A stretch of DNA of 64,000 nucleotides from an uncultured Gammaproteobacteria bacterium (lineage in GTDB: Bacteria > Patescibacteriota > Patescibacteriia > UBA9570 > XYC2-FULL-38-9). Positions 1-64,000 of this stretch are shown here, piece by piece. Position numbers and translations under genes: made by a program. The notes below the pieces were generated by a model. That model saw nothing but the letters and a program-made list of their open reading frames with translations. It made no database searches and was not told the origin of the DNA. Every line of letters starts with the position of its first letter. The stretch's first letter is position 1. The stretch is taken from positions 6,279 to 70,278 of the forward strand of contig CAZBLE010000003.1 of assembly GCA_964492735.1 (NCBI GenBank). Direction: 5' to 3'.

Positions 1-136
1 CACCTACCCAGACTTTTGGTTTAACGTCCGCGGCAGTAACACTGAACCAAAATTACGTTTGAACCTTGAAGCAACGTCAGCTGCCGTATGCAAAGAAAAA
101 ACTGACGAAGTACTCGCACTGATTCGACAATAGACT

Positions 137-1672
137 ATGCAAACACGCACGCCGCTCGTTCTTGCGATTCTCGATGGTTGGGGACTTGCACCTCACTCAC
201 CGCACAACGCCATTGCCAATGCACACACACCGACCATTGATCGGCTGATGGCGCAATATCCATGGACAGCTATTGATGCATCAGGTGAAGCGATTGGTCT
301 GACGCCTGGTCATCAAGGCTCAACGGAAATGGGACATTTAATTATCAGCGCCGGGCGAAATGTCGTGTTGCCGCAAATGCGTGTTACCGCAGCGATTGAA
401 AGTGATGCGATTGCCACTATCCCAGCGTTTGCTCAAGCGATCGCACACGCCAAAAATACCGGTGCGAGACTCCATGTAATGGGCCTGCTTTCAAACGCCG
501 GGGTTCATTCATATGATGCGCTGTGCCACGCGCTGATTCGAGCAGCTGCCGCGGCGGGACTCACCTCTGACCAAGTGATTATTCATATCTTTGCAGATGG
601 GCGCGACACACCAAGCACTTCCCTTCCAGAACATGTTGCGCGTCTGCAAGAAGTCATGAACGAAACCGGCATCGGACGTATCGCAACTGTTCAAGGTCGG
701 TACTGGGCAATGGACCGCGACCACAACTGGGATCGTGTGGAGCGCGCCTACAACCTGCTTGTGCATGGCCGTGGCCGCACCGCCACTTCAATTGAAGATG
801 CAATCGCACACGCTCGAGCGCTGAATGAAACAGATGAATTTATTGAACCGACGATTATTGACGCAGATGGAGTGATCCGTGATGGCGACGCTGTGATCAA
901 TTTTAATTACCGCGTTGATCGAGAGATTGAAATTACGCAAGCGCTGATCGAGCATGATTTCACTGCCTTTGATCGTGGCGCGGCGCCCGCTATCCACTAC
1001 GTCGCAACTTTTCCGTATTATGAAACGATGGCGGCGCCAGCTGCTTTTGACCGAACAGAAACAGCTTTAGAAAATATCTTACCCGATGTGCTTTCAAAAG
1101 CTGGACTCACCCAATACCGTATTACAGAGACAGAAAAATGGGCCTATGTCACAAAAATTTTTAACGGCATGCGCGAAGACGCGGTCAGCGGAGAAACTCG
1201 CGAACTCATTCCTTCCGACGCTGTTGCAACCTTTGATCTCGCGCCAGAGATGAAGGCTCGTGAAATTGCGAGCGACATTGCGGAGCAAGTCAGTTCAAAT
1301 GCACATGACATCATTATCATCAATATCTGCAACGCTGACATGGTCGGCCACACTGGAAACTATGACGCAACAATTCGCGGCATTGAAACGGTTGATGCTG
1401 CAATCAAAACCATCAGCGACGCTGTCCTCAAAGCTTCCGGCACACTGATTATTACCGCTGACCATGGCAATGCAGAAACAATGAAACATGGTGACGCGAC
1501 GCCACACACCCAACACACAACAAATCAAATCCCGTTTGTTATTGTGAACGATGAACTCAAAAACCGAACACTGAATGCCGGCGGCAGTCTCCGTGATGTT
1601 GCGCCAACAATTCTTGAAATTCTCCAAATCGAAAAACCAGTCGAAATGACTGGCAAATCGCTGCTGATGTAA
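137..1672 (+). CDS. gpmI: 2,3-bisphosphoglycerate-independent phosphoglycerate mutase
   Basis: 511 aa. N-terminal LVLAILDGWG and the GHQGSTEMGH metal-binding motif are typical of iPGM. Full length with C-terminal ADHGNAE. Confidence 0.9.
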   Translation: MQTRTPLVLAILDGWGLAPHSPHNAIANAHTPTIDRLMAQYPWTAIDASGEAIGLTPGHQGSTEMGHLIISAGRNVVLPQMRVTAAIESDAIATIPAFAQAIAHAKNTGARLHVMGLLSNAGVHSYDALCHALIRAAAAAGLTSDQVIIHIFADGRDTPSTSLPEHVARLQEVMNETGIGRIATVQGRYWAMDRDHNWDRVERAYNLLVHGRGRTATSIEDAIAHARALNETDEFIEPTIIDADGVIRDGDAVINFNYRVDREIEITQALIEHDFTAFDRGAAPAIHYVATFPYYETMAAPAAFDRTETALENILPDVLSKAGLTQYRITETEKWAYVTKIFNGMREDAVSGETRELIPSDAVATFDLAPEMKAREIASDIAEQVSSNAHDIIIINICNADMVGHTGNYDATIRGIETVDAAIKTISDAVLKASGTLIITADHGNAETMKHGDATPHTQHTTNQIPFVIVNDELKNRTLNAGGSLRDVAPTILEILQIEKPVEMTGKSLLM

Positions 1673-1768
1673 TAAGAAAAAGGGCCGCGCAGAGTTTCAC
1701 CGAAGTGATTCTACACAGCCAGTCGCGAGCGGGCGCCAAGTGACCAAGAGCCGCAAGGCTCAAGAGAG

Positions 1769-2278
1769 CTACTTTTTAGGCACTACCGCTACGAAACGGC
1801 AGAAGAAGGCCCATTCACGCTCCAAGGTGTATGGGTTGTCTTCATCTCGAAAGCCGTCATGTTCGTACACAATCTCTTCTTCGCCCACAATTGCGACGAC
1901 AGGATTCCTATCGCCAGCCCTTTTATGGGCATCAAGGGCGGCACGAGCAACGAGCTTGTCCGGCTGATTGAGACCATATTCAACCATCTCGTCGAGCACA
2001 TCGTACCCAGAAGCATCGCGGCGCAAGTCGAGGAGAACGTAATGGACGATCTGAGGTCCGAGGCCTTCATAGTCAACCTCGACCTCAAAAACCTCCAAAT
2101 CTTCGAGCTTCGGTTTTGTAGCCTCAGCTATCAGGATTGCCGCCAATCTGGCAGCAACACCCTTCTTTGCGGTCAGCCGCAGAGCCTCCTTATCTCCGCC
2201 TGCACGCAGAACAGCCGCCGCAAGTGCCGCTCCAGCCTCAAACTCAATGCCATGCTGATCAGCCATAACTACCTCCAA
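1769..2278 (-). CDS. hypothetical protein (Ala/Glu-rich, 169 aa), no recognised domain
   Basis: Intact ORF with slightly elevated GC (~55-57 %) relative to neighbours. No motif I can assign. Confidence 0.4.
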   Translation of the reverse strand: MEVVMADQHGIEFEAGAALAAAVLRAGGDKEALRLTAKKGVAARLAAILIAEATKPKLEDLEVFEVEVDYEGLGPQIVHYVLLDLRRDASGYDVLDEMVEYGLNQPDKLVARAALDAHKRAGDRNPVVAIVGEEEIVYEHDGFRDEDNPYTLEREWAFFCRFVAVVPKK

Positions 2279-2439
2279 TCCTACTCAGGAATTATTCCTG
2301 AGAGTGTGCGATTCATCATTCGCAGCCAAAAAAGCAGAATAGATTTCTATTACTGACTTTTTCGCTACGAATGAAGATGAAAAGAGCGATCTATCTCGCA
2401 AAAATAGACCCAAATATATACCATTTTTTATTTATTTTG

Positions 2440-3801
2440 TCAAACTCCCAACTCTTCAACCGCTGCTCGAAACTGATCTCCCCGATCTTCGTAATTTTTG
2501 AATATCGAATAACTTGGCGCAGCACATGACAGAAGCGCAACACCATCGGATGGTGTGTTCGCATAGGCAAACTCAACAGCCTCACGCATTGATTCTGTTT
2601 CAAAAAATTGCGTCCCGTATGCCACTTCCCCCCACTGCTCTCGAATGGTTTTTCCAGAATCTGGAAATAGAATAATATTTTTAATCTCTCGACGTTTGAG
2701 CTCGGCAATCAGCTCTGTAAAGTCATACCCCCGATCTAAGCCTCCCAAAAAAATCGTCTGGACCGCATCAATTGATCGCAATGCCGCAAGTGTCGCCTCT
2801 GGAGTTGTCGCGAGTGAATCATTCACAAACGTCACGCCTTTATATGTCCCAATAAGTTCTAAACGATGTGGTAATGGCTTAAAGGTTTTGAGTGCTTGTG
2901 CAATGGCTTCATTTTCTACCCGTAATTGTTTTGCGGCTGTGATAGCGAGTAATATATTTTTTGTATTATGCTCTCCAAGTAATTTACAATCTGAACGTGG
3001 AGCAATTTCTTCTGCATCAAAAAACAATAACCCATCACGAGAAGAAGCACCTTCGTGCACATTCGCCGCTGGCACAGGCAATGGTCGTGCGGCGGACTGA
3101 TCTACTCGAGCACACAATTCTGTGCTCGCGGCATTATAAATCACTAACTGCAATGCTGACTGCATTGTCGTAACACGTAATTTATCGCGGTAATACTCTT
3201 CAATGCTTCCATGGTAATCAATGTGTTCAGGAAATAACTCAGTAAGCACCGCAATCCCTGGTCCGCGATCCAATAACCGCGCTTGATAGCTACTAGTTTC
3301 TACGACATACACATCTTCAACTGTATTATGCTGCGCTAGCATTTCCACGCTAGAAATACCAATGTTCCCTACAAAATGCGCTTGCTTGCCTCCAGCGATC
3401 AACATGTCATAAATCAATGATGAAGTTGTCGACTTCCCTTTTGATCCAGTAACCATAATCACCGTCCCAAGGCATTCTCGTAAAAAAATCGCCGTTGCAT
3501 TTGTCATCAGACGTGCCGTTGCGAGCAATGGTGTTGTTGGTGGAATTCCAGGAGACACAACAACCAAATCCCATTCTTCTAAAGTTTCTGGGTATTTTTT
3601 ACCATAGAGCTCTGTCACTCCAGGCAGTGCAAATCGCACCTTCTGCTCATCTGCAATGGTCACTTCAATATCTGGGTATGCTGTTCGAAAATACATTGCC
3701 GCACCTTGCCCTTCTCGGCCCGCACCCAAAATTAATACACGCTTGCCGGCATGATGCTCAAAAAAGCTGTCGAGTTTTTCTGAATACAATTGTTCACTCA
3801 T
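2440..3801 (-). CDS. murD: UDP-N-acetylmuramoyl-L-alanine--glutamate ligase (MurD family; could be a MurD2-type L-Glu ligase)
   Basis: 453 aa. N-terminal Rossmann-like GAGREGQG, Mur-ligase P-loop TGSKGKST, and VVETSSYQ. Its start ATG overlaps the stop of the upstream ORF (ATGA). Confidence 0.85.
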   Translation of the reverse strand: MSEQLYSEKLDSFFEHHAGKRVLILGAGREGQGAAMYFRTAYPDIEVTIADEQKVRFALPGVTELYGKKYPETLEEWDLVVVSPGIPPTTPLLATARLMTNATAIFLRECLGTVIMVTGSKGKSTTSSLIYDMLIAGGKQAHFVGNIGISSVEMLAQHNTVEDVYVVETSSYQARLLDRGPGIAVLTELFPEHIDYHGSIEEYYRDKLRVTTMQSALQLVIYNAASTELCARVDQSAARPLPVPAANVHEGASSRDGLLFFDAEEIAPRSDCKLLGEHNTKNILLAITAAKQLRVENEAIAQALKTFKPLPHRLELIGTYKGVTFVNDSLATTPEATLAALRSIDAVQTIFLGGLDRGYDFTELIAELKRREIKNIILFPDSGKTIREQWGEVAYGTQFFETESMREAVEFAYANTPSDGVALLSCAAPSYSIFKNYEDRGDQFRAAVEELGV

Positions 3802-5174
3802 AAAATTGATTGTTTCATAATTTCAATAGCTGGGGCAAATTGCTGAGGAATGTGACTTACATCTCCAAACGCACGTACATCTTGTAATGCTGTTTCAGCA
3901 TCAAGCTCTGCATGAATGCGGTTATATGCCTGAATCAATATATCATTTACATAATCTGATTGAACACTTAATTGCTCCAATGCAATAATCATTTCGTTTG
4001 GTGTGCCGACACACTCAAATGGCTTAAACGCAGAAATCCCAAGAAGTTCTAAAAACACTTCTTCGTTTATGGCGTTTTCTAATGGGTTACTACCCATAAT
4101 TGCAATAAGCTCTTGTTTTGACATGTGTGGCGCTAAGAGCGTTCCAACAAAGACACACTTTGGACAGACTCCGCACCAATAGGCCGTGCTTGTAGTAGGT
4201 ACTGATGAAGTTTGTGTAAAATTCCGATTACAACTACTAAAGAGTCCTGACCATTTTTCACAATCTTGAATAAATAATTTGGTAATTTGAAATTCGTATA
4301 ATGGTCGCAATAGACTGCAATAAGCAACAGGAATTGCATGAAGCGAAAGATGCTCTTGCAACATAGTTTCAAATTCAAGACTCTTACTCCATTGGTGATT
4401 AATTTCTTCGCCAAGATATTGCACGTTTCCATAATTTGCACTGCGCTCATTACTCAAGACAACAGATGAATGACCATTCAACACCGCAACCGCGATACTG
4501 CTCAAAGCATAGATAACAGAAATAGGAATGTGCCCATTATATGCACCTGTACGATTCAGCTCAAATAATTGCGGATCGATTGTTCTCAACACACGATGAT
4601 GTGGCGTCCCAATTTTTTTCACCTGCTCTTCAATAATTGGATACACACCAAGACTCACTGTTTCAAATGCTATTCCTGCGCGCTGTAAAATACCAATGGT
4701 TGTCAGCGAATCCTTTCCTCCGCCAAGTGGAACCAGGACAGCTGCTGTGTGCGCAAGAGAATCTACTGACTCGGGCTTCGGCGCAATAACCTCATCTGTT
4801 GATGATGGAAATTGCACAAGTCCGTGAAAATCAATTCTATTTTGATAAAAAAATTCTCCCAGTCCTTTTGTATACACTGTGTTCCAAAATTCCGCATCTG
4901 CTTTTGAGAGTCTGCCTGACTGCACTTGCAATTGTTGAGAACACGCTGCTTTCCAATAACTCATGCCCAATGCAAGATGCAGATCAAATAACACACGTTG
5001 AAATGCCGCTGTGTTCCCCTGCGTCCCAGGTGCGTCAAATTGAACCGTTTCTGTAAAATGGACTGACTCTTTCCCTTGTTCTTCTATCCGATAGAAAAAA
5101 TGCGCAATCTTTTTGCCTGCGTCAAAATCAAATGACTCAAAAATAAACGTGGAATTGCTGGTAAACATACGCAA
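3798..5174 (-). CDS. PP-loop (SGGxDS-type) ATP pyrophosphatase superfamily protein, translationally coupled to murD; candidate MurL-like glutamate epimerase
   Basis: 458 aa. Has VLVPLGGGKDSLTT (PP-loop) near residue 150 and a C-terminal CGVCPKC cysteine cluster. Stop overlaps the murD start (ATGA at 3798-3801). Confidence 0.6.
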   Translation of the reverse strand: MRMFTSNSTFIFESFDFDAGKKIAHFFYRIEEQGKESVHFTETVQFDAPGTQGNTAAFQRVLFDLHLALGMSYWKAACSQQLQVQSGRLSKADAEFWNTVYTKGLGEFFYQNRIDFHGLVQFPSSTDEVIAPKPESVDSLAHTAAVLVPLGGGKDSLTTIGILQRAGIAFETVSLGVYPIIEEQVKKIGTPHHRVLRTIDPQLFELNRTGAYNGHIPISVIYALSSIAVAVLNGHSSVVLSNERSANYGNVQYLGEEINHQWSKSLEFETMLQEHLSLHAIPVAYCSLLRPLYEFQITKLFIQDCEKWSGLFSSCNRNFTQTSSVPTTSTAYWCGVCPKCVFVGTLLAPHMSKQELIAIMGSNPLENAINEEVFLELLGISAFKPFECVGTPNEMIIALEQLSVQSDYVNDILIQAYNRIHAELDAETALQDVRAFGDVSHIPQQFAPAIEIMKQSIL

Positions 5175-5221
5175 AACCTATCATTTTTTGGGCCAAAAAT
5201 CAACCTATACCGCAAAAACTC

Positions 5222-6244
5222 CTACCGACCAACTCCAATAATGTCACTCACTTGCTGTAACTTTACAGCCGCAATCTCTGTAGCACGACGCGCACCATCG
5301 TCAAGAATCGCATCAAGCGCGGCCTCGTCAGCGAGTAACGCATGCATACGTTTTTGAATTGACTCCATCCAAAGAACGATATCTTCAGCCATTTGTTTTT
5401 TAAACGCGCCATATTGCTGCCCTGCAAACTGCTCGGTCAAATCAACGATTGAGCGACCTGTTAATGCGGAGTAAATGGTCAACAAATTTGTCAGCTCTGG
5501 CTTGTCACTCCCCGCTCGTACTTCAAACTTCTCATCTGAATCTGTGACTGCTTTCATGATTTTTTTCCGAATGACATCTGGCTCATCTGTAAAAGAAATA
5601 TAGTTCCATTCTGAAGAGGCGGACTTACTCATTTTTTTTGTCGGATCATCAAGGCCCATAATCCGCGCACCATCCGGTTTAATCATCGGCTCCGGAACAA
5701 CAAACACGTCTGTGTTGTAATAACTATTCACACGCTCTGCCAAATCACGCGTTAATTCAACGTGTTGTTTTTGGTCATCACCAACTGGCACGACAGCGGT
5801 GTCATAGAGCAAAATATCGGCCGCCATGAGCACTGGATATGAAAATAATCCAACATTATTATTTGAATCTTGTTTCCCTTTTTTATCTTTAAACTGCGTC
5901 ATCCGCTCCATTTCACCCATATAGGCAAAGGTATTCAAAATCCACCCAAGCTGGGTGTGAGCCGGCACATCTGATTGCACAAACAAAATAGATTTTTCTG
6001 GATCAATCCCGCATGCAATATACAGCGCTGCGAGTTCACGAGTCGCACGACGAAGCGCACCTGGATCTTGCCGAACAGTGATCGCATGTAAATCAACAAT
6101 AGAGAAAACACTATCATGTGTTTCTTGAAGAGTGAGCCACTGCGAGATTGCGCCAATATAATTTCCGATATGGAGGTTGCCGGTTGGTTGAATTCCTGAG
6201 AAAAGTCGTTGTTTCATATGTGTCAGTATAGCTGAAAATGCCAA
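5222..6244 (-). CDS. trpS: tryptophan--tRNA ligase
   Basis: 340 aa. Class I HIGH-region (FSGIQPTGNLHIGNY) and KMSKS motif present. Confidence 0.9.
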   Translation of the reverse strand: MAFSAILTHMKQRLFSGIQPTGNLHIGNYIGAISQWLTLQETHDSVFSIVDLHAITVRQDPGALRRATRELAALYIACGIDPEKSILFVQSDVPAHTQLGWILNTFAYMGEMERMTQFKDKKGKQDSNNNVGLFSYPVLMAADILLYDTAVVPVGDDQKQHVELTRDLAERVNSYYNTDVFVVPEPMIKPDGARIMGLDDPTKKMSKSASSEWNYISFTDEPDVIRKKIMKAVTDSDEKFEVRAGSDKPELTNLLTIYSALTGRSIVDLTEQFAGQQYGAFKKQMAEDIVLWMESIQKRMHALLADEAALDAILDDGARRATEIAAVKLQQVSDIIGVGR

Positions 6245-6302
6245 TGGACTGCAATTCCACTGAAATTATTATATGTATATTTGAGACGAGGATGGGTGCC
6301 AT

Positions 6303-6346
6303 CGAAAACGATCCGCGAAGGAGCGCAGCTCCGCCGTGGGTTTTCG
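6303..6346 (-). terminator. nested GC-rich stem-loop between the rnj stop and the trpS start (weak intrinsic terminator or structured element)
   Basis: Outer inverted repeat CGAAAAC/GTTTTCG encloses inner GGAGC-gca-GCTCC. On the minus strand it is followed by GTTTTCG, a weak T-run. Confidence 0.3.
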
Positions 6347-6369
6347 AAGCAACCTCAACGTCGTAATCC

Positions 6370-8487
6370 TTACACCTCAATAATAACAGGCAAGATCATT
6401 GGTTTACGCTGTGTGCGCTCAAACAAGAACATGCCTAAGTCATCGCGTAATTTATTTTTGATATAGGCAGCATTTGGTGTTTCATTTTGAAGATGTGGTG
6501 ACACAATATCAACAACTTTCTTCCGCGCATCATCCATTAATTGAGTACTTGATTTCGCGTATACAAATCCACGTGAAATGATGTCTGGTGTTCCAATGAC
6601 TTTTCCAGATTTCGCATCAAGCGTCATGATCACAACCAACATTCCATCTTCAGACAATAATTGACGATCACGCAGTACAACTTCAGAAATATCACCAACA
6701 CCAAGGCCGTCGACAAACACGTAATCAGATACAATCTTTTCGTCTGTTAAACGTCCTTCGCCATTCATGAATTCCATCACCTGCCCGTTACTGGTAATAA
6801 AGACTTTGTCTTCAGTCCATCCGAGCTCGCGAGCCACTAACCCATTGTCATGCAACAAATGAAGATTTCCTTCAACTGGTACATAATATTTTGGATTCAC
6901 CATCCGCAATAACAATTTAATGTCTTCTTTTTGCGCATGACCACCGGCATGGACATCCATCATTTGATAATGAATCACTGTCGCACCTTGGCGAATCAAT
7001 AAGTCTTTCAAAGATTGGACAGAACGTTCATTGCCAGGGACAACTGATGAACTGAAAATCACCATATCACCAGCATGTACTTTGAAGAAACGATGCTCCC
7101 CTTGCGCAATACGCATCATTGAAGCATTTTCCTCGCCTTGCGCACCTGTTCCGACGATCAACAATTTTTCTGGAGACAGACGCTCTGCATCTTCAGCCTT
7201 AATAATTGTGTCATTTTTCACCGTTAAATACCCGAGTTGTTTTGCGATCTCAACGTTTGTTTTCATTGAAAAACCTTCAAGCACAACTTTACGTCCGAGC
7301 TTCTCCGCACTCCACAGCAGCTGCTGCACGCGATTTAAACTCGATGCGAATGTCCCAACAATAATGCGGCCCTTCGCCTTCGACATAATGTCTTCAATGT
7401 TTTGGCCGATGGTACTTTCAGAAATTTGTTGACCTGGTTTACTTGCATTTGTTGAATCACCAAGCAGTGCCAAAATACCTTCTTGTCCGAGACGTGTCAG
7501 TTTTGCAAAATCAGTCACCTGATCACCAATTGGTTGTAAATCAAATTTAAAGTCACCGGTATGTAAAATTGTTCCTTCTGGAGTTCGCACAACGATCGCC
7601 AATGAATCTGGGATACTGTGATTAATCCGCACAAATTCGACAATCAAGTTTCCAAGATGGAGCTGACCATCAATATCCACCTGACGCAAATCTAATTTTG
7701 GTGTATGTGCAAAATCATCTTGGCGTTTCGCAATTAACCCCAAAGAAAGTGGTGCTGAGAAAATTGGTGGGTTATGCAATAACGGCGCTAAATGTGGAAT
7801 TGCTCCAATATGATCATAATGACCATGGGTAATAATAATACCGCGAATATTTTTTTCTTTTCCTTTCAAGTACGACACATTTGGAATAACGTAATCGATT
7901 CCTGGCATTTCTTCTTCTGGAAACTGAAGACCACAATCAATCAAAATGATATCTTCACCATATTCGATTAATGTCATGTTCCGACCGACTTCTTCCGCGC
8001 CACCAACGACGATTACGCGCAATTTTGTCTTACCGTCAGACTCCATTGGTTTTAAAATTTTTGCAGTACCTGCTGGACTTGGCATTCCTGTGCCACCGTG
8101 TTCCCCTGGTTTTTTCCAATTACGTGCAATGTCTTTATCAACACCTTTTGGTCGACGACCACCGCCCGCACGACCACCTTGGCCACCTCCGCCACGACGA
8201 TTTCCACCGCCTCCGTTGCCATTACCGCCTGGGCGACGATTTTGTCCACCTTGACCACCTGTAGGACGACCACCTGCTGGGGCTGGTTTTTTTGCGGGTG
8301 CTAAAATTGTATCAATTGCACCTGGTTGAATTGGACGTGTGCGTCCAGCTGGAGCGCGCATGACTTGTGTATTTTGTCGCGCTGTTTGCGCGGCATCTCC
8401 TGTGGCACCAGTCGTTTTGCGACGAATGTCTGTTAAAAAGCGAGACTTTCCCGCGGGTTGTGTTTGTTGTGTAGAATTTGTATTCAT
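6370..8487 (-). CDS. rnj: ribonuclease J (metallo-beta-lactamase/beta-CASP RNase) with ~150-aa Gly/Arg-rich N-terminal extension
   Basis: 705 aa. HGHYDHIGA metallo-beta-lactamase motif within the RNase J core. N-terminus contains GGQGGQNRRPGGNGNGGGGNRRGGGGQGGRAGGGRRP. Confidence 0.85.
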   Translation of the reverse strand: MNTNSTQQTQPAGKSRFLTDIRRKTTGATGDAAQTARQNTQVMRAPAGRTRPIQPGAIDTILAPAKKPAPAGGRPTGGQGGQNRRPGGNGNGGGGNRRGGGGQGGRAGGGRRPKGVDKDIARNWKKPGEHGGTGMPSPAGTAKILKPMESDGKTKLRVIVVGGAEEVGRNMTLIEYGEDIILIDCGLQFPEEEMPGIDYVIPNVSYLKGKEKNIRGIIITHGHYDHIGAIPHLAPLLHNPPIFSAPLSLGLIAKRQDDFAHTPKLDLRQVDIDGQLHLGNLIVEFVRINHSIPDSLAIVVRTPEGTILHTGDFKFDLQPIGDQVTDFAKLTRLGQEGILALLGDSTNASKPGQQISESTIGQNIEDIMSKAKGRIIVGTFASSLNRVQQLLWSAEKLGRKVVLEGFSMKTNVEIAKQLGYLTVKNDTIIKAEDAERLSPEKLLIVGTGAQGEENASMMRIAQGEHRFFKVHAGDMVIFSSSVVPGNERSVQSLKDLLIRQGATVIHYQMMDVHAGGHAQKEDIKLLLRMVNPKYYVPVEGNLHLLHDNGLVARELGWTEDKVFITSNGQVMEFMNGEGRLTDEKIVSDYVFVDGLGVGDISEVVLRDRQLLSEDGMLVVIMTLDAKSGKVIGTPDIISRGFVYAKSSTQLMDDARKKVVDIVSPHLQNETPNAAYIKNKLRDDLGMFLFERTQRKPMILPVIIEV

Positions 8488-8598
8488 ATCTATTATATCT
8501 ATTTAGTAGAATTGTGTGTCGTTGATTCACCCTCAGGCAGCAAAACAAATGTTGCAACGCGCGAGTTAATCAACCGCACCAATTCTCTGTATTATTAA

Positions 8599-10443
8599 TT
8601 ATTGTGATTTAAATTGTCGATTAGATTTGATGTACCATTGTGCAACTGTAGAAAAACGGTCAGATGGAACAGAGATATACTGCGTTGGATTCACGCCCCG
8701 AATTTTTTTATGCATTGCATACGGATACGTAGAATTGTACAAGAAAATTGCTGGAACACCTTCTGCGATACGAGTTTGAAATTGCATATATTTATCTCGT
8801 CGCTCATCATCAGATGTGGTTTTACGAGCTTGATCAAGCAGTGTATCTGCTTCTCGGTCTCGGAAAATTGCCAAACTAAGCCCCGGAGCTTCTTGTTGAG
8901 ATGAGTGCCAGAATGGATATGGATCTGGGTCTGTGCCAACAATTTGCGCGAATAACAGTGCGTCATAATCACGATTCTTGATCGTTGTTGTTTGGATATC
9001 TTGCGCGCTCGCAGTTGTAATATTCACTTTCACGCCCACTGCTTTCCACTCACGTTCTAATTCCTGAGCGGTCTGTTCATATTCTGGAATACTCGCAGTT
9101 ACAAGTGAGAATTCTAATTTCTTTCCGTCTTTTTGGCGCGGTTCAAATGGCTCTGAATTTGCATCTTTGCCTTCTGGATACTTCCAATTTGCCTCTTCTA
9201 AGAGCTTTGTACTTTCTTGAATATTTTGCGCATATTCACCAACACTTGGATTATACCCTAAATATCCAGGCAAAATTGGTGTATGAATCACCTCTGCTTG
9301 GCCTGCAAATACATCTTGTACAATCTGTTGTTTATTTAGCGCATATGCCAATGCTTTACGCACTGCCCCTTCTTGCAACACCGCAGACTTTTGCTGATTA
9401 AAAAATACTGCTGTGTATTGTGGAATGCGTAAATGCTGCAATGTGAGATCATTATTTTTCTTTTGGATTGTCGCCCAATCAGACCCTGAAAAAAATGCTA
9501 GCCCTTCAACTTTATGGGACTGCAATGCATCAATAACCGTTGCTTCGTCTGGAAAAAACGCAAACTGCATTTTTTCAATATGTGGCTTTGTGCCGTAATA
9601 CTCATTATTGCGCTTTAAATCCACTGACTTAATCGTCCCTTCACGATCTTTTTTTACAGTATCAATCATGTACATACCACTGCCGACCGGAGTAAGGTTA
9701 TGCTCATTTAAACCAATTGTTTGAGGTGTCACATCAAACCAAATATGTTTCGGTAAAATACCAAACGTCAATGTTGTTAAAAACGGAGCAAACGGCTCTT
9801 TTAATGCGAGAGAGAATGAATGGTCATCAATTTTTGTTGCTGTCACTCCTTTTAAAGACGCGAGCAAAGGGCTTTGGTACAGCGGATCTTGAATGAGTCC
9901 AATTGTAAATAAGACATCATCTGCTGTTAACTCTTGCCCATCATTCCATTTTACATCATGGCGCAAGAAGAATGTATAGGTTTTTTTGTCCTCAGAAAGC
10001 GTGTAGTTCGTAATGACATCAGGTTGCAATGTTTGGTTACCATCGTATTGAAAAATACTTGAAAACAGCAATTTTGTGAGGTCAGAGTCGACATCAGACA
10101 ACGGTGATAATACTGGGTTAATGTATTGCGGCGCACCAACAACACCTTCTGTGTACATTCCCCCATCCTGCGGCATCACAACTGTTGCGTTAAAATAGCC
10201 ACGAATAGAAAGAACAGGGACTGCTATAAGAACAATCGCAATCGAAAGCCAAGTAATAAACCGCTCACGACCAGTTAATAAGCGAAAAAAATAGGTTATT
10301 TGACGCCATGAGGGAATTTTCCGATTCGGAGTTGTCATATAGACCAGTTGCTCAGTAGAAGCGTCCGGACGAAAACGACGAAGTCGGGCAGCGATCGAAT
10401 CAGAGACAGATTGTGTAACAGATTGTTTCATAATAAAAGACAA
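8599..10443 (-). CDS. extracellular solute-binding protein, family 5 (peptide/nickel-type SBP) with N-terminal membrane anchor
   Basis: 614 aa. N-terminal TM helix (WLSIAIVLIAVPVLSI) followed by a large domain typical of OppA/DppA-like binding proteins. No adjacent ABC permease or ATPase genes. Confidence 0.65.
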   Translation of the reverse strand: MSFIMKQSVTQSVSDSIAARLRRFRPDASTEQLVYMTTPNRKIPSWRQITYFFRLLTGRERFITWLSIAIVLIAVPVLSIRGYFNATVVMPQDGGMYTEGVVGAPQYINPVLSPLSDVDSDLTKLLFSSIFQYDGNQTLQPDVITNYTLSEDKKTYTFFLRHDVKWNDGQELTADDVLFTIGLIQDPLYQSPLLASLKGVTATKIDDHSFSLALKEPFAPFLTTLTFGILPKHIWFDVTPQTIGLNEHNLTPVGSGMYMIDTVKKDREGTIKSVDLKRNNEYYGTKPHIEKMQFAFFPDEATVIDALQSHKVEGLAFFSGSDWATIQKKNNDLTLQHLRIPQYTAVFFNQQKSAVLQEGAVRKALAYALNKQQIVQDVFAGQAEVIHTPILPGYLGYNPSVGEYAQNIQESTKLLEEANWKYPEGKDANSEPFEPRQKDGKKLEFSLVTASIPEYEQTAQELEREWKAVGVKVNITTASAQDIQTTTIKNRDYDALLFAQIVGTDPDPYPFWHSSQQEAPGLSLAIFRDREADTLLDQARKTTSDDERRDKYMQFQTRIAEGVPAIFLYNSTYPYAMHKKIRGVNPTQYISVPSDRFSTVAQWYIKSNRQFKSQ

Positions 10444-10473
10444 ATGAAGCTGACTGCAGTAATCGGTTGTCGA

Positions 10474-10692
10474 CTAAATAAACAGTCGTCCGAGAGAAAC
10501 ACCAATAAACAGAATTGCAGTAATGATTGTAAAAATAAAAATACCCTTTTCTGGACCTCGACGTGTAGACACTACACCACCACTACCACCAAATGCACTA
10601 CCAAGACCGTCACCTTTTGCTTGTAAGAGAATGCTCACCACGAGTAGTGTTGCGAGAATAATTTGCGATACATCAAAAATTGTTTGAACCAT
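10474..10692 (-). CDS. secG: preprotein translocase subunit SecG
   Basis: 72 aa with two TM helices and a central Gly-rich GDGLGSAFGGSGG loop, the characteristic SecG architecture. Confidence 0.75.
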   Translation of the reverse strand: MVQTIFDVSQIILATLLVVSILLQAKGDGLGSAFGGSGGVVSTRRGPEKGIFIFTIITAILFIGVSLGRLFI

Positions 10693-10758
10693 AGAGCTAG
10701 ACCAGGATATCAGATGGGTGGTTTTCTGTCAAAGTAAAATCAATTATATTGGCTAATA

Positions 10759-13700
10759 TTACTGTAATAATGAATTTACATCTGCCACAACTGGGCTACG
10801 TTCATCTACATTTGCAAACTGCTTTGTTGAACGAAAAACCGGAATATCTGTTGTTTTTCCATTCACTACAAAACGAAAATACAATGTATGGTCTAAATTT
10901 GCCGACACACTGACCGGAATAAATTCAAACTGCGCGGAGGCAGTTTTGTAAGACATTATCAGTTGGAAATCATTGAAGTCGTTATCAGTACCGTCTTCGA
11001 ATTTTAATAACGTCTGACCACGTGCAAGTGAGACAGATTGGGCCTTTGGACTGTACTGAGCACTGCTTCGTTCATTACCAAAACGGATAAAGCTTTGAAA
11101 GCGTGCATCTTGAAGAGAAAATTGTACTTTTAATTTTTTGTTTTTTGTTGTGCGGTTACGAGCCGTTACATTATAGACATCTTTTCCTCCTGTCGCTTTA
11201 CTTGCTACGGTTAATGTCCGAGCAGATTTTTTTGCCGGGATATCTTTTACGACATACGAAACCGTAATCGTTCGCGTTGCACCTACTGCAAGTGGTTTAT
11301 TTTTTAATACATTATTCCAGACAAGTGTTCCTTTCTTTTTTGTTGAATTTGGCTTCACTGTACCTTTTTTAAACTTCAAGGTTGCCTTTGGATATGTTTG
11401 AGTAAGTTTTAATTTCGTTAAACTTGCTTCACCCGTATTTTTAATCTTCACTGTATATTTCACTGTCTTGCCTTTTGCAACAGTCGGATATTTTCCTTTT
11501 TTCGCTTTTGGTGAGATGAGCTTTTGCTGAATAGTATATGACGATGTCACTGATGCACGAGTAAATGTCACACTTGTTGCAGAACTTACGTTCCCTGCCG
11601 CATCCATTGCGACAATGCTAATTGCCTGAGACCCTACAGCAAGCGCACTTGTCGCTGTACAATTCCATGTACCATCGCTGCCAACGGTCGTTGTGCACAG
11701 TGTATTACTATTATTGTCACGAACAATGACAGTCGCAAGAGCCTCGGCCGTTCCTTGGAAGGTTGGTGTTTTAGTTTGAACAACGCCTGTGCTTGTTACA
11801 ATAGACGCATTACCACCGTTACTCGCAACAATCACCGGTGCATTTGGTGCAGTTGTGTCAGATGATGGAGTCGGACTTGGTGTAGTAGCAACAATCACAT
11901 AGCCAGCTTGTGTTGCTGGTGTCGCGACATTTCCAAGCGCATCTTGTGCAGCAATTTTCAAATTTCCTGAACTGGTAATTGCAATTGTACAATCTACTTG
12001 TGTACCAGATGTTTGTGTACAAGAAATTGCATCATGGCCAGCAGTTGTTGCAGCATCAACAGTCACTGCGCTACTACTAATCGCTCGAGCGTCTGTGACA
12101 CGAATTGTTGTATTTGTAATTGTTGTTGTCGCAGATAGTGTTGGAGCTGTAATTGCAATCACTGGTGCGGTTGCATCAATCGTAAATGAAGCAACGTTTA
12201 ATACATTCGATGCGTTACCTGCAGCGTCAGTGACTGTAATCGTACAATTTGTGTGTGCGCCATCAGCAAGCTCTGCAAATGTGATTGTGTTTGAGCCAAC
12301 CGAAGCTGACACCGCACTTGATGCGCAATCCCCACCATATGAAAGACTTCCTGCTTCATTGGTTGTGAATGTATAGTTCGGTGTGTTATCTGTGGTTGGA
12401 GTTGAAACAGGCGTCACGACTAAGATTGTTGGCGCTACTGCATCAATCGTAAATGACGCAACGTTTAATGTATTTGAAACATTTCCAATTGTATCAGTTA
12501 CAGTGATTGTACAATTTGTATGCGCGCCGTCAGCGAGTGTATTAAAAGTAATGGTATTTGAACCTGAACTTGCAGATGTTGTTGCGGATGAACAATCACC
12601 ACCATAGGAAATCGTTCCCGCTTCATTGGTTGTGAATGTATAACTTGGTGTGTTATCTGTGGTGGGAGTTGAAACAGGTGTTACTTCTGAGATTGTTGGT
12701 GCAGTTGCATCAACCGTAAATGAAGCGACATTTAACGTATTTGATGCATTGCCTGCAGCGTCGGTTACAGTGATTGTACAGTTTGTATGTGCACCATCAG
12801 AAAGTGTATTAAAAGTAATGGTATTTGAACCTGAATTTGCAGATGTTGTTGCGGATGAACAATCACCACCATAGGAAATCGTTCCTGCTTCGTTGGTTGT
12901 GAATGTATAACTTGGTGTGTTATCTGTGGTTGGAGTTGAAACAGGCGTTACTTCTGAGATTGTCGGCGCTCCTGAATCAATGACAATATTTTTATTCGCC
13001 GCAAGCGTTGTTCCAGGAGTAAAATCAGTCAATGTATTTAACGCATGATCTTTAATCGTTCCGGAAATAGTTGCATCTAAGTCAGCAGTTGTGTCCCCTT
13101 CTTGTACAATATAATTACATGTTCCTGTTCGAGAATCGGTAATCGTAAATGTACATGTTTGATCAGTCGTTCCTGTTTCGAGCGTCACGGTCACACTCCC
13201 AGTTGAAGTCACTGGCTCAGAAAATGTCACATCAATATCAATCGAATCCCCAGGGCTATATGAACCATTTGCCGCATCTGAAGAAATAGAATCGATAACA
13301 GGGGTCGCACCAGTCTCAACAACTAGTGTAACTGCGAGACCACTCATCGCATTTCTCAATTGTGTTATCCCTACAATTGAAGGGGGTGTTGTTGTTGAAT
13401 TGCCTAATGTATCAATGATTGAATATGAAAGAATGCTCGCAATTTGTAAATCTGAATCATCTTCTCCAGAAGCTGAATCTCCCACTACATAGTTTGCTGC
13501 AATAATATTTCCACCATATGCCGGGTTGTAAGCAAGATCCACTTCAACACCATTCGTTAAACGGACAGTCATGATTGAGGCTGAATTCAACGTTCTTGCA
13601 AATTGCGCCCCAATGAGAATTGTTTGACCAGTTGTGTAGGTTCCGCTTGTAGTAAGTGTCGCAAACTGTGTCAAAGCTGGCGCACTGGTTGCAATAGTAA

Positions 13701-15993
13701 AAGATGTAATAGACAGTGCTGCGCTGGTGTTCCCTGAACCAAAATCAACCAGATCAGTCACTGTTAAACGACAGTTTGTGTAACTCCCATCTGATAGTGC
13801 GCCGCCGGATCCATTTGAATCGAGGGTAATTGTGTTGCTTCCACTGCTCGCACTCGTTGTCGTGCTTCGGCAACTTCCTAGTGTAAACGCAATTGTACCA
13901 GCTTCGTTGGTTGTAAAAATATAATTTGGCGTTGTGTCATTTGTCGGCGTTGTCACCGCGGTGATTTCTGAAACAGTTGGCCCAGTTGTATCAACAACAA
14001 TATCTTTCGCCCCTCCAATATTATTCAAACCTGACGGAACTAATGAATTAGTTCGTGTATTTGGTGATGTAGCAAGATCAGTAACACTTTCAGAATTAAT
14101 CATTGACACTGTTAAATCCCCAGTTCCTCCACCCGCTCCTGTTGATGGGACTGTGTATGTTCCAGTTAATGTCGCTGTTGCTACTACACCACTTAAACTA
14201 ACAGAGCCACTATTATTAAGGGTAACTTGCATCGTTGAGGATGCATTGATTGTTTCATCATATGTCGCCGTGATCGTAATAACTGCCCCTGGGCCATATC
14301 GACCACTTGTTGAATCTGTTGTAAACGATTGTAATACAGGCGCGGTCGTATCTGGTGGCGCGCTGGTGGTGAATGTTCCAGTTTGCACTCCTGTGCGTGT
14401 AATATCATCACTCGAATCAACAGTATCAATTCGATAATAATATATAGTACTCGCACTTAAGCCAGTAATTGTTTTTGAATGACTCGTACCAAGTGTTCCT
14501 GTGTTTGCTGTAGCACCTGACAAGCCACCTTCACTAGTCGCAATATAAATTTTTGGTTTTAACGTTTCTGTTGAAGAAAATAAAAATGATACCTGACTAC
14601 TTGTTGGCGTAACTGTTGGTGTTGAAATCGTACCATCAAAAACAGTTGTGGAAACAGAGTTCGTTGGAATTGGGTTATTGTTAAAAGTCAAAATGACAAT
14701 TGATTGACCCGATGTTAAGCTCCCTGTTAAATCACCGCCTGCAACAGTTGCGGAAAAAGAAGAGCTTGAAATTGCCTTTGTTCCTTTATAGACACCACCT
14801 TGGTAGATCATGGCTGAGCCAGTTGATGCGCCAGATAATGCCTCAACGCTGGTTGTTTTTGCAACAATACTTGATGCTGCAGAAAATGGCTCTGAACCAC
14901 TATCATATGCAATATATTGCGTTGCAGCACTATCAAATGTGTTAAATCCAGCAACAACATTACTTGGTGTTGAGTCTTGTAAGTCAATAGCAAGTTGGTT
15001 TCCAGAAAATGTATTTCCATCTGCCGCAAGGCCTGCTCCATTACTCGCACCAATACGGATATCTGAAGGTGAGTCACTGATACAAAATCCACGTTGAGTA
15101 GACTCAATCGTAATTGTATTAGAACGATAGATATGACTACTTCCTCCTATCATGCGGACAGCACAATTATTATTGGAGATAATCGTGTCATCAATAGTCA
15201 CGTTCGTTGCGCTACTGAATTCAAAACCATGAGACGTTGAATTCAATGATTGTGTATTTGTTACTGTCACTCCAGAAGCAGAGCTTGCAGCAATATTTGG
15301 CTGCGATGAAGAATCAACAATCACATTATCAATTACTGTATTCGTTGCGGTACTTGCTACTAAAATACCGTAATTCACAGTTCCATCAACAGTACCGCCG
15401 ATATTGCGACCGATAATTGTGTGTTGAATTGTTGTATTTGCAGAACTAGTGGTAATACCTCGACGTCCGCCATAGATAAATACTTTTTGACCTGTCAGTG
15501 AGCCAGAACCAATTGTGACAAAATCAGAGGTAATATCGAGAGCGCCAGAGCCGATTCCGACAGTGTCCATACAATCTTTCATCGCAATACCCTCAAGTAC
15601 ACTGTTGTCTGAGCCAGGGCCGAAAGAAAGACAATATGGCCGAACAGACGCATCGCCAGTTGATCCGTCAAGAATCAGATCAATTGTTGATGTATCAGTA
15701 TTTTGAAAAACGGCCTTTCGCTGAATAATAGGCAATCCCGTTGATAGTGTGACTGTTTGTGTTCCACCTGCATTTTCAAGTGAAATAATACAATCATCAC
15801 TCGCGCTAATAGCGTTGCAATCAATAATCGCTTTACGAATAGAGCCCGCGCCAGAATCATTGGCGTTACTGACCGTGAATGTTGAAGTAGCCGCCTGCGC
15901 ACTAGTTACTGAAAACAAGCAAAAAAAGAGGCTAAATGCAGCTCCTGCAATGAATCGAACAGACTGTCTATTTTTGATATTTTTTTTACGCAT
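10759..15993 (-). CDS. giant exported Thr/Ser-rich surface protein with tandem Ig-like repeats (adhesin/S-layer-like)
   Basis: 1744 aa. N-terminal signal peptide MRKKNIKNRQSVRFIAGAAFSLFFCLFSVTSAQA. At least three near-identical ~89-aa repeats (TPVSTPTTDNTPSYTFTTNEAG...CTITVTDAAGNASN), with a more diverged copy upstream. Lys-rich C-terminal segment. Confidence 0.8.
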   Translation of the reverse strand: MRKKNIKNRQSVRFIAGAAFSLFFCLFSVTSAQAATSTFTVSNANDSGAGSIRKAIIDCNAISASDDCIISLENAGGTQTVTLSTGLPIIQRKAVFQNTDTSTIDLILDGSTGDASVRPYCLSFGPGSDNSVLEGIAMKDCMDTVGIGSGALDITSDFVTIGSGSLTGQKVFIYGGRRGITTSSANTTIQHTIIGRNIGGTVDGTVNYGILVASTATNTVIDNVIVDSSSQPNIAASSASGVTVTNTQSLNSTSHGFEFSSATNVTIDDTIISNNNCAVRMIGGSSHIYRSNTITIESTQRGFCISDSPSDIRIGASNGAGLAADGNTFSGNQLAIDLQDSTPSNVVAGFNTFDSAATQYIAYDSGSEPFSAASSIVAKTTSVEALSGASTGSAMIYQGGVYKGTKAISSSSFSATVAGGDLTGSLTSGQSIVILTFNNNPIPTNSVSTTVFDGTISTPTVTPTSSQVSFLFSSTETLKPKIYIATSEGGLSGATANTGTLGTSHSKTITGLSASTIYYYRIDTVDSSDDITRTGVQTGTFTTSAPPDTTAPVLQSFTTDSTSGRYGPGAVITITATYDETINASSTMQVTLNNSGSVSLSGVVATATLTGTYTVPSTGAGGGTGDLTVSMINSESVTDLATSPNTRTNSLVPSGLNNIGGAKDIVVDTTGPTVSEITAVTTPTNDTTPNYIFTTNEAGTIAFTLGSCRSTTTSASSGSNTITLDSNGSGGALSDGSYTNCRLTVTDLVDFGSGNTSAALSITSFTIATSAPALTQFATLTTSGTYTTGQTILIGAQFARTLNSASIMTVRLTNGVEVDLAYNPAYGGNIIAANYVVGDSASGEDDSDLQIASILSYSIIDTLGNSTTTPPSIVGITQLRNAMSGLAVTLVVETGATPVIDSISSDAANGSYSPGDSIDIDVTFSEPVTSTGSVTVTLETGTTDQTCTFTITDSRTGTCNYIVQEGDTTADLDATISGTIKDHALNTLTDFTPGTTLAANKNIVIDSGAPTISEVTPVSTPTTDNTPSYTFTTNEAGTISYGGDCSSATTSANSGSNTITFNTLSDGAHTNCTITVTDAAGNASNTLNVASFTVDATAPTISEVTPVSTPTTDNTPSYTFTTNEAGTISYGGDCSSATTSASSGSNTITFNTLADGAHTNCTITVTDTIGNVSNTLNVASFTIDAVAPTILVVTPVSTPTTDNTPNYTFTTNEAGSLSYGGDCASSAVSASVGSNTITFAELADGAHTNCTITVTDAAGNASNVLNVASFTIDATAPVIAITAPTLSATTTITNTTIRVTDARAISSSAVTVDAATTAGHDAISCTQTSGTQVDCTIAITSSGNLKIAAQDALGNVATPATQAGYVIVATTPSPTPSSDTTAPNAPVIVASNGGNASIVTSTGVVQTKTPTFQGTAEALATVIVRDNNSNTLCTTTVGSDGTWNCTATSALAVGSQAISIVAMDAAGNVSSATSVTFTRASVTSSYTIQQKLISPKAKKGKYPTVAKGKTVKYTVKIKNTGEASLTKLKLTQTYPKATLKFKKGTVKPNSTKKKGTLVWNNVLKNKPLAVGATRTITVSYVVKDIPAKKSARTLTVASKATGGKDVYNVTARNRTTKNKKLKVQFSLQDARFQSFIRFGNERSSAQYSPKAQSVSLARGQTLLKFEDGTDNDFNDFQLIMSYKTASAQFEFIPVSVSANLDHTLYFRFVVNGKTTDIPVFRSTKQFANVDERSPVVADVNSLLQ
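12095..12960 (-). repeat. three near-identical ~267-nt tandem repeats inside the giant surface-protein gene
   Basis: Plus-strand antisense ORFs at 12383..12607 and 12650..12874 are 267 nt apart and nearly identical. The protein shows three TPVSTPTTDNTP...ATAPTISEV units. Confidence 0.85.
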
Positions 15994-16003
15994 TTCGTCT
16001 ATT

Positions 16004-16037
16004 ATTATACCGTATCTTGTATTATACCGTATCTTGG
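16004..16037 (-). promoter_or_regulatory. tandem direct repeat (2 x 17 bp ATTATACCGTATCTTGK), each unit carrying a TATAAT box on the minus strand, immediately upstream of the giant surface-protein start
   Basis: Minus strand reads CCAAGATACGGTATAAT ACAAGATACGGTATAAT AATAGACGAA ATG. A -35-like TTGCAA lies 17 nt upstream of the distal TATAAT. No Shine-Dalgarno sequence before the ATG. Confidence 0.6.
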
Positions 16038-16252
16038 CACTTTTTGCAAGTGTGGCTAATGCTAGGGAAATGATGAGTGTGTAACAGGAGTTGGTGAGTG
16101 TCGTTGTCTTTTAAATAGAGAAAACCTGGCGCATGAGATCAGAGATGTGATCATGCATGCGTCAGGGAGAGGCCAGCTGCTGTGTCGTTGTGATCTGTGT
16201 GTAGATCAGCGAACGATGTGAGCTGCCTCTCAACCGGTGTTGCTCAGCTGTT

Positions 16253-18274
16253 TTACGGCTGAGCGAACAGCGGGTGCGGGCCGTCGGCGATGGCCCAGTT
16301 GTGTGTGGTCTGGCTACCGTCGGGCCAAACGACCTCAACTTGCGCCGAAGCCTGGTTGCTGCCCAGGTCGAGGCAGAAGTCGGAGTCGAGGCCGTTCCGG
16401 TAGCCGGTCGGCTGCTCCCGGAGGACCTCAACGCCGCCCACGGTGACAGTCACGCGCGACAACGAGCCGTTTCGCGGGACAGTCACGCCGTTGCCGGCCA
16501 AGCTTCCGCAAAAGCGGTTTCCGGTTGCGATGCTGTCGTTGCGGAGGTACTTGGGATTCCCCTCATACACTCCGCTGACAACGCAGTCAGCGTCGCCGTC
16601 GTTGTCGAAGTCCGCGCAGACCATCTGGCGATGGTTGCCGCGCGTGGCGTCGGCGCCCATCGTGTCGTTGATGCCGATGCGAGACGGCGGGTAGGGGTAC
16701 GTCATCCCCATCTGGCCGCCCGTGCCGCGAACCGCCATATGCGCCGTGATCGGCTGGCCGTTGGTCGGGCACTCCGCAGCGCCAGGGCAGGTGCCGTTGT
16801 ACCCCCGGCCGTCGTGCCCCCACGGGGTGAGGAACGACGTCGCGACTTGCCCGTCCGGCAAGTAGCGCGTCGTCTCGCCGCCCATTTCCCAAGGGATGGG
16901 GCGCACGGGCGGACCCGGCTCGAAAACGCACGCTGCGCCGAGGCCCTGGCCGCCAGCCAGGGACCAGTCGGCCAACTGCGGGACGTTCCCGGTGTTGTCG
17001 AACCAGAGGTCCGACCCTGGATCGCGGCCGTAAGCCGAGAAACAGAGGTCGTTGCTGCTGGTCGACACCAACAGGTCGGGCCAGTTGTCGCCGTCGAGAC
17101 TGGTAAAGAGGCCGCCCATCGGGCGGCTCCAAGCCAATTGACTCCAACCAGAAGTCCCGTCCTGCTCCACGAAGCGTGGCCAGCCGTCGGTGGTCGTGCC
17201 GTCCCGGACGAAAACGCCGGTCGGCGATCCGCCCATGGGCGATCCCATCGCCCAGATGGTCAGCGACCCGTCGGGGCCGGGCAAGGCCAGCCAGGTGTAG
17301 AGATCGCTTCTCGCGCCAGGGAGGCGCTCGAAGTTTTGACTCGCAACCCAGCCTCCGCCCGGCTGCTGGAAGAACGTCCACGGCAGACTGTCTCGCGACA
17401 TCAAGAGAATGTCGAGCAGCCCATTTCCGTCGATGTCCCAGACGCCCGGGATCGGGCGGATCGTGAACCCGGCACCGCGCCAGGCGGCGTCAAAGGAAGG
17501 GTCAGGCGCCCAGCGACCGTCCGGCTGACGCTCAAAAACGAGCCCAAGCGGCGAAGCCGCCAGGATCTCGACCTGCCCGTCGCCGTCGAGGTCGACGAGG
17601 TCAAGGTAGTTGACCTCGGTCGCCGTTGAGATCCGCGGGTCGAACCCACGCTCGAGGAGACCTGCAGCGACGAAGTCGCCAATCCCGTCCCGAGGGACGG
17701 TCCAGGTTCCCGTCGCCGGGTCGAGCGTGCGGATCGCTCCGCGATAGCTCGACCCGACCCACCGCATGTCAAAGAGACACACCAAGGAGTCGTCCGCCGG
17801 ACCAGCCCAACCGCCCTTGGTGCAGGCGGCGGGATGCCGCTGCACCGGGCGCGGCCCAATGTCGTCCTCCAACCACCCCGCCATGGGCTGGCAGTTGGTG
17901 GGGACGTCGGGCGGACAGATGTCGCCCGCGAGCTCGGTGTAGGTCAGCTGCGGGTAGTCCCCGAGCTGCGTTCCGAGCGCGGTGGGAACGACGGGTGGGA
18001 CGACGTCGGTGTCAGCCGTGTCGACGGTGTCGGTGTCATCCGTGACCTCCCACGCGGGAGTCGTGTCGGTGCCTGCCGACTCATCCGAGTCGTCCGTGCC
18101 ACCTCCCGCCTCAGGCGGGATGGTGTCGTCGGAGGACGGGGGAATCGTGTCCGTCGTGTCGACGGTGTCGATGTCGGGGTGGGGCTGGCGGAAGCCAGCT
18201 CCCACGTCCTCGATGACCTGACAACCGGAGGTGAAAGCGAAGAAGCCAAAAACCAGAGCGCGAAGGGTCGTCAT
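16253..18274 (-). CDS. FG-GAP/VCBS-repeat lipoprotein (ASPIC/UnbV, CRTAC1-like), GC-rich foreign gene
   Basis: ~67 % GC against a ~45 % backbone. Lipobox-type signal MTTLRALVFGFFAFTSGC. Repeated DxDGDG loops (VDLDGDGQVE, WDIDGNGLLD, CADFDNDGDADC). GGAG Shine-Dalgarno sits 6 nt before the ATG at 18274. The longest ORF extends to 18346. Confidence 0.75.
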   Translation of the reverse strand: MTTLRALVFGFFAFTSGCQVIEDVGAGFRQPHPDIDTVDTTDTIPPSSDDTIPPEAGGGTDDSDESAGTDTTPAWEVTDDTDTVDTADTDVVPPVVPTALGTQLGDYPQLTYTELAGDICPPDVPTNCQPMAGWLEDDIGPRPVQRHPAACTKGGWAGPADDSLVCLFDMRWVGSSYRGAIRTLDPATGTWTVPRDGIGDFVAAGLLERGFDPRISTATEVNYLDLVDLDGDGQVEILAASPLGLVFERQPDGRWAPDPSFDAAWRGAGFTIRPIPGVWDIDGNGLLDILLMSRDSLPWTFFQQPGGGWVASQNFERLPGARSDLYTWLALPGPDGSLTIWAMGSPMGGSPTGVFVRDGTTTDGWPRFVEQDGTSGWSQLAWSRPMGGLFTSLDGDNWPDLLVSTSSNDLCFSAYGRDPGSDLWFDNTGNVPQLADWSLAGGQGLGAACVFEPGPPVRPIPWEMGGETTRYLPDGQVATSFLTPWGHDGRGYNGTCPGAAECPTNGQPITAHMAVRGTGGQMGMTYPYPPSRIGINDTMGADATRGNHRQMVCADFDNDGDADCVVSGVYEGNPKYLRNDSIATGNRFCGSLAGNGVTVPRNGSLSRVTVTVGGVEVLREQPTGYRNGLDSDFCLDLGSNQASAQVEVVWPDGSQTTHNWAIADGPHPLFAQP

Positions 18275-18714
18275 GGGAACTCCAGAGCTCGCACGCAGCG
18301 AGTTCATGGGTGGAACGAGACTGCAAACGGCACTATGCCATCGCAATCATTCTCTCTATCATCCAAATACCCCACGACAAAAATGCAATTACTGCATCGC
18401 TGTCCTGAGGCCTCTGGATGATAGAGACGAAACTAGATGAAAAATTCAATTTTCAAAGAATGCAAAAAATTCCAAGTTGGAACTTGCACTACTTACTATA
18501 TCCCATATTTTGACAAAAAAGTCAAGCATTTTTTGGCTAACCTCTGTTGATATTTTCTTAATACGAAAAAGGCCAGAAATACGCAGATGCACGGGGAGCT
18601 GGTCGCTCGCAGTTGTACAAAAGCCTATTCCTGGCGTGCCGAGAGACTCTCGGTAACTTACCTCAATCAGCCTGACTGACATTTCCGCCGTTATCAGCCG
18701 GGCCGATTTTTTTC

Positions 18715-18987
18715 TCACATGAGCAAGGGGTCGGTCAAAGCCTGCCCACCCCACTCGCAACGCCAAGGGCGTGCAAACGGGTCGAAGAAGATCCTCTGCC
18801 GATACTCCCAGGCCCGGAGCTCGAGCTCCTGGATGCTCTCCGGGTCTCGAAGTCCCTTGCAGGCCTCCGTGAACTCCTCCGCGAGCTCAGCAAGCTCCGC
18901 CTCCTGAGCTTCACTGGGCGCGACAGCCCAGTAGAGAGTCGAGTACGCTGCAATGAAGATCCCACTCAACAAAAGAAACTCCCGCAC
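18715..18987 (-). CDS. small GC-rich secreted protein (90 aa), hypothetical
   Basis: GTG start preceded by GGAGG. N-terminal signal-like MREFLLLSGIFIAAYSTLYWAVAPSEA. GC-rich like the adjacent FG-GAP gene. Confidence 0.35.
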   Translation of the reverse strand: MREFLLLSGIFIAAYSTLYWAVAPSEAQEAELAELAEEFTEACKGLRDPESIQELELRAWEYRQRIFFDPFARPWRCEWGGQALTDPLLM

Positions 18988-19121
18988 GAGACCTCCAGCT
19001 CATGAGCGTAAGTGCTCATTTGTTGACTGATTATACAATTTTTCGCCCAAAAGTCAAGAAAATAAGCTTGTTATTCGGTCATTTTTCGGCTTTTAAAAAA
19101 CTGTGCTATACTCCACAAACT

Positions 19122-21329
19122 ATGCAAAAAAAATCTCCAAAAAAATCATCACCCTCCCCTACTCAAACTGCTGGAACAATTGGCACGCACACGGCAGCCA
19201 CTGAAATCCTCAAAACCCTCAACGACCAACAATCTCTCGCCGTCCAAACCACCACTGGACCCGTCCTCATTCTCGCTGGTGCAGGTAGTGGAAAAACAAA
19301 AACCCTTGTCCATCGAATCGCCTACCTCATTGCACACGAAAACGTGAAGCCGTGGAGCATTCTCGCTGTCACCTTTACCAACAAGGCCGCGCGCAACATG
19401 AAAGAGCGCATGGAAACACTTATTGGCCAAATGGAGCATCCGCCAGTGATGGGCACATTTCACTCAGTCTGCTCCCGCATTCTCCGTCGTGAAATTGAAG
19501 CCATTGGGTTTGAAAAAAACTTCACGATTTACGATTCAGACGACCAACTCACGCTGGTAAAAAAAATCATGAAGGACTTGGGGTATGACACAAAACAAGT
19601 CGCGCCATCGCTTGTTCATTGGCAGATCAGTAAAGCCAAAAATGAATTAAAAACACCAGCGCAAGTCGAAGCAGAAACTGGAGATGCCCTCTCAGAAGTG
19701 GTTGCGCGAGTGTATCCAAAATATCAATCAGAGTTGCAAGCACACAACGCTCTCGATTTTGATGACATGATCATGAAAACAGTTGAGCTACTCAAGCAAT
19801 ATCCGGAAGTGCTGAAAAAATATCAAACATTGTGGGAATATATTTTAGTCGATGAGTACCAAGATACCAATCAAGCACAATATCAGCTCGTAACAATGCT
19901 GGCAGCTGCACACAAAAATATTTGCGTGGTTGGAGATGATGCGCAATCGATTTATTCATGGCGACAAGCGGATATTCGCAACATTCTGGAATTTGAAAAA
20001 GACTACCCAGATGCGACGGAAATTTTCTTAGAACAAAACTATCGTTCAACGCAAACGATTCTTGATGCGAGTAATGCCATTATTGCGAATAACCCAAAAC
20101 AGAAAAAGAAAAAATTGTGGACGGAAAATCCAGGCGGTGATTCGATTATTGTTCGTGAACTTGAAGATGGTGATGCAGAAGGAAAGTATATTGTTGAAGT
20201 GATTGCTGGAAAAATTAAAGAACACGCAGGTAATGGAACAGACGGTTCAGACGATGAAGTGACGTATGACGATGAATACGCTCAACCTGATCCAGATGAA
20301 ATTGATCAATCCCCGATCAACGCCGGAGAAAGTATTTTGGATCGGATCATGGGTAGTAAAATGTTTAACCAACATAAAGAAACGGAAGAGCTGTCTGCGT
20401 ATATTAAAGCCAACAAAGCGTCGATCGATTTTGCGAAATACGTTGTACTGTATCGGACAAATGCGCAGTCTCGCCCTTTGGAAGAAGCGTTTTTGAAATA
20501 TGGGATTCCCTACCAACTCGTTGGCGGCTTGCGGTTTTATGATCGACGAGAAATTCGAGATCTGCTGGCCTATATGAAAGTCTTGTTCAACCCGAGCGAT
20601 TGGGTGGCAATGGAGCGGATTGTAAATGTACCGGCTCGCGGGATTGGCGACCGGACCTGGTTTAAAATTGAACAATTTGCCCGACAGCGAAATTTCACGG
20701 TGATTGACGCGGCGAAAAATGACATTCCAGATGTGCAAGCAGCTCGCATTGGAAAGTTTTATCAGTTTGCTGGTGAACTTGAGCATATTCGCAACCAAAT
20801 GGAAGCGCTGAATCCAACAGAAATCTTGGAGCTACTCACAAAAGAAATTTCGTTTAAGGAGCATTTAGAAAAAACGTCTGAGACAAAAGAGGAAGCAGAG
20901 ATGCGCTGGGAAAATGTGCAAGAATTAAAAAATGTCACGCAGAAATTTATGTCGCTCCGTGGCACTGAAGGCTTACTCGCCTTTTTAGAAGATGTTGCAC
21001 TTGTGTCAGACCAAGATTCGATTGATGAAAATGAAAAAGCCGTGAAGCTGATGACTGTTCATGCGGCAAAGGGCTTGGAATTCCCAGTTGTGTTTGTCAC
21101 CGGAATGGAAGAGGGATTGTTTCCACATTCTCGTTCACTCGTTGACCCACAAGAGATGGAAGAAGAGCGTCGCTTGTGTTATGTCGCACTCACGCGCGCT
21201 GAACATCAAGCCTATTTCTTGTTCGCTTCAAAACGCATGAAATATGGTGAGATGCATGTGAATCCTCCATCGCGTTTTCTTGATGAAATTCCAAAAGAAT
21301 TGGTTGTCTGGAAGTCGCCGTGGAATTAA
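19122..21329 (+). CDS. pcrA: ATP-dependent DNA helicase, UvrD/PcrA/Rep family
   Basis: Walker A AGAGSGKT and UvrD helicase motifs (TFTNKAA, VDEYQDTN). The start was moved to the ATG at 19122 (MQKKSPKK), preceded by an extended -10 TGcTATACT. The longest ORF starts at 19002. Confidence 0.9.
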   Translation: MQKKSPKKSSPSPTQTAGTIGTHTAATEILKTLNDQQSLAVQTTTGPVLILAGAGSGKTKTLVHRIAYLIAHENVKPWSILAVTFTNKAARNMKERMETLIGQMEHPPVMGTFHSVCSRILRREIEAIGFEKNFTIYDSDDQLTLVKKIMKDLGYDTKQVAPSLVHWQISKAKNELKTPAQVEAETGDALSEVVARVYPKYQSELQAHNALDFDDMIMKTVELLKQYPEVLKKYQTLWEYILVDEYQDTNQAQYQLVTMLAAAHKNICVVGDDAQSIYSWRQADIRNILEFEKDYPDATEIFLEQNYRSTQTILDASNAIIANNPKQKKKKLWTENPGGDSIIVRELEDGDAEGKYIVEVIAGKIKEHAGNGTDGSDDEVTYDDEYAQPDPDEIDQSPINAGESILDRIMGSKMFNQHKETEELSAYIKANKASIDFAKYVVLYRTNAQSRPLEEAFLKYGIPYQLVGGLRFYDRREIRDLLAYMKVLFNPSDWVAMERIVNVPARGIGDRTWFKIEQFARQRNFTVIDAAKNDIPDVQAARIGKFYQFAGELEHIRNQMEALNPTEILELLTKEISFKEHLEKTSETKEEAEMRWENVQELKNVTQKFMSLRGTEGLLAFLEDVALVSDQDSIDENEKAVKLMTVHAAKGLEFPVVFVTGMEEGLFPHSRSLVDPQEMEEERRLCYVALTRAEHQAYFLFASKRMKYGEMHVNPPSRFLDEIPKELVVWKSPWN

Positions 21330-21383
21330 GCGCTTGCGGGGCAGTGTCTCGCAAAAACCCGACGCTCGCACGCTTACTTACGG

Positions 21384-21415
21384 GAAGGTCTTACGACCTT
21401 CTTATTGTTTTTGCG
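21384..21415 (+). terminator. intrinsic terminator-like hairpin after pcrA
   Basis: GAAGGTC-ttac-GACCTTC stem-loop followed by a TTATTGTTTTTG T-run. Confidence 0.4.
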
Positions 21416-21507
21416 TAGACACTATCCCTTCCGCGACTTCACCTCTACGCTATTGTCGCTCTGATAAAAATTCTGTATACTGAGCATAATTATTTGGAGG
21501 AAAAATT

Positions 21508-22044
21508 ATGGCGACAACACAAAAAAGAAAAGCAGTGAGCAAGACACGAAAACGCACCGTCACAATTGAAGACGAAGTGTTGTCATTAGCGAGTTCTCCA
21601 ATGACAAAAACTGTGCAGCCAAAGAAAAAGGCAGCTGCGAAAACAAAAGCGAAAAAAACAACCGCGACAACAGCTCGCGCGAAAGCAGTAGCTGTGAAAA
21701 AAACAACGGTAAAAAAAGCAGCTACAAAATCAAAAGTAACGGCCAAAAAAGTTACGAGTAAAAAACCAACAGCAACAAAAACTGTTGCTAAAAAAACACC
21801 TGCGCGAAAAACAGTGGCAAAAAAATCAACCACTCGCACAGTCCGAACACGCAAACCTGCAACCATCCGCGAAACAATCGCTGCTGAAATGCGCGCTGTT
21901 GAGACAGAAACAAAACAGATTGCCAAAAATCCAACACTCCACAAAATGGTTCGCTTCTCAGAGCTCTATGTGTTGTCTGTGCTTGTGACTGTTATTATTC
22001 TTGCAACAGTGACTTGGACACAAACTGTACTCAACCTCCTGTAA
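21508..22044 (+). CDS. lysine/alanine/threonine-rich histone H1-like basic protein with C-terminal transmembrane anchor
   Basis: 178 aa. Strong RBS GGAGGAAAAATTATG. AKKT/KKxxAK repeats make up most of the protein. C-terminal hydrophobic helix LYVLSVLVTVIILATVTW. Confidence 0.6.
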   Translation: MATTQKRKAVSKTRKRTVTIEDEVLSLASSPMTKTVQPKKKAAAKTKAKKTTATTARAKAVAVKKTTVKKAATKSKVTAKKVTSKKPTATKTVAKKTPARKTVAKKSTTRTVRTRKPATIRETIAAEMRAVETETKQIAKNPTLHKMVRFSELYVLSVLVTVIILATVTWTQTVLNLL

Positions 22045-22107
22045 TAAAAAACTATTCCGGGGTAACAAAAATCGGGCACCTGAGTCCCGATTTTTTTATA
22101 GGCCAAT

Positions 22108-24174
22108 TTACTCTTGAGTGCCTTTTGCGAGGCGGAGCATTTGACGATATTCAGCTGGCGTAATCTGTGTTGCCCTCTGCATTTGCGCATTCGCTGTTCC
22201 ATCCGTTGATAGAGCAGCTTGTAAATCAATACCCATCGCTTCAATTAATCGCGGTGTTAAACGATGTGACAAAAATCCGGCCCCACGATGACGCACTTGA
22301 ACATCACCATACTCGTCATCTGCTGCTGCGGGTTTTAATGAAAATGATAATGGACCAATTTCAATTTCAGCATGCAATCCTTTTGAAACCATGTCATCTA
22401 GCGCATCTTCAATTGCTGAAAGTTGTCGCGCGGGGTTGAGTGTCTCAACTTTCGCACGAGGCTGCTCGATTGCTACTCGCTCATCAATAACCTCATCTTC
22501 ATCTTCCGTTTTTTTTGCAACGAGCTGCTCACTATTTTGCTCCTCCGGATTTTTTGGAGAGCGCTCTGTTGTTGCTGCTGGTGCTGGTGGAACATCGGGA
22601 ACGAGAGCTTGAGTAGTACGCACATCCGGCGCTACTTGTGCGCTTGGCTCAGCTGTCTGTGACGCTCCTTCAACAGCGGGCGCTTCTGGTGTTGTTGATT
22701 TTTTTGGTGCTTCCATTGCTTGGTGCACAGCAACTCCTTCTGAAGAGGTAAAATGCATTACACTCGCCAGCTCAGTTGGCGACAATACATGACTTGCATC
22801 TCCTGTATAAAACTGGACATTTTCAATAGTTCCGTCTGCAGCTTCGGTTACAATCATTCCAAGCTCTCCTCCTTTTGCGTCAACAAAGACATTAGCAAGC
22901 GTTCTTGTTTCTGCACCGATTGTCACTGGTAATTGCAATGCTGCCTTAATAGCAGCTATTTCATATCCTGCTCCAATTATTGCTTGAGACACACCTTCAC
23001 CTTTCTGAATCCATACCTTACTGACATCTGGCGTCGCTTCTTGCTCTTGCTGAACTGCTTCAACGCTTTCATCCGCAATAGTAGTTTCTGGAATAACTGG
23101 AGCACTCTCTGCAGGCATGACCTCTGACAGAGTTATTTCTGACTGAACTATTTGTGTGCTGGCTGTATTCTCAACTGCTTGTTGTTGTACTGCGGCTTCA
23201 ACGCGCCCTTGATCTTGATCACCTTGAAATGCTGCCGCTAACCCAAGTGCCATACCAAAACGACGCAATGCTTTTCCAAACCAACTTGTTTGTTTTTTTG
23301 ACTGCTCTGGCATTCGCAGTGGTGGTTTTTTATCAGAAGGTGCGGGCGCATTTTTTGCTGCTTCACGTGCAGCAACCTGAGCCGCAACATCGGCTTGTGC
23401 AATTTTTAAATTTTCTCGTGGAGTGCGACCATCTCGTGGACCGGAAGTTTCTGTTACTTGTTCAAGTGGTTGAGTTGGCTCATCTTCAAGATTATAAGGA
23501 TCATTACTTGATATGCGCGTTGGCTCATCATCGTCAGCCAAAGACGATGCATCTAGCGCATCATCTTTCGGCAAATCAGGAGCTACTGGCAACTCATCAA
23601 AATAATCTGAGACATTACTAAAACCTGTATCAACGGGAGCTTTTTCAGGAGTGCGTGACTCTTTCATTGGCTCATCATCAGCATCTAAATCTGCAAGCCA
23701 CTCCGTCCATTGCTGTTCAGCTTGTTTGGCTTTTTGGCCAACATCAACAAAACCTTCTGTGGTTTGATCGAATCCAGCGTCATTCAGGTGATCTTCTGGG
23801 TCAAAACCCTTTTGAGCCTCTCTCTTTTTTCGATCTTTTTCAGTACTTACTGCTATATCTCTTGCCTTTTGATCTAACTCAGGATCTTGCCGAAGCTCTT
23901 CTAACATACTGCGCCAGTCAGCAACACTAAAGACATCCACCTTTGGCGCTTTATCAGAAAATGATGGTGATTCCTCTGCTTTTACTGCAGCACGTAAATC
24001 ATCAATAGAGTGCATTGCTGTTTCGTCATATTGCGCCTGCACAACTGGTACGCCTGCTTCTTGTGCAACATCTAAACGCTCCTGCTCAGCTTCAAAATCA
24101 CGCCGTTTTTGACGAAGCGCATCTGTATCTATGAGGCCTCTTTTTTTTGACCTTGGAGGGTTATCGTATGACAT
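22108..24174 (-). CDS. acidic, low-complexity (intrinsically disordered) protein, paralog of 24233..25714
   Basis: 688 aa, rich in E, D, Q, A and P. Shares an ADW motif and a TSWFGKALRRFGMALGLAAA amphipathic/hydrophobic segment with the neighbouring gene. Confidence 0.6.
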   Translation of the reverse strand: MSYDNPPRSKKRGLIDTDALRQKRRDFEAEQERLDVAQEAGVPVVQAQYDETAMHSIDDLRAAVKAEESPSFSDKAPKVDVFSVADWRSMLEELRQDPELDQKARDIAVSTEKDRKKREAQKGFDPEDHLNDAGFDQTTEGFVDVGQKAKQAEQQWTEWLADLDADDEPMKESRTPEKAPVDTGFSNVSDYFDELPVAPDLPKDDALDASSLADDDEPTRISSNDPYNLEDEPTQPLEQVTETSGPRDGRTPRENLKIAQADVAAQVAAREAAKNAPAPSDKKPPLRMPEQSKKQTSWFGKALRRFGMALGLAAAFQGDQDQGRVEAAVQQQAVENTASTQIVQSEITLSEVMPAESAPVIPETTIADESVEAVQQEQEATPDVSKVWIQKGEGVSQAIIGAGYEIAAIKAALQLPVTIGAETRTLANVFVDAKGGELGMIVTEAADGTIENVQFYTGDASHVLSPTELASVMHFTSSEGVAVHQAMEAPKKSTTPEAPAVEGASQTAEPSAQVAPDVRTTQALVPDVPPAPAATTERSPKNPEEQNSEQLVAKKTEDEDEVIDERVAIEQPRAKVETLNPARQLSAIEDALDDMVSKGLHAEIEIGPLSFSLKPAAADDEYGDVQVRHRGAGFLSHRLTPRLIEAMGIDLQAALSTDGTANAQMQRATQITPAEYRQMLRLAKGTQE

Positions 24175-24177
24175 GTG

Positions 24178-24226
24178 ATTGAAGTTTATTACTTCAATTC
24201 ATACCACAAAAATCCCAAAAAGTCAA
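24178..24226 (-). promoter_or_regulatory. sigma70-like promoter (TTGACT-17-TATGAAT) with a perfect 8-bp inverted-repeat operator ending 3 nt before the start codon
   Basis: The palindrome ATTGAAGT-ttatt-ACTTCAAT at 24178..24198 overlaps the -10 box and the predicted transcription start. -35 TTGACT at 24221..24226 on the minus strand. Confidence 0.4.
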
Positions 24227-24232
24227 TGCTCT

Positions 24233-25714
24233 TTAGCGCGTATAATGTGGTTGTCGGCTCAAATCTTTTCCAAGTGTTGATACGTCTTCAGGAGTCAGTG
24301 AGCGAAAATCTTTTTCTCCTGGAAATCGTGCCACAATATCACCACTCGCGGATTGGCGTAATTCTAAACGCTTCGTTGGACTTAAGCGGATAAATACTTT
24401 TGATGAATCAAGACTCTCAAATAAACTTTTGACATAATCAATTTGTTTTTCAGGAGAAAGCGTACTCTTACTCATTTCAGCATTAAGTTGTTTGGCTACA
24501 TCAGCTGGTGCGACTGGCGCTTCTGCAACGGGTGTCACTGTTTTTGGTGCTTCCACATCAACGCTTGCGGGAGCAACGGGAACTGGAGGCATTGCCGGCT
24601 CTATCTGCATAGGTCGCACATCTTCTTCAGTAGCAACTACTGTCTGTTGCGCGGGTTGCTTTGAATCATTTCTGTAACGAACTGCAACTGGTAAATTATC
24701 TGGCGGCGGCGCAACAACGCGCTGAGATGGCACGCGTTCAGATGAACGGGGCTGTTGGACAGGGGTGGTAGGCACAGTAGGTGTAGCAACCTCCACTCGT
24801 GGAACAACAATAGTTGGCCGATCAGGCGCTGGTGCAGCTTGCGGTTTCTCAACCACATAAGTACTTGTTGCTTCTTGTGGGGTTTGGTTGGTTGGCACAG
24901 CCAGCGCTGCAACAAGACCAAGTCTGCGGCCCCAGCGCGTTAATGTATCAAGTGCGGCTTGTGCCTTTTTTCCAAACCAACTCGTAGCCGGCGGCTCTGG
25001 AACAACAGTAATTGTTTCTGTTCTTGGAGCAGCAGTGCGAGGGGTGCGTGTAAGATTTCTAATATCGCTAATACTTCCTGGTACAATTGGCTCGAGGGAT
25101 GCGGGTGCTGCATCGGCCTGTTGTTTTCGTGAAGACGTACGCTCAACAATTGGTGCTTGAGGGGGATGAGATACTTCATCTGAACCTGCTACATCTTCAG
25201 CAAAATTACCCATTGCAGAAGCATCCCAAAAAGGTTTATCTGTAGGCAAATTCCGTTCTAATGAGAATGGTGTATCTGCTGTCGCGGGATCATCTGTATA
25301 AAAAGAAGGTCGAAACAACTCTTCATCCTCAGACTCGCCTTCTAATGAGACCGGACCTGTATCTACATCATCTGGAATAGGCTGAATTGGATCTGGAAGA
25401 TCATTTATTAGATCCACTCGATCTCCAACTTGAGCTGCTCGCCCTGCAGCCTCTTGTCCAGCATACACTCGCGCAGCTACTTGCTCTGCCCGACGCGGAT
25501 CTTGAACAGCACCTCGAGCACGATCCAACATTGCTGTGTCATCATGCGTATCACTTGGTGTTGTCGGTACTTGTGCTTTACCGTCAACGACTGTTGGCTG
25601 GTTCCACACTTCATCTAAACGACCCCAATCTGCATGCGTTAAATCAGCTGTATCTGGTACCTTTTCTTGCGCAGGCTTTACCGCTTGCGCTCGCGGTCGT
25701 TCTGGATTACTCAT
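24233..25714 (-). CDS. acidic Pro/Ala-rich low-complexity protein, paralog of 22108..24174
   Basis: 493 aa. N-terminal ADW motif and TSWFGKKAQAALDTLTRWGRRLGLVAALAVP segment aligned with the neighbouring paralog. Confidence 0.6.
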   Translation of the reverse strand: MSNPERPRAQAVKPAQEKVPDTADLTHADWGRLDEVWNQPTVVDGKAQVPTTPSDTHDDTAMLDRARGAVQDPRRAEQVAARVYAGQEAAGRAAQVGDRVDLINDLPDPIQPIPDDVDTGPVSLEGESEDEELFRPSFYTDDPATADTPFSLERNLPTDKPFWDASAMGNFAEDVAGSDEVSHPPQAPIVERTSSRKQQADAAPASLEPIVPGSISDIRNLTRTPRTAAPRTETITVVPEPPATSWFGKKAQAALDTLTRWGRRLGLVAALAVPTNQTPQEATSTYVVEKPQAAPAPDRPTIVVPRVEVATPTVPTTPVQQPRSSERVPSQRVVAPPPDNLPVAVRYRNDSKQPAQQTVVATEEDVRPMQIEPAMPPVPVAPASVDVEAPKTVTPVAEAPVAPADVAKQLNAEMSKSTLSPEKQIDYVKSLFESLDSSKVFIRLSPTKRLELRQSASGDIVARFPGEKDFRSLTPEDVSTLGKDLSRQPHYTR

Positions 25715-25798
25715 ACACCTATTTTGATTTTATTTTTGAACCTTTTATCTATTCTACCACAAAACAAGGCTTTTTTCAAGCCCCTCTTTGTGCGTACA

Positions 25799-27436
25799 TT
25801 ACACCAATCCTGCAAGATGGCGTTTACGATAAAACCCAATGGCAAATCGATGCGCTTCGTCACGCATGCGTTGCATTAAATACAGCCCTTGCGAATCACG
25901 CGGCAATAAAATCGGAGTAGAATTTTCTGGCAAGAATATTTCTTCAATGCGCTTGGCAAGTGAAATAATCGGAATATCCAAATGCGCGACATCGAGCATG
26001 GCTTTCGCGGATGACAACTGCCCTTTTCCTCCATCAATCACAATCAAACTTGGCGTTGGCCATGGATCAGCGATCTCTTTTTGTTTCCGCTTAATGTGTT
26101 TTACACGCCGGTTGATAACTTCGCGCATTGATGCGAAATCGTCCGACTTCCCTGTTCCACGCGCGCTGCGAATTTTGAATTTGCGATATTCACTCGGCGC
26201 TGGCCGGCCGTCAATAAACACAATCATTGAAGCGACCGTGTACGCTCCTTGATTATGCGAAATGTCATAGACTTCAATCCGGTGTAATTTTTCTGGCGTC
26301 GTCTCCAAAGCAGCGGCAAGCTCGGCAAGGGCTTTTTTTGCACGGGTGTCTTCTTTTTCAAATCGCGCCAAATGCTGCTCTAAGGCTTGCAACGCGTTCG
26401 CCTCTCCCATTTCTAGCAACTGTTTATTTTTCCCACGCCGCTCTTGCCGATTGGTCATGATGTCTTTTGGTTTTTCCAAGGCGGCTTGATAATACTGATC
26501 TTGAAACGCTTCTAACACATCGTCATCTGATTGATCTTTCACGTGTCGCAACAAAAAAACATTTTGCGCAATCAACCGACCATGGCGAACGATAAATACA
26601 TTGACCGCAGCAGTGTCATCAACGCGCGCAAGCGACAACACATCAACAGACTGCTCGCGAACATCAACCACTTTTTGATCAAAAAATAATCGATCAAGCG
26701 CTTGCAGTTGATCGCGTATAGTTGCTGCTTTTTCAAACCGCTTTGCTTCACTTGCCTGTCGCATTTGTTGTTGCAAATCGGCAATCACTGCGTCTGTCTC
26801 ACCAGACAGCATCCGCGCCATATCACGAAATAACGCTTGATACTCCTCTTGCGAAATAGCCTGCGCGCACGGCCCGATGCACCGTCCCAGTTGATATTGC
26901 AAACACGGGCGCTTTGGATAGACCACAACTCCACGCTTCACTTCTGGCGGTGTTGTGCAATATCGAAATACTGTTTGCATTGTCCGCAACGTTTTTTTCA
27001 CCGCAAACCCTGAAACATACGGCCCAAAATATTTCCCACGACGTGTTCCGAGGCGTGGCAACTGCCGCACTGTTTCAATGCGCGGAAATGGGTCGTCAGT
27101 GATATGAATATATTGAAAATTTTTGTCATCTTTCATGACAATGTTATAGGGCGGTTTGTGTTTTTTAATGAGCGTTGTTTCGAGTAGCAATGCTTCGGCC
27201 TCCGTGTCGACCGTGATTGTTTTGATATCCGCAATTTTGCCAACCATGAACTGCTTGGCTGGTGAATGATTTGTGCTCGAGCGAAAATACGACTGCACGC
27301 GTGATCGCAACTTCACCGCTTTGCCGACATACAACAGCTTTCCAGCTGCATCAAAAAACTGATACACCCCTGGCTTCATTGGCAAGTCTTGCACCTGTTT
27401 TGCGATTGTATCCACTGATTGCTCTGTGTCCATAGT
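25799..27436 (-). CDS. uvrC: excinuclease ABC subunit C
   Basis: GIY-YIG N-terminus (PGVYQFFDAAGKLLYVGKA) and full-length UvrC-like body. Start placed at MDTEQ (27436). The longest ORF extends to 27505. Confidence 0.9.
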   Translation of the reverse strand, partial: TMDTEQSVDTIAKQVQDLPMKPGVYQFFDAAGKLLYVGKAVKLRSRVQSYFRSSTNHSPAKQFMVGKIADIKTITVDTEAEALLLETTLIKKHKPPYNIVMKDDKNFQYIHITDDPFPRIETVRQLPRLGTRRGKYFGPYVSGFAVKKTLRTMQTVFRYCTTPPEVKRGVVVYPKRPCLQYQLGRCIGPCAQAISQEEYQALFRDMARMLSGETDAVIADLQQQMRQASEAKRFEKAATIRDQLQALDRLFFDQKVVDVREQSVDVLSLARVDDTAAVNVFIVRHGRLIAQNVFLLRHVKDQSDDDVLEAFQDQYYQAALEKPKDIMTNRQERRGKNKQLLEMGEANALQALEQHLARFEKEDTRAKKALAELAAALETTPEKLHRIEVYDISHNQGAYTVASMIVFIDGRPAPSEYRKFKIRSARGTGKSDDFASMREVINRRVKHIKRKQKEIADPWPTPSLIVIDGGKGQLSSAKAMLDVAHLDIPIISLAKRIEEIFLPENSTPILLPRDSQGLYLMQRMRDEAHRFAIGFYRKRHLAGLV

Positions 27437-27526
27437 GTATATATATGGTAGTGCGGCATATTTTGCAATAAAAAAATAGAGGGTGATAGAAATAAGACAT
27501 TCCACTCACCCTCGTATTTTTGTTGT

Positions 27527-29131
27527 TTATTGCGCTTCCATGGCACGACCCGTTTCTTTGGCTGCTTCAAAGATAGACGTCGTAAGAGCTTTCCAATGTT
27601 CCTGGCTGAAGAAATTTGGATCTGGATGCTCAATCTGCTCAGCGATTAACACTTCCATCGTATCCGTCACTTCATCATTCACTGACTGGATTGTTTTGAC
27701 CACTTGATTTTTGGTCGTATCCACAACAACGGTTGTACGAACAGCATCTGGCTGATCTGTATATCGATAGACAACGGTCATAAGCGCTCCATCCGTCACT
27801 TGAGATTCCACAACTCCATAATTACGAAATTGATCAATATACCGCTCTGGACTGAGTGCCCATTTCTGCATATTGGTCTCCCAATTTTTATCAGCACCTT
27901 GAAGCGCATCAGCTTGATAGTCCAGAATTAACTGATCATTAAACGCTTGCACCTCTTCAGCGGTGAGTGCTGTGACTGTATTTGTTTCAAGATCATAATG
28001 ATAGACATCGGATCGCATAACAGTTTCAAACGTTGCTTCAGAAAAATTTCCTTGTCCAAGCTCGACAATTTTTTCATAAGACAACTGAACTAAAAATTGG
28101 GTTTCACGAGCAATATTTTCTGGTTCATTCGGCAGCGTTTCCATATTGCGGGTGCTTCCAAAATTTCCAATAACCGCAAACTGATTTTCATACCCTTCTG
28201 TCGTTTTCTTATTTGCAACAACATCTTCTGGATGCAATTGCGGATTAAAGAGAAATGGCTTCCAATGCGTTTTGTCGCGCGTTGTTGGCTTGTCTGTTAG
28301 TGTATTATAGGTATTTGTCCATACTCGAAGACGTGGCATGATTGTTCCAACTGGCTCGACCTCTCCGTGTGATAGAGCTTCTGGCATTTCTGGCAACGGT
28401 GCCGATGTTGTGACTGACAATGTTTTCACTGGGCCATCATATCCTTCATGTTCAATAACCATTGGCTTCATCACTGTAATTTTTTCACCTATCAGAGCTG
28501 GCGTACGTGCTGCAACATTCACATCAACGCGATTACATGCAACTGCCATATCTGTCACGTGCGCATCATCAAAGAAACAATTTTCAGAAGTTTGCGCATT
28601 CATGACATGATTCAGGGTTGATACAATTCCTGCATATGGCTCTCCATTGAGCGGCTGCGTACGAATACTCATCATACCCACGAGTGGTTGACTCCACGTT
28701 TCAACAACTTGATTTCCATCCCATTGCTTTGAGATTGTTGTATAGTTAATTTTCATATGACGAATCGCTTGAGCGGATGTTCCAAATGTATTGGTAATAG
28801 AATCCGCAACAACTGACTCGGCTGATTGGTTTGTGATATTTGCAATTGGTGAATTGGTTCGTGCAAATTTTTGACCTGCCTGCTGAATAGCGAGTGGTCC
28901 ACCTGCGAGAACAAATACTAACGCTCCAACAGCAAGTGCGCTGGCTGGAATCAGTAATCGCAACCACCGACGGCGATATGTTGATGTGTGCATAGAATAT
29001 ATCTGATAAGTTCGATACGCTTGAATTGTTGCATAACGCAATTCTTCAGTGTGGTCTGTGCGCTCTGGAATCGGAACAGCCCGCAATAGCTGCTCGAGTG
29101 ATTCTTCAAATTGTGATGGTGAGTGTTTCAT
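27527..29131 (-). CDS. membrane-anchored anti-sigma-factor-like protein with large extracytoplasmic domain
   Basis: 534 aa. Single TM helix (LLIPASALAVGALVFVLAGG) after a ~60-aa cytoplasmic N-terminus. Lies immediately downstream of an ECF sigma gene. Paralogous to 29800..31395 (shared C-terminal NPxxFFSxxxWK). Confidence 0.6.
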   Translation of the reverse strand: MKHSPSQFEESLEQLLRAVPIPERTDHTEELRYATIQAYRTYQIYSMHTSTYRRRWLRLLIPASALAVGALVFVLAGGPLAIQQAGQKFARTNSPIANITNQSAESVVADSITNTFGTSAQAIRHMKINYTTISKQWDGNQVVETWSQPLVGMMSIRTQPLNGEPYAGIVSTLNHVMNAQTSENCFFDDAHVTDMAVACNRVDVNVAARTPALIGEKITVMKPMVIEHEGYDGPVKTLSVTTSAPLPEMPEALSHGEVEPVGTIMPRLRVWTNTYNTLTDKPTTRDKTHWKPFLFNPQLHPEDVVANKKTTEGYENQFAVIGNFGSTRNMETLPNEPENIARETQFLVQLSYEKIVELGQGNFSEATFETVMRSDVYHYDLETNTVTALTAEEVQAFNDQLILDYQADALQGADKNWETNMQKWALSPERYIDQFRNYGVVESQVTDGALMTVVYRYTDQPDAVRTTVVVDTTKNQVVKTIQSVNDEVTDTMEVLIAEQIEHPDPNFFSQEHWKALTTSIFEAAKETGRAMEAQ

Positions 29132-29137
29132 AAAAAG

Positions 29138-29647
29138 TTACACAATTGATTGAACAGACTGAACACTGTTTTTTAAACGCTTGATCGCCTGACTCAACAT
29201 GCTACTGACTGTTTTTTGATCAATGTCGAGCATCTCCGCAATTTCCACATTTGAAAAATCGGATTGGTATCGCAGCAAAAGAACCTCGCGCTGACGGTCA
29301 GTCAGGCTCCCAAGATGCTGTTGCAGCATTTCCAGATTCATCGCCGTGTCGAGCGCAATGTCTGGCATCTCTGCTGTATCAGCGACATCATAATCCGCGA
29401 TATCGTCTGTTTGCTTTTGTGTGCGGTAGTGGTCGATGACTGTATTGCGCGCAATGGTGTACATCCATTTACGAAATGCCAGCTCGTCATTTTTTGGCGC
29501 AAGAGCGTCATAATGGCGAACGACTTTTTCAAAAATCGCAGATACCAAATCTTCGGTTGTTTCCATGTGACTCACACGCAAATACACAAAACGATAAATC
29601 GGTTTATGATACGTGTCGAATAGCGCGGCGATTTGTTCAAGCGTCAT
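29138..29647 (-). CDS. RNA polymerase ECF-type sigma-70 factor
   Basis: 169 aa. Sigma-70 region 2 (PIYRFVYLRV, IARNTVIDHYR) and region 4 HTH (DRQREVLLLRY...IAEMLDIDQKTVSS). Confidence 0.85.
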   Translation of the reverse strand: MTLEQIAALFDTYHKPIYRFVYLRVSHMETTEDLVSAIFEKVVRHYDALAPKNDELAFRKWMYTIARNTVIDHYRTQKQTDDIADYDVADTAEMPDIALDTAMNLEMLQQHLGSLTDRQREVLLLRYQSDFSNVEIAEMLDIDQKTVSSMLSQAIKRLKNSVQSVQSIV

Positions 29648-29799
29648 GCTGATAGATTAATTATGTGAAGCATACTCTGCAGAGTACAACGTGTCACGAT
29701 AAACATGACTACACAGACTACGACGACCGAGCAGCGAAAGTACGTATGACTATCAAAAAAGCCCCTATTTCAGGGCTTTTTTATGTGGTATTCGTATCT

Positions 29800-31395
29800 T
29801 TAGTCCTTGATAATCTCCTTGGCACGCTCTTTCCATGCCTTCTCAGAAAAAAACGTGTCTGGATTATCTGTTGTTGTTTTGAGCGCGTCGAATGTTGTGG
29901 TGTAGATTGTTGCTTGCTGTGTATTTGGATAATCATACCGCTCAATAATTGCCGTCAATAACTGAGTCTGACTATCAACACGCACTTCTGTTGTTCCAAT
30001 CATGTGCATCGATGGATTATCCGCATTCCACTCTTGGGTCACGCTATACACATATTCAGTTCCTTCAATGCGTGGCGTGACAGTATGGAGTTGCGCAAAC
30101 ACAGCAGATCCGCCAGCAATGTAATTGAAGAACGTCTCTCCTGAATTACTGGTAAAAATCTCTTTTCGTACTGCTAAGCGTCGTGCATTAAACTGCTCGA
30201 TATCTTCAGGTGTTTGAGTAAGCGGATGCACACTCTCAAATCGCCATTCATCAGAAAATTTCATTTGAAACACTTGAGATGCAGCAGAAAATAATTTTGA
30301 ATCATACTGCTTTTCTTGAACTGTTGTTGCTCCAAGAAGCGCTGTGTTGAGCTGCACAATTTGTAGTTGTACTTCAGAAAAAATACGTACCGGATTTTGT
30401 GTCGCCTCTGTTAACGTATCATGCGCATAACGCCCATCCAACATGAATGCAAATGATTGTTTATACCGACCATTCACTGGAACGTTCCACTCAGGATCTG
30501 CAATTCCTCCAGAGACATTTCCAAGTGGAGATAATGCAATTGGAGCAAAGGCAATATTATTTTGCGCATCAATAAACTCAGAAAGATATTTCACATAAGA
30601 CGGTTCAGCGATCAGAATGCCGAGATTGCTTGGGTCAATCGGCACTGCAGTTGTAAATGACATCTGCTCACTATCAAGGTCTGTATTATATGAAAAGTCT
30701 TGAATATCAAGTGGTGGTTGTTTTTCTGCGAAACCAACATAATCTGCAATACCACCTGAGTCACAGACATGCTCATTCGTAGCTAAATCTTCATTTGCAC
30801 TTTTTATTGATTGTGCATTGTGCATATCAACGCCGATGACACAATTTTCAATTGATTGCGCGTCAGCGTTCAAGTTTGTCATACGATACCTCTTTTCTTC
30901 TTGGACACTTGGTCCTGTTTTGCGCAGGTATCCAGTGAATGCGTGTTGTGCAATATAATATTCCTGATCCGTCCGCGCCGTAACTTCTTTTACTTCTGAC
31001 TGATTACCATTTGTATTCATGTCTTCACGAACCGTATGAAACACAACATGACGAATACCATCGGTAGTAGAAAAAGTGTGTTGAATTGATTCTGCAATAA
31101 GTTCTTGCGGAACAATGGATTCAATAATTGAATTCGTATTGTTCGTACGTGCTGCAAACTCACTGCGGAGCGCTGGGCTACCAACTGTAATCACACCAAT
31201 CGCAACAGCAGCCAAAGCAAATCCTGGCACTGCGAACCGAGAAACAAACCGACGTAGTCTCTGGCGCTGCGTAGTCGCCTCTTCTGTTGCAGACTCGAAC
31301 ATTCGAGCTTGGATAGCCGCTCTGTGAGCGTCGTGCTCTGGTACTGCTACACGCGCAAACATATCTTTTAATTGTTCTTCTGGTAAACGTTTCAT
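29800..31395 (-). CDS. membrane-anchored anti-sigma-factor-like protein, paralog of 27527..29131
   Basis: 531 aa. TM helix (FAVPGFALAAVAIGVITVG). Overlaps the upstream sigma gene by 4 nt. C-terminal conserved motif DNPDTFFSEKAWK. Confidence 0.6.
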   Translation of the reverse strand: MKRLPEEQLKDMFARVAVPEHDAHRAAIQARMFESATEEATTQRQRLRRFVSRFAVPGFALAAVAIGVITVGSPALRSEFAARTNNTNSIIESIVPQELIAESIQHTFSTTDGIRHVVFHTVREDMNTNGNQSEVKEVTARTDQEYYIAQHAFTGYLRKTGPSVQEEKRYRMTNLNADAQSIENCVIGVDMHNAQSIKSANEDLATNEHVCDSGGIADYVGFAEKQPPLDIQDFSYNTDLDSEQMSFTTAVPIDPSNLGILIAEPSYVKYLSEFIDAQNNIAFAPIALSPLGNVSGGIADPEWNVPVNGRYKQSFAFMLDGRYAHDTLTEATQNPVRIFSEVQLQIVQLNTALLGATTVQEKQYDSKLFSAASQVFQMKFSDEWRFESVHPLTQTPEDIEQFNARRLAVRKEIFTSNSGETFFNYIAGGSAVFAQLHTVTPRIEGTEYVYSVTQEWNADNPSMHMIGTTEVRVDSQTQLLTAIIERYDYPNTQQATIYTTTFDALKTTTDNPDTFFSEKAWKERAKEIIKD

Positions 31396-31901
31396 ATGGT
31401 TGTTGAAAAATGATTGCGAAGTTTATGAATAGCTTTTGAGATAGTTGATGCAACGGCCTTTTGGTCAATTCCCATTACAGAGGCAATTTCAGTATTTGTC
31501 AGATCTGCTTCAAGGCGTAATAACACACATTCTTTTTGACGATCTGGAAGCAGCGCGATGGCTTCGTGGACCTGTTCGAGTGAAAGCGTGTGGTCAACAA
31601 TTGCGTCTGGAAGTGGCTCTGTATCGATGATGGCAAGATCTTCAATTGGTGTATCGCTGTGCGGTCGATTGGCTTGCTTGCGATAATGATCAATGAGCGT
31701 GTTCCGCGCGATCGCGAAAATCCACGATTTTTCTGTCGCTCCAGGTTGCTGTTTGAAGCGCGGAAAATGTTTGATGACTTTTTCAAAAATATGTGAAACC
31801 AAGTCTTCAGCTGTCTGTTTGTGGCCCACGCGAAAATAGACGAAGCGGTAGACCGGCTCGTAATATGTTTGGAACAAGATCATTAATTCATGTTGAGACA
31901 T
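31392..31901 (-). CDS. RNA polymerase ECF-type sigma-70 factor (second copy)
   Basis: 169 aa, ~50 % identical to 29138..29647 (PVYRFVYFRV, IARNTLIDHYRKQ, DRQKECVLLRL...IASVMGIDQKAVAS). Confidence 0.85.
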   Translation of the reverse strand: MSQHELMILFQTYYEPVYRFVYFRVGHKQTAEDLVSHIFEKVIKHFPRFKQQPGATEKSWIFAIARNTLIDHYRKQANRPHSDTPIEDLAIIDTEPLPDAIVDHTLSLEQVHEAIALLPDRQKECVLLRLEADLTNTEIASVMGIDQKAVASTISKAIHKLRNHFSTTI

Positions 31902-32142
31902 AGGATATGTGTGCAGCGCACATGACTGATAACGACAAGTTGCGCAGAATACGTCAAAGGGAGTTTATGAGAGGCGTTATCCGTTACAAAATACATTTTT
32001 TTTGAGTGATTGTAATAACCAAAATGTGCCGCGTGATGCATTCCTTGGGAGAATATGCAAAACGCGACACCGAAGGCGGCCTCAAACAGCTGAACGATGT
32101 GATGTCGTTGTGACATCGCTCAGGTGTGAGGCAAAGGCCTTC

Positions 32143-33129
32143 TTAGAGCGGGGTCAATGCCGCGGGCACGGACCAGGGCCCGTTGCGGGTCGCCTGGGTG
32201 CTACCCCACAGGGTGGGGAGACCGGAGGCCGGGTCCACGTGGAACCCAATGGCCCACGGGGTGGTCGTGTAGTCGTACTCGAGGACGTCACCGGAACCCC
32301 CGGGCTCCCAGCAGTATGGCGTGTAGTGCCGGGTATGCTGGAAGTCTCCCAGATCGTAGACATCGACCCAGCAGATCTGGGCGCCTGCCGCCCCGGACTG
32401 GAGTGAAATGTCAGGAACTCCCCACGGGCGGCGGATCTCAAGACCCGTGCTGCGGTCGTAGGTGTAGCTGTGGGGGTACGGCGCCGTCACCATGACCGTG
32501 ACGGAAAAGTCAGTCATCACAACACGCGCCGCCGGGCTTGATGCGCCGGTGACGGGGTTGAACGTGACCGGACCAGGGCCCGTTCCGGGCTCATGGCAGT
32601 CGATCGTGATGTTTCCCGGCGCACCAGGCTGCTTAGCTGCGATGCAGAGCTCGTCGCCCATCGCGTCTGCCGCGTAGGTGACGCCAGGGGCGTTGGCTTC
32701 GATCGCCCAGCCGGAGCCCGGGCCGGTTCCAGGGATCCAGGTCCGCACGACGCCGCGCCCGGTCTCGAGCGCGGTAATGAAGCCGCCCCCGAGCGCAAAG
32801 GACTCAAGCGTGACGCCAACCGGCGCCGAGATCGTAGACCAGGTTCCATTGCTGGCGCGGCAGCGGATGGCGAGGCCATCCGTCTGCAGGCCGCAGAGGA
32901 AGTTACCCTCCACAGAGACCTCGTTCAGGGTAGGCGCCCCTGCGGGCACCGTCCAAGCCGGGGTCGCCGAGGTGGACAACAGGGGCTGCACCGCAGGCCC
33001 AGTCTGCAGCACCCAGGTGCCGGACAGGGGCTCGAAGATCGCCGGAGACTCCGCCCTCGCGGGTGAACCTCCGAACAGCAGAGCCGCGGCGAAAAACGCC
33101 GCAGCCACCAAAACCGAGATGTGCTTCAT
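32143..33129 (-). CDS. GC-rich secreted Gly/Pro/Thr-rich protein, hypothetical (foreign gene)
   Basis: 328 aa and ~66 % GC. Signal peptide MKHISVLVAAAFFAAALLFGGSPARA. No recognised domain. Confidence 0.6.
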   Translation of the reverse strand: MKHISVLVAAAFFAAALLFGGSPARAESPAIFEPLSGTWVLQTGPAVQPLLSTSATPAWTVPAGAPTLNEVSVEGNFLCGLQTDGLAIRCRASNGTWSTISAPVGVTLESFALGGGFITALETGRGVVRTWIPGTGPGSGWAIEANAPGVTYAADAMGDELCIAAKQPGAPGNITIDCHEPGTGPGPVTFNPVTGASSPAARVVMTDFSVTVMVTAPYPHSYTYDRSTGLEIRRPWGVPDISLQSGAAGAQICWVDVYDLGDFQHTRHYTPYCWEPGGSGDVLEYDYTTTPWAIGFHVDPASGLPTLWGSTQATRNGPWSVPAALTPL

Positions 33130-33365
33130 CTTGACCTCAATGTCTTTTATTTAGGCTGGCAGACTCACCAGTAAGACTTTTTTCAAAACGTATCAATGAA
33201 CAAAAAAGCACCACAATGGTGCATAAAACGGACAAAAATGTAGCTCAAAATAGGTAAAATGTCAAGCAATGGCGCATTATCCTTATAATAGAAAAAATGG
33301 ACGAATCCTGCATAGGCATTGTCAGTCACCGTTAGTCGCAGATTAGGCTGTACTTGCCCTTTACG

Positions 33366-33415
33366 ACCCGAAGCTGCGGGGTAGCTTCTCCACGTCTTTG
33401 CGATAAAGCACGTGG
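33366..33415. other. pair of adjacent GC-rich stem-loops in the 452-nt divergent intergenic region upstream of uvrA (possible structured RNA or regulatory element)
   Basis: GAAGCT-gcggggt-AGCTTC at 33370..33388 and CCACGTCTTT-gcgat-AAAGcACGTGG at 33390..33415. Confidence 0.25.
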
Positions 33416-33581
33416 CGTCCCGACACTGACACGCTATCATCAGAATTCGCCCGAGGCATACTGTCTACTGTATTTTATAAAAAAATGCAAGCCCCTGCGC
33501 TCCTGCCCATGGTTGACCAACCCCAAAAAAGCGAGTATTCTACAACACTACTTTCACTTATTACACATCTCATTTACACCC

Positions 33582-36431
33582 ATGGCAAAACCTACCCAGA
33601 ACGCACTTATCATCCGCGGCGCACGTGTCCACAATCTGAAAAATATCGACGTTGAAATTCCTCGTGACACCTTAACTGTCCTCACTGGCCTGTCTGGTTC
33701 TGGAAAATCATCCCTCGCTTTTGACACGATCTATGCAGAAGGACAACGCCGCTACGTTGAATCACTCTCTGCCTATGCGCGTCAATTCCTCGGCCTCATG
33801 GACAAACCAGATGTTGACCAAATTGATGGACTCTCCCCTGCGATTTCTATTGACCAAAAAACCGCGTCACACAATCCTCGTTCAACTGTCGGAACTGTCA
33901 CAGAAATTTATGATTACCTGCGCCTGCTCTATGCACGCATTGGTGTGCCTCATTGCCCAAACTGCGGAAAAGTTGTCAGCAAACAAACTGTGCAACAAAT
34001 GCTGAAACAAGTCCTCACTATTCCCCATGGCACAAAAATCTACATTCTCGGACCAATCGTTCGCGACAAAAAAGGTGAACATAAAGCCGTGTTCGAACAA
34101 GCGCGCAAATCTGGCTACGCTCGCCTGCGGATTGATGGCATTCTCTACACTGTCGATGAAGCACTTGACCTCAATCTCGACAAACAAAAAAAACACAACA
34201 TCGATATTGTGATTGATCGTTTAGTTATTGAAGCCGGCATTGATAAACAGCGCGTGTTAGAATCGATGGAAACAGCACTCAACCTCGGTGATGGCTTGAT
34301 GATGATTCACAATGTGACAACAGAAGAAGATATTATTTTTTCTGAACAATTTGCCTGTCATGATTGTGGTATTTCCCTTCAAGAAATTGAACCACGCAAT
34401 TTTTCGTTTAACTCACCGCATGGTGCCTGTGAACGTTGCACGGGCCTTGGCACAAAACTCGAAGTCGATGTTGATCTGATTATTCCCAACAAACGCCTGA
34501 GCATTGCAGAAGGAGCCATTCGTCCATGGAATCGAACCACCGGCTCACAAACCTGGATGATGCGTATTCTTGAAGCAGTTGCACGCAAGCACGGTTTTTC
34601 AACTCTCACGCCTGTGAAAGACCTCACAAAAAAACAACTGGAGATTGTACTGTATGGTAGCGGGGCTGAAAGCTACGACGTCAATGCAGGTGAAGGCTCT
34701 GGGAAAGTGCGGGAATTTTTAACGACCTATGAAGGTGTCATTCCAAATCTTGAACGTCGCTACAAAGAAACTGAATCCGACTACATGCGTTCAGACATTG
34801 AACGCTACATGCGTATTTTTAACTGTCCAGCCTGTGATGGTCGCCGGTTAAAACCAGAAGCGCTGAGTGTAACAGTTACAGGACTCAATATTGCAGAAGC
34901 AACAGCTCTGACTATTGAAGAAGGTGTTACATTTTTTAGCAATCTCGATCTCAATAAAAAAGAAGCTGAAATTGCCAAGCAGATTTTAAAAGAAGTCTGT
35001 GAGCGATTATCATTTTTGAATAATGTTGGCTTGTCGTATTTAACGCTCAATCGCGGTGCGTCGACACTCTCTGGTGGTGAAGCGCAGCGCATTCGCCTCG
35101 CAACCCAAATCGGTAGCTCATTGGTTGGCGTGCTCTATATTTTAGATGAACCGTCAATTGGACTTCATCAACGCGATAATGATCGCTTGATCACAACACT
35201 CAAAAAATTGCGAGACCTTGGCAATACAGTGATTGTCGTTGAGCATGATGAAGACACGATTCGCGCTGCTGATTATGTTGTCGACATTGGACCAGGAGCC
35301 GGAAAGCACGGTGGCACAGTTGTCGCTGCTGGAACACCTGAACAAGTAGCAAAAAATCCAAAGTCAATTACCGGCAAATACCTCTCAGGAAAAGAATCTA
35401 TTGCTGTTCCAAAAAAACGTCGTAAAGGCAATGGGAAAAAACTTTCAGTCATTGGCGCGACAGAAAATAACCTGCGAGAAGTTGATATGCACATTCCGCT
35501 TGGCACACTTACCTGCGTGACTGGTGTGTCTGGCTCTGGAAAATCAACGCTCGTGACTGATATTCTCGCAAACAGCTTGAACCAACATTATTACAATGCA
35601 AAGGAACTTCCGGGAAAACACAAAGAAATTCAAGGACTCGACCATCTCAATAAAGTGATTAATATCGACCAGTCCCCAATTGGCCGCACACCGCGCTCAA
35701 ATCCTGCAACCTACACAGGTGTGTTCACATTAATCCGCGATTTATTTGCAGAGCTCCCAGAAAGTAAAATGCGTGGCTATAAGGCCGGACGTTTTTCATT
35801 TAACGTCAAAGGTGGTCGCTGCGAAGCCTGTCAGGGCGATGGTGTGATCCGGATTGAAATGCATTTCTTGCCAGATGTGTATGTTGAATGTGATGAATGT
35901 CATGGAAAGCGTTACAACAAACAAGCGCTCGAAATTTTCTACAAGCAAAAAACGATTGCTGATGTGTTGCAGATGACCATTGAAGAAGCAGCGAATTTTT
36001 TTGCAAACATTCCTGCAATTCACAAAAAACTGGTGACACTGAATGAAGTCGGTTTGTCATACATTCAACTTGGGCAAAATGCCACAACATTATCTGGTGG
36101 TGAAGCCCAGCGTGTAAAACTTGCAACAGAACTGTCACGCCGTGCAACAGGAAAAACACTCTATATTCTTGATGAGCCAACAACTGGCTTGCACTTTGCG
36201 GATGTAAAACGGTTGCTTGCTGTCTTGCAAGAACTCGTTGATCGCGGCAATAGCGTCCTTGTTATTGAGCATAGTCTTGATGTGATTAAATGTGCTGACT
36301 GGATTATTGACCTTGGCCCTGAAGGTGGAAACAAAGGTGGTCAAATTATTGCAACCGGAACACCCGAAGATGTTGTAAAAGTGAAGAGTAGTTACACTGG
36401 TCAATATCTTGCACCGTTGCTGAAAAAATAA
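33582..36431 (+). CDS. uvrA: excinuclease ABC subunit A
   Basis: Two ABC ATPase modules ([18 protein letters not shown]; LSGGEAQR twice) and zinc-finger cysteines. Start placed at [10 protein letters not shown] (33582), downstream of TTGACC-17-TATTCT. The longest ORF starts at 33354. Confidence 0.95.
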
Positions 36432-36441
36432 TCACACCGTC

Positions 36442-37386
36442 ATGCCTTCTGCGCAACTGCCGATTCACACTTGGAACGACTCGCTCTATGCGACAGTTGT
36501 GTATTTGGATCTGTTTGATTTTGCCCCGACTCTACTCGATCTTCAAAAATGGCTTTTGCGACCACAACAATTTTCTGCCATGCCAAGCCTTTCTGAAATG
36601 GAAGCAATGCTCGCGACAGATTCACGGATTATCTGCACTGAAGGCGTGTATGTACTACGTGGTCGTGAATCGCTGATTGAAGTGCGAAAACAAAAATACA
36701 ACTACACTGACGCAAAGTGGCAACATGCGAAACCGTTTATTCGCTTGTTGTCCTTCATGCCATTTGTACGCGGAGTGTGGCTCTGTAATTCTATGGGCTG
36801 GAACAATGCACGGCGACTCAGTGATATTGACCTTGTGATTATCGCGGAGGATGGGCATGTCTGGACCGCACGATTTTTTACTGCCGCGTTGATGAAACTG
36901 CTGCGCCAACGCCCAAGAGAGCAACATCCTGCAAAAGCCCTCTGTTTATCAATGTATATTTCAAACGCACATCTCAATATTGAAGACTCGCGACTCTCCC
37001 AGACAAGCATTGGAGGTGATATCTATTTTGATTTTTGGTGCGCACAGCTTTATCCGGTCATTGATCGCGATGATCTATATCGCCGTTTTTGTACTGAAAA
37101 CCAATGGCTATCAAACACATTTGCGGACGTCGCTTGGACTGAACCAGTCCCACACCGACAACTACACTTGCAATCATGGCAAAAATCTCTACAGTATGTA
37201 TTTGAGCTCATTGCATCGCCATTTGAAAAAGCCTTAAAAAGCTGGCAATTTCGTATTATGCCGCTGGAATTACGAGAACTCGCGAATCAAGATACCCGTG
37301 TTCGGCTGAATGACTCTGTGCTAAAATTTCACACACATGATACACGTCAAGAAATACATCAACGCTTTGTGGAACGGCTCGGCTGA
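36442..37386 (+). CDS. nucleotidyltransferase-fold (Pol-beta superfamily) protein, hypothetical
   Basis: 314 aa. NSMGWNNARRLSDIDLVII fits the hG[GS]x9-13DhD nucleotidyltransferase signature. Confidence 0.5.
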   Translation: MPSAQLPIHTWNDSLYATVVYLDLFDFAPTLLDLQKWLLRPQQFSAMPSLSEMEAMLATDSRIICTEGVYVLRGRESLIEVRKQKYNYTDAKWQHAKPFIRLLSFMPFVRGVWLCNSMGWNNARRLSDIDLVIIAEDGHVWTARFFTAALMKLLRQRPREQHPAKALCLSMYISNAHLNIEDSRLSQTSIGGDIYFDFWCAQLYPVIDRDDLYRRFCTENQWLSNTFADVAWTEPVPHRQLHLQSWQKSLQYVFELIASPFEKALKSWQFRIMPLELRELANQDTRVRLNDSVLKFHTHDTRQEIHQRFVERLG

Positions 37387-38686
37387 GCTGTTGTTATTGC
37401 TCACGGTTTTCCTCCTCCCATTCCAGACCAGATGGATGTTTCATGGTGAACAGCGCAATGGGTATGGTTGGGAATTTGCCACTCGAAGTTTCTATATTGT
37501 AGATGGCCTGATTCTATTAGCGCTCTGTATTACCCTCCTCCAATGGTCGCCAGAAAAATCTACGCAGTTAAAAAAATATAGCGTATTGTTTTTCTCAGCC
37601 GGAACAGTCTTGCTTACCGGCTATCTCTCTTTTTTATTCGCAGACAATAAGCCAATGAGCGCGTGGTGGTTATGGAACCTCCTACTGTCCATGAGCTTTG
37701 CTGCCACGCTCATTCTTGCTCGTGTTTCTTGGAAACGCGTTGCCTGGAGTTTTGTTGCAGCAATGACACTGCAAGCAATTCTTGCTCTTGTGCAATGGAA
37801 GCTTCAAGCAGTTCTCGGAAATACGTGGCTTGGCATTGCGGAACAATTCCCAGAAAATCGCGGCGTACAAGTTGTCAGCACACTACCTTATGGTCGCGTC
37901 TTACGCCCCTATGGAGCATTGCCACATCCAAATATTCTCGCTGGCTATCTTGCTATTGGAATCTTCTTTGCCACCAATCTAATGAAGCGTGTCAGCACGA
38001 GCTCATTGAACAAACGCGAAACAACACTTGCACTCACTCTCCTTCTTGGGATAAGCCTCGTTCTTCAATCCAGTGCCTTGTGGATGACCATGTCACGCGC
38101 GGCGATGCTCGCACTTGGCGCAGTCCTACTCTGCATTATCTTGTGGCACGCGATTGAACGCAAGCGCCTCTCACAAACGTTTGTTATTGCACTTTGCAGC
38201 ATTGGACTCCCTTTCCTGATTTTGACTTACGCATTTCCATGGTATGCACTTCCACGTGCCGAAGGACTTGTTGCAAGAGAAACAGCACCTGCGCTTGAGC
38301 AACTATCCATTGAACAACGCCTTTCAAGTATGGACGCTATGTTTCATGCCATAAAACAAACACCGCTGTCAGGTGTTGGCATTGGCAACGCGACAGTCAC
38401 ACAAGCTGAGCCGGTTCATAATGTATTTCTCTTGATCTTTCATGAAACTGGTATTTTTGGATTACTGAGCGCAGCTCTTTTTGGCGTCAGCCTTCTGAGT
38501 GTTCTGTGGGCTCAATGGCACCAATCTACAGCAAATAGAATCATGGTATATACTGCAGGATTTACTCTTAGTTGCCTATGGATTATTGGGCTGTTTGACC
38601 ACTATCTCTGGTCACTCCACGCTGGCTCACTCCTGCTTTGGTTGTGTATTTCTAGTGGATTTTTAGGTGTTGACGATAACGCCTAA
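37337..38686 (+). CDS. O-antigen ligase/polymerase family (Wzy_C-like) polytopic membrane protein
   Basis: ~10 predicted TM helices. Conserved WMTMSRAAMLALG loop motif typical of WaaL/Wzy family. The 5' end overlaps the preceding ORF, so the true start may be the downstream ATG at about 37436. Confidence 0.6.
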   Translation: MIHVKKYINALWNGSAELLLLLTVFLLPFQTRWMFHGEQRNGYGWEFATRSFYIVDGLILLALCITLLQWSPEKSTQLKKYSVLFFSAGTVLLTGYLSFLFADNKPMSAWWLWNLLLSMSFAATLILARVSWKRVAWSFVAAMTLQAILALVQWKLQAVLGNTWLGIAEQFPENRGVQVVSTLPYGRVLRPYGALPHPNILAGYLAIGIFFATNLMKRVSTSSLNKRETTLALTLLLGISLVLQSSALWMTMSRAAMLALGAVLLCIILWHAIERKRLSQTFVIALCSIGLPFLILTYAFPWYALPRAEGLVARETAPALEQLSIEQRLSSMDAMFHAIKQTPLSGVGIGNATVTQAEPVHNVFLLIFHETGIFGLLSAALFGVSLLSVLWAQWHQSTANRIMVYTAGFTLSCLWIIGLFDHYLWSLHAGSLLLWLCISSGFLGVDDNA

Positions 38687-38762
38687 ATTGGATATTCTAC
38701 ATTAGCACTCGACGCAATAGAGTGCTAATTCACTAATAAATAATAAACGAATTTTTTATTCT

Positions 38763-39041
38763 ATGAGTATCCAACCTCTTGGAGACCGACTTCTCGTTGA
38801 AGTCAAACAAACCGAAACCACAACAGCCAGCGGCATTGTTCTCCCAGATTCAGCAAAAGAAAAAAAAGCTGAAGGGATAATTGTTGCGATTGGCAATGGT
38901 GAAAAAATCACCGCATTACAACTCTCTGTCGGTGATGTTGTGCTATTTGGCAAATACGCTGGCGACGAAATCGAAACTGAAGAAAAAGACAAAGAGCTGA
39001 AAATGCTCTCTGATAAAGAAGTACTCGCAGTAGTTAAATAA
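38763..39041 (+). CDS. groES: co-chaperonin GroES
   Basis: 92 aa. MSIQPLGDRLLVE...GIVLPDSAKEK...VGDVVLFGKYAG. Confidence 0.95.
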   Translation: MSIQPLGDRLLVEVKQTETTTASGIVLPDSAKEKKAEGIIVAIGNGEKITALQLSVGDVVLFGKYAGDEIETEEKDKELKMLSDKEVLAVVK

Positions 39042-40703
<1,662 letters not shown>

Positions 40704-40723
40704 TCCATTCACCTAGATAAAAA

Positions 40724-40751
40724 GACGGGGTTCAAGATCCCGTCTTTTTTT
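40724..40751 (+). terminator. rho-independent terminator of groESL
   Basis: GACGGGG-ttcaaga-TCCCGTC followed by TTTTTTT. Confidence 0.8.
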
Positions 40752-40774
40752 GTACCGTTTTAATAGACAAAGGG

Positions 40775-40891
40775 TCAGAACCATCCGAAGAAGGCCCCAA
40801 CCACGCACAGCGCCGTAGCGCTGAGGAGGGCGGCCATGATGGTCGCCCAAAAAATCGTCGCAACCCCGAGTGGGTTGATGTTTCCACTCAT
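40775..40891 (-). CDS. 38-aa hydrophobic small membrane peptide in a GC-rich micro-islet
   Basis: Perfect SD GGAGGTGAGT before the ATG. Translation MSGNINPLGVATIFWATIMAALLSATALCVVGAFFGWF. ~61 % GC with G/C-biased third positions. Not in the supplied ORF track, which has a >=60-aa cut-off. Confidence 0.35.
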   Translation of the reverse strand: MSGNINPLGVATIFWATIMAALLSATALCVVGAFFGWF

Positions 40892-40967
40892 ACTCACCTC
40901 CTGCATCGACCCTAACACAGGCAATTCTATGATACAATAGCGCTATTACAAACGACCTACAGAACAT

Positions 40968-41435
40968 ATGACCCCAACCGAACGCACAGAATATTACCTA
41001 GAAAAACTATTCTGGCCACTTATTGGCGCAATTGTGTTAGTCTGCGCATCTTATTATAATATCTACCAAGTCTTTATTATTGCCGGTGTCTATTGCGTTC
41101 TTGCTGGCAGTATCGCTCGATACACAATTCTCATTCAAGAACACTGGAAAGTTGGCGCTGTTGTGGGCCTTCTGTCAGGCAGTCTCCTTGGAATCATTCA
41201 ATCAATCTTTGTGCTTGTGATTCATTTTTCTGTTCCAGCGATTTTTTCCTTACTACCACGCACTCTTATCACTACCACAAGTGTTGCGGTTACCGCTGCA
41301 CTATTTATTGAATGCTACTACATTGGCCTTCGTGTATGGGCACGCTACGCAACGAAACCATCAAAAAATATTGCACACACACCAAAAGAGTCCACGTCAA
41401 ATAAAAAACAATCAACAACAAAAAGATCCTCATAG
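40968..41435 (+). CDS. small polytopic membrane protein, hypothetical
   Basis: 155 aa. About four hydrophobic helices and a Lys/Ser/Thr-rich C-terminal tail. Confidence 0.5.
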   Translation: MTPTERTEYYLEKLFWPLIGAIVLVCASYYNIYQVFIIAGVYCVLAGSIARYTILIQEHWKVGAVVGLLSGSLLGIIQSIFVLVIHFSVPAIFSLLPRTLITTTSVAVTAALFIECYYIGLRVWARYATKPSKNIAHTPKESTSNKKQSTTKRSS

Positions 41436-41449
41436 CGAGGATCTTTTTT
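41421..41449. terminator. bidirectional intrinsic terminator between convergent genes (membrane protein and recA)
   Basis: AAAAAGATCCTC-atagc-GAGGATCTTTTTT: perfect 8-bp stem flanked by A-run and T-run. Confidence 0.7.
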
Positions 41450-41472
41450 CTGCTCTATATTACCTAGTAGCA

Positions 41473-42543
41473 CTATGCCGCCGTTGGTGCATCTGCAAGA
41501 TCAGCTTTTTTTGCAGCAGCTGCATTACCCATAATGCTTTTGCGAATATCCTTCATGAGTTTTTTGTTCTCATTTAAATATTGCTTCGCTGCCTCTCGAC
41601 CAACGCCGAGCTTTTCTTCACCAAACGCATAGGTATTACCATTTTTTGCAATCGCACCGAGCGCAACACCTGTATCGAGCAAGTCCCCTGCAAGGCTAAT
41701 ACCTTCATTGTACATAATGTCGAATTCAGTTGTACGGAATGGAGCAGCAACTTTATTTTTCACAATCTTCACTTTCACGCGGTTTCCAACTGTTAATTCA
41801 CCCTTTTTAATTTGTGCTGCACGACGCACTTCAATACGCACTGATGAATAAAATTTCAAAGCCATGCCGCCAGTTGTTGTTTCTGGGTTTCCAAACACAA
41901 CACCAATTTTCATACGAGTTTGGTTGATGAAAATAACGACACAGTTTGTCTTTGAAATAATACTGGTCAGTTTTCGGAGCGCTTGACTCATTAAACGTGC
42001 TTGCAAGCCCATGTGTGAATCTCCCATTTCACCTTCAATTTCAGCACGTGGGGTGAGAGCTGCAACAGAATCGACAACAATCACATCAACCGCATTTGAT
42101 CGAACTAATGTTTCTAAAATTTCTAACGCTTGTTCACCATTGTCTGGCTGAGAAATCAACATGTCATTTGTGTTGATACCAATCTTCTTCGCATATTCTG
42201 GATCGAGTGCATGCTCGGCATCAATAAATGCTGCTGTGCCGCCCATTTTTTGCACTTCTGCGATAACGTGCTGCGCAAGTGTTGTTTTACCAGATGATTC
42301 TGGACCATAAATTTCAACAACTCGACCACGTGGCATACCGCCGACTCCAAGTGCTAAATCTAATGACAGGCAACCCGTCGGCACTGCCTCAACATGCATT
42401 TCTTTTGAGTCCCCAAGCTTCATGATTGAACCTTCACCAAATCGATCGCGGATTTGCGCAATCGCCATTGATGCTGCCTCTGCCTTACCGTCAGCCTTTG
42501 TGTCTTTGACTGTCTTTGGTTCTTTATCGTCTTTTTTTGCCAT
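41473..42543 (-). CDS. recA: recombinase RecA
   Basis: Walker [12 protein letters not shown] and RecA core motifs. Start placed at MAKKDDKEP. The longest ORF extends to 42624. Upstream TTGACC-17-TATACT promoter. Confidence 0.95.
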
Positions 42544-42658
42544 ACGTATTTCTTTCTGCTTATTTATTATTTTGGGTGGTAAGAACAGTATAACCGAATA
42601 AAAACCGAAGGTCAACGGGGGCACAAAAAACTGTGGATATCCTCAGCCCAGCTACACC

Positions 42659-43429
42659 TTATTCAACTACTGGAGTTGGAACAACATCTGGCGCATCAAA
42701 TAACACATGCCGTATGACCTCTCGCTTGCGACTCCGTTTAAATTGCGCAGTGACGCGAATGGTATTTACTCCATCCTTCACAAATAATTCTGCACGAAAT
42801 GCACCATCAGAATTTACATCTTGACGCTGCCCATTAATTTCAACACTTGCTTCAGGTGATGTCGTGCCGGCGATAGTAATTTTTTCTGTGGTTGTTTGAT
42901 AATCTGATGCTGGCTCAGCAACAACAAGCTCGGGTGGATTATATAATCGCACGAGCTGGATAGTTACATATAATGCAAATACCAAAACTAGTAAACCAAA
43001 TAGACCGAACTTCACAAGTTGAGGAATAATAATTGCATGACGCTGTTCATATGAACGTAATACAGCGATTTTACGAGCCGTTGCGTCTTTTGGCTCTGCC
43101 TTTGTTTTTAATAAAGATTGTTGATTTTTTTCGTGTTGCGCTTTTGGAGAATCACGATAAATCATAATCTCCTTTTCATATTGTTCAGCAATAAACTCCC
43201 ACGGAACACCAAGAAATTTTGCGTAGACCTGCAAGTAATTTCGAATATACACCGGGGATGGCAAATCACTGTACTTCCCTTTTTCTAACGCGAGGAGAAA
43301 TGCACTCATTACTTTTGTTGCACGAGCCGCTTCATCAAGTGACACATCTTTTTCTGCACGAGCAGCTGCAAGAATCTCTCCAACTGTTTGATGCGCGAGC
43401 GCAGCGCGTTTACGAAATGGATTTTGCAT
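42659..43429 (-). CDS. HTH (XRE-like) domain membrane protein, RodZ-like
   Basis: 256 aa. N-terminal HTH (GEILAAARAEKDVSLDEAARATKV), central TM helix (FGLFGLLVLVFALYVTIQLV), C-terminal beta-rich domain. Confidence 0.55.
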   Translation of the reverse strand: MQNPFRKRAALAHQTVGEILAAARAEKDVSLDEAARATKVMSAFLLALEKGKYSDLPSPVYIRNYLQVYAKFLGVPWEFIAEQYEKEIMIYRDSPKAQHEKNQQSLLKTKAEPKDATARKIAVLRSYEQRHAIIIPQLVKFGLFGLLVLVFALYVTIQLVRLYNPPELVVAEPASDYQTTTEKITIAGTTSPEASVEINGQRQDVNSDGAFRAELFVKDGVNTIRVTAQFKRSRKREVIRHVLFDAPDVVPTPVVE

Positions 43430-43431
43430 TT

Positions 43432-45861
43432 CTATACACGCTCAGGTTCATCTGAATCTTCTAGATCATCGATCTCTTCTTCGTCATCTTCAACATCGTC
43501 GTCTTCTGATTCATCAGCATCATCTTCAGCCTCTGAAAATTCATCGCCTTCCATTTCCTCATCATCAGCCGGGCCAAGATCCACCTCCGTTGCGAGAATT
43601 TCTCGTGGCTTACTGCCTTCCGCGGGCCCAATAAATCCTTCTTCTTCTAAGATGTCTAAAATACGAGCCGCGCGCGCATATCCAACCCGCAACCGGCGCT
43701 GCAGCAATGACGCAGAGGCTTTACCGGCCTGTAATAACACTTTCTTCGCTTCCTCTAATAACTCATCTTCGTCACTTCCCATGCCATCACTCACCATTCC
43801 AGGAATTCCTTTTGCGGAAATTTTTTCTGTAATATCACTATTGTAGTCTGGCTCACCAGCTTCTTCTTTCAAAAATTCAACAACTTTTTCAATTTCATTT
43901 TCATCAATATACGCACCTTGATACCGACGTGGTTTACTGGTACTTGGATCGATGTAGAGCATGTCCCCACGACCAAGTAATTTTTCTGCGCCTGAAAAAT
44001 CTAAAATCGTACGGGAATCAACGAGCGACGTCACAGCAAATGCGATACGGGTTGGCATGTTGGCCTTAATCAAACCGGTGATTACATTAACCGATGGACG
44101 CTGCGTTGCAAGCACGAGGTGGATACCGACCGCACGAGACATTTGTGACAAACGCACAATTGCCGCTTCAACTGATGAAGAAGCAACGGACATAATATCC
44201 GCCAATTCATCAATAATGAAGACGATGTATGGCATGCGATCTTCGTTATTTGCCGCTGTATTGTAGCCCTCAATATTCCGCTTCCCTGCACGAGAGAGCA
44301 CTTCGTAGCGACGATCCATTTCTGTGACTGCCCATTTCAATGAGTTGACTGTTTTTTCAACGTCGGTAATAACTGGTGTTAATAGATGCGGAATACCGTT
44401 GTAGACAGACAGCTCCACCCGCTTTGGATCGACCATGATGAATTTCAAATCATCTGGTGAGTTTTGATAGAGTAACGAAACAATCAAACTATTAATTCCG
44501 ACGGATTTTCCAGAACCGGTTGCACCAGCAATCAAGACATGTGGCATTTTATTGACCGATACCATCGCGGTTTTTCCAGAGACATCGCGGCCAATACAAA
44601 ACATCAAATTATCTTCGCGTTTTTTGAATTCTTTGGATTCTAATAAATCACGCAAACGCACAGTTGCGGTTGTTTTGTTTGGCACTTCAATGCCCACTTG
44701 TGACTTCCCTGGAATTGGCGCTTCAATACGAATGGGATGCGCGGCAAGTGCAAGCGCGAGGTCATTACTAAGTGATGTAATCTGCGTCAGTTTCACACCT
44801 TGCGCTGGCTTCAGTGCATATTGCGTCACCATTGGACCAACACTCACCTCTTCCATCTCAACGTCGATACGGAAATTTTCAAATGTTGATCGAATCTTTT
44901 CTTTATTGCCTTCAATATCACCACTCATTGGTTTATCTGTACTGCGCACTAATAAATCCAGCGGCATATCGACTTTTGTGCGGCGACGTTTTGGTTTTTG
45001 TGGGACAAATTCTAATTGTTCAGCAGAGCTTGGGTCAATCGCTGCTTCACTCGTGCGTTCCGCCAGTTCAGCTGATGTAAACGCTGGTACTTCTTCTTCA
45101 AGAAGTTCTTCTTCGACATCTTCATCAAGCAATTCTTCATCCTCTTCCCATTCTTCCTCATCATCTTCTGTGCCATCATCTAATACATATCCATATCGGC
45201 GCGCTGTAATACGCTGGCGAATCCATTGCACGGGTTTTGCCAAAAGTTTCACAGAACCCAAAACATCTAACAATGCGTTTAATGATGTTTGGAAGGTCAT
45301 TAATACTGAAGCAATCAGCAATGCGAACAATACAACCACTGAAGCCCAAATACCTGCGTATTTCAACAATGGATACGCGAGTAATACACCGAACAATCCA
45401 CCGCCGCGTCCATCTTGCAGCACAGTAAGAGAGTCAGGCAATGGAATCCATAGATGAATAAGTGCCAGTAATGCCAAGATACACAACACTGAACCAACCC
45501 AATTCACTGCACGCACTTGATATCGACTTGGGTGAAGCAAGACATATCCTAAGGCCGCAAATACAACAGTCATCATATATCGCCCCCAACCAAACAACCA
45601 ACCAAGACCGGTATCAATCCAGACACCAAGATCCCCAGCCGCATCAATAAATGCTAAAAACGATAAAATCGCGACACTAAAAAAGAAAATAACTGTGAGG
45701 CCACGTTGTGTTCCGTGTTCGTCAGAAAATTGAAACAACTCTGTTTCGTCGTCATCTTCGTCAAAATCTTCGATATCCTCAATATCTTCAGTCTTTTTCT
45801 TTCGACCGCGTTTTTTTGGTTCAAGCTCTTCGTCCTGATTTTTCTTCTTTTTTGCTGGCAT
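43432..45861 (-). CDS. ftsK: DNA translocase FtsK/SpoIIIE with poly-acidic N- and C-terminal tails
   Basis: 809 aa. N-terminal TM region, Walker A GATGSGKSV, motor domain, and winged-helix gamma-like domain. Both termini are E/D-rich, for example the C-terminal DDEEMEGDEFSEAEDDADESEDDDVEDDEEEIDDLEDSDE. Confidence 0.9.
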   Translation of the reverse strand: MPAKKKKNQDEELEPKKRGRKKKTEDIEDIEDFDEDDDETELFQFSDEHGTQRGLTVIFFFSVAILSFLAFIDAAGDLGVWIDTGLGWLFGWGRYMMTVVFAALGYVLLHPSRYQVRAVNWVGSVLCILALLALIHLWIPLPDSLTVLQDGRGGGLFGVLLAYPLLKYAGIWASVVVLFALLIASVLMTFQTSLNALLDVLGSVKLLAKPVQWIRQRITARRYGYVLDDGTEDDEEEWEEDEELLDEDVEEELLEEEVPAFTSAELAERTSEAAIDPSSAEQLEFVPQKPKRRRTKVDMPLDLLVRSTDKPMSGDIEGNKEKIRSTFENFRIDVEMEEVSVGPMVTQYALKPAQGVKLTQITSLSNDLALALAAHPIRIEAPIPGKSQVGIEVPNKTTATVRLRDLLESKEFKKREDNLMFCIGRDVSGKTAMVSVNKMPHVLIAGATGSGKSVGINSLIVSLLYQNSPDDLKFIMVDPKRVELSVYNGIPHLLTPVITDVEKTVNSLKWAVTEMDRRYEVLSRAGKRNIEGYNTAANNEDRMPYIVFIIDELADIMSVASSSVEAAIVRLSQMSRAVGIHLVLATQRPSVNVITGLIKANMPTRIAFAVTSLVDSRTILDFSGAEKLLGRGDMLYIDPSTSKPRRYQGAYIDENEIEKVVEFLKEEAGEPDYNSDITEKISAKGIPGMVSDGMGSDEDELLEEAKKVLLQAGKASASLLQRRLRVGYARAARILDILEEEGFIGPAEGSKPREILATEVDLGPADDEEMEGDEFSEAEDDADESEDDDVEDDEEEIDDLEDSDEPERV

Positions 45862-45922
45862 AGGATTTTACTATACCACAAAAAAAGCCCCGTTCAAAGG
45901 GGCTTTTTGAGCTGAGTCGATA

Positions 45923-47089
45923 TTATCGTAACTCAGGACGAATAGTTTCGTCGATTGCCTTTTTTTGATACTCAGACGGCTTTGCGCCTGTTGCTTTCGC
46001 AACTTTTGCAAGTTCTTGAGCAACTTGCCCATCAAGCGCATCTTTATGATCATGCAAAAATGCAGCGCGATCAGAAGGGGTTACACGAGCTTTCATAAAC
46101 TCAACAGATTTGTACAAATCCTCAACTGCTTTCGCAATAGCGCCGCCTGTTGCAGTGTCTACCGCAAGAATCTCTGCTTGCAAATCAGCAAGCTGTGTAT
46201 ATTCATCATATCCACCGCGCACCAAATTCGCTTGAGGAATGTAATCACTAAATGTTGCAAGAGACTCCATGAACTGACGGAATTCTGCATATGAAATTTC
46301 GCCTGTTTGTGGATATTGATCGACAAGATTTTGTAGATACTCTACATAGATGCGAGTTTGCTCCACGCCTGCAGCGACAACATGCTCATGTTTAACCTTT
46401 GGTGTACGCGTATCATGAATCAAGCGATTTTTCTGCTCTTCATGAACAAGATGAAGTAACGGACCAGTATAGCCAAACGCTTCAGTGAGAGAAACGACAA
46501 ATGCACGCTTCTCTTCTTTTGATAATTTTTCATTCAGTAGTGGATTCACCGCATCTTGCCCATGGTTGACTCGATCATCCATTTCAGCCAACAGGCCAGT
46601 TGTGTCAGTGACGTAAAATGGAAGATCTTTGTCTGGAGCCATACGTGCTAATGCCTGATCTGACATTGTGCGAGAAACAACACCTCCAGCCTGCATACGA
46701 TCCAACTCTCCTTGAGTCCATAAGACACCTTCACCAAGATTTTCACGACTGGCAAAGCCTTGCGGGTTAAACATCCAACGATTGATATCGTCCTTTTTTA
46801 TTTCTAGCCCCATGCGTCCTTCTGAAACATTTGTTCCAGACTCAGCAGCACTCAATACAATATCAGGGTCTTGTACATACGCAACAAAACGCTTCGCTTC
46901 AGTCTTAATATCTGAAACGACATACTGTCGTACTTGTTCTGGCAACTGCGCAATACGCGGATCAGTTGCATCGACCTGCTCTGTTGGTGGCTGCACGTCC
47001 ATTGCTCGTGCTGGACGATTCATCTCACCGCTTGCTGCCGCTAAACCCGCTGCTGCGGCAAATGCACGCATTTTTCCTTCAAAACCCAT
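45923..47089 (-). CDS. hypothetical exported protein (388 aa)
   Basis: Ala-rich signal-like N-terminus MRAFAAAAGLAAASGE. No recognised domain. Promoter TTGACT-17-TACTAT upstream. Confidence 0.5.
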   Translation of the reverse strand: MGFEGKMRAFAAAAGLAAASGEMNRPARAMDVQPPTEQVDATDPRIAQLPEQVRQYVVSDIKTEAKRFVAYVQDPDIVLSAAESGTNVSEGRMGLEIKKDDINRWMFNPQGFASRENLGEGVLWTQGELDRMQAGGVVSRTMSDQALARMAPDKDLPFYVTDTTGLLAEMDDRVNHGQDAVNPLLNEKLSKEEKRAFVVSLTEAFGYTGPLLHLVHEEQKNRLIHDTRTPKVKHEHVVAAGVEQTRIYVEYLQNLVDQYPQTGEISYAEFRQFMESLATFSDYIPQANLVRGGYDEYTQLADLQAEILAVDTATGGAIAKAVEDLYKSVEFMKARVTPSDRAAFLHDHKDALDGQVAQELAKVAKATGAKPSEYQKKAIDETIRPELR

Positions 47090-47172
47090 ATTTTTACTTT
47101 TATTAATAGTAAAACACTACTATGAGTTTATAGTACCATTTTTTACCGAAAAAGTCAATGCTCTGTACTACA

Positions 47173-47940
47173 CTACTCAACAATGCGCAATGAATACGAC
47201 CAATCGTGGAACTCAGCACCATCTTCTACAATAGATCCATCACGTGACATAGAGTCTTGTCCAAGTTTTAGAAAAAGATATTTTCCTGGAACAGCGCTAT
47301 TCATAACAAAATACTGAATACCGTTTGTTGCAGTGTAATCAGCTGGGCATTTATCGCCAATATCCCACCAAGGACCTTCTTTTGGAGCAAGATCTTCTGA
47401 AAAAGAAATTTCAGCAGCAGTGTATCCACTCGGAGCAACTTCTGTGGGACTATACGCTGCAACGAAACAATCCGTTTTTTTATAGTCTTTCAAAAAACGA
47501 TTCTGTATTGCCTCTTCTAAGGTCAGCTTGTCATCTTTTGTGAAGACTTGAATCGATTTTCCAGTTTCTGGTTCATACTTCGCATCATGTACATATATCG
47601 TATCTCCTTTTTCAGTCACTACGGTCTCAACAGATGAATCATATTGTGACTGCGGGAGATACGTAAAGCCAACGCCAAGTTTTTCTGAATAGAATAATTT
47701 TGTTTCAGGTGCTTTACTGCGGATATCAAATAGTGCGTCCAGCTTCTGTTGTTTTGTGAGTGGAACTGCTTGTTCGTTTGTTGTATTGCTCACGACAATA
47801 TTTGCATTCCCATTCGTGTTCACAGCAGTTGAATCAGCCATGATATTACGGACAATCACATAGCCTGCAATAGATAGCACGACGACACACGCAAGCGCGA
47901 CGATACCATAAATCATCCTGAGAGTATTTTTTGAATTCAT
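47173..47940 (-). CDS. membrane-anchored hypothetical protein
   Basis: Signal-anchor MNSKNTLRMIYGIVALACVVVLSIAGYVIV followed by a ~230-aa extracytoplasmic domain. The longest ORF extends to 48012. Confidence 0.5.
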   Translation of the reverse strand: MNSKNTLRMIYGIVALACVVVLSIAGYVIVRNIMADSTAVNTNGNANIVVSNTTNEQAVPLTKQQKLDALFDIRSKAPETKLFYSEKLGVGFTYLPQSQYDSSVETVVTEKGDTIYVHDAKYEPETGKSIQVFTKDDKLTLEEAIQNRFLKDYKKTDCFVAAYSPTEVAPSGYTAAEISFSEDLAPKEGPWWDIGDKCPADYTATNGIQYFVMNSAVPGKYLFLKLGQDSMSRDGSIVEDGAEFHDWSYSLRIVE

Positions 47941-48064
47941 AATCGAATAGTTATGAGATAATACAGACATGCTACGCCACTCAGTTGATAAAATCAACAA
48001 AGCTGGCAGCATGTGCGCGGCAGAAAACTATGCCGCAGCCAATAACAAAAAATAATTCTAAGAA

Positions 48065-49099
48065 TTACCGTGGTCGGCGCGATCGTGCTCTACTATGCTC
48101 TCCTTCAGATCCTGTATCAGTCGTGCCTTGATCTGCTGCTGTATCTTCAACGCCATCTGATGAGGAATCATTTTCACCTTGCTCTTTGAGCGCTTCCAAT
48201 TCCAATGCCTGTATTTCTCGGCGAATATTATCTTGCAGCTTTTCGTATATTGCACCTCGTTGTGCATAAAACACCTCTGCGACTTCTTGTGGCATAACAC
48301 CAAATGGCATGAAAATCTCCTGAGATCCCGGCAATAAAACCCTCTTGGTAAGAGCATCTTCTTCCTCAATTGTCGACACTCCTGTCTGTAAACTCATCAT
48401 TTGATTATATACATCATTTGCCCAAACATCTTGAGGTATTTGCTGTATTGCTTGTAGTTGTGAGATCCGTATTTTTACATCGACTGATTGCAAATCATTA
48501 AAATGATTTGGGTGGGTCAAAATACCATATATCTTTGCGAATTCGGTTACACAATAATCAACAATATAGACGGGATCATGAGCTTGAATAGATTTATCTC
48601 TGATGTATTCATCAAAAACAATCTGATCATCAGGGATGTAAAATGTATGCGCACCAAGTGCATAATGCAGTATCTCATGTCGAGCAACCCGGACGGGATC
48701 TGAATACATCGTAGGATCATCCTGAGCAATATACCCCCGAAACCGAATACTATCGTCTGACAATGACTTTGTAGCGTAGCCACCTGCTTCTCCGAGAATG
48801 TCCAAATCCTCGCCGGGCTTGGGGGAAATGATTTCTATCATTCCATCACGCAAATGTTGTCGAAGGACATCAGGTGCATGTATAATCGCATCCTTAACTC
48901 TATTTGGGTTGGTTCTGAGAATATCTGGATCAATACTTGCTGATAATGCTGCTGAAAACTCAACGTCTCTAGCCATAATATCTGCAATTTCCCACAAATG
49001 AGCCTCTTCTGCATCTGTTGGTAATCGAGAAACCGCATCATAATGACTACAAGCTGACATAGCCGCTCCAAGAGCGATAATCATTTTTGTGTTTGACAT
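48065..49099 (-). CDS. putative zinc-metallopeptidase lipoprotein (HExxH)
   Basis: Lipobox MSNTKMIIALGAAMSAC and HEILH (HExxH) motif in ARHEILHYALGAH. Acidic, Ser-rich C-terminus. Start placed at MSNTK. The longest ORF extends to 49174. Confidence 0.5.
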   Translation of the reverse strand: MSNTKMIIALGAAMSACSHYDAVSRLPTDAEEAHLWEIADIMARDVEFSAALSASIDPDILRTNPNRVKDAIIHAPDVLRQHLRDGMIEIISPKPGEDLDILGEAGGYATKSLSDDSIRFRGYIAQDDPTMYSDPVRVARHEILHYALGAHTFYIPDDQIVFDEYIRDKSIQAHDPVYIVDYCVTEFAKIYGILTHPNHFNDLQSVDVKIRISQLQAIQQIPQDVWANDVYNQMMSLQTGVSTIEEEDALTKRVLLPGSQEIFMPFGVMPQEVAEVFYAQRGAIYEKLQDNIRREIQALELEALKEQGENDSSSDGVEDTAADQGTTDTGSEGEHSRARSRRPR

Positions 49100-49115
49100 A
49101 GTAGCAATAGAATAA

Positions 49116-50933
49116 TTATTCCCACTCAATTGTAGCGGGTGGTTTATTGGTGATATCAAACAATACCGCGCCAATTCCGTCGATGGTCAGTAATTCTTTT
49201 GCCATTTCTTGTAAGACATGTTGATTCATGGGGTAGAAATTCACCGTCATCGCCTCTTGCGATTCAATTGGTCGAAGCACAATTGTTTCACTATCCTCTT
49301 CCGTGAATGACAGTGGCGCGAGAATCACCGGGAATTGCCAAATGTCGTTGTACAGCCCACTCGCTGCAACATGCTGTGTCATTACTTGTTCCGCTTTGCG
49401 CAATATATCAAGTCGATCTTGAGTCAGTGTTCCTTGTAGGAGTCGGGGCGCAGCTGCGGGATTTCCTCCGGCAATGTGCAAGACAACACGGTTCACACCC
49501 TTTACCACATTCGTTGTTTCAACAGATAGTTCTTGCAGTTTCTCCCACGCAATTTTTTCGGCGTTGTAAAATAGCGCTGGATGTTGATACGATCGCTGAT
49601 CTCCTTGAACACCAACACTGCGCACCGGGAGCACGCGTCCAGAAATGCCAGCCTCTTGAATGATGCCTGCAATCTGCGCATCAATTTCTGCTTCATTTTC
49701 AACCACAACGTCCGTTTCGGTGTTGCAGAGCGTGCGAATGGAAAGGCCCGGCCCTGGAAACGGCCAACGGTTTAAGAGTGGTGCTGGAATCCCGAGTTGT
49801 GCGCCAAGTTCACGCACTTCGTCTTTGTAAAGCTCAGCAAGCGGCTCAATCACACCACCTTGTTCAATCATTTCCATGATTTCCGGAATTCGGTTGTGAT
49901 GGGTTTTAATTGTGTCAGAGGCTTTGGTTCCGCCAGATTCAATGGTGTCTGGATAAATTGTTCCTTGTCCGAGCATCCACTCAGCTGGATCAAATTTCAA
50001 CTCCTTGATCATCTTTTTCTGGACGTCAATAAAGGTTCGGCCAATGATATTGCGCTTTTCTTCCGGTTCTGCAACGCCTGCGACTGCTGTGAGGAAATCT
50101 TCTTGGGCTTCAACAACGTGGAGATTTTCAAACCCAGCAGCGGCAAGTGATTGTTTCACCAAAGTGGATTCATTCAGGCGCATAAATCCGTTGTCGACAT
50201 GGAGTCCATAGACCCGCTCTTTGCCAAGAATTTTTTCAAGCAACGCAAAGGCGACTGTTGAGTCAACACCACCTGAAACAAACAAAAAGACATTGCGCTC
50301 ACCGACCTGCTCTTTAATGTGTTCTGTGAGTTCTGCAAGATACTGCTCCATGCTCCAGTTCTTTTCTGCCTTACAAATATCAAGCACAAAATTTTCAAGC
50401 ATCGCCATGCCGTGAGTTGTGTGCGCCACTTCAACATGAAATTGCAAACCATATCGACGACGCGCATCATCTGCCATTCCAGAAATAGACGCCGCTTTTG
50501 TGCGCGCAGTCATGTGAAATCCTTCTGGCACCTCAGCGACAGAATCCCAATGACTCATCCAGACTGGTTCATTTTTCTGCAATCCTTTAAATAACGAAGA
50601 ATCATCATGCACTTCAATTTCCGCAAGACCGTATTCACTTTCAAAGCCAGATTTCACTACACCACCATAATGATGCGCCATAAGCTGATGCCCATAACAC
50701 AGGCCAAGTACTGGAACTGGAAGATCAAAAATTGCTGGGTCATAGGCAATTTTTTGCTCGTTCACATCATTTGGTCCGCCAGACAAAATAACACCCCACG
50801 CGTCAGACAACTCTTCCGCTGATACATCAGACGGATAAATTTTTGTGAGCACTCCCATTTGCCGAATTCGGCGAGAAATGAGGTGCATATATTGAGAGCC
50901 AAAATCAAGAATGGCGATATGTTTATGATTCAT
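49116..50933 (-). CDS. guaA: GMP synthase (glutamine-hydrolysing)
   Basis: N-terminal class-I glutamine amidotransferase (IAILDFGSQY, catalytic Cys in GLCYGHQL) and C-terminal ATP-PPase SGGVDS PP-loop. Confidence 0.95.
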   Translation of the reverse strand: MNHKHIAILDFGSQYMHLISRRIRQMGVLTKIYPSDVSAEELSDAWGVILSGGPNDVNEQKIAYDPAIFDLPVPVLGLCYGHQLMAHHYGGVVKSGFESEYGLAEIEVHDDSSLFKGLQKNEPVWMSHWDSVAEVPEGFHMTARTKAASISGMADDARRRYGLQFHVEVAHTTHGMAMLENFVLDICKAEKNWSMEQYLAELTEHIKEQVGERNVFLFVSGGVDSTVAFALLEKILGKERVYGLHVDNGFMRLNESTLVKQSLAAAGFENLHVVEAQEDFLTAVAGVAEPEEKRNIIGRTFIDVQKKMIKELKFDPAEWMLGQGTIYPDTIESGGTKASDTIKTHHNRIPEIMEMIEQGGVIEPLAELYKDEVRELGAQLGIPAPLLNRWPFPGPGLSIRTLCNTETDVVVENEAEIDAQIAGIIQEAGISGRVLPVRSVGVQGDQRSYQHPALFYNAEKIAWEKLQELSVETTNVVKGVNRVVLHIAGGNPAAAPRLLQGTLTQDRLDILRKAEQVMTQHVAASGLYNDIWQFPVILAPLSFTEEDSETIVLRPIESQEAMTVNFYPMNQHVLQEMAKELLTIDGIGAVLFDITNKPPATIEWE

Positions 50934-50989
50934 AGCCGTAGTGTACCCGAAACGCCTGAAAAATCAACCTTTCTTCGTATAACTCTTTA

Positions 50990-52270
50990 TTATTCTTCCC
51001 AGTCAATAAGCAATAATCGCGGCTCTACTTCGCCATCGCGAACCAGTGGTTTGTCCGCATTAAAATCCCATTCAATCATAGTGTTTCGACTTGCAAAATC
51101 TTTATGGGGAACACCGCGCTCCTCTGCCATCTTTTTGAGAGACTCTCGTCGAGCTGTTAACGGAAAACCAAAAAAATGCACATCAACGACTTGAGCCCAT
51201 TCTTTTTTATATGACACTATTTTAGCATCAGCGTCTTCTTGAATCAGCACCGCATCTTTCTCCCATTGACTCTCCCAATGAGGAGATGCAAAACGGTATC
51301 GATTAAAAAAATCTTCAATCGAATCGATGCCTAGTGTGCGAGCAACTTGCAATATACACTTATCTACAAATTCTTTTCCGCCAAAGATATTAACGTGACG
51401 TAAATAACTACCCGGCCCGTCAATAACATCACTGATATAAATGTAGAGCTTCGAACAAAAAAAATGATAATCAAGAACCTCTTGGTATTTATTTGCAACA
51501 TCTTGACAGCGTTTTTGTAAATCATTATTTTGCGTTTCTGGAAAATAAAACATAATACCTGACATTACAGCTTGAAATGAAAGAGGTGCGCGTAACAAAT
51601 TGTCATAATCTTCAGTGCGTTGGAATCTACGGGCGATCGCATCTAACACTGTCACTCCACGCACTTTTTCAAAAAGTGCGTACTGGTTTTCGCCATGCAG
51701 TACTTCTCCGTACACTCGTGGCGTTGGAATCCCAGCGTCAAATGCTGCCCGTTGGCGATTCACAGAACTCAATGCCTTCCGATCAATCCGTCGTGAAACA
51801 ACAGAAAGAACACTCTCATCTGGCCCTGGAAGATTAAAAGATTTTACTTGTGTCACATCATATGCGATGTCCATCAGTCGGCGATTGGTTTCTGCTCGCG
51901 GGATCCTGCCTGCTCCACGATCTACCTCAACTTGGCCTTCAATAAAAGATGTTGGATCATCAAAAAACTCTTTTGGAAAATATGAACTGACTGCTTCGTC
52001 CAATAAAATAACAGGCGGTACTTCTGGATGCGTTTCAAAAAATAACGGCTCTGCGTCTAATAACGCTTCCATGGCATCAGCGTTCCCGGCAGTCAAACGA
52101 AATAATAATGCATACGGACTCTCTGTATACAGCACCTTCCCTTCACGGATATGCCGATCATGACGCTCCGCAAGTTCTAAAATCAACCGTGAAATACGCC
52201 GACCTGTGTCTTCCAGTGTTTTTTCAGGGCGTCGTGGTTGCAATTCGGCCATAGTTGAAAAATCTTTCAA
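50990..52270 (-). CDS. hypothetical protein, possibly protein-kinase-like (APH/choline-kinase-like) fold
   Basis: 426 aa. N-lobe-like PRVYGEVLHGENQYALFEKVRGVTVLD and C-terminal LLIDWEE resemble APH-family motifs, but the catalytic loop is not canonical. Tentative call. Confidence 0.4.
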   Translation of the reverse strand: MKDFSTMAELQPRRPEKTLEDTGRRISRLILELAERHDRHIREGKVLYTESPYALLFRLTAGNADAMEALLDAEPLFFETHPEVPPVILLDEAVSSYFPKEFFDDPTSFIEGQVEVDRGAGRIPRAETNRRLMDIAYDVTQVKSFNLPGPDESVLSVVSRRIDRKALSSVNRQRAAFDAGIPTPRVYGEVLHGENQYALFEKVRGVTVLDAIARRFQRTEDYDNLLRAPLSFQAVMSGIMFYFPETQNNDLQKRCQDVANKYQEVLDYHFFCSKLYIYISDVIDGPGSYLRHVNIFGGKEFVDKCILQVARTLGIDSIEDFFNRYRFASPHWESQWEKDAVLIQEDADAKIVSYKKEWAQVVDVHFFGFPLTARRESLKKMAEERGVPHKDFASRNTMIEWDFNADKPLVRDGEVEPRLLLIDWEE

Positions 52271-52312
52271 AATATTGTAGAATATGTGTAATCAATCATA
52301 TTTTTTACGCTT

Positions 52313-53389
52313 ATGCAAATTCGCCTCGGCCTTACATACGACGACGTTCTCCTCATTCCTCGCTATTCTGAGGTATCCCCTCGCAATACAGACCTGCGAG
52401 TGAACCTCGCTGGCATCAAACTTGAATTGCCATTTTTGAGCGCGCCAATGGATACGGTAACTGAATATGCAATGGCAAAAGCGATGGGCGAGCTCGGCGG
52501 GCTTGGCGTCATTCACAAAAACATGACCGCGGAAAAACAGGCCGGAATGGTAAAGCAACTCGTTGCAGACGGATTGGTTGGCGCTGCCAGTGTTGGCGGT
52601 GGCGACGAAGAATTTGAACGCGCGAAATTATTGGTTGAAGCTGGCGCTCGAATGATTGTTGTTGACAGTGCGCATGGCCATGCCCAATCAGTACTCAATC
52701 AAGTAAAACGAATTAAAAAAGCCTTTGGGAAAAAGGTCGTTGTTGTTGGAGGAAATGTTGCATCTGGAGCTGGCACAAAAGCCCTTATTGCTGCTGGCGC
52801 TGATGTTGTGAAAGTGGGTGTTGGCCCTGGATCAATTTGCACAACGCGTGTGATCGCCGGCGTTGGCGCGCCACAACTCACTGCTGTCATGGACGCAGTC
52901 GCTGCTGCAAAAAAAACCAAGACACCAATTATTGCAGATGGCGGAATTAAATATAGTGGCGACATCGTGAAAGCCCTTGCCGCTGGAGCAACGGTTGTAA
53001 TGGCGGGTGGATTATTTGCTGGAACAGATGAAGCGCCTGGTGAAGTAATCACAAAAGACGGTAAAAAAATGAAAATGTATCGTGGCATGGGTTCAGCGGA
53101 CGCAATGGAAATGGGCTCAAAAGATCGCTATGGACAAAAAGACACAACGGACAAAAAGAAACTTGTTGCTGAAGGAATTGTTGGATATACGGATTACAAA
53201 GGCGCAGTTGGCGATGTTGTATTTCAACTCGCTGGTGGACTTCGAGCTGGTATGGGGTATAACGGCGCAAAAAACTTGAAAGCGCTCGCGACCAAACCGG
53301 ATTTTATTCAAATTACATCAGCCGGTTTTGCAGAATCACATCCGCATTCACTGAAGATGATTGAGGGTTCCAGTAACTACAAAAAATAG
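52313..53389 (+). CDS. guaB: IMP dehydrogenase/GMP reductase family protein lacking CBS subdomain (guaB-like)
   Basis: 358 aa. Catalytic-Cys loop [12 protein letters not shown], phosphate-binding GGIKYSGD, and no CBS pair. Divergent from guaA. Confidence 0.75.
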
Positions 53390-53450
53390 TTACACAATTT
53401 TCATCGGTCAAAAAAACACTTCTGTATTGAAGCGTTTTTTTATTTGGGTA

Positions 53451-55112
53451 TTAAATGCCTTTATCGCGGCGCATGTCCCACAAGACACTACTCATGTATG
53501 GGCGACGATGCTCCCCTGTTGCAACCATCAGAAGCTTCGTGATTTTTAACCCTTCTGGATCTGTAAACAATAAAATCAACATTTCACGAATAATGTTTGA
53601 ATTCAGCAACACGTAATTATCCGTTCCGATACTGAGCTTCATTCCCTTCTTTTCCCACCATGAAAATGGATGTTCTTTATAGTCACCAAATTGACTAGTG
53701 AGTTTATAGTTTGATGATGGCAGGGAAACCAATTCAACACCTGTATCAATCATTCGATTTAAAATATCGTGCTGATATCGTTCCACTTCACGAGATGTAT
53801 GGAATTTTGTTTTCACAAAAGCTGTCACATCACTTTCAGTGAGCACATCACCTTCAAGCAACTTGCGCAACACTGCGTGATCTCCACGCCAATCCATGTC
53901 ATTTAGCTCGCGACCAAGACTCGAATCAACATCAATTTCCTTCCCTTGATGATTCAGCTCAAGTGCTTCTTGAAACAGGCGATGAAAATAATAGTTTGGA
54001 TTAATCCCTAACGCAACGCCATGTTCAACAGCGTCAATCGCCCAAATGTTGAGCGCATTATCAACTGATTGAATTCCCCGACGCAATGTATACCACGTTT
54101 CGCCATGATGGCTCCGAATTTTAAATCCACGAAATTGTAATTTTCGAAATGGCGCTTTAAATGCCATGTAATTTTCTTTGGTGTAAAAATGCATTTCATT
54201 CCCCACTGTATCAACCGATGTCATGACTTTTGCGATTTCTGGATGACGATCAATAATCGCCAATACTTCATTGACCTGATTACTCATGTCTTCTTCTTTA
54301 TTTGCAAACCGTGTGGTGTCAAAAAAATCTAACTCTTTCCGAAACGATGGGGCAAGCTCAAAAGAAAATTCAGGATGCTTGGATTGAAAATCACGGAAGC
54401 CTTCATAGAGCGCTACGGTGATATCTTCAGAAGACAAATGCTCCATTCCAGGAATTTCTTCAGCCGCTCCAGTTGAATTTGCGCGAGAAAATGTCCATTT
54501 TAAACGGATAAAGCCAACATTTGCTTCAGTCCATAAGCGCTCTGCCATGTGATAAGCCGCATCATGGTGCGCTTGTTTACTTGTCAGCACAACTTTTGTT
54601 AAAAACATTTTGCGCAAATACTGCACAAATGGATTATCAGCTTCATCGTCTCGCAGGCGCAGCAACGGACTAATACTTTCTGGTGTTGTCAGTGTCGCAG
54701 CATCTACTCCATAGACCTCTTGAATTTGTGCAGCAATTTGTGCACCATGTTCTCCAGAAAGCGCTTCCTGCAAGCGTGGGAAAACAAATGATTCATCAAG
54801 TGCGCCGGTTAAATGAGTGTGATGCTCTTGAAAATGAAGTCCAAAATCATGAAAATATTCAAAAAGAGCTTGAGCAAATGGATGCGCAAGCACTTCATCA
54901 ATCGGGACTTGGCGAATTTGAAAGGCTGTTAATAGCTTTGCAAATTCATCAATTGCTTGATGCGCTTCTACTGAAAAGCCATCAATATGCGTTTGTTGTA
55001 ATAAATCCAAGGTACTACGAAGAGAAATACCGTTGGTTTCTGCAACCATTTTGCTCAGCACCATTTTGAGCTCTTGGGCAACTGGATTGGAAGATTGGGC
55101 AGAAAATGTCAT
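53451..55112 (-). CDS. adenosine/AMP deaminase family amidohydrolase
   Basis: 553 aa. HxHLxG (EHHTHLTGAL), HxGE (SHHGETW) and a TD-containing motif (LSIGTDNYVLL), consistent with the adenosine/AMP deaminase metal-binding set. Confidence 0.6.
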   Translation of the reverse strand: MTFSAQSSNPVAQELKMVLSKMVAETNGISLRSTLDLLQQTHIDGFSVEAHQAIDEFAKLLTAFQIRQVPIDEVLAHPFAQALFEYFHDFGLHFQEHHTHLTGALDESFVFPRLQEALSGEHGAQIAAQIQEVYGVDAATLTTPESISPLLRLRDDEADNPFVQYLRKMFLTKVVLTSKQAHHDAAYHMAERLWTEANVGFIRLKWTFSRANSTGAAEEIPGMEHLSSEDITVALYEGFRDFQSKHPEFSFELAPSFRKELDFFDTTRFANKEEDMSNQVNEVLAIIDRHPEIAKVMTSVDTVGNEMHFYTKENYMAFKAPFRKLQFRGFKIRSHHGETWYTLRRGIQSVDNALNIWAIDAVEHGVALGINPNYYFHRLFQEALELNHQGKEIDVDSSLGRELNDMDWRGDHAVLRKLLEGDVLTESDVTAFVKTKFHTSREVERYQHDILNRMIDTGVELVSLPSSNYKLTSQFGDYKEHPFSWWEKKGMKLSIGTDNYVLLNSNIIREMLILLFTDPEGLKITKLLMVATGEHRRPYMSSVLWDMRRDKGI

Positions 55113-55292
55113 ATAGAATAAAAAACAAACTGCACTATTTTTATTATTATAGCAAAAAATATTGAGTTTGTCCAGGTGCGCACGTATAACCTAAACAAGT
55201 AAGTCAACGCCTGTTATTCTCTACCATAATTGTTATTGTTGCATAACAACTCTGGAAGGGACTGATCAGCACGCACGCGGCGACATTCTGAT

Positions 55293-55334
55293 CAGTGGCT
55301 CTTGAACGTACGGCCGTGGCGTACACCAAGAGCC
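55293..55334. repeat. nested perfect hairpin (GGCTCTTG...CAAGAGCC enclosing GTACG...CGTAC) next to two CTGATCAG palindromes at the edge of a GC-rich islet
   Basis: GGCTCTTG-aac-GTACG-gccgtgg-CGTAC-ac-CAAGAGCC. CTGATCAG occurs at 55263 and 55289. Immediately 3' of the small GC-rich gene. Confidence 0.4.
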
Positions 55335-55358
55335 CTTGAGCGGAGCAGCAGCTAGATG

Positions 55359-55636
55359 CTACTGGCCGTCAACAGGCGGCTGAGGGTCCGAAGCCTTCAT
55401 CAGTGGAGGTGCACGATGGAGCCGACGCCGACCCCAGACCCCGAGGCCGAAGCCTACCAGGTAGGAGAGGGCGATCAGCAACGGGTAACCGGACTCCTCC
55501 AACCGACGGGCGAAGAGCACAAAGGCTCCCACCGCGAAGACCAGGATCAGCGTCGTGCGCCACTCCTTGTCGCGACGAAACCCGTCGACGATGAAACCGG
55601 CGATCAGCCCATACATCAACAACCCGAAAACCAACA
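55359..55636 (-). CDS. GC-rich small membrane protein (~92 aa, 3 TM), hypothetical (foreign gene)
   Basis: SD AAGGAG 11 nt upstream of the ATG at 55636, with an in-frame GTG at 55649. Perfect -35 TTGACA upstream. ~65 % GC with G/C-biased third positions. Translation MLVFGLLMYGLIAGFIVDGF... Confidence 0.5.
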
Positions 55637-55733
55637 TTGTTTTCACCACTCCTTGAGTGCCAATCTATTTGGCTACAGCCAGCCTACTGGCTCAAATCAA
55701 GGTTGTCAACAAAGATTCAATACTCTCAAATGA

Positions 55734-55762
55734 CAAAAAACCCTCCAGAAAGGAGGGCTTTT
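55734..55762 (-). terminator. rho-independent terminator of rpoBC (bidirectional hairpin)
   Basis: Minus strand reads AAAAGCCCTCC-tttct-GGAGGG TTTTTTGTC. Lies 22 nt after the rpoC stop. Confidence 0.75.
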
Positions 55763-55783
55763 GTATCGAGTATGTCTGTTTAT

Positions 55784-58700
55784 TTACAGCGTTTCGATTT
55801 CTTCTGTTGTATCTTCATTCGTCTTCGCACCAGCTTCTGGCATTTTAAAACCAGTTCCAACTGGAATTAATTTACCGATGATGACGTTTTCTTTTAGACC
55901 CATCAAGTTATCTACTTTTCCAGACACAGCCGCATCGATCAAGATGCGGGCAGTTTCTTGAAAAGACGCTGCAGATAAGAATGAATCAACAGTTAATGAT
56001 GCTTTTGTGATACCGAGCAATACCGGCTCAACAACCGCTGGTTTACCGCCAGCTTCAGCATTTGCGCGAGCAAGTGCTGAACGTGAAACAACATCGCCGT
56101 TCACTAAGTCAGTTCCCTTTGGATCTAAGACCTTGAAACGTGCAAGCATTTGACGAATGATTACTTCAATATGCTTGTCATTTAACTTCTGACCTTGTGA
56201 GCTATAAATATATTGAATTTCTTTAATGATATATTTATGCACTGCATCGATTCCTTGAAGCGCTTGTAATTCATACAAGTCCAATGAACCTTCTGTTAGC
56301 TGTTGACCTGCAACAACCAGCTCACCTTCCTTCACCCACACGCCATAGCCTGGGACAACTGGGCATTCGCGAATTTGTTCTTCACGACCATAGAGTGAAA
56401 GTTTGGTTTTTTCGATTTTAATTGTTCCAGCAATACGTGCTTTCACAGTTCCATCGACGTTATCAAACAAGGCAGCGCCTTTTTTCACAGTTGCACCATC
56501 GGAAGCGTGCAGCTTGTCAGCTTTTTTCATGGTGTATTTTTCTTCAACATCAGCATCATATCCAATGCGAACAATATACTGACCATTTTCTTTCACAATT
56601 TCTTTCACAACACCATCAACGTCAGCGATCACTGCTGCTCGTTTTAATTGGCGCGCTTCAAACAATTCTTCGACACGTGGAAGACCTTGGGTAATATCAG
56701 CGCCAGCTACACCACCAGTATGGAAGGTACGCATAGTAAGCTGAGTTCCTGGCTCACCAATTGATTGAGCGGCCATAATTCCAGCGGCAGTTCCAAGAGC
56801 TGCTAATTTATTGTTTGAGAGATCGAAACCATAACAGAACTGACACACACCACGATCTTGTTCACACGTCAGTACTGATCGAATGACTGCAGATTCCATT
56901 TCATGACCTTTCACTTTTTCAAGTTCGTCAGTTGAAACTAATGTACCTTTTTTAATCAAGACTTTGCCGTTTACATCAACCAAGTCTTTCGCAAGCACAC
57001 GGCCTAAGATACGATTTGCTAGTGATTCACCCATGTCTGTTGATTCTTTTTCAGAAATTTCAAAGCCACGAGTTGTTCCGCAATCTTCTGCAGCGACAAC
57101 AACATCTTGGGCAACATCAACCAAACGACGAGTCAGGTATCCGGCATTCGCAGTACGAAGCGCAGTATCAGTCAAACCTTTACGCGCACCATGTGTTGAA
57201 ATGAAATATTCCAAGACATCGAACCCTTCTTTAAATGACGCTTTGACTGGCAATTCGATTGTTTCACCAGACGGGTTAATCACGAGACCTTTCATACCCA
57301 TCATCTGAGTTGTTTGACCCCATGAACCACGAGCACCAGAGTTAATCATTGCGAATACTGAACCATCAAGTGGAAGCACTTTTTGTACTTCATCAGTCAC
57401 TTTGTCTTTTGCGGCTGTCCAAATTTCAACAACTTTTACACGACGCTCGTCATCAGTTAAGAGACCCATCATAAAGTTGTGATGGATATCTTCTACTTCT
57501 TTTTCTGCGTCAGCGATAATACCAGCTTTTGAATCTGGAACCATCACGTCATCCATACCCCAAGAAATACCAGAATGTGTGACATATTCAATCGCAATAT
57601 CTTTCACATCATCAAGTAATTGAACAGTACGATCTGGACCTTCAACAGCGAGACATTCTGCAATGATATCTTTCAATACTTTTTTATCAACCACTTCATT
57701 CAAGAACTGTTGTGCTTCTGGCAAGATTGTATTGAACAAGATGCGACCAGCTGTTGTTTCAACAACTCCGTCTGCCATCTTCACAAGAACAGCATCTTGC
57801 AAATGAACGCGACCAGTCTGCTGCGCAAAACGCGCTTCTTCTGCACTTCCAAACGCGAGCATGCGTTTATTGTCGTCTGCTTTTTCACGCTTCACTGTCA
57901 TGTAATATGATCCGAGGACGATATCTTGTGACGGAGTGACGATCGGTTCACCAGTCGCTGGTTTAAGCAAGTTATGTGATGCGAGCATCAATTCTTTTGA
58001 CTCACGACGCGCTTCTGTTGAAAGAGGCACATGCACCGCCATCTGGTCACCATCAAAGTCAGCATTAAACGCTGGACACACAAGTGGATGCACTTGGATC
58101 GCTTTACCTTCAATCAAAATTGGCTGGAAGGCTTGGATACCAAGACGATGCAAGGTTGGAGCACGGTTCAAGAGTACAGTTGCATCGAGTGTCACTTCTT
58201 CAAGGATGTCCCATACTTCAGGACGATCTGATTCAATGAAGCGGTTTGCTGAGCGAACATTGTACACATATTCACGTTCAATCAATTTCGCAATCACGAA
58301 TGATTTGAACAATTCAAGTGCCATACGTTTTGGCAAACCACATTGATACAATTTCAAATGTGGACCAACCACGATTACTGAACGACCAGAGTAGTCAACA
58401 CGTTTACCAAGAAGATTTTGACGGAAACGACCTTGTTTTCCTTTCAGAATATCAGCAAGTGATTTCAACTGACGTTTTTGTCCAGTAGATGCCGTAACAG
58501 TTTTTCCATGACGAGCACTGTTATCGATCAGCGCATCAACCGCTTCTTGTAACATACGTTTTTCATTGCGTTGAATCACTTCAGGTGCATTCAATTCTTT
58601 CAAACGCTTCAAACGATTGTTACGGTTAATCACGCGACGATACAAGTCATTCAAATCAGAAGCTGCGAATCGACCACCGTCAAGTTGCACCATTGGACGC

Positions 58701-59683
58701 AAATCTGGTGGGATCACTGGAATAACATCAAGAATCATCCATTCAGGGCGCAGTTCGTTCTTGATCAAATTCTTCACAAGTTTCAAACGACGCAACACAC
58801 GACTTGATTGATTCTTTGTTGCAGTGAGAAGTTCTGCTTCGAGCGCTTTTTGTGTTTCCGCAAGATCAATGCGTACAAGTAACTGCTTCACAGCTTCAGC
58901 ACCGATACCAGCGTCAAACACGTGACCGTATTTCAATGACAAGTCATAGTATTCACTTTCTGAAACAATCTGATGAACACTTAAGTTCTTCAATTCTTTC
59001 ATTGCCATTGATGCCGCATCTTCTAAATCTTTCAGCTGTTCATCACGCAACACAGAAACATTCACAAGTTCTTGTTCGAACTTATTATCGTCTGCTGCTT
59101 TCAATTTTCCGCCTGCTTCCTTCGTTGCAGCTTCACGACGTTTTTTTACTTCAGCAACTTTGTCTTGTGCTTCGGCTTTAATCTGTTTTTTCTTTTGTTC
59201 TAATTCTTGTTCAATTTGCTCCATTGTCTGAGCGCGTAACTCATCGTTCACATCAGTCACGATAAAGTTTGCAAAATAGACAACTTTTTCAAGAGCTTGT
59301 GCAGATAAGTTTAAGAGCAAACCAACTTTACTTGGCACGCCACGGAGGAACCAGATATGTGACACTGGCGCAGCAAGCGCAATGTGACCCATGCGTTCAC
59401 GACGTACGTTTGCGCGTGTGACTTCAACGTGACATTTATCACAAACAATTCCTTTGTAACGAATGCGTTTGTATTTACCGCAATAACATTCCCAGTCTTT
59501 TGACGGACCAAAAATCTTTTCACAGAACAAACCATCTTTTTCTGGCTTCTGTGTTCGGTAGTTGATCGTTTCTGGACGAATGACTTCGCCATGAGACCAT
59601 GAACGAATTTCTTGTGGAGATGCCAGTTTCAGACGGATCGCTGAGAAATCGGCAACTTGTGTGGTGTTTTCGTAGAATGACAT
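55784..59683 (-). CDS. rpoC: DNA-directed RNA polymerase subunit beta'
   Basis: 1299 aa. Zinc-binding CYCGKYKRIRYKGIVCDKCHVEV and the NADFDGDQM catalytic motif. Confidence 0.97.
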   Translation of the reverse strand: MSFYENTTQVADFSAIRLKLASPQEIRSWSHGEVIRPETINYRTQKPEKDGLFCEKIFGPSKDWECYCGKYKRIRYKGIVCDKCHVEVTRANVRRERMGHIALAAPVSHIWFLRGVPSKVGLLLNLSAQALEKVVYFANFIVTDVNDELRAQTMEQIEQELEQKKKQIKAEAQDKVAEVKKRREAATKEAGGKLKAADDNKFEQELVNVSVLRDEQLKDLEDAASMAMKELKNLSVHQIVSESEYYDLSLKYGHVFDAGIGAEAVKQLLVRIDLAETQKALEAELLTATKNQSSRVLRRLKLVKNLIKNELRPEWMILDVIPVIPPDLRPMVQLDGGRFAASDLNDLYRRVINRNNRLKRLKELNAPEVIQRNEKRMLQEAVDALIDNSARHGKTVTASTGQKRQLKSLADILKGKQGRFRQNLLGKRVDYSGRSVIVVGPHLKLYQCGLPKRMALELFKSFVIAKLIEREYVYNVRSANRFIESDRPEVWDILEEVTLDATVLLNRAPTLHRLGIQAFQPILIEGKAIQVHPLVCPAFNADFDGDQMAVHVPLSTEARRESKELMLASHNLLKPATGEPIVTPSQDIVLGSYYMTVKREKADDNKRMLAFGSAEEARFAQQTGRVHLQDAVLVKMADGVVETTAGRILFNTILPEAQQFLNEVVDKKVLKDIIAECLAVEGPDRTVQLLDDVKDIAIEYVTHSGISWGMDDVMVPDSKAGIIADAEKEVEDIHHNFMMGLLTDDERRVKVVEIWTAAKDKVTDEVQKVLPLDGSVFAMINSGARGSWGQTTQMMGMKGLVINPSGETIELPVKASFKEGFDVLEYFISTHGARKGLTDTALRTANAGYLTRRLVDVAQDVVVAAEDCGTTRGFEISEKESTDMGESLANRILGRVLAKDLVDVNGKVLIKKGTLVSTDELEKVKGHEMESAVIRSVLTCEQDRGVCQFCYGFDLSNNKLAALGTAAGIMAAQSIGEPGTQLTMRTFHTGGVAGADITQGLPRVEELFEARQLKRAAVIADVDGVVKEIVKENGQYIVRIGYDADVEEKYTMKKADKLHASDGATVKKGAALFDNVDGTVKARIAGTIKIEKTKLSLYGREEQIRECPVVPGYGVWVKEGELVVAGQQLTEGSLDLYELQALQGIDAVHKYIIKEIQYIYSSQGQKLNDKHIEVIIRQMLARFKVLDPKGTDLVNGDVVSRSALARANAEAGGKPAVVEPVLLGITKASLTVDSFLSAASFQETARILIDAAVSGKVDNLMGLKENVIIGKLIPVGTGFKMPEAGAKTNEDTTEEIETL

Positions 59684-59706
59684 ATGTGTATGTTGTCGAT
59701 TAATTA

Positions 59707-62700
59707 TTATTTCAGCTCGTCTTCAGAAGGCTCTTCATCGCCCGGATCGCGCTCGACGCGGATAATGCCTTCATCTTCTGAGTATTCATTCGCTGTTTCT
59801 GGAGTTGCAACGCGCTTTGGTTGATCGTGATCTTCAATTGCAATTCCTTCATCATTCAAGAGCTCAACATCAAGTGCAAGACCTTTCAATTCACGCACCA
59901 AGACATTAAATGATTCTGGCACGTTCTTCATTTGAATTTCTTCGCTCTTAATGATCGACTCATACGCTTTACTGCGACCTGGAACATCATCAGATTTAAT
60001 CGTCAACATTTCTTGTAATGTGTATGCAGCACCGTACGCTTGCAGTGCCCACACTTCCATTTCTCCGAAACGCTGTCCACCGAATTGTGCTTTACCACCG
60101 AGCGGTTGCTGTGTCACAAGACTGTACGGACCAATAGAACGTTGGTGAATCTTATCTTCAACCATGTGATTCAATTTCAGCATGTATGACACACCACACA
60201 TCACCAGTTGATCAAAACGTTCACCGTTACGACCATCAAATAGAGGGATGCGACCTTCGCGTGGGAAGCCAGCTTTTTCGAGTTCTTGACGAATTGTTTC
60301 TGCTGGAATTCCGGCAAAAGCTGGTGTTGCAACAGTGTAACCAAGAGCTTGCGCCGCAAGACCGAGATGGGCTTCGAGAATCTGACCCAAGTTCATACGA
60401 GATACGACACCGAGTGGATTCAAGATGATATCAACTGGTGTTCCATCTTCGAGGTATGGCATGTCTTCAACTGGAACAATACGTGAGATCACACCTTTGT
60501 TTCCATGACGACCAGCCATTTTATCACCGACTTGAATTTTACGAAGTTGTGCGATTGATACTTGAATTGTTTGCATCACACCAGCTTGCAGTTTGTCACC
60601 ATTTTCCTTACTGAAAATCTTCACATCAACAACGCGACCGTGTTCACCATGTGACAAATACAATGAACTATCTTTTACATCTTTTGCTTTATCACCGAAA
60701 ATTGCACGCAACAATTTTTCTTCCGCTGACAATTCTGTTTCACCTTTTGGAGTAATTTTTCCAACGAGGATGTCACCACTGCCAACTTGCGCACCAACAC
60801 GGATAATACCGTTTTCATCTAAGTTCTTTAACTTTTCTTCAGATACATTTGGAATATCACGAGTGATTACCTCTGGTCCAAGTTTTGTATCACGCACATC
60901 AATTGTGTAATCCTCAATATGAATTGATGTGTATCGATCTTTTTGCACTAAACGCTCAGAAAGCAAGATCGCATCTTCATAGTTACCACCTTCCCATGGC
61001 ATGTATGCCACGACAACGTTTTGACCAATCGCGAGTTCACCACCTTGAGTTGATGCACCGTCTGCTAAAATGTCACCCTTCTTAATCTTTTGACCAACTG
61101 AAACAATTGGTTTTTGGTTAATAGAGGTTGATGCATTTGAACGTTGGAATGATTTCAAGTGATATTCTTTGTATCCACCAGATTTTTCTTTGATTGTGAC
61201 TTTGTTCGCTTGAACGTGTTCAACAACACCGTCTTCTGTTGCAACTGCTACTTGTCCAGAATCTTTTGCCGCACGAAGCTCAACACCTGTTCCGACAATT
61301 GGCGCTTGTGGCTTAATTGTTGGCACGGCTTGACGTTGCATGTTTGTTCCCATCAATGCACGAACCGCATCGTTATGTTCCAAGAATGGAATCAACGCTG
61401 TTGAGATAGAAATGATTTGTTTTGGAGAAACGTCCATGTAATCAATTTCTGTCACGTCCATGATTGTCGGTTGCATGTGGTGACGTACTTCTGCTTTTTC
61501 AACGAGGAAGTAACCGTCAGCATCAATCTGCGTTGTTGCAGCTGTTGTTGTACTTTTTTCTTCTTCAAAAGAATCAAGGTACACAATATCATCAGTGACA
61601 CGCATGCGGCCGTCTGCTTCTTTTACAACTTTGCGGAATGGAGTTTCGAGGAAACCGAAATCATTAATACGTGCAAATGAACTCATGTGACCCACGAGAC
61701 CAATGTTTGGACCTTCAGGAGTTTCAATCGGACAAATACGACCATAATGAGTGCGATGTACATCACGAACTTCAAAGCCTGCGCGTTCACGAGATAGACC
61801 GCCAGGACCCATCGCATTCAAACGACGTTTATGTTCAAGTTCTGCAAGTGGATTTGTTTGGTCCATGAATTGTGAGAGCTGTGAACTCATGAAAAATTCT
61901 TTCACCGCACCAATCACTGGACGAGCGTTAATCAATACACCAGGAGTCAATGTTTCAACGTCTTTGGTAGACATACGATCTTTCACAATACGTTCCATAC
62001 GTGAAAGTCCAATACGGAATTTGTTTTGCACTAATTCTCCAACGGCACGAATACGACGATTTCCAAGATGGTCAATATCATCCGGTTGTTCTTGACTGTT
62101 GTTCAAGCGAATGATTTCACTGATGATTGCAACGATATCTTCACGACGCAATACACGATTTTCTGGAATATTTTCAACGTCTGTGAATCCAAAACGTTTG
62201 TTGAGTTTATAGCGACCAACACGACCGAAATCATAACGATCGAAGTTAAAGAACATCGCGTGGATCAATGAACGCGCATTATCAACTGTCGCGAGATCAC
62301 CTGGACGAATACGTTTGTAGACTTCTTTCAAACCTTCTGCTTCATTGCGACTGGTATCTTTTTCTAATGTCGCAGCAATGTATTGATTGTGTGGATGTGT
62401 ATCAACATCTTTGAAGAGCTCCATGATTTCTTCATCAGAAGAATAGCCGAATGCACGAAGCAGCGCAGTAATTGCTACTTTACGTTTACGATCTACTTTA
62501 ACGTAAATCACATTGTCGTGATTTGTTTCAACTTCAAGCCATGCACCACGGTTTGGAATAATTTTTGCACCGTAGTAAAAATTTCCTTTTAAGAAATTTG
62601 ATGTAAAGAATACACCAGCTGAACGGATGAGCTGTGATACCACAACACGCTCAATACCGTTAATAATAAACGTTCCACGATCTGTCATGAGTGGGAAGTC

Positions 62701-63063
62701 GCCCAAAAAGACTTCTTGCTCTTTCATTTCTTTTGATCGTTTGTTAACGAGTTTTGTATTTACGCGCAACGCTGCTTCGAATGTTAAATTCTTGGCTTTT
62801 GCTGTCACTTCATCAAAACGCGGTTCATCGAGGTAATAGTCGAGGAATTGCAACTCAAGATCACGATCAGAAAAATCGGTAATCGGAGTGATTTCATCAA
62901 ATAATTCTCGGAGACCCTTTTCAAGGAACCAATCATATGATGCCTTTTGTGATTCAATGAGATTTGGCATCTCAGTTTTTTCACGTTGGTCTGTAAAATA
63001 AAGGCGACCTGTCACCTCGTCTGTGTGGACGGCTGTGGTAGCCACTTGCGCTTGTTTGGGCAT
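59707..63063 (-). CDS. rpoB: DNA-directed RNA polymerase subunit beta
   Basis: 1118 aa. Conserved beta-subunit blocks throughout. Immediately upstream of rpoC. Confidence 0.97.
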   Translation of the reverse strand: MPKQAQVATTAVHTDEVTGRLYFTDQREKTEMPNLIESQKASYDWFLEKGLRELFDEITPITDFSDRDLELQFLDYYLDEPRFDEVTAKAKNLTFEAALRVNTKLVNKRSKEMKEQEVFLGDFPLMTDRGTFIINGIERVVVSQLIRSAGVFFTSNFLKGNFYYGAKIIPNRGAWLEVETNHDNVIYVKVDRKRKVAITALLRAFGYSSDEEIMELFKDVDTHPHNQYIAATLEKDTSRNEAEGLKEVYKRIRPGDLATVDNARSLIHAMFFNFDRYDFGRVGRYKLNKRFGFTDVENIPENRVLRREDIVAIISEIIRLNNSQEQPDDIDHLGNRRIRAVGELVQNKFRIGLSRMERIVKDRMSTKDVETLTPGVLINARPVIGAVKEFFMSSQLSQFMDQTNPLAELEHKRRLNAMGPGGLSRERAGFEVRDVHRTHYGRICPIETPEGPNIGLVGHMSSFARINDFGFLETPFRKVVKEADGRMRVTDDIVYLDSFEEEKSTTTAATTQIDADGYFLVEKAEVRHHMQPTIMDVTEIDYMDVSPKQIISISTALIPFLEHNDAVRALMGTNMQRQAVPTIKPQAPIVGTGVELRAAKDSGQVAVATEDGVVEHVQANKVTIKEKSGGYKEYHLKSFQRSNASTSINQKPIVSVGQKIKKGDILADGASTQGGELAIGQNVVVAYMPWEGGNYEDAILLSERLVQKDRYTSIHIEDYTIDVRDTKLGPEVITRDIPNVSEEKLKNLDENGIIRVGAQVGSGDILVGKITPKGETELSAEEKLLRAIFGDKAKDVKDSSLYLSHGEHGRVVDVKIFSKENGDKLQAGVMQTIQVSIAQLRKIQVGDKMAGRHGNKGVISRIVPVEDMPYLEDGTPVDIILNPLGVVSRMNLGQILEAHLGLAAQALGYTVATPAFAGIPAETIRQELEKAGFPREGRIPLFDGRNGERFDQLVMCGVSYMLKLNHMVEDKIHQRSIGPYSLVTQQPLGGKAQFGGQRFGEMEVWALQAYGAAYTLQEMLTIKSDDVPGRSKAYESIIKSEEIQMKNVPESFNVLVRELKGLALDVELLNDEGIAIEDHDQPKRVATPETANEYSEDEGIIRVERDPGDEEPSEDELK

Positions 63064-63336
63064 AGCGTAAACGTTTAATAATTTATTACTATAATAATGC
63101 AGCTGTCTGCATACGCATTTTCAGGCACTACAACAGGTGTTGTACACAATAATAGACACAAAAAGCCGATTTCCTGGTGGAAGTCGGTAGAATGTTGTCT
63201 ATATGTTATTGTGTGATATGCACGAGAAAACGTGTTGTTTCCGAGGAAAATGCCCTAATTTTGGAGCAATATTTACCTCGACAGCTGGATAAAAACAGTT
63301 ACCAGAGCATCAACTCGAATTCATGAAACCTGAATG

Positions 63337-63365
63337 ATTATACGCAATTTACTGATTCCTGTCAA
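63337..63365 (-). promoter_or_regulatory. consensus sigma70 promoter for rpoBC (TTGACA-17-TATAAT), ~265-nt leader
   Basis: Minus strand reads TTGACAggaatcagtaaattgcgTATAAT. A second TTGACA lies 21 nt further upstream. Confidence 0.6.
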
Positions 63366-63419
63366 CGCAAAACCTTGAATTTTGTCAAGAGACCACTATT
63401 TATCTAATTTTAGTCACTT

Positions 63420-63611
63420 TTATTGGCTTTGTGTATAAATATGCGGTGGATTTTTTACTGTTTTTCGCAGCTTGTACACAGGGTTATGCACAGCTGGGCA
63501 TAAGTCGTGTGGTGTATCGCATTTCAGTGGGCAGAATGTGTGGATTCTGCACAGTGGAACGCGATGGAGACGGCGAAACGTGCGTACAGGGCTGATGCCT
63601 GTGTGTTGCAT
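63420..63611 (-). CDS. 63-aa Cys/His-rich small ORF with strong SD (possible small metal-binding protein)
   Basis: GGAGGcggcaaacATG. Translation contains LCRIHTFCPLKCDTPHDLCP. Lies in the GC-enriched segment next to a truncated GC-rich gene. Could be spurious. Confidence 0.25.
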   Translation of the reverse strand: MQHTGISPVRTFRRLHRVPLCRIHTFCPLKCDTPHDLCPAVHNPVYKLRKTVKNPPHIYTQSQ

Positions 63612-63659
63612 GTTTGCCGCCTCCGAGTGGGTGGGGTCTGTTGAGAAGTTGTGTGCGAC

Positions 63660-64000
63660 CTACTTAGCCGCACGCTCCTCCTGCTGGAGCGCCAGCCGCT
63701 TGTACGCCAAAAGCTCCGTGGCCTCAGCAACCTTGGCCGCGTACCCGAAAGTGTTCGGGTAGTAGCCGCGGACCGAGATCCGACCGTCGGGGGTTACGAC
63801 ACAGAGGTTCATGTCGACGATGAACCCAACGGGCTCACCAACGAACTGACGCGACGTGTACGGTGACGTCCGCTTCTTCGGCAGAGCGCCCTTCTCAACC
63901 TTGTCCATGACGCGGAGGTTAGTCGGGTGCTGCTGCGCGTAGCGGCTGAAGACGCGCTGCAGGTCGTGCAGATCGTGGACACCAGAGTTCCTCCCCGACT
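63660..64000 (-). CDS. GC-rich hypothetical protein, 5'-truncated by the window edge
   Basis: The open frame runs to the window end without a stop (…SGRNSGVHDLHDLQRVFSRYAQQHPTNLRVMDKVEKGALPKK…EERAAK*). ~65 % GC. Confidence 0.4.
   Translation of the reverse strand, partial: SGRNSGVHDLHDLQRVFSRYAQQHPTNLRVMDKVEKGALPKKRTSPYTSRQFVGEPVGFIVDMNLCVVTPDGRISVRGYYPNTFGYAAKVAEATELLAYKRLALQQEERAAK

What the first reader, a model, noticed from the sequence alone, without database searches (positions are those of the whole stretch)
2440..5174. murD translationally coupled to a PP-loop ATPase gene: candidate MurD2/MurL-type L-Glu addition and epimerisation route
The MurD-family ligase start codon overlaps the stop of an upstream 458-aa protein (ATGA). 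That protein carries an SGGxDS-type PP-loop (LGGGKDS) and a C-terminal CxxCxxC cluster. It is not a tRNA-modification enzyme by domain order, since the PP-loop is central at ~150 aa rather than N-terminal. An ATP-dependent MurL epimerase has been described as acting with a MurD2-type ligase in organisms that lack glutamate racemase. A conserved, coupled MurD plus adenylating PP-loop enzyme fits that logic and would be unusual outside the taxa where it was described.
Basis: partly seen in the sequence, partly recalled or inferred. Interest (0 to 1): 0.65.

Follow-up and report, generated by a model that had tools for sequence, protein, structure and literature searches.

The report
MurL/MurD2 D-glutamate route, CPR bacterium
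The two overlapping genes are a good match to the known MurL epimerase and MurD2 ligase, which build the D-glutamate of the cell wall without a glutamate racemase; here they sit in an uncultivated CPR (Patescibacteria) bacterium, a group where this pair turns out to be common and is often fused into one protein.

Summary
Two minus-strand ORFs, 3798-5174 (458 aa from TTG, 456 aa from ATG 5168) and 2440-3801 (453 aa), overlap by ATGA.

The downstream Mur ligase has Glu192 and Arg357 at the two positions whose mutation switches Xanthomonas MurD2 from L-Glu to D-Glu. It also has the MurD2-type Pro429 and Tyr431, and lacks the canonical Lys319.

MurL is directly followed by MurD, or fused to it, in 74 of 77 evaluable species genomes, nearly all CPR. 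The window comes from a relative of Kerfeldbacteria.

The family has about 2,500 clusters at 50% identity, and Pfam and JGI already label such proteins MurL. No paper I could search reports the pathway in CPR.

Absence of murI could be checked only in the window. Verdict: a new member of a known kind, of moderate interest.

The parts
3798..5174 (-). [quoted passage not shown] It is 458 aa from TTG 5174; the more likely start is ATG 5168, giving 456 aa.
   Evidence: The ORF is listed. NF041275 MurL matches with E=2e-107 over the full length. The identical protein P0001 carries PF26299 MurL_N and PF26298 MurL_epimerase_C. It is 38% identical to X. sacchari MurL. The AF2 model has pLDDT 90.9.
4707..4724 (-). 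PP-loop motif GGGKDS (residues 149-154), the predicted ATP pyrophosphatase site.
   Evidence: The motif is invariant in 25 and in 85 family members. It aligns to the SGGKDS of TtuA. The predicted fold matches PP-loop enzymes.
4383..4400 (-). Invariant NHQWSK motif (residues 257-262). His258 and Lys262 are candidate acid/base residues (inferred).
4155..4238 (-). Four invariant cysteines: C313 in the SCN motif, and C332, C335 and C338 in WCxxCxKC. This is predicted to be a QueC-like metal site, probably Zn.
   Evidence: The cysteines are invariant and the coordinates come. QueC is among the best fold matches. The metal itself is inferred.
3999..4025 (-). Invariant KPFECVGTP motif (residues 382-390) containing Cys386, a candidate catalytic residue for the epimerisation (inferred).
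3798..3801 (-). ATGA overlap of the murL stop codon and the murD start codon.
   Evidence: Relatives have similar 4- to 23-nt overlaps.
2440..3801 (-). [quoted passage not shown]
   Evidence: TIGR01087 scores 311 bits and the protein has the MurD-like_N, Mur_ligase_M and Mur_ligase_C domains. The catalytic residues K115, N138, E157, H183 and K198 (E. coli numbering) are conserved.
3217..3234 (-). FPEHID: Glu192 at the position of E. coli MurD Asp182 and X. oryzae MurD2 Glu197.
   Evidence: The mutational basis is given in PMC8788868.
2800..2823 (-). NDSLATTP: Leu330 replaces the canonical Lys319 (E. coli numbering).
   Evidence: The K319T mutation lets E. coli MurD accept L-Glu.
2719..2745 (-). 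GGLDRGYDF: Arg357 at the position of E. coli Lys348 and MurD2 Arg358.
2506..2526 (-). CAAPSYS: Pro429 and Tyr431 at the positions of E. coli Ala414 and Leu416 (MurD2 Pro433 and Phe435).

Best explanation
The two genes encode the known alternative route to the D-glutamate residue of the peptidoglycan stem peptide. The proposed steps, all inferred by homology, are as follows. The downstream Mur ligase (MurD2 type) adds L-glutamate, not D-glutamate, to UDP-MurNAc-L-Ala. [quoted passage not shown] MurE can then continue the pathway.

For the MurL mechanism, the central QueC-like PP-loop domain (GGGKDS) would bind ATP and adenylate the alpha-carboxylate of the terminal L-Glu. Activation makes the alpha-proton acidic, and a route through an oxazolone is also conceivable. 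Conserved residues (Cys386, His258, Lys262) would invert the centre, and hydrolysis of the adenylate would release the D-product. The four invariant cysteines probably hold a structural Zn as in QueC.

Shown here: the ORFs and their overlap, family membership by sequence, the predicted fold, the signature residues, and the conservation and fusion of the pair. Inferred: all the chemistry, the metal, the catalytic residues, and that this is the cell's only D-Glu source.
For: MurL identity: NF041275 matches with E=2e-107 and 359 bits, covering residues 7-451 of the protein and positions 7-444 of the 447-position model. The identical database protein carries Pfam MurL_N and MurL_epimerase_C. It is 38% identical over 422 aa (E=1e-75) to the PGAP-annotated murL of Xanthomonas sacchari. 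Of 49 positions conserved at 97% or more in 85 family members, 48 are shared with that protein.

MurD2 identity: the window protein has E192 and R357, matching X. oryzae E197 and R358. The E197D/R358K double mutant of X. oryzae MurD2 switches fully to D-Glu. It also has P429 and Y431 (MurD2 has P433 and F435), and Leu in place of Lys319. X. sacchari MurD2 reads E, I, R, P, F at these five positions, whereas E. coli MurD reads D, K, K, A, L. The same signature is found in 82 MurL-linked MurDs and in the 120 best homologues.

Linkage: among the 80 best genome loci, MurD lies immediately downstream in 43 and is fused with MurL in 31. Three more have it 0.6-3.5 kb downstream, and three contigs end too early to tell. 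A fused gene was also called independently by JGI. In a complete Roizmanbacteria chromosome the pair occupies the murD slot of the dcw cluster. The murL-then-murD order is the same as in Xanthomonas. There is no murI or D-amino-acid aminotransferase in the window.
Against: No activity has been measured for any CPR member. The NF041275 score (359 bits) is below its equivalog cut-off of 700, although that model is trained on Xanthomonadales only. Overall similarity does not separate MurD2 from MurD: the window ligase scores best against the canonical S. agalactiae MurD in the PDB, and it is 31% identical to X. sacchari MurD2 against 29% to E. coli MurD. Arg at position 348 and an aromatic residue at 416 also occur in D-Glu-specific MurDs such as 3lk7. 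About a fifth of MurL-linked MurDs keep Asp at position 182. Some MurL homologues stand alone without a MurD, for example on Pseudonocardia plasmids, so the family is not tied to one context. Absence of murI is unknown beyond 64 kb.
Confidence: 0.85

Rival explanations
1. The ligase is an ordinary D-Glu-adding MurD, and the PP-loop protein has an unrelated job such as a QueC-like or tRNA-modifying activity. On this view the adjacency is incidental.
For: The ligase passes the murD equivalog model TIGR01087, and NCBI names its homologues D-glutamate ligase. The best fold matches of the PP-loop protein are Cap9 and QueC, and JGI named one homologue QueC.
Against: The full-length match is to MurL, not QueC, and Pfam gives no QueC hit. 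The Xanthomonas MurD2 is itself annotated as a D-Glu ligase, so the name carries no weight. The MurD2 signature residues are present. Adjacency or fusion is seen in 74 of 77 loci.
Confidence: 0.04
2. The upstream protein belongs to the MurL family but does different chemistry on the stem peptide in CPR. One example would be amidation of the adenylated Glu alpha-carboxylate to iso-glutamine, as PP-loop amidotransferases and MurT/GatD do. Another would be action on a different residue.
For: Most PP-loop enzymes that adenylate carboxylates end in amide or nitrile formation; QueC, NAD synthetase and asparagine synthetase are all among the fold matches. Identity to the characterised clade is only about 38%. 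The score is below the equivalog cut-off.
Against: 48 of 49 near-invariant positions are shared with Xanthomonas MurL. No glutaminase partner is adjacent. The partner ligase carries the L-Glu signature, which makes sense only if an epimerase follows. Distant actinobacterial orthologues (Micromonospora, Salinispora) were shown to be epimerases (PMC8788868).
Confidence: 0.06
3. The pair is a working MurD2/MurL route but is not the only D-Glu source: the genome also has murI or a D-amino-acid aminotransferase. This rivals the proposed physiological role, not the identity of the genes.
For: Only 64 kb of the genome was seen. From memory of the abstract of Penalver et al. 2024 (doi 10.1111/1462-2920.16621, not held; cited in PMC11974145), at least one CPR bacterium has an active MurI.
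Against: There is no racemase in the window or in about 1 Mb of flanks of related loci. In described MurD2/MurL organisms the racemase is absent. An L-Glu-specific MurD would leave a racemase without a consumer unless a second murD exists.
Confidence: 0.15

Closest known systems
MurL (XOO_1319, EC 5.1.1.23) and MurD2 (XOO_1320, EC 6.3.2.53) of Xanthomonas oryzae; Feng et al. 2017, reviewed in PMC8788868 and PMC5808125
   Same: The gene order is the same, murL then murD with overlapping ends. MurL homology covers the full length (38% identity to the X. sacchari orthologue). The same invariant motifs are present: GGGKDS, NHQWSK, SCN, WCxxCxKC and KPFECVG. The MurD2 specificity residues match (E, R, P, aromatic) and Lys319 is likewise lost.
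   Different: The host is a CPR/Patescibacteria bacterium near Kerfeldbacteria, not a proteobacterium or a member of the Micromonosporaceae. Tyr replaces Phe at MurD2 position 435 and Leu replaces Ile at position 319. The score is below the Xanthomonadales equivalog cut-off. Many CPR relatives have the two enzymes fused. No biochemical data exist.
QueC (7-cyano-7-deazaguanine synthase, PDB 3bl5) and the QueC-like Cap9 (PDB 9nto)
   Different: Identity is only 17% and there is no Pfam or NCBIfam QueC hit. MurL has an extra N-terminal domain of about 125 aa (MurL_N) and a helical C-terminal extension with the KPFECVG motif. The first PP-loop residue is Gly rather than Ser. The outcome is epimerisation plus hydrolysis, not amide or nitrile formation.
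Canonical route: glutamate racemase MurI plus D-Glu-specific MurD (E. coli, PDB 1uag/2jff; S. agalactiae, PDB 3lk7)
   Same: [quoted passage not shown] The ligase has the same three-domain Mur ligase architecture and the same catalytic residues (K115, N138, E157, H183, K198).
   Different: Inversion happens after ligation, on the nucleotide-peptide, and costs an extra ATP. The ligase pocket differs at positions 182, 319, 348, 414 and 416. No racemase was seen in the window.

Membership tests
[quoted passage not shown] | Full-length sequence homology to characterised MurL | tested here: met
   NF041275 matches with E=2e-107 over residues 7-451. The protein is 38% identical to X. sacchari MurL with E=1e-75.
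[quoted passage not shown] | Score above the NCBIfam equivalog cut-off (700 bits) | tested here: not met
   The score is 359 bits. The model is named and trained for Xanthomonadales, so a distant orthologue is expected to fall below the cut-off.
[quoted passage not shown] | Pfam architecture MurL_N (PF26299) plus MurL_epimerase_C (PF26298) | tested here: met
   This comes from precomputed hits on the 100%-identical protein P0001, with the family names taken. The local Pfam copy lacks these two models.
[quoted passage not shown] | Conserved family motifs, including the PP-loop and the cysteine cluster | tested here: met
   49 near-invariant positions are all present in the window protein, and 48 of them in X. 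sacchari MurL.
[quoted passage not shown] | Genetic linkage to a MurD-family ligase | tested here: met
   There is an ATGA overlap in the window. MurD is adjacent or fused in 74 of 77 loci.
[quoted passage not shown] | ATP/Mg-dependent, AMP-forming, one-way L-to-D epimerisation | not testable with these tools
   This needs an enzyme assay. The activity is known for the Xanthomonas, Micromonospora and Salinispora proteins.
[quoted passage not shown] | Genome lacks murI and a D-amino-acid aminotransferase | tested here: inconclusive
   Neither is present in the 64-kb window. The rest of the genome was not available.
[quoted passage not shown] | Mur ligase three-domain architecture with intact catalytic residues | tested here: met
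   K115, N138, E157, H183 and K198 are conserved.
[quoted passage not shown] | Glu at position 197 and Arg at position 358 (X. oryzae numbering), the pair that sets L-Glu specificity | tested here: met
   The window protein has E192 and R357. The mutagenesis is described in PMC8788868.
[quoted passage not shown] | Pro433 and Phe435 in the Glu pocket | tested here: met
   The window protein has P429, and Y431 in place of Phe, a conservative change. Tyr is the commonest residue among MurL-linked MurDs.
[quoted passage not shown] | Preference for L-Glu over D-Glu | not testable with these tools
   This needs an enzyme assay.
PP-loop ATP pyrophosphatase superfamily | SGGxDS motif in a Rossmann-like alpha/beta fold | tested here: met
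QueC family | Sequence membership in the QueC models of Pfam or NCBIfam | tested here: not met
   There is no Pfam hit at E<=1, and the only NCBIfam hit is MurL. The similarity is structural only, at 17% identity.

The most novel reading that the evidence does not exclude
MurD2/MurL, not glutamate racemase, is the usual source of peptidoglycan D-glutamate across the Candidate Phyla Radiation, and in many lineages it works as a single fused bifunctional MurL-MurD2 enzyme. This would account for the reported lack of D-Glu racemases in most CPR genomes. It would also turn a pathway described as confined to a few genera into one used by a large share of bacterial diversity. The open literature I could search does not report this, although Pfam and JGI labels already imply it.
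Probability: 0.55. Interest if true: 0.6.

Novelty: new member of a known kind. Interest (0 to 1): 0.4.

Why it matters
The MurD2/MurL bypass was published as a curiosity of Xanthomonadales, a few Alphaproteobacteria and the Micromonosporaceae, and was proposed as a narrow-spectrum antibiotic target (PMC8788868). Three points follow from this window.

- The same two-gene unit, with the same specificity residues, is a standard part of the cell-wall toolkit of CPR bacteria. There it is often fused, and it sometimes sits in the murD slot of the dcw cluster.
- This gives a concrete, testable answer to how racemase-poor CPR genomes obtain D-Glu.
- NCBI names CPR MurD homologues D-glutamate ligases. 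The signature residues suggest that those linked to MurL add L-Glu instead.

The natural fusions also offer good material for solving the still-unknown MurL mechanism. The QueC-like PP-loop fold and the invariant Cys386, His258 and Lys262 give specific residues to test.

Tried and rejected
- **Identifying the source genome.** The look-up of encoding contigs on the identical proteins P0001 and P0121 found nothing on record. Cluster look-up gave no names. The window's own genome was not among the best 80 hits of the genome-contig scan. The lineage was therefore inferred from RecA and from synteny.
- **RNA markers.** There are no rRNA, tRNA or Rfam matches in the window.
- **Solved MurL or MurD2 structure.** None is in the PDB by sequence.
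- **Local Pfam scan of MurL.** It gave no hit because the copy lacks PF26298 and PF26299.
- **Promoter and terminator scan.** Counts were at chance level and uninformative.
- **Foldseek against the AlphaFold database.** The library was not available.
- **Literature.** No open paper links MurL or MurD2 to CPR. The key racemase paper (Penalver 2024) is not held.
- **Reading it as a QueC or tRNA-thiolation enzyme.** Rejected, because the similarity is at superfamily level only.
- **Overall similarity as a MurD versus MurD2 discriminator.** Rejected, because it does not separate the two.
- **Genome-wide murI co-occurrence.** This could not be tested, because only 10-kb flanks of public contigs can be read.
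Full report
**Observation**

The minus strand carries two ORFs at exactly the stated coordinates. ORF 3798..5174 is 458 aa from a TTG start. The identical NCBI protein P0001 starts two codons later, at ATG 5168, and has 456 aa; homologues align to that start. ORF 2440..3801 is 453 aa. The first gene's stop and the second gene's start share ATGA at 3798-3801.

The upstream protein contains (L)GGGKDS at residues 148-154 and WCGVCPKC at residues 331-338 (456-aa numbering; window coordinates). A consensus scan found no terminator-like site between the genes that stands out from chance. Co-translation is therefore plausible but remains an inference.

**What the upstream protein is**

The local Pfam copy gives no hit. 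NCBIfam gives one hit: NF041275, 'MurL_Xanthmoales, UDP-N-acetyl-alpha-D-muramoyl-L-alanyl-L-glutamate epimerase'. It scores E=2e-107 and 359 bits, and covers residues 7-451 of the protein against positions 7-444 of the 447-position model. This is below the equivalog cut-off of 700, which is set for Xanthomonadales.

The 100%-identical database protein, like all 120 best homologues, carries the precomputed Pfam families PF26299 (MurL_N) and PF26298 (MurL_epimerase_C).

A Xanthomonas sacchari record filed as a plasmid holds a PGAP-annotated murL. The window protein is 38% identical to it over 422 residues, with E=1e-75.

In an alignment of 85 family members, 49 positions are conserved at 97% or more. 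All 49 are present in the window protein, and 48 of them in the Xanthomonas protein. They include:
- GGGKDS (149-154)
- NHQWSK (257-262)
- SCN (312-314)
- WCxxCxKC (331-338)
- KPFxCVG..E (382-392)

**Fold and likely chemistry**

The family profile also hits the PP-loop segment of TtuA by sequence, with E=0.002: 'VSGGKDS' aligns with 'LGGGKDS'. No MurL structure is in the PDB.

QueC-type PP-loop enzymes adenylate a carboxylate and release AMP. That fits the published finding that Xanthomonas MurL consumes one ATP, forms AMP and works only in the L-to-D direction. The authors then noted that the protein 'lacks known conserved domains' (PMC8788868; PMC5808125).

I infer the following steps:
- The PP-loop adenylates the alpha-carboxylate of the terminal L-Glu.
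- The four invariant cysteines form a QueC-like metal site. Zn is more likely than Fe-S, because activity was obtained with only ATP and Mg.
- Cys386, His258 and Lys262 are candidates for proton exchange.
- Hydrolysis of the adenylate then releases the D-product.

**What the downstream protein is**

It has the three Mur ligase domains and passes the murD model TIGR01087 with 311 bits against a cut-off of 212. The catalytic residues K115, N138, E157, H183 and K198 (E. coli crystal numbering) are all conserved.

Overall similarity cannot tell MurD from MurD2:
- The best PDB match is the canonical S. agalactiae MurD, both for the window protein and for X. sacchari MurD2.
- The window ligase is 31% identical to X. 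sacchari MurD2 and 29% to E. coli MurD.

The published specificity residues do tell them apart. In X. oryzae MurD2, E197, R358, P433 and F435 replace E. coli D182, K348, A414 and L416. The E197D/R358K double mutant switches fully to D-Glu. In E. coli MurD, the K319T mutation allows L-Glu to be accepted.

Residues at the five positions (E. coli numbering):

| Protein | 182 | 319 | 348 | 414 | 416 | Source |
|---|---|---|---|---|---|---|
| Window ligase | E192 | L330 | R357 | P429 | Y431 | |
| X. sacchari MurD2 | E | I | R | P | F | |
| E. coli MurD | D | K | K | A | L | |
| S. agalactiae MurD | T | K | R | A | W | |
| 7sir MurD | D | K | K | A | F | |

Pro at 414, loss of Lys319 and Glu at 182 are the informative differences.

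**Conservation of the pair**

The best 80 loci are almost all CPR: Parcubacteria, Kerfeldbacteria, Peribacteria, Peregrinibacteria, Roizmanbacteria, Gracilibacteria, Woesebacteria, Levybacteria, Moranbacteria, Falkowbacteria, Uhrbacteria, Taylorbacteria, Staskawiczbacteria and Saccharibacteria. A few MAGs carry other phylum labels.

In those 80 loci:
- 43 have a MurD ORF immediately downstream on the same strand.
- 30 have one continuous MurL-MurD ORF of about 700-930 aa.
- 1 has the reverse fusion, MurD-MurL.
- 3 have MurD 0.6-3.5 kb downstream.
- 3 contigs end before a MurD could appear.

That is 74 of 77 evaluable loci with MurD adjacent or fused. JGI independently called a 781-aa gene with MurL_N, MurL_epimerase_C, Mur_ligase_M and Mur_ligase_C.

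Among 82 MurL-linked MurDs, counting aligned (non-gap) positions only:
- position 348 is Arg in 75 of 77
- position 414 is Pro in 74 of 76
- position 416 is Tyr or Phe in 72 of 75
- position 319 is Ile or Leu in 75 of 78, and never Lys
- position 182 is Glu in 62 and Asp in 19

The 120 best homologues of the window ligase show the same pattern.

In a complete Roizmanbacteria chromosome the gene order is murL-murD-ftsW-murG-..-ftsA-ftsZ, so the pair occupies the murD slot of the dcw cluster. The order murL-then-murD, with overlapping ends, is also that of Xanthomonas.

**Source organism**

The window has no rRNA or tRNA genes. Its own genome could not be retrieved.

The best named RecA hits are Kerfeldbacteria, at 76-82% identity. 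A 90%-identical RecA lies on the same 267,582-bp contig that carries the closest syntenic locus, with the gene order SecG, SBP_bac_5, RNase J, TrpRS, MurL, MurD, iPGM. The window therefore comes from a Patescibacteria bacterium near Kerfeldbacteria.

**murI**

None of the larger ORFs of the window matches Asp/Glu racemase or class IV aminotransferase. A tblastn search with E. coli MurI finds nothing in the window at E<=10, and nothing convincing in the roughly 1 Mb of related loci fetched. This covers only part of the genome, so the test is inconclusive.

**How common and how new**

The family has 2,476 clusters at 50% identity with E<=1e-3, and 1,113 with E<=1e-30. About 20 of the best 150 representatives are fusion-length. 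At 90% identity there are more than 7,600 clusters.

Published distribution lists name only Xanthomonadales, three alphaproteobacterial genera and the Micromonosporaceae, with weak hits in a fungus, cyanobacteria and an amoeba. No paper in the searchable library links MurL or MurD2 with CPR.

Pfam and JGI already tag CPR proteins as MurL. One JGI entry names the partner an 'L-glutamate ligase', whereas NCBI names these partners D-glutamate ligases.

From memory of its abstract, Penalver et al. 2024 state that most CPR bacteria lack D-Glu and D-Ala racemases, so that their peptidoglycan synthesis is unclear. That paper is not held and is cited in PMC11974145. The MurD2/MurL pair is an obvious candidate answer.

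**Caveats**

- No CPR member has been assayed.
- Some MurL homologues stand alone, without a MurD, on Pseudonocardia plasmids. Context matters for function.
- A fifth of MurL-linked ligases keep Asp at position 182.

**Verdict**

It is a new member of a known kind in a lineage where the pathway has not been described in print, but where it is common. Interest is moderate (0.4). The wider reading, that this is the general D-Glu route of CPR and is often a fused enzyme, has a probability of about 0.55 and would deserve about 0.6.

Noticed in passing
L018, L028, L034, L041, L042, L044, L067, L075 and others (31 of L008-L087); L069 is in reverse order; L091:4001-6346: In many CPR genomes MurL and MurD form a single ORF of about 700-930 aa (a natural fusion). 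One Parcubacteria chromosome (OY970378.1) has the opposite domain order, MurD-MurL. About 20 of the 150 best cluster representatives are also fusion-length.
   Followed up: partly
window 16200-18300: A sharply bounded island has GC 0.65-0.70 against a background of 0.43. It holds one 697-aa ORF (16253..18346, minus strand) with FG-GAP repeats and an Asp/Thr-rich N-terminus. This could be recent foreign DNA or an assembly chimera. A milder GC rise (0.57) lies at 32000-34000, around a 328-aa ORF with no Pfam hit.
   Followed up: no
window 27527-31901: There is a tandem duplicated two-gene module on the minus strand: an ECF-type sigma factor (169 aa) followed by a protein of about 530 aa with no Pfam hit. 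The copies are 29138..29647 with 27527..29131, and 31392..31901 with 29800..31395. This may be a sigma/anti-sigma pair.
   Followed up: no
window 6370-8487: RNase J carries an N-terminal extension of about 150 aa rich in Gly, Arg and Pro, ahead of the metallo-beta-lactamase domain.
   Followed up: no
window 10759-15993: A 1,744-aa predicted surface protein has several near-identical repeats of about 100 aa ('ATAPTISEVTPVSTPTTDNTPSYTFTTNEAGTISYGGDCSS...'). Its homologue in the syntenic locus L003 carries the Big_6 and Big_13 domains.
   Followed up: no
L090:4977-6377 (Pseudonocardia alni plasmid pPaSha1); also hits H2 and H4: MurL-family homologues (29-32% identical) sit on actinobacterial plasmids with no MurD next to them; here the neighbour is a large WD40-repeat protein. 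They are annotated as hypothetical. The family may therefore include members with another role.
   Followed up: partly
L088 (NZ_CP010410.1, Xanthomonas sacchari 'plasmid', 508 kb): A record filed as a plasmid carries the essential murL-murD2 pair and lysA/aspartate kinase. It is probably a chromosome fragment or a chromid. PGAP names its MurD2 a 'D-glutamate ligase', the same probable misnomer seen for the CPR proteins.
   Followed up: no
L007:8001-16065 (CP065004.1, Roizmanbacteria): Here murL-murD lies inside the dcw cluster, followed by ftsW, murG, ftsA and ftsZ. In the window and in Kerfeldbacteria the pair instead sits between trpS and iPGM, away from any dcw genes.
   Followed up: partly
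window 21508-22044: A 178-aa Lys/Ala-rich ORF shows weak similarity to the histone H1-like nucleoprotein HC2 (E=5e-6, below the Pfam cut-off).
   Followed up: no

What the first reader, a model, noticed from the sequence alone, without database searches (positions are those of the whole stretch)
10759..15993. 1744-aa exported surface protein with near-identical 267-nt tandem repeats (recombination-prone, possibly length-variable)
Three repeat units share >90 % identity at the nucleotide level, and a fourth is more diverged. Such recent tandem repeats in an adhesin or S-layer-like protein are hotspots for slipped-strand or recombinational copy-number variation. They also often collapse in short-read assemblies, so the true copy number may be higher. 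The Lys-rich C-terminal ~250 aa, with KxKxK patterns, may be a cell-wall or nucleic-acid binding anchor.
Basis: seen in the sequence. Interest (0 to 1): 0.5.

Follow-up and report, generated by a model that had tools for sequence, protein, structure and literature searches.

The report
Ig-repeat surface protein of a CPR bacterium
This is a real 1744-residue exported, adhesin-like surface protein of an uncultured Patescibacteria (CPR) bacterium; its three tandem Ig-like repeats are old and clearly diverged rather than near-identical, so it is a fairly ordinary, slowly length-evolving stalk, and its unusual C-terminal end is the most interesting part.

Summary
The ORF (10759-15993, minus strand, 1744 aa) and three in-frame 267-nt tandem units are real. 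The identity claim is wrong. The units are 88%, 76% and 73% identical at nucleotide level (92/82/81% aa), with dS 0.4 to about 1 and dN/dS 0.12-0.16, so the duplications are old and selectively maintained. Only the first 164 nt of R1/R2 are 96% alike.

Each unit is a Big_13 Ig-like domain. Four syntenic orthologues carry 3, 2, 0 and 0 tandem units, so copy number changed between species. Within-population variation is untested.

The Lys-rich stretch is about 130 aa, not 250. It is a confidently folded DUF11/CLIPPER beta-sandwich with net charge +29 and no isopeptide triad. It is followed by a DUF4114-like domain carrying the LecB Ca2+/sugar loop (EDGTDNDFND).

GroEL places the organism near Candidatus Kerfeldbacteria.

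Best reading: a fibrillar-adhesin-like protein with a variable beta-helix head, an Ig stalk, and a conserved, portable, non-covalent C-terminal retention module.

In passing: the adjacent lipoprotein gene is a 67% GC island in a 43% GC genome, and this holds in all four genomes.

The parts
10759..15993 (-). Whole gene, 1744 aa plus stop
   Evidence: ORF list. An identical protein, P0001, is in the public collection on a 100.6-kb NCBI contig.
15892..15993 (-). Signal peptide, aa 1-34 (basic n-region, hydrophobic core, AQA|AT)
   Evidence: Read directly from the translation. SAQAATSTFTV is conserved between the window protein and its closest orthologue P0002/L001; only Q-A-A-T is invariant across all four orthologues. 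No signal-peptide predictor was available.
14794..15891 (-). Right-handed beta-helix 'head', aa 35-400
   Evidence: Pfam Beta_helix PF13229 scores 44 bits (cutoff 25.9); NosD is weak. This is the most variable domain between orthologues, at 42-65% aa identity. The AF2 model failed (pLDDT 47).
14356..14619 (-). Fn3-like domain, aa 459-546
   Evidence: Pur_ac_phosph_N scores 27.5 bits, below its cutoff of 30. The domain is duplicated in L002 and L003.
13981..14355 (-). A-type stalk module A1, aa 547-671
   Evidence: No Pfam family. It recurs as A2 and A3, and it alternates with B modules in P0003.
13684..13980 (-).
   Evidence: 56% aa identical to R1. Big_13 is weak at 19.5 bits. Present and 85-92% conserved in all four orthologues.
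12967..13683 (-). A-type stalk modules A2 (aa 771-895) and A3 (aa 896-1009)
   Evidence: No Pfam family above cutoff. 91-92% identical to L003 but only 52-72% identical to L001 and L002.
12700..12966 (-). Tandem unit R1, aa 1010-1098, Big_13 Ig-like domain with 2 Cys
   Evidence: Big_13 scores 31.6 bits against a cutoff of 27. 88% nt identical to R2. It has no positional counterpart in L003.
12433..12699 (-). Tandem unit R2, aa 1099-1187
   Evidence: 83% nt and 92% aa identical to L003 unit U1.
12166..12432 (-). Tandem unit R3, aa 1188-1276
   Evidence: 83% nt and 94% aa identical to L003 unit U2. 73-76% nt identical to R1 and R2.
11542..12165 (-). Two further Ig-like domains, aa 1277-1372 (no family) and aa 1373-1484 (Big_13/Big_6)
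   Evidence: Big_6 scores 49.1 bits and Big_13 48.9 bits. PDB 2yn3 matches at E 7e-9. The first of the two domains is absent from L002.
11143..11541 (-). Polybasic DUF11/CLIPPER beta-sandwich, aa 1485-1617 (net charge +29, pI 10.7)
   Evidence: DUF11 scores 26.1 bits (cutoff 24.6) and TIGR01451 28.7 bits (cutoff 24). There are 871 hits in the representative library, almost all to this stretch. AF2 pLDDT is 79-96 per 10-residue block, mostly above 90. Foldseek matches 9ifr with TM 0.72. 77-86% conserved among orthologues.
10762..11142 (-). C-terminal DUF4114-like domain, aa 1618-1744
   Evidence: DUF4114 scores 20.3 bits, below its cutoff of 27, but 4 of 5 relatives match it. The only PDB sequence matches are LecB/PA-IIL lectins, E 0.02-0.65. 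The AF2 model is all-beta but weak, pLDDT 52-76.
10969..11001 (-). FEDGTDNDFND loop, aa 1665-1675, matching the LecB Ca2+/sugar-binding loop
   Evidence: Invariant in all five relatives. Aligned to LecB ...EDSTDNDYND by HMMER.
16003..16049 (-). Promoter-like TTGCAA-17-TATAAT, with a perfect 17-nt tandem duplication that doubles the -10 box
   Evidence: L001 has a single copy, with the -10 box 10 nt from the ATG.

Best explanation
The gene encodes a Sec-exported, fibrillar-adhesin-like surface protein of an uncultured Patescibacteria (CPR) bacterium related to Candidatus Kerfeldbacteria.

Architecture. A signal peptide is followed by a fast-evolving right-handed beta-helix 'head', probably the ligand- or glycan-binding end. 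Next comes an acidic stalk (pI about 4) of Fn3-like and Ig-like domains. These comprise three A-type modules, one conserved B' unit, three tandem Big_13 units R1-R3 and two further Ig-like domains. A conserved bipartite C-terminal module closes the protein. It consists of an unusually basic (+29), isopeptide-less DUF11/CLIPPER beta-sandwich and a DUF4114-like domain carrying the LecB-type two-calcium sugar-binding loop.

Function (inferred). I infer that the C-terminal module holds the protein non-covalently on the cell envelope. Electrostatic binding to an anionic polymer and Ca2+-dependent glycan binding would both contribute. The stalk would project the head outward.

The repeats. R1-R3 are stalk-lengthening modules created by unequal recombination. 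R2 and R3 predate the split from the L003 lineage. R1 is a later copy of R2, and its 5' 164 nt has been partly homogenised with R2 by gene conversion. The units are under purifying selection. Copy number has changed on an evolutionary timescale, and nothing indicates a fast switch.

Shown: ORF, domains, identities, orthologue copy numbers, charge, the loop motif, and a mosaic conservation pattern. Inferred: adhesion, which end is the anchor, and the ligands.
For: - ORF and repeat array.
- Domain families: Beta_helix, Big_13, Big_6, DUF11 and TIGR01451 above their cutoffs; DUF4114 below.
- Taxon: the closest named GroEL hits, at 73-75% identity, are Candidatus Kerfeldbacteria and other Patescibacteria.
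- Orthologues: four loci share the order high-GC FG-GAP-like gene, target, SBP_bac_5, RNase J, TrpRS, with UvrD on the far side of the FG-GAP gene (truncated at the contig end in L002). SecG was called after the target only in the window and L001 and matched in L002; L002 has a second high-GC gene between target and SecG. They carry 3, 2, 0 and 0 tandem B units.
- Unit relationships: R2~U1 and R3~U2 at 83% nt; R1-R2 at 88%. dS and dN/dS are.
- Rate and mosaicism: the target is 61-69% identical between genomes whose RNase J is 85-95% and UvrD 83-97% identical. Against L003 the head is 43%, the middle 84-94% and the C-terminal domain 37% identical. Against L001 the head is 65% and the C-terminal domain 80% identical.
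- DUF11 domain: confidently folded and structurally closest to cohesin, pilin and CLIPPER 9ifr domains. Typical DUF11 units have 2-10% K+R (29 of 30 at 6% or less), against a net charge of +29 here.
- Portable module: the same bipartite C-terminal module ends an otherwise different 1729-aa protein, P0046.
- Anchor position: P0003 is built from the same A and B stalk modules and ends in PG_binding_1 (37.3 bits), a known wall anchor, at the equivalent position.
- LecB loop match.
- Literature: the FA-like definition, and the finding that about half of FA-like proteins lack a known anchor (PMC8286594). DUF11 = CLIPPER, a stalk domain of fibrillar adhesins, with some members lacking the isopeptide bond (PMC12617251). 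DUF4114 is a Ca2+/sugar-binding domain (PMC9109919, PMC11934332). Epibiotic Patescibacteria need multiple adhesins (PMC10633639).
Against: - No known anchor was found. There is no LPXTG motif or hydrophobic tail in the last 50 aa, and no SLH, LysM, GW or PG_binding domain.
- DUF4114 is below Pfam's threshold, and the C-terminal domain model is of low confidence (pLDDT 52-76).
- The beta-helix could not be modelled, so an enzymatic head is not excluded.
- The C-terminal lectin-like domain could equally be the adhesive end.
- L003's C-terminal domain is only 37% identical, which is odd for a conserved self-anchor.
- There are no expression, localisation or binding data.
Confidence: 0.55

Rival explanations
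1. S-layer or other structural envelope protein. The acidic multi-domain body would self-assemble into a lattice. The conserved basic C-terminal domain would bind a secondary cell-wall polymer, as in Lactobacillus SlpA-type proteins, where a conserved basic wall-binding third is joined to a variable assembly region (from my own knowledge).
For: There is a strong charge dipole: pI 4.05 for residues 35-1484 against pI 10.65 for the DUF11 domain. The C-terminal module is conserved while the rest varies. The promoter is near-consensus with a very short leader. A weak SlpA_N hit has E 0.059.
Against: No SLH, CWB2 or SlpA family reaches its threshold. A beads-on-a-string Ig/Fn3 architecture with domain gain and loss between species is typical of stalks, not lattices. 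Domain deletions of 90-270 aa would be expected to disturb a lattice. Abundance is unknown.
Confidence: 0.18
2. Surface-displayed or secreted polysaccharide-active enzyme. The beta-helix (CASH/pectate-lyase-like) domain would cleave a host or environmental glycan. The Ig domains would be spacers, and the C-terminal lectin-like domain would act as a carbohydrate-binding module.
For: Beta_helix PF13229 and NosD-like hits. LecB-like sugar-binding loop.
Against: No glycoside-hydrolase or lyase family matched, and no catalytic motif was identified. The head diverges to 42-65% between genomes whose housekeeping proteins are 83-97% identical, which is more typical of a binding or antigenic surface. 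The structure model failed.
Confidence: 0.12
3. One reading: an actively length-variable (contingency-type) locus. Near-identical repeats would recombine frequently, giving within-population copy-number variation, and the assembly would under-count copies.
For: Copy number differs between related genomes. R1 and R2 share a 164-nt stretch at 96% identity with a 49-nt perfect run, enough for occasional RecA-type exchange and suggestive of past gene conversion.
Against: Overall identity is 73-88%, dS is 0.4 to about 1, and dN/dS is about 0.14. R2 and R3 have been kept as distinct orthologous positions since the split from L003. The units are distinguishable by short reads. Slipped-strand mispairing does not act on 267-nt units.
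Confidence: 0.1
4. The polybasic C-terminal domain binds extracellular DNA. This would aid DNA scavenging or biofilm matrix formation rather than anchoring the protein.
For: Net charge of +29 over 133 aa. Patescibacteria depend on natural competence (PMC10633639).
Against: No nucleic-acid-binding family or fold was found. The domain is a DUF11/CLIPPER Ig-like sandwich, and it is coupled to a sugar-binding-type loop domain.
Confidence: 0.05

Closest known systems
Fibrillar adhesin-like (FA-like) proteins as defined by Monzon et al. 2021 (PMC8286594), such as Gram-positive adhesins with an N-terminal adhesive domain, a repeated Ig-like stalk and a C-terminal wall anchor
   Same: A signal peptide, a terminal non-repeat head, a stalk of tandem Ig-like and Fn3-like domains, and a distinct C-terminal module. 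It evolves fast and as a mosaic. Stalk domain number differs between relatives.
   Different: It has no recognised anchor (LPXTG, SLH, LysM, GW or PG_binding). The head is a beta-helix of unknown ligand. The organism is a CPR bacterium. Adhesion itself was not tested.
CLIPPER (DUF11, PF01345) domains, crystal structure 9IFR (PMC12617251)
   Same: Sequence-family membership and a CnaA-like beta-sandwich fold. It occurs in a long surface protein.
   Different: There is a single copy at the C-terminal end rather than a tandem stalk array. Net charge is +29, whereas usual units are acidic or neutral. The catalytic Asp and acceptor Asn of the isopeptide triad are replaced by Gln and Leu, and the Lys position is not fixed among orthologues.
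LecB/PA-IIL family lectins and Pfam DUF4114 (Ca2+-dependent fucose/mannose binding)
   Same: The loop E-D-G-T-D-N-D-F-N-D matches the LecB Ca2+/sugar loop E-D-S/G-T-D-N-D-Y-N-D almost residue for residue, and it is invariant in all relatives.
   Different: The match covers only about 40 residues. In LecB the loop lies about 10 residues from the C-terminus, whose carboxylate completes the site. Here about 70 residues follow the loop. The Pfam score is below threshold. Neither the fold nor sugar binding is verified.
Non-covalent basic wall-binding modules, such as Listeria InlB GW repeats binding lipoteichoic acid, and the Lactobacillus SlpA C-terminal domain (from my own knowledge)
   Same: A conserved, strongly basic terminal module is attached to a variable extracellular body. 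Electrostatic retention on an anionic wall polymer is plausible.
   Different: There is no sequence or family relationship. The fold is an Ig-like sandwich, not SH3-like GW. The ligand is unknown.
Repeat-number-variable stalks, such as Rib, G5-E, Bap and Als-type repeats and RTX adhesin BIg arrays with near-identical units
   Same: Tandem Ig-like units whose number differs between relatives.
   Different: Those arrays typically have many units at 95-100% nt identity and vary between strains. Here there are only three units at 73-88% identity, each stable enough to have an orthologous counterpart in another species.

Membership tests
Fibrillar adhesin-like protein (PMC8286594) | Extracellular | tested here: met
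   The N-terminal signal-peptide pattern is conserved in all four orthologues. All recognised domains are extracellular types. No dedicated predictor was run.
Fibrillar adhesin-like protein (PMC8286594) | Stalk of tandemly repeated domains | tested here: met
   The stalk holds Fn3-like, three A-type, four B-type (Big_13) and two further Ig-like domains.
Fibrillar adhesin-like protein (PMC8286594) | Adhesive region at a terminus | tested here: inconclusive
   The N-terminal Beta_helix (44 bits) is the most variable domain, but no known adhesive family matched and the AF2 model failed.
Fibrillar adhesin-like protein (PMC8286594) | Known surface-anchoring motif or domain | tested here: not met
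   There is no LPXTG-type motif or hydrophobic tail in the last 50 aa (read). No SLH, LysM, GW, PG_binding or Por_Secre_tail family appeared in the Pfam scans. A candidate new anchor is proposed instead.
Big_13 (PF19077) Ig-like domain, for the 89-aa repeat unit | Score above Pfam's gathering threshold | tested here: met
   R1 alone scores 31.6 bits against a cutoff of 27. The whole protein scores 69.9 bits over 5 stretches.
DUF11 / CLIPPER (PF01345; TIGR01451) | Sequence-family thresholds | tested here: met
   DUF11 scores 26.1 bits (cutoff 24.6) when the C-terminal 260 aa are scanned alone, but 21.7 bits (below cutoff) in the full-length scan. TIGR01451 scores 28.7 bits against 24. There are 871 library hits.
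DUF11 / CLIPPER (PF01345; TIGR01451) | CnaA-like Ig beta-sandwich fold | tested here: met
   AF2 pLDDT per 10-residue block is 79-96 (mostly above 90) and the domain is all-beta. Foldseek to 9ifr gives TM(target) 0.72 and rmsd 3.9.
DUF11 / CLIPPER (PF01345; TIGR01451) | Intramolecular Lys-Asn isopeptide triad (Lys, catalytic Asp, Asn; PMC12617251) | tested here: not met
   In the alignment with 26 canonical units, the window protein has Gln at the Asp column (TQTYP against TDTYD) and Leu at the Asn column (RTLTV against TTNTA). The Lys shifts position among orthologues. The paper notes that some DUF11 domains lack the bond.
DUF4114 (PF13448) / PA-IIL (LecB) lectin | Pfam gathering threshold | tested here: not met
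   It scores 20.3 bits against a cutoff of 27, although 4 of 5 relatives match at E<=1, the best at E 3.7e-4.
DUF4114 (PF13448) / PA-IIL (LecB) lectin | Ca2+/sugar-binding acidic loop E-D-x-T-D-N-D-[YF]-N-D | tested here: met
   FEDGTDNDFND is invariant in five relatives and aligns to LecB EDSTDNDYND. LecB-family lectins are the only PDB sequence matches.
DUF4114 (PF13448) / PA-IIL (LecB) lectin | Lectin fold and actual Ca2+ and sugar binding | not testable with these tools
   The C-terminal domain model has pLDDT of only 52-76. Binding needs experiment.
Contingency / rapidly length-variable repeat locus | Near-identical tandem units (95% nt identity or more) | tested here: not met
   Identities are 88%, 76% and 73% nt, with dS 0.40-1.15. 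Only a 164-nt sub-stretch of R1/R2 reaches 96%.
Contingency / rapidly length-variable repeat locus | Copy-number polymorphism within a population or between strains | not testable with these tools
   No reads were available. Between species the count is 3, 2, 0 and 0. The two strain-level contigs found through the identical SecG end before the repeats.
S-layer protein | SLH, CWB2 or SlpA-type domains | tested here: not met
   The only hit is SlpA_N at E 0.059, 14 bits against a cutoff of 27.

The most novel reading that the evidence does not exclude
The conserved C-terminal pair may be a previously undescribed, portable, non-covalent envelope-retention module. The pair is an isopeptide-less CLIPPER domain of net charge +29 followed by a LecB-loop domain. 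In this CPR lineage it might dock onto a wall glycan. Alternatively it might dock onto the strongly acidic D/T/P-rich stalk (net -22 to -26 over 110 aa) of the lipoprotein encoded next door. That neighbouring gene is itself a high-GC, apparently foreign, fast-evolving gene kept at this locus in all four genomes.
Probability: 0.12. Interest if true: 0.6.

Novelty: new member of a known kind. Interest (0 to 1): 0.3.

Why it matters
Large surface proteins are the main candidates for how CPR/Patescibacteria epibionts recognise and hold on to their hosts, and almost none have been characterised. This gene gives a clean example of how such a protein evolves. The head is swapped or diverges quickly, stalk Ig modules are gained and lost, and the C-terminal module is kept. 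About half of all predicted fibrillar adhesins have no known anchor (PMC8286594). A basic CLIPPER plus LecB-loop module shared by unrelated proteins is a concrete, testable candidate for a new one. As a repeat-variation finding it is ordinary.

Tried and rejected
- A word-indexed homology search with the C-terminal 264 aa found nothing, not even the protein itself. The exhaustive HMMER search then found 871 hits.
- Two metagenome-contig scans were uninformative. The target alignment found no relative. The island-lipoprotein alignment found one 26%-identical relative in a uniformly 55% GC contig.
- Exact-sequence look-ups for the target and the SBP gene found no contig. The SecG look-up found only two short contigs that end 86 and 133 codons into the target's 3' end, before the repeats. 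No strain-level copy-number comparison was therefore possible.
- AF2 on the beta-helix head, with a two-sequence alignment, gave pLDDT 47. It was not used for fold search.
- A PDB profile search with the DUF11 alignment did not retrieve 9IFR by sequence. The link to CLIPPER rests on Pfam, TIGRFAM and Foldseek.
- Rfam found no RNA family in the window.
- The 'Bdellovibrionales bacterium' label on L002 is rejected as a guide to taxonomy. GroEL places the window among Patescibacteria near Kerfeldbacteria. L002 shares 95% RNase J identity with the window.
- Partner-lipoprotein idea: P0046, the distant protein with the same C-terminal module, sits among purine-biosynthesis genes with no FG-GAP lipoprotein next to it. 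The idea is therefore kept only as a low-probability reading.
- Slipped-strand mispairing is rejected on unit length. Assembly collapse is rejected as unlikely, given 31-71 mismatches per unit pair.
Full report
**1. The observation**

The ORF is exactly as stated: 10759..15993 on the minus strand, 1744 aa. Its N-terminus reads as a Sec signal peptide: MRKKNIKNRQSVR, then a hydrophobic core, then AQA|ATS. This pattern is conserved in the orthologues.

Tandem Repeats Finder reports a period-267 array with score 997 and 86% matches. In frame there are three 89-aa units:
- R1: aa 1010-1098, window 12700-12966
- R2: aa 1099-1187, window 12433-12699
- R3: aa 1188-1276, window 12166-12432

A fourth, more diverged unit exists (B', aa 672-770, 13684-13980). 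It is 56% aa identical to R1 and 70% identical over 117 nt to the 5' end of the array (12877-12993). It is separated from the array by two other domains.

The quantitative claim fails. Nucleotide identity is 88.4% (R1-R2), 76.4% (R1-R3) and 73.4% (R2-R3). Protein identity is 92%, 82% and 81%. Nei-Gojobori estimates give dS 0.40 for R1-R2 and 0.9-1.15 against R3, with dN/dS 0.12-0.16. These are old duplications kept under purifying selection.

There is one nuance. The 31 R1/R2 mismatches are very unevenly placed: 6 fall in the first 164 nt (96% identity) and 25 in the last 103 nt (76%). The longest perfect run is 49 nt. This looks like a past gene-conversion tract and leaves some substrate for homologous exchange.

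**2. What the repeat unit and the rest of the protein are**

R1 alone scores as a Big_13 Ig-like domain (31.6 bits, cutoff 27). Each unit has two conserved Cys. The full layout is as follows:
- signal peptide
- right-handed beta-helix, aa about 35-400 (PF13229, 44 bits)
- Fn3-like domain
- A1, B', A2, A3
- R1, R2, R3
- an unassigned two-Cys Ig-like domain
- a Big_13/Big_6 domain (49 bits; PDB 2yn3 at E 7e-9)
- the C-terminal module

The A-type modules match no Pfam family. They recur, alternating with B modules, in another protein, P0003.

**3. The organism**

The window carries housekeeping genes: iPGM, MurD, MurL, TrpRS, RNase J, UvrA, UvrC, UvrD, GroEL, FtsK, RpoB and RpoC. The closest named relatives of its GroEL, at 73-75% identity, are Candidatus Kerfeldbacteria, followed by other Patescibacteria.

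One orthologous contig is labelled 'Bdellovibrionales bacterium'. Its RNase J is 95% identical to the window's, so I regard that label as wrong. The host is therefore a CPR bacterium. In that group, epibiotic growth has been shown to need several adhesins (PMC10633639).

**4. Copy number in relatives**

Three syntenic orthologues were recovered. The shared order is high-GC FG-GAP-like gene, target, SBP_bac_5, RNase J, TrpRS, with UvrD on the far side of the FG-GAP gene. SecG was called after the target in the window and L001 and matched in L002; it was not checked in L003. L002 also has a second high-GC gene between target and SecG.

| Locus | Length | Tandem B units | Other differences |
|---|---|---|---|
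| Window | 1744 aa | 3 | |
| L003 | 1754 aa | 2 | extra Fn3-like domain |
| L001 (P0002) | 1574 aa | 0 | a single Fn3-like domain in their place |
| L002 | 1472 aa | 0 | also lacks the next Ig-like domain; extra Fn3-like domain |

L003's two units are positional orthologues of R2 and R3, each at 83% nt identity. R1 is closer to R2 (88%) than to anything in L003. R2 and R3 therefore predate the split from the L003 lineage, and R1 is a later copy of R2. B' is present and 85-92% conserved in all four.

Length does vary, but between species. An independent assembly reproduces the R2/R3 structure, and every unit pair differs at 31-71 positions. Both facts argue against assembly artefact or collapse. 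Within-population variation could not be tested. Exact-sequence look-ups returned only two short contigs that stop before the repeats. The metagenome scan found no relatives.

**5. Evolutionary mode**

The protein evolves much faster than its neighbours. It is 61-69% identical overall, against RNase J at 85-95%, UvrD at 83-97% and SBP at 74-86%.

It is also mosaic:

| Compared with | Head | Middle domains | DUF11 | C-terminal domain |
|---|---|---|---|---|
| L003 | 43% | 84-94% | 77% | 37% |
| L001 | 65% | 59-86% | 85% | 80% |

This points to recombination between alleles. The head is the most variable part, and the basic DUF11 domain is among the most constant.

**6. The C-terminal end**

The Lys-rich stretch is only about 130 aa (23% Lys). 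The last 125 aa are 5.6% Lys.

*Residues 1485-1617* are a DUF11 domain, recently renamed CLIPPER (PMC12617251).
- DUF11 scores 26.1 bits (cutoff 24.6) and TIGR01451 28.7 bits (cutoff 24).
- An exhaustive HMMER search found 871 proteins. Nearly all matched this stretch, and many carried it in up to 41 tandem copies.
- AF2 models it as a beta-sandwich with pLDDT mostly above 90. Foldseek places it with cohesins, pilin domains and the CLIPPER crystal structure 9ifr, TM 0.72.
- The KxKxK pattern therefore reflects alternate residues on beta-strands, not a disordered tail.

Two things are unusual about this domain. First, canonical units have 2-10% K+R (29 of 30 at 6% or less) and are neutral to acidic. 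This one has 32 K+R against 3 D+E, giving net +29 and pI 10.7, on a protein whose remainder has pI 4.05. Second, the isopeptide triad described for CLIPPER is not conserved: the Asp column holds Gln, the Asn column holds Leu, and the Lys position drifts among orthologues.

*Residues 1618-1744* score below threshold for DUF4114 (20.3 bits against 27), although 4 of 5 relatives match. They contain FEDGTDNDFND, which is invariant in all five relatives. A profile search of the PDB returned only LecB/PA-IIL-family lectins (E 0.02-0.65), aligned on their EDSTDNDYND loop. From my own knowledge, that loop supplies the ligands for the two Ca2+ ions that bind the sugar in LecB. The literature describes DUF4114 as a Ca2+-dependent sugar-binding domain (PMC9109919) and as the mannose-binding domain of an Acanthamoeba adhesin (PMC11934332). 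The structure model of this part is weak (pLDDT 52-76), so I treat lectin function as a motif-level inference.

**7. Which end is the anchor**

Three lines of evidence bear on this.
- The same bipartite C-terminal module ends P0046. That protein has 1729 aa and a completely different N-terminal half, and it comes from a different genomic background.
- P0003, built from the same A and B stalk modules, ends in PG_binding_1 (37.3 bits). That is a recognised wall anchor in the FA-like survey (PMC8286594).
- The target has no LPXTG-type motif, no hydrophobic tail and no known anchor domain.

The position, portability and conservation of the module, plus its charge, make a non-covalent retention role the best inference. 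This would fit the finding that about half of FA-like proteins lack a known anchor (PMC8286594). The opposite orientation, with the lectin end binding the host, is not excluded. L003's very divergent C-terminal domain would fit host-specific binding as well.

**8. Verdict**

This is a real, fairly ordinary member of the fibrillar-adhesin-like class in an unusual organism. 'Recombination-prone, possibly length-variable' holds on an evolutionary timescale only. The rival readings and their confidences are:
- S-layer-type structural protein: 0.18
- surface enzyme: 0.12
- active contingency locus: 0.10
- extracellular-DNA binder: 0.05

The most original element is the polybasic, isopeptide-less CLIPPER domain paired with the LecB-loop domain.

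**9. Seen in passing**

The gene immediately upstream (16253-18346, minus strand) lies in a sharp 66% GC island (16118-18377; the gene itself is 67% GC), with GC3 of 0.82. The flanks have GC3 of 0.27-0.42, and the window overall is 45% GC.

A homologous high-GC gene occupies the same position in all four genomes, and L002 has a second copy downstream of the target. All five encode lipoproteins. Each has a lipobox and Cys, a 110-aa D/T/P-rich acidic linker (net -22 to -26) and an FG-GAP-like body. They are only 28-57% identical to each other, although the flanking genes are 83-97% identical. The promoter region between island segments is AT-rich (39% GC).

Further small high-GC islands at 18581-19031, 32008-33192 and 55229-55667 also encode proteins with a signal peptide or transmembrane segments. 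Misassembly is excluded by recurrence in independent MAGs. Old or repeated horizontal acquisition of envelope genes from a high-GC donor is the obvious hypothesis. No donor was found.

Noticed in passing
window 16118-18377 (ORF 16253-18346, minus strand); L001 7866-9773; L002 640-2700 and 7603-9705; L003 6370-8241: A single-gene high-GC island (island GC 0.66; gene GC 0.67, GC3 0.82) sits directly upstream of the target, in a genome region whose flanking genes are about 41-44% GC (GC3 0.27-0.42). A homologous high-GC gene (GC3 0.68-0.81) holds the same position in all four related genomes, and L002 has a second copy between the target and SecG. All encode lipoproteins with a roughly 110-aa acidic D/T/P-rich linker (net -22 to -26) and an FG-GAP-like body. 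They are only 28-57% identical to each other, while flanking housekeeping genes are 83-97% identical. Misassembly is excluded by the recurrence. No donor was identified.
   Followed up: partly
window 18581-19031, 32008-33192 (ORF 32143-33129, minus strand), 55229-55667 (ORF 55359-55649, minus strand), 63488-64000: Further short high-GC islands (GC 0.58-0.64). The ones with clear ORFs encode a roughly 89-aa protein with a hydrophobic N-terminus, a 328-aa protein with a signal peptide and no Pfam or NCBIfam match, and a 96-aa multi-TM protein. The high-GC genes in this window all appear to be envelope or secreted proteins.
   Followed up: partly
window 16003-16036 (minus strand, just upstream of the target's ATG at 15993): A perfect 17-nt tandem duplication (CAAGATACGGTATAATA x2) doubles the -10 box of a TTGCAA-17-TATAAT promoter. 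The orthologue L001 has one copy, with only 10 nt between the -10 box and the ATG, implying a nearly leaderless mRNA. This is the only truly recent tandem duplication at the locus and could alter expression.
   Followed up: partly
L002 (JBIIKE010000112.1): The record title says 'Bdellovibrionales bacterium'. However, the contig is syntenic with the window, and its RNase J is 95% identical to the window's. The window's GroEL groups with Candidatus Kerfeldbacteria and other Patescibacteria. The public taxonomic label is probably wrong.
   Followed up: partly
window 18353-18427: An imperfect 35-nt inverted repeat (77% complementary, 5-nt loop) lies in the long AT-rich leader between the promoter-like site and the start of the high-GC lipoprotein gene. 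It could be a regulatory RNA structure.
   Followed up: no
window 27527-31901: Two consecutive gene pairs (a 169-aa ORF followed by a 531-534-aa ORF: 31392-31901 with 29800-31395, and 29138-29647 with 27527-29131). The two large ORFs have no Pfam match; the 169-aa ORFs were not scanned. By size and order this looks like a tandemly duplicated two-gene cassette of unknown function; sequence similarity between the pairs was not checked.
   Followed up: no
window 2440-5174: MurD sits next to a MurL-like epimerase (NF041275 at 359 bits, below its equivalog cutoff of 700). This suggests the MurD2/MurL route to D-Glu in peptidoglycan in this CPR genome.
   Followed up: no

What the first reader, a model, noticed from the sequence alone, without database searches (positions are those of the whole stretch)
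16140..19000. Largest of at least five GC-rich foreign islets: FG-GAP/ASPIC-type lipoprotein plus small secreted protein
A ~2.9-kb block at ~65-68 % GC sits between AT-richer native genes, the giant surface protein on one side and pcrA on the other. It encodes a 673-aa lipoprotein with DxDGDG FG-GAP/VCBS loops and a 90-aa signal-peptide protein. Third codon positions are strongly G/C, and overlapping ORFs appear in all frames, as is typical of high-GC DNA. Despite this, the gene sits behind an AT-rich upstream region carrying a TTGACT element at 18520..18525, so it looks integrated and expressed rather than a misassembly. The same signature recurs at 32100..33135, 40770..40900, 55255..55650 and 63420..64000, always on exported or membrane proteins. 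This points to repeated acquisition of surface-protein genes from a high-GC donor. For a reduced-genome, surface-attached lineage, a high-GC host or partner such as an actinobacterium would be an obvious candidate.
Basis: partly seen in the sequence, partly recalled or inferred. Interest (0 to 1): 0.8.

Follow-up and report, generated by a model that had tools for sequence, protein, structure and literature searches.

The report
Foreign GC-rich gene islets in CPR bacterium
A small-genome, Kerfeldbacteria-like bacterium carries several one-gene patches of GC-rich DNA, mostly encoding secreted proteins, that came from high-GC bacteria and are gained, lost and swapped between close relatives; this is ordinary gene transfer, but it may point to the unknown partner organism.

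Summary
The window is 45% GC. The region 16151-18350 is 66% GC and 18601-19000 is 59%, so it is two islets split by an AT-rich spacer. Third-codon-position GC (GC3) is 0.75-0.83, against 0.27-0.48 in native genes.

The 673-aa product is a lipoprotein with an FG-GAP beta-propeller. Its model best matches CRTAC1/ASPIC.

Misassembly is excluded. Two independently assembled congeners carry a GC-rich gene at the same site between pcrA and the giant surface protein.

Foreign origin is supported:
- Only six full-length relatives exist among 1.84 billion representatives, and the two with readable context lie on uniformly 65% and 72% GC contigs.
- The congeners' copies are polyphyletic. One is sister to a high-GC-contig gene (bootstrap 99%).
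- Islets vary between close relatives. The 328-aa islet is absent where UvrA is 96% identical and replaced by an unrelated GC-rich gene in another congener.

Corrections: 40770-40900 is a conserved 38-aa ORF, and 63501-64000 looks GAPDH-like rather than exported. The donor is unidentified, and nothing points to actinobacteria.

One puzzle remains. Diverged alleles sit between the same highly conserved non-coding flanks and keep high GC3.

Verdict: a new member of a known kind, of moderate interest.

The parts
16151..18350 (.). GC-rich islet 1. This is the foreign DNA segment. It coincides with the segment that is strongly diverged from the congener L001, roughly 16184-18352.
   Evidence: It is 66.4% GC against a 45% background. 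Nucleotide identity to L001 is 35-73% per 100 nt inside the segment and 93-98% in the adjacent non-coding sequence.
16253..18274 (-). Gene for a 673-aa lipoprotein. It has an acidic D/T-rich linker, an FG-GAP beta-propeller and a C-terminal beta-sandwich, giving a CRTAC1/ASPIC-like architecture.
   Evidence: GC3 is 0.83. Pfam FG-GAP_3 scores 2.1e-09 and FG-GAP 1.9e-06. The AlphaFold model has pTM 0.73 and is all-beta. The best PDB match is murine CRTAC1, 9etn_A, at E=1.3e-15.
16130..16183 (-). Conserved palindromic 3' flank just outside the diverged segment.
   Evidence: A 54-nt stretch is 92.6% identical to L001 (alignment). It lies in a structured region with fold z=-3.9.
18353..18427 (-). 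Long conserved hairpin at the 5' edge of islet 1, within the likely 5' UTR of the lipoprotein gene.
   Evidence: The arms are 35 nt. The RNA fold of 18275-18530(-) has z=-9.0. In L001 the stem base is identical and the apical part differs but can still pair by eye; that was not folded. The motif occurs only at this locus.
18495..18525 (-). Promoter-like site for the lipoprotein gene: TTGACT, a 19-nt spacer, then TATAGT.
   Evidence: Read directly from the sequence. It lies in the stretch that is 95-98% identical to L001. The -35 region is also shared with L003. The consensus scan did not flag it because the spacer exceeds 18 nt.
18566..18635 (-). Terminator-like hairpin followed by a U run, downstream of the 90-aa gene.
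   Evidence: Seen in the fold of 18520-18720(-). It is conserved in L001.
18715..18987 (-). Islet 2: gene for a 90-aa protein with an N-terminal hydrophobic segment (signal peptide or membrane anchor).
   Evidence: GC3 is 0.75. L001 has an ortholog at 49% amino-acid identity with GC3 0.64. L003 lacks it. Pfam gave no hit.
19030..19057 (-). Sigma-70-type promoter (TTGACT, 16 nt, TATAAT) upstream of the 90-aa gene.
   Evidence: It matches 11 of 12 consensus positions. The surrounding 100 nt is 93% identical to L001.
18508..18526 (.). Left copy of a 19-nt direct repeat (TTTTGACAAAAAAGTCAAG). The repeat brackets the roughly 530-bp islet-2 insertion and carries the -35 box.
   Evidence: It is repeat family D5. 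L003 has a single copy and no 90-aa gene.
19040..19058 (.). Right copy of the same direct repeat (TTTTCGCCCAAAAGTCAAG).
31956..33286 (.). Islet 3, defined as the segment inserted relative to the empty site in congener L109.
   Evidence: Local alignments place the homology breakpoints at about window 31955 / L109 1688 and window 33287 / L109 1724.
32143..33129 (-). Gene for a 328-aa secreted protein with no detectable relatives outside this lineage. It has a signal peptide ending ARA-ES.
   Evidence: GC3 is 0.81. No homologue was found among 5.8 billion proteins. The N-terminal 70 aa are present on L110, at 67% identity and 68% GC. No Pfam or NCBIfam hit. The structure model is unusable, with pLDDT 39.
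55359..55649 (-). Islet 4: a 96-aa predicted membrane protein just downstream of rpoC.
   Evidence: The stretch is 60.5% GC and the ORF has GC3 0.76. No family hit. No relatives were available for comparison.
63501..64000 (-). Islet 5, cut off by the window end. It is the 3' part of a GC-rich gene with a GAPDH-like C-terminus, so its product is probably cytoplasmic.
   Evidence: It is 60% GC. The frame is open to the window end. NCBIfam GAPDH models score 3e-4 and PDB GAPDH chains 3e-3, aligned in register with the protein's C-terminus.
40775..40891 (-). A doubtful member: a 38-aa hydrophobic ORF after groEL.
   Evidence: The sequence is. GC3 is about 0.74, counted by hand. Its position is conserved in L109 and L107. 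It falls below the GC threshold.

Best explanation
The block is two single-gene insertions of foreign, GC-rich DNA in the genome of a Kerfeldbacteria-like CPR/Patescibacteria bacterium. They lie in the intergenic region between pcrA and a giant surface-protein gene. The genome contains several more insertions of the same kind.

Shown:
- The genes come from a family that lives in high-GC bacteria.
- They were captured more than once in this genus.
- Such islets are gained, lost and replaced between close relatives at intergenic sites flanked by core genes. No integrase, tRNA or transposase is present.

Inferred:
- DNA taken up from a high-GC neighbour or partner integrates by illegitimate recombination.
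- It is retained when it lands behind, or brings along, a working AT-rich sigma-70-type promoter.
- Alleles then spread between strains by homologous recombination in the conserved flanks.
- The 673-aa product is exported and lipid-anchored. It displays a calcium-binding FG-GAP propeller with an ASPIC-like domain on the cell surface, most plausibly for adhesion to a partner cell or polymer. The 90-aa protein is a small membrane-anchored or secreted companion.
- The high GC3 means residence has been short relative to how quickly foreign codon usage drifts to match the host genome.
For: Taxon. The best named UvrA and PcrA relatives are Candidatus Kerfeldbacteria.

Composition.
- Islet GC3 is 0.75-0.83 against 0.27-0.48 in native genes.
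- Codon choice matches the high-GC contigs, with A-ending codons at 0-14% against 42-62% for Ala, Pro, Thr and Ser in native genes.
- The tetranucleotide signature is closer to the high-GC contig L057 (r=0.54-0.70) than to native DNA (0.28-0.42).

Real junctions. L001 and L003 carry a GC-rich lipoprotein gene in the same place. L110 contains native/islet junctions at both of its ends.

High-GC home of the family. Only six full-length relatives exist among 1.84 billion representatives. P0003 lies on a 2.9-kb contig that is 65% GC throughout. P0006 lies on a 6.4-kb contig that is 72% GC throughout.

Polyphyly. The L003 gene lacks the C-terminal domain. It scores 454 bits against P0006 and 133 bits against the window's gene. 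Neighbour-joining bootstraps are: (L003, P0006) 99%, (window, L001) 99.5%, and all three copies from this lineage together 0 of 200.

Turnover.
- The 328-aa islet is present in L110 (UvrA 98% identical) and absent in L109 (96%). In L107 (87%) an unrelated 194-aa GC-rich protein with a MopE motif takes its place.
- L107 and L110 each have islets that the window lacks.
- More distant Kerfeldbacteria loci show no islets.

Age. S<->W differences between the window and L001 alleles are 90% saturated around an equilibrium of 0.78 GC. Divergence of that size under the native bias would predict a GC3 of about 0.5.

Expression signals.

Fold.

Precedent. Horizontal gene transfer and genomic islands covering up to 13% of genome length have been reported in Patescibacteria (PMC12455944).
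Against: - No donor gene closer than about 50% (type B) or about 33% (type A) amino-acid identity was found in 15 billion proteins. 'Recent' transfer from a sampled organism is therefore not demonstrated.
- The 328-aa protein has no homologue at all.
- The window and L001 alleles occupy the same site with the same edges, between non-coding flanks that are 92-98% identical. Independent illegitimate insertions would not be expected to produce this.
- With the slowest native clock (UvrA) and an initial GC3 of 0.95 or more, a single old acquisition predicts GC3 of 0.74-0.77. That is close to L001's 0.73.
- The high-GC context is known for only two family members.
- The adhesin role is inferred from fold and localisation signals only.
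Confidence: 0.68

Rival explanations
1. The lipoprotein gene and the other shared islets were acquired once, in an ancestor, and then diverged in place. Their GC-rich codon usage is actively maintained. Possible causes are selection on codons or mRNA, or GC-biased gene conversion at recombination-prone surface-protein loci.
For: - The window and L001 share the same site, orientation and edges, with conserved flanks.
- Synonymous divergence of the lipoprotein gene (p4 0.59) resembles that of its left-hand neighbours (0.59-0.66).
- The window/L110 pair for the 328-aa islet has K4 of 0.56 against 0.36-0.45 for the flanking genes.
- Native surface proteins diverge just as fast, at 31-41% amino-acid identity.
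Against: - It cannot explain a different subfamily at the same site in L003.
- It cannot explain the presence/absence polymorphism.
- Equally fast-evolving native surface genes have GC3 of 0.27, so no general force acts on such loci.
- No mechanism is known that would keep A-ending codons near zero in a few genes only.
Confidence: 0.17
2. The locus works as a cassette-exchange site. Conserved hairpin-forming non-coding elements at both edges guide site-specific replacement of the GC-rich ORF from an external pool, in the manner of an integron but without a recognisable integrase.
For: - The diverged, GC-rich segment is bounded on both sides by conserved structured elements (16130-16183 and 18353-18427).
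- A different family member occupies the same site in L003.
- A 19-nt direct repeat brackets islet 2.
Against: - No recombinase gene lies in the window near the islets.
- The hairpin motif is unique to this locus and absent from the other islets.
- The donor contigs L056 and L057 share no flank sequence.
- The other insertion junctions show no common motif.
- The hairpins fit ordinary UTR or terminator roles.
Confidence: 0.07
3. These are native genes whose GC richness simply reflects an amino-acid composition rich in Gly, Ala, Pro and Arg.
For: The products are rich in Gly, Ala, Arg and Pro (fraction 0.30-0.37). Two native surface proteins have similar values.
Against: - The largest shift is at synonymous third positions (0.75-0.83 against 0.27-0.48).
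- Native proteins with the same amino-acid bias have GC3 of 0.27.
- The distribution among congeners is patchy.
Confidence: 0.03
4. The contig is a chimeric assembly that joins this bacterium's DNA to DNA from a high-GC organism.
For: Logan contigs L108 and L110 begin or end at or inside islets. This could reflect breaks in the assembly graph.
Against: - The same junctions were recovered in four independent assemblies of different samples.
- Each islet is a complete gene unit nested between conserved native promoters and terminators.
- The contig breaks are better explained by strain-level variation at the islets.
Confidence: 0.02

Closest known systems
Horizontally acquired genes and genomic islands in Patescibacteria/CPR (PMC12455944)
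   Same: Both involve compositionally deviant, patchily distributed genes in streamlined CPR genomes. Donors are often unrecovered, and transfer is used as a clue to partners or neighbours.
   Different: Here the units are single-gene islets of 0.4-2.2 kb without mobility genes. They are strongly GC-rich in a 45% GC genome. They sit between core genes, with replacement at the same site among congeners. That study found most transfers to be between Patescibacteria.
CRTAC1 / ASPIC-UnbV family of FG-GAP beta-propeller proteins (PDB 9etn)
   Same: The FG-GAP repeats have Dx[DN]xDG calcium-type loops. The protein has an all-beta propeller followed by a C-terminal beta domain. CRTAC1 is the best structural match (E=1.3e-15).
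   Different: Sequence identity is only 14%. The Pfam UnbV_ASPIC model did not score. The protein has a bacterial lipoprotein leader and an acidic D/T-rich linker. TM-scores are modest (0.50 and 0.60) and the model has medium confidence.
Host-to-epibiont gene transfer used to link Patescibacteria to hosts (bioRxiv 10.64898/2026.09.16.751625)
   Same: The idea is the same: genes shared between an epibiont and a higher-GC partner mark a physical association. That paper also discusses contrasting codon preferences between partner and epibiont.
   Different: That work relies on matches above 99% nucleotide identity. Here no near-identical donor sequence exists in the databases searched.
Horizontal-transfer hotspots between core genes, and the model by which acquired genes drift to the host's base composition (own knowledge: Oliveira et al. 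2017; Lawrence and Ochman 1997)
   Same: Different accessory genes occupy the same core-gene interval in related genomes. GC3 serves as a clock for how long foreign DNA has been resident.
   Different: Homologous but saturated alleles with unchanged GC3 lie between nearly identical non-coding flanks. The simple model does not predict this.
Integron gene cassettes
   Same: A promoter is followed by exchangeable single-ORF units bounded by hairpin-forming elements.
   Different: There is no integrase and no shared attC-like motif. The hairpin is unique to one locus.

Membership tests
FG-GAP / CRTAC1-ASPIC-like beta-propeller proteins | FG-GAP repeats detectable by profile | tested here: met
   Pfam FG-GAP_3 scores 38.3 bits against a cut-off of 26.9. 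FG-GAP scores 28.1 against 22.1.
FG-GAP / CRTAC1-ASPIC-like beta-propeller proteins | Calcium-type Dx[DN]xDG loops | tested here: met
   DLDGDG, DIDGNG and DNDGDADC are read directly from the translation. They are conserved in relatives.
FG-GAP / CRTAC1-ASPIC-like beta-propeller proteins | Beta-propeller fold resembling solved family members | tested here: met
   The model has pTM 0.73 and mean pLDDT 64. The top Foldseek PDB hit is CRTAC1, 9etn_A, at E=1.3e-15 with TM-scores 0.50 and 0.60. Lectin and integrin-alpha propellers follow.
FG-GAP / CRTAC1-ASPIC-like beta-propeller proteins | C-terminal UnbV_ASPIC domain | tested here: inconclusive
   Pfam gave no UnbV_ASPIC hit at E<=0.01. However, profile positions 557-690 match a C-terminal module in hundreds of proteins, and the CRTAC1 alignment spans 622 columns.
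Bacterial lipoprotein | Signal peptide ending in a lipobox with an invariant Cys | tested here: inconclusive
   The window has FTSGC, which is non-canonical at position -3. Relatives have LAC, LGC and GGC. No dedicated predictor was available.
Horizontally transferred gene | Composition and codon usage deviating from the host genome | tested here: met
Horizontally transferred gene | Phylogeny incongruent with the organismal tree | tested here: met
   The L003 copy is sister to the gene on a 72% GC contig (bootstrap 99%). The copies from this lineage are not monophyletic.
Horizontally transferred gene | Patchy presence among close relatives, with empty sites | tested here: met
   L109 has an empty site for the 328-aa islet. 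The window has empty sites for the L107 and L110 islets. L003 lacks the 90-aa gene.
Horizontally transferred gene | Identified donor with a near-identical sequence | tested here: not met
   The closest genes in high-GC context are 33-51% identical. Plasmid and phage collections gave no match.
Classical genomic island or integrative element | Integrase or transposase, tRNA target and flanking direct repeats | tested here: not met
   The window has no tRNA. No recombinase domains occur in the neighbouring genes. The only repeat is the 19-nt promoter-region repeat around islet 2.
Integron cassette | Integron integrase and attC sites that recur | tested here: not met
   No integrase is present. 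The hairpin motif is unique to one locus.

The most novel reading that the evidence does not exclude
The islets may not be passive, decaying imports. They could be slots that are repeatedly refilled from the gene pool of a high-GC partner, or held at high GC by a force acting in place. Either way, homologous alleles that are saturated at synonymous sites stay GC-rich between nearly invariant, hairpin-bearing non-coding flanks. That would imply an unrecognised site-directed capture or replacement mechanism in a CPR bacterium. It would also make the surface-protein islets a readable record of the identity of its host.
Probability: 0.12. Interest if true: 0.8.

Novelty: new member of a known kind. 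Interest (0 to 1): 0.45.

Why it matters
The partners of most CPR/Patescibacteria lineages, Kerfeldbacteria included, are unknown. A set of recently imported surface-protein genes with a coherent high-GC signature is a concrete lead. The organism that carries the closest copies of these genes in the same samples is a candidate host or neighbour. The imported adhesin-like lipoprotein is a candidate attachment factor.

The locus also offers a small natural test of how quickly foreign DNA drifts to match the base composition of a reduced genome. As a phenomenon, though, gene transfer into CPR genomes is already documented.

Tried and rejected
- GC-rich RNA genes as the cause of the small islets. 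Rfam at gathering thresholds and a tRNA scan found nothing in the window. A permissive Rfam scan of 18200-19150 gave only chance miRNA-hairpin hits.
- Exact look-ups of the window's own proteins found no record.
- A metagenome scan with the lipoprotein alignment found nothing.
- A second metagenome scan, with PcrA, found no congeners. The best hits were 63-65% identical.
- The 328-aa protein has no homologue, and its single-sequence structure model is unusable at pLDDT 39.
- Plasmid and phage collections gave no match to the lipoprotein.
- Cluster look-ups returned no organism names for the high-GC relatives.
- I searched for a shared sequence motif or target-site duplication at islet junctions. 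Apart from the 19-nt repeat around islet 2, none was found.
- I considered diversity-generating retroelements and targeted hypermutation. I dropped them because synonymous divergence in the islet matches that of neighbouring native genes.


Full report
**Observation**

The window averages 45.0% GC. Against that background, five stretches reach at least 56% GC in 200-nt windows:
- 16151-18350 (66.4%, peak 73%)
- 18601-19000 (58.8%)
- 32001-33150 (64.4%)
- 55251-55650 (60.5%)
- 63501-64000 (60.2%)

The shift is largest at third codon positions. Native genes have GC3 of 0.27-0.48. The five islet ORFs have 0.75-0.83. Amino-acid content alone therefore cannot be the cause.

One is a 673-aa gene (16253..18274, minus strand). 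The other is a 90-aa gene (18715..18987, minus strand). An AT-rich spacer separates them.

The 673-aa product has a lipobox-like leader and DxDGDG-type loops, and it passes both Pfam FG-GAP cut-offs. TTGACT is at 18525..18520 on the minus strand.

- 40770-40900 is a 38-aa hydrophobic ORF whose position is conserved in congeners.
- 63501-64000 is the 3' end of a gene with weak, in-register similarity to the GAPDH C-terminus, so its product is probably not exported.

**Organism**

The window carries rpoB, rpoC, groEL, recA, ftsK, uvrA, uvrC, pcrA and an RNase J gene. The nearest named PcrA and UvrA relatives are Candidatus Kerfeldbacteria, in the CPR/Patescibacteria.

Three congeners were recovered:

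| Genome | Loci | Similarity to the window |
|---|---|---|
| GCA_964608475.1 | L001, L109 | PcrA 98%, UvrA 96% |
| Logan contig from SRR8640622 | L110 | UvrA 98% |
| CALKUP01 / ERZ650281 | L003, L107 | PcrA 84%, UvrA 86% |

**Not an assembly artefact**

L001 has the same gene order: pcrA, the 90-aa gene, the FG-GAP gene, the giant surface protein, secG, the solute-binding protein and RNase J. Its FG-GAP gene is also GC-rich, at 63% GC and GC3 0.73, among neighbours at 0.26-0.46.

L003 also has a GC-rich lipoprotein gene (GC3 0.81) between the giant protein and pcrA. L110 contains native/islet junctions at both of its ends.

More distant Kerfeldbacteria loci have no islets near pcrA.

**Where the gene family lives**

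A word-indexed search of 5.8 billion proteins found only the L001 ortholog.

An exhaustive profile search of 1.84 billion cluster representatives found six full-length relatives. Beyond those, it found only domain-level hits to FG-GAP repeats and to a C-terminal module.

Two of the relatives could be placed on DNA:
- P0003 lies on a 2.9-kb contig that is about 65% GC throughout.
- P0006 lies on a 6.4-kb contig that is 65-78% GC throughout. Its neighbours include another FG-GAP protein.

The family has two architectures:
- Type A has the C-terminal domain. Members are the window, L001, P0003, P0004 and P0007.
- Type B lacks it. Members are L003, P0005 and P0006.

L003's protein scores 454 bits (49-51% identity) against P0006. 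It scores only 133 bits (28%) against the window's protein.

In a neighbour-joining tree on 474 columns, the bootstrap values were:
- (L003, P0006): 99%
- type B clade: 100%
- (window, L001): 99.5%
- all three copies from this lineage as one group: 0 of 200

The same intergenic site therefore holds members of different subfamilies in sister genomes. At least one of them has its closest relative in high-GC DNA.

**Turnover of the other islets**

- The 328-aa islet is present in L110. Its N-terminal 70 aa are 67% identical and the stretch is 68% GC.
- It is absent in L109, where the sigma-factor gene and uvrA are about 380 bp apart.
- In L107 an unrelated 194-aa GC-rich secreted protein with a MopE-type motif takes its place (GC3 0.70).
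- Relative to L109, the inserted segment is about 31956-33286.
- L107 has a 733-bp islet at the window's empty site 29686/29701.
- L110 has an islet encoding a TSP3-repeat protein after the Wzy-like gene, which the window lacks.
- The 90-aa gene is missing in L003. In the window and L001 it lies between two copies of a 19-nt repeat that carries the -35 box. L003 has one copy.
- There is no tRNA, integrase or shared junction motif.

**Composition and age**

Islet codon usage resembles the high-GC contigs. A-ending codons are nearly absent, whereas native genes favour them. Tetranucleotide usage points the same way, weakly.

Native genes of the window and L001/L109 are far apart at four-fold degenerate sites, with K4 of 0.58-1.58.

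Within the FG-GAP gene:
- 59% of four-fold sites in conserved codons differ.
- 52 of the 119 differences are G<->C swaps.
- S<->W differences are 90% saturated around a GC frequency of 0.78.

A two-state model, clocked on native genes, predicts GC3 of 0.50-0.77 today for a single acquisition before the split. If the gene's own divergence had all occurred in place under the native bias, the prediction is about 0.51. The observed values are 0.83 and 0.73.

The simplest reading is that much of the allele divergence arose in GC-rich genomes, which means the alleles entered separately or were replaced. This inference is moderate rather than decisive. The slowest clock combined with an extreme starting GC3 comes close to L001's value.

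Two native surface proteins with no known family (22108..24174 and 24233..25714) have GC-rich-type amino-acid usage and GC1 of 0.66-0.67, yet GC3 of 0.27. They may be old imports whose third positions have already drifted to match the host.

**The unexplained part**

The GC-rich segment coincides with the diverged segment, roughly 16184-18352. The non-coding DNA just outside is the best-conserved sequence in 16 kb of synteny:
- 18400-18599 is 95-98% identical to L001.
- 19000-19099 is 93% identical.
- A 54-nt palindromic stretch at 16130-16183 is 92.6% identical.

A long hairpin at 18353-18427 lies in a stretch that folds far better than shuffled sequence (z=-9.0). In L001 its stem base is identical, and its apical part differs but can still pair by eye; I did not fold the L001 version.

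These elements fit ordinary roles:
- a promoter, TTGACT-16-TATAAT, at 19057..19030
- a weaker TTGACT-19-TATAGT at 18525..18495
- a terminator-like hairpin at 18566-18635
- a structured 5' UTR

Identical edges around diverged alleles that have kept their high GC3 are not what independent illegitimate insertions predict. Exchange of whole alleles between strains, by homologous recombination in the flanks, would help. The higher K4 to the left of the islet (1.15-1.58) than to the right (0.58-0.74) hints at a recombination boundary there. I could not test maintenance in place or a site-directed mechanism any further.

**Function**

The structure model has pTM 0.73 and is all-beta. It best matches murine CRTAC1, the ASPIC protein, at E=1.3e-15. 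Lectin and integrin-alpha propellers follow.

Given the leader and lipobox, the protein is most likely a surface-exposed, calcium-binding adhesion or ligand-binding module. That is an inference.

**Comparison with what is known, and verdict**

Horizontal transfer and genomic islands in Patescibacteria are documented (PMC12455944). Transfer between an epibiont and its host has been used as evidence of association (bioRxiv 10.64898/2026.09.16.751625).

This finding is a clear and well-supported instance of that kind. It has an unusually clean compositional contrast, and allele replacement at a single site remains unexplained. The donor is unidentified. The motif content hints at myxobacteria-like organisms rather than actinobacteria, but only weakly.

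Verdict: a new member of a known kind, of moderate interest.

Noticed in passing
window 18353-18600 (also 19000-19099): These non-coding stretches are 93-98% identical to L001, while four-fold sites of the flanking genes differ at 40-66% of positions. They include a 75-nt hairpin whose apical sequence differs in L001 but can still pair by eye. This suggests a strongly constrained regulatory RNA or DNA element with no Rfam match.
   Followed up: partly
window 18508-18526 and 19040-19058: A 19-nt direct repeat carrying the TTGACT -35 box brackets the 90-aa gene insertion. L003 has one copy. The promoter region appears to have been duplicated when that islet arrived.
   Followed up: partly
window 6370-21329 compared with L001: Synonymous divergence is about twice as high to the left of the islet (RNase J, solute-binding protein, giant protein: K4 1.15-1.58) as to the right or elsewhere (pcrA 0.74, uvrA 0.58, groEL 0.60). 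A recombination boundary may lie at the islet.
   Followed up: no
window 22108-24174 and 24233-25714 (minus strand): Two large proteins with no known family are only 31-41% identical between congeners. They have GC1 of 0.66-0.67 and Gly/Ala/Arg/Pro-rich composition, but GC3 of 0.27. They may be old imports whose third positions have already drifted to match the host, or simply fast-evolving surface proteins.
   Followed up: partly
window 27527-29647 and 29800-31901 (minus strand): An ECF sigma factor (169 aa) followed by a protein of about 530 aa with no known domain occurs twice in tandem. The two sigma factors are 44% identical. This may be a duplicated sigma/anti-sigma-like module.
   Followed up: no
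window 19002-19121: The longest pcrA ORF starts at 19002. The congeners and the alignment place the real start at 19122. The upstream 120 nt holds divergent promoters.
   Followed up: yes
window 40775-40891 (minus strand): A 38-aa hydrophobic ORF after groEL has GC-ending codons. Its ends and position are conserved in L109 and L107, and its middle is variable. L107 seems to carry two such ORFs in tandem.
   Followed up: partly
window 63501-64000 (minus strand): A GC-rich open frame runs off the window end. Its C-terminus aligns weakly, but in register, with GAPDH. A foreign GAPDH-like gene lying upstream of rpoB would be an unusual arrangement.
   Followed up: partly
L108 (start) and L110 (both ends): Logan contigs stop at or inside islets. 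This is consistent with strain-level variation at the islets breaking the assembly graph.
   Followed up: no
window 12095-12980 (within the giant surface-protein gene): The 1744-aa surface protein contains tandem repeats of about 90 aa (the PTISEVTPVSTPTTDNTP... units). Copy number differs from L001, where this part of the alignment collapses.
   Followed up: no
window 21508-22044 (plus strand): A lysine-rich protein with sub-threshold similarity to the histone H1-like nucleoprotein HC2 lies next to pcrA. It is 72% identical in L001 and 43% in L003.
   Followed up: no
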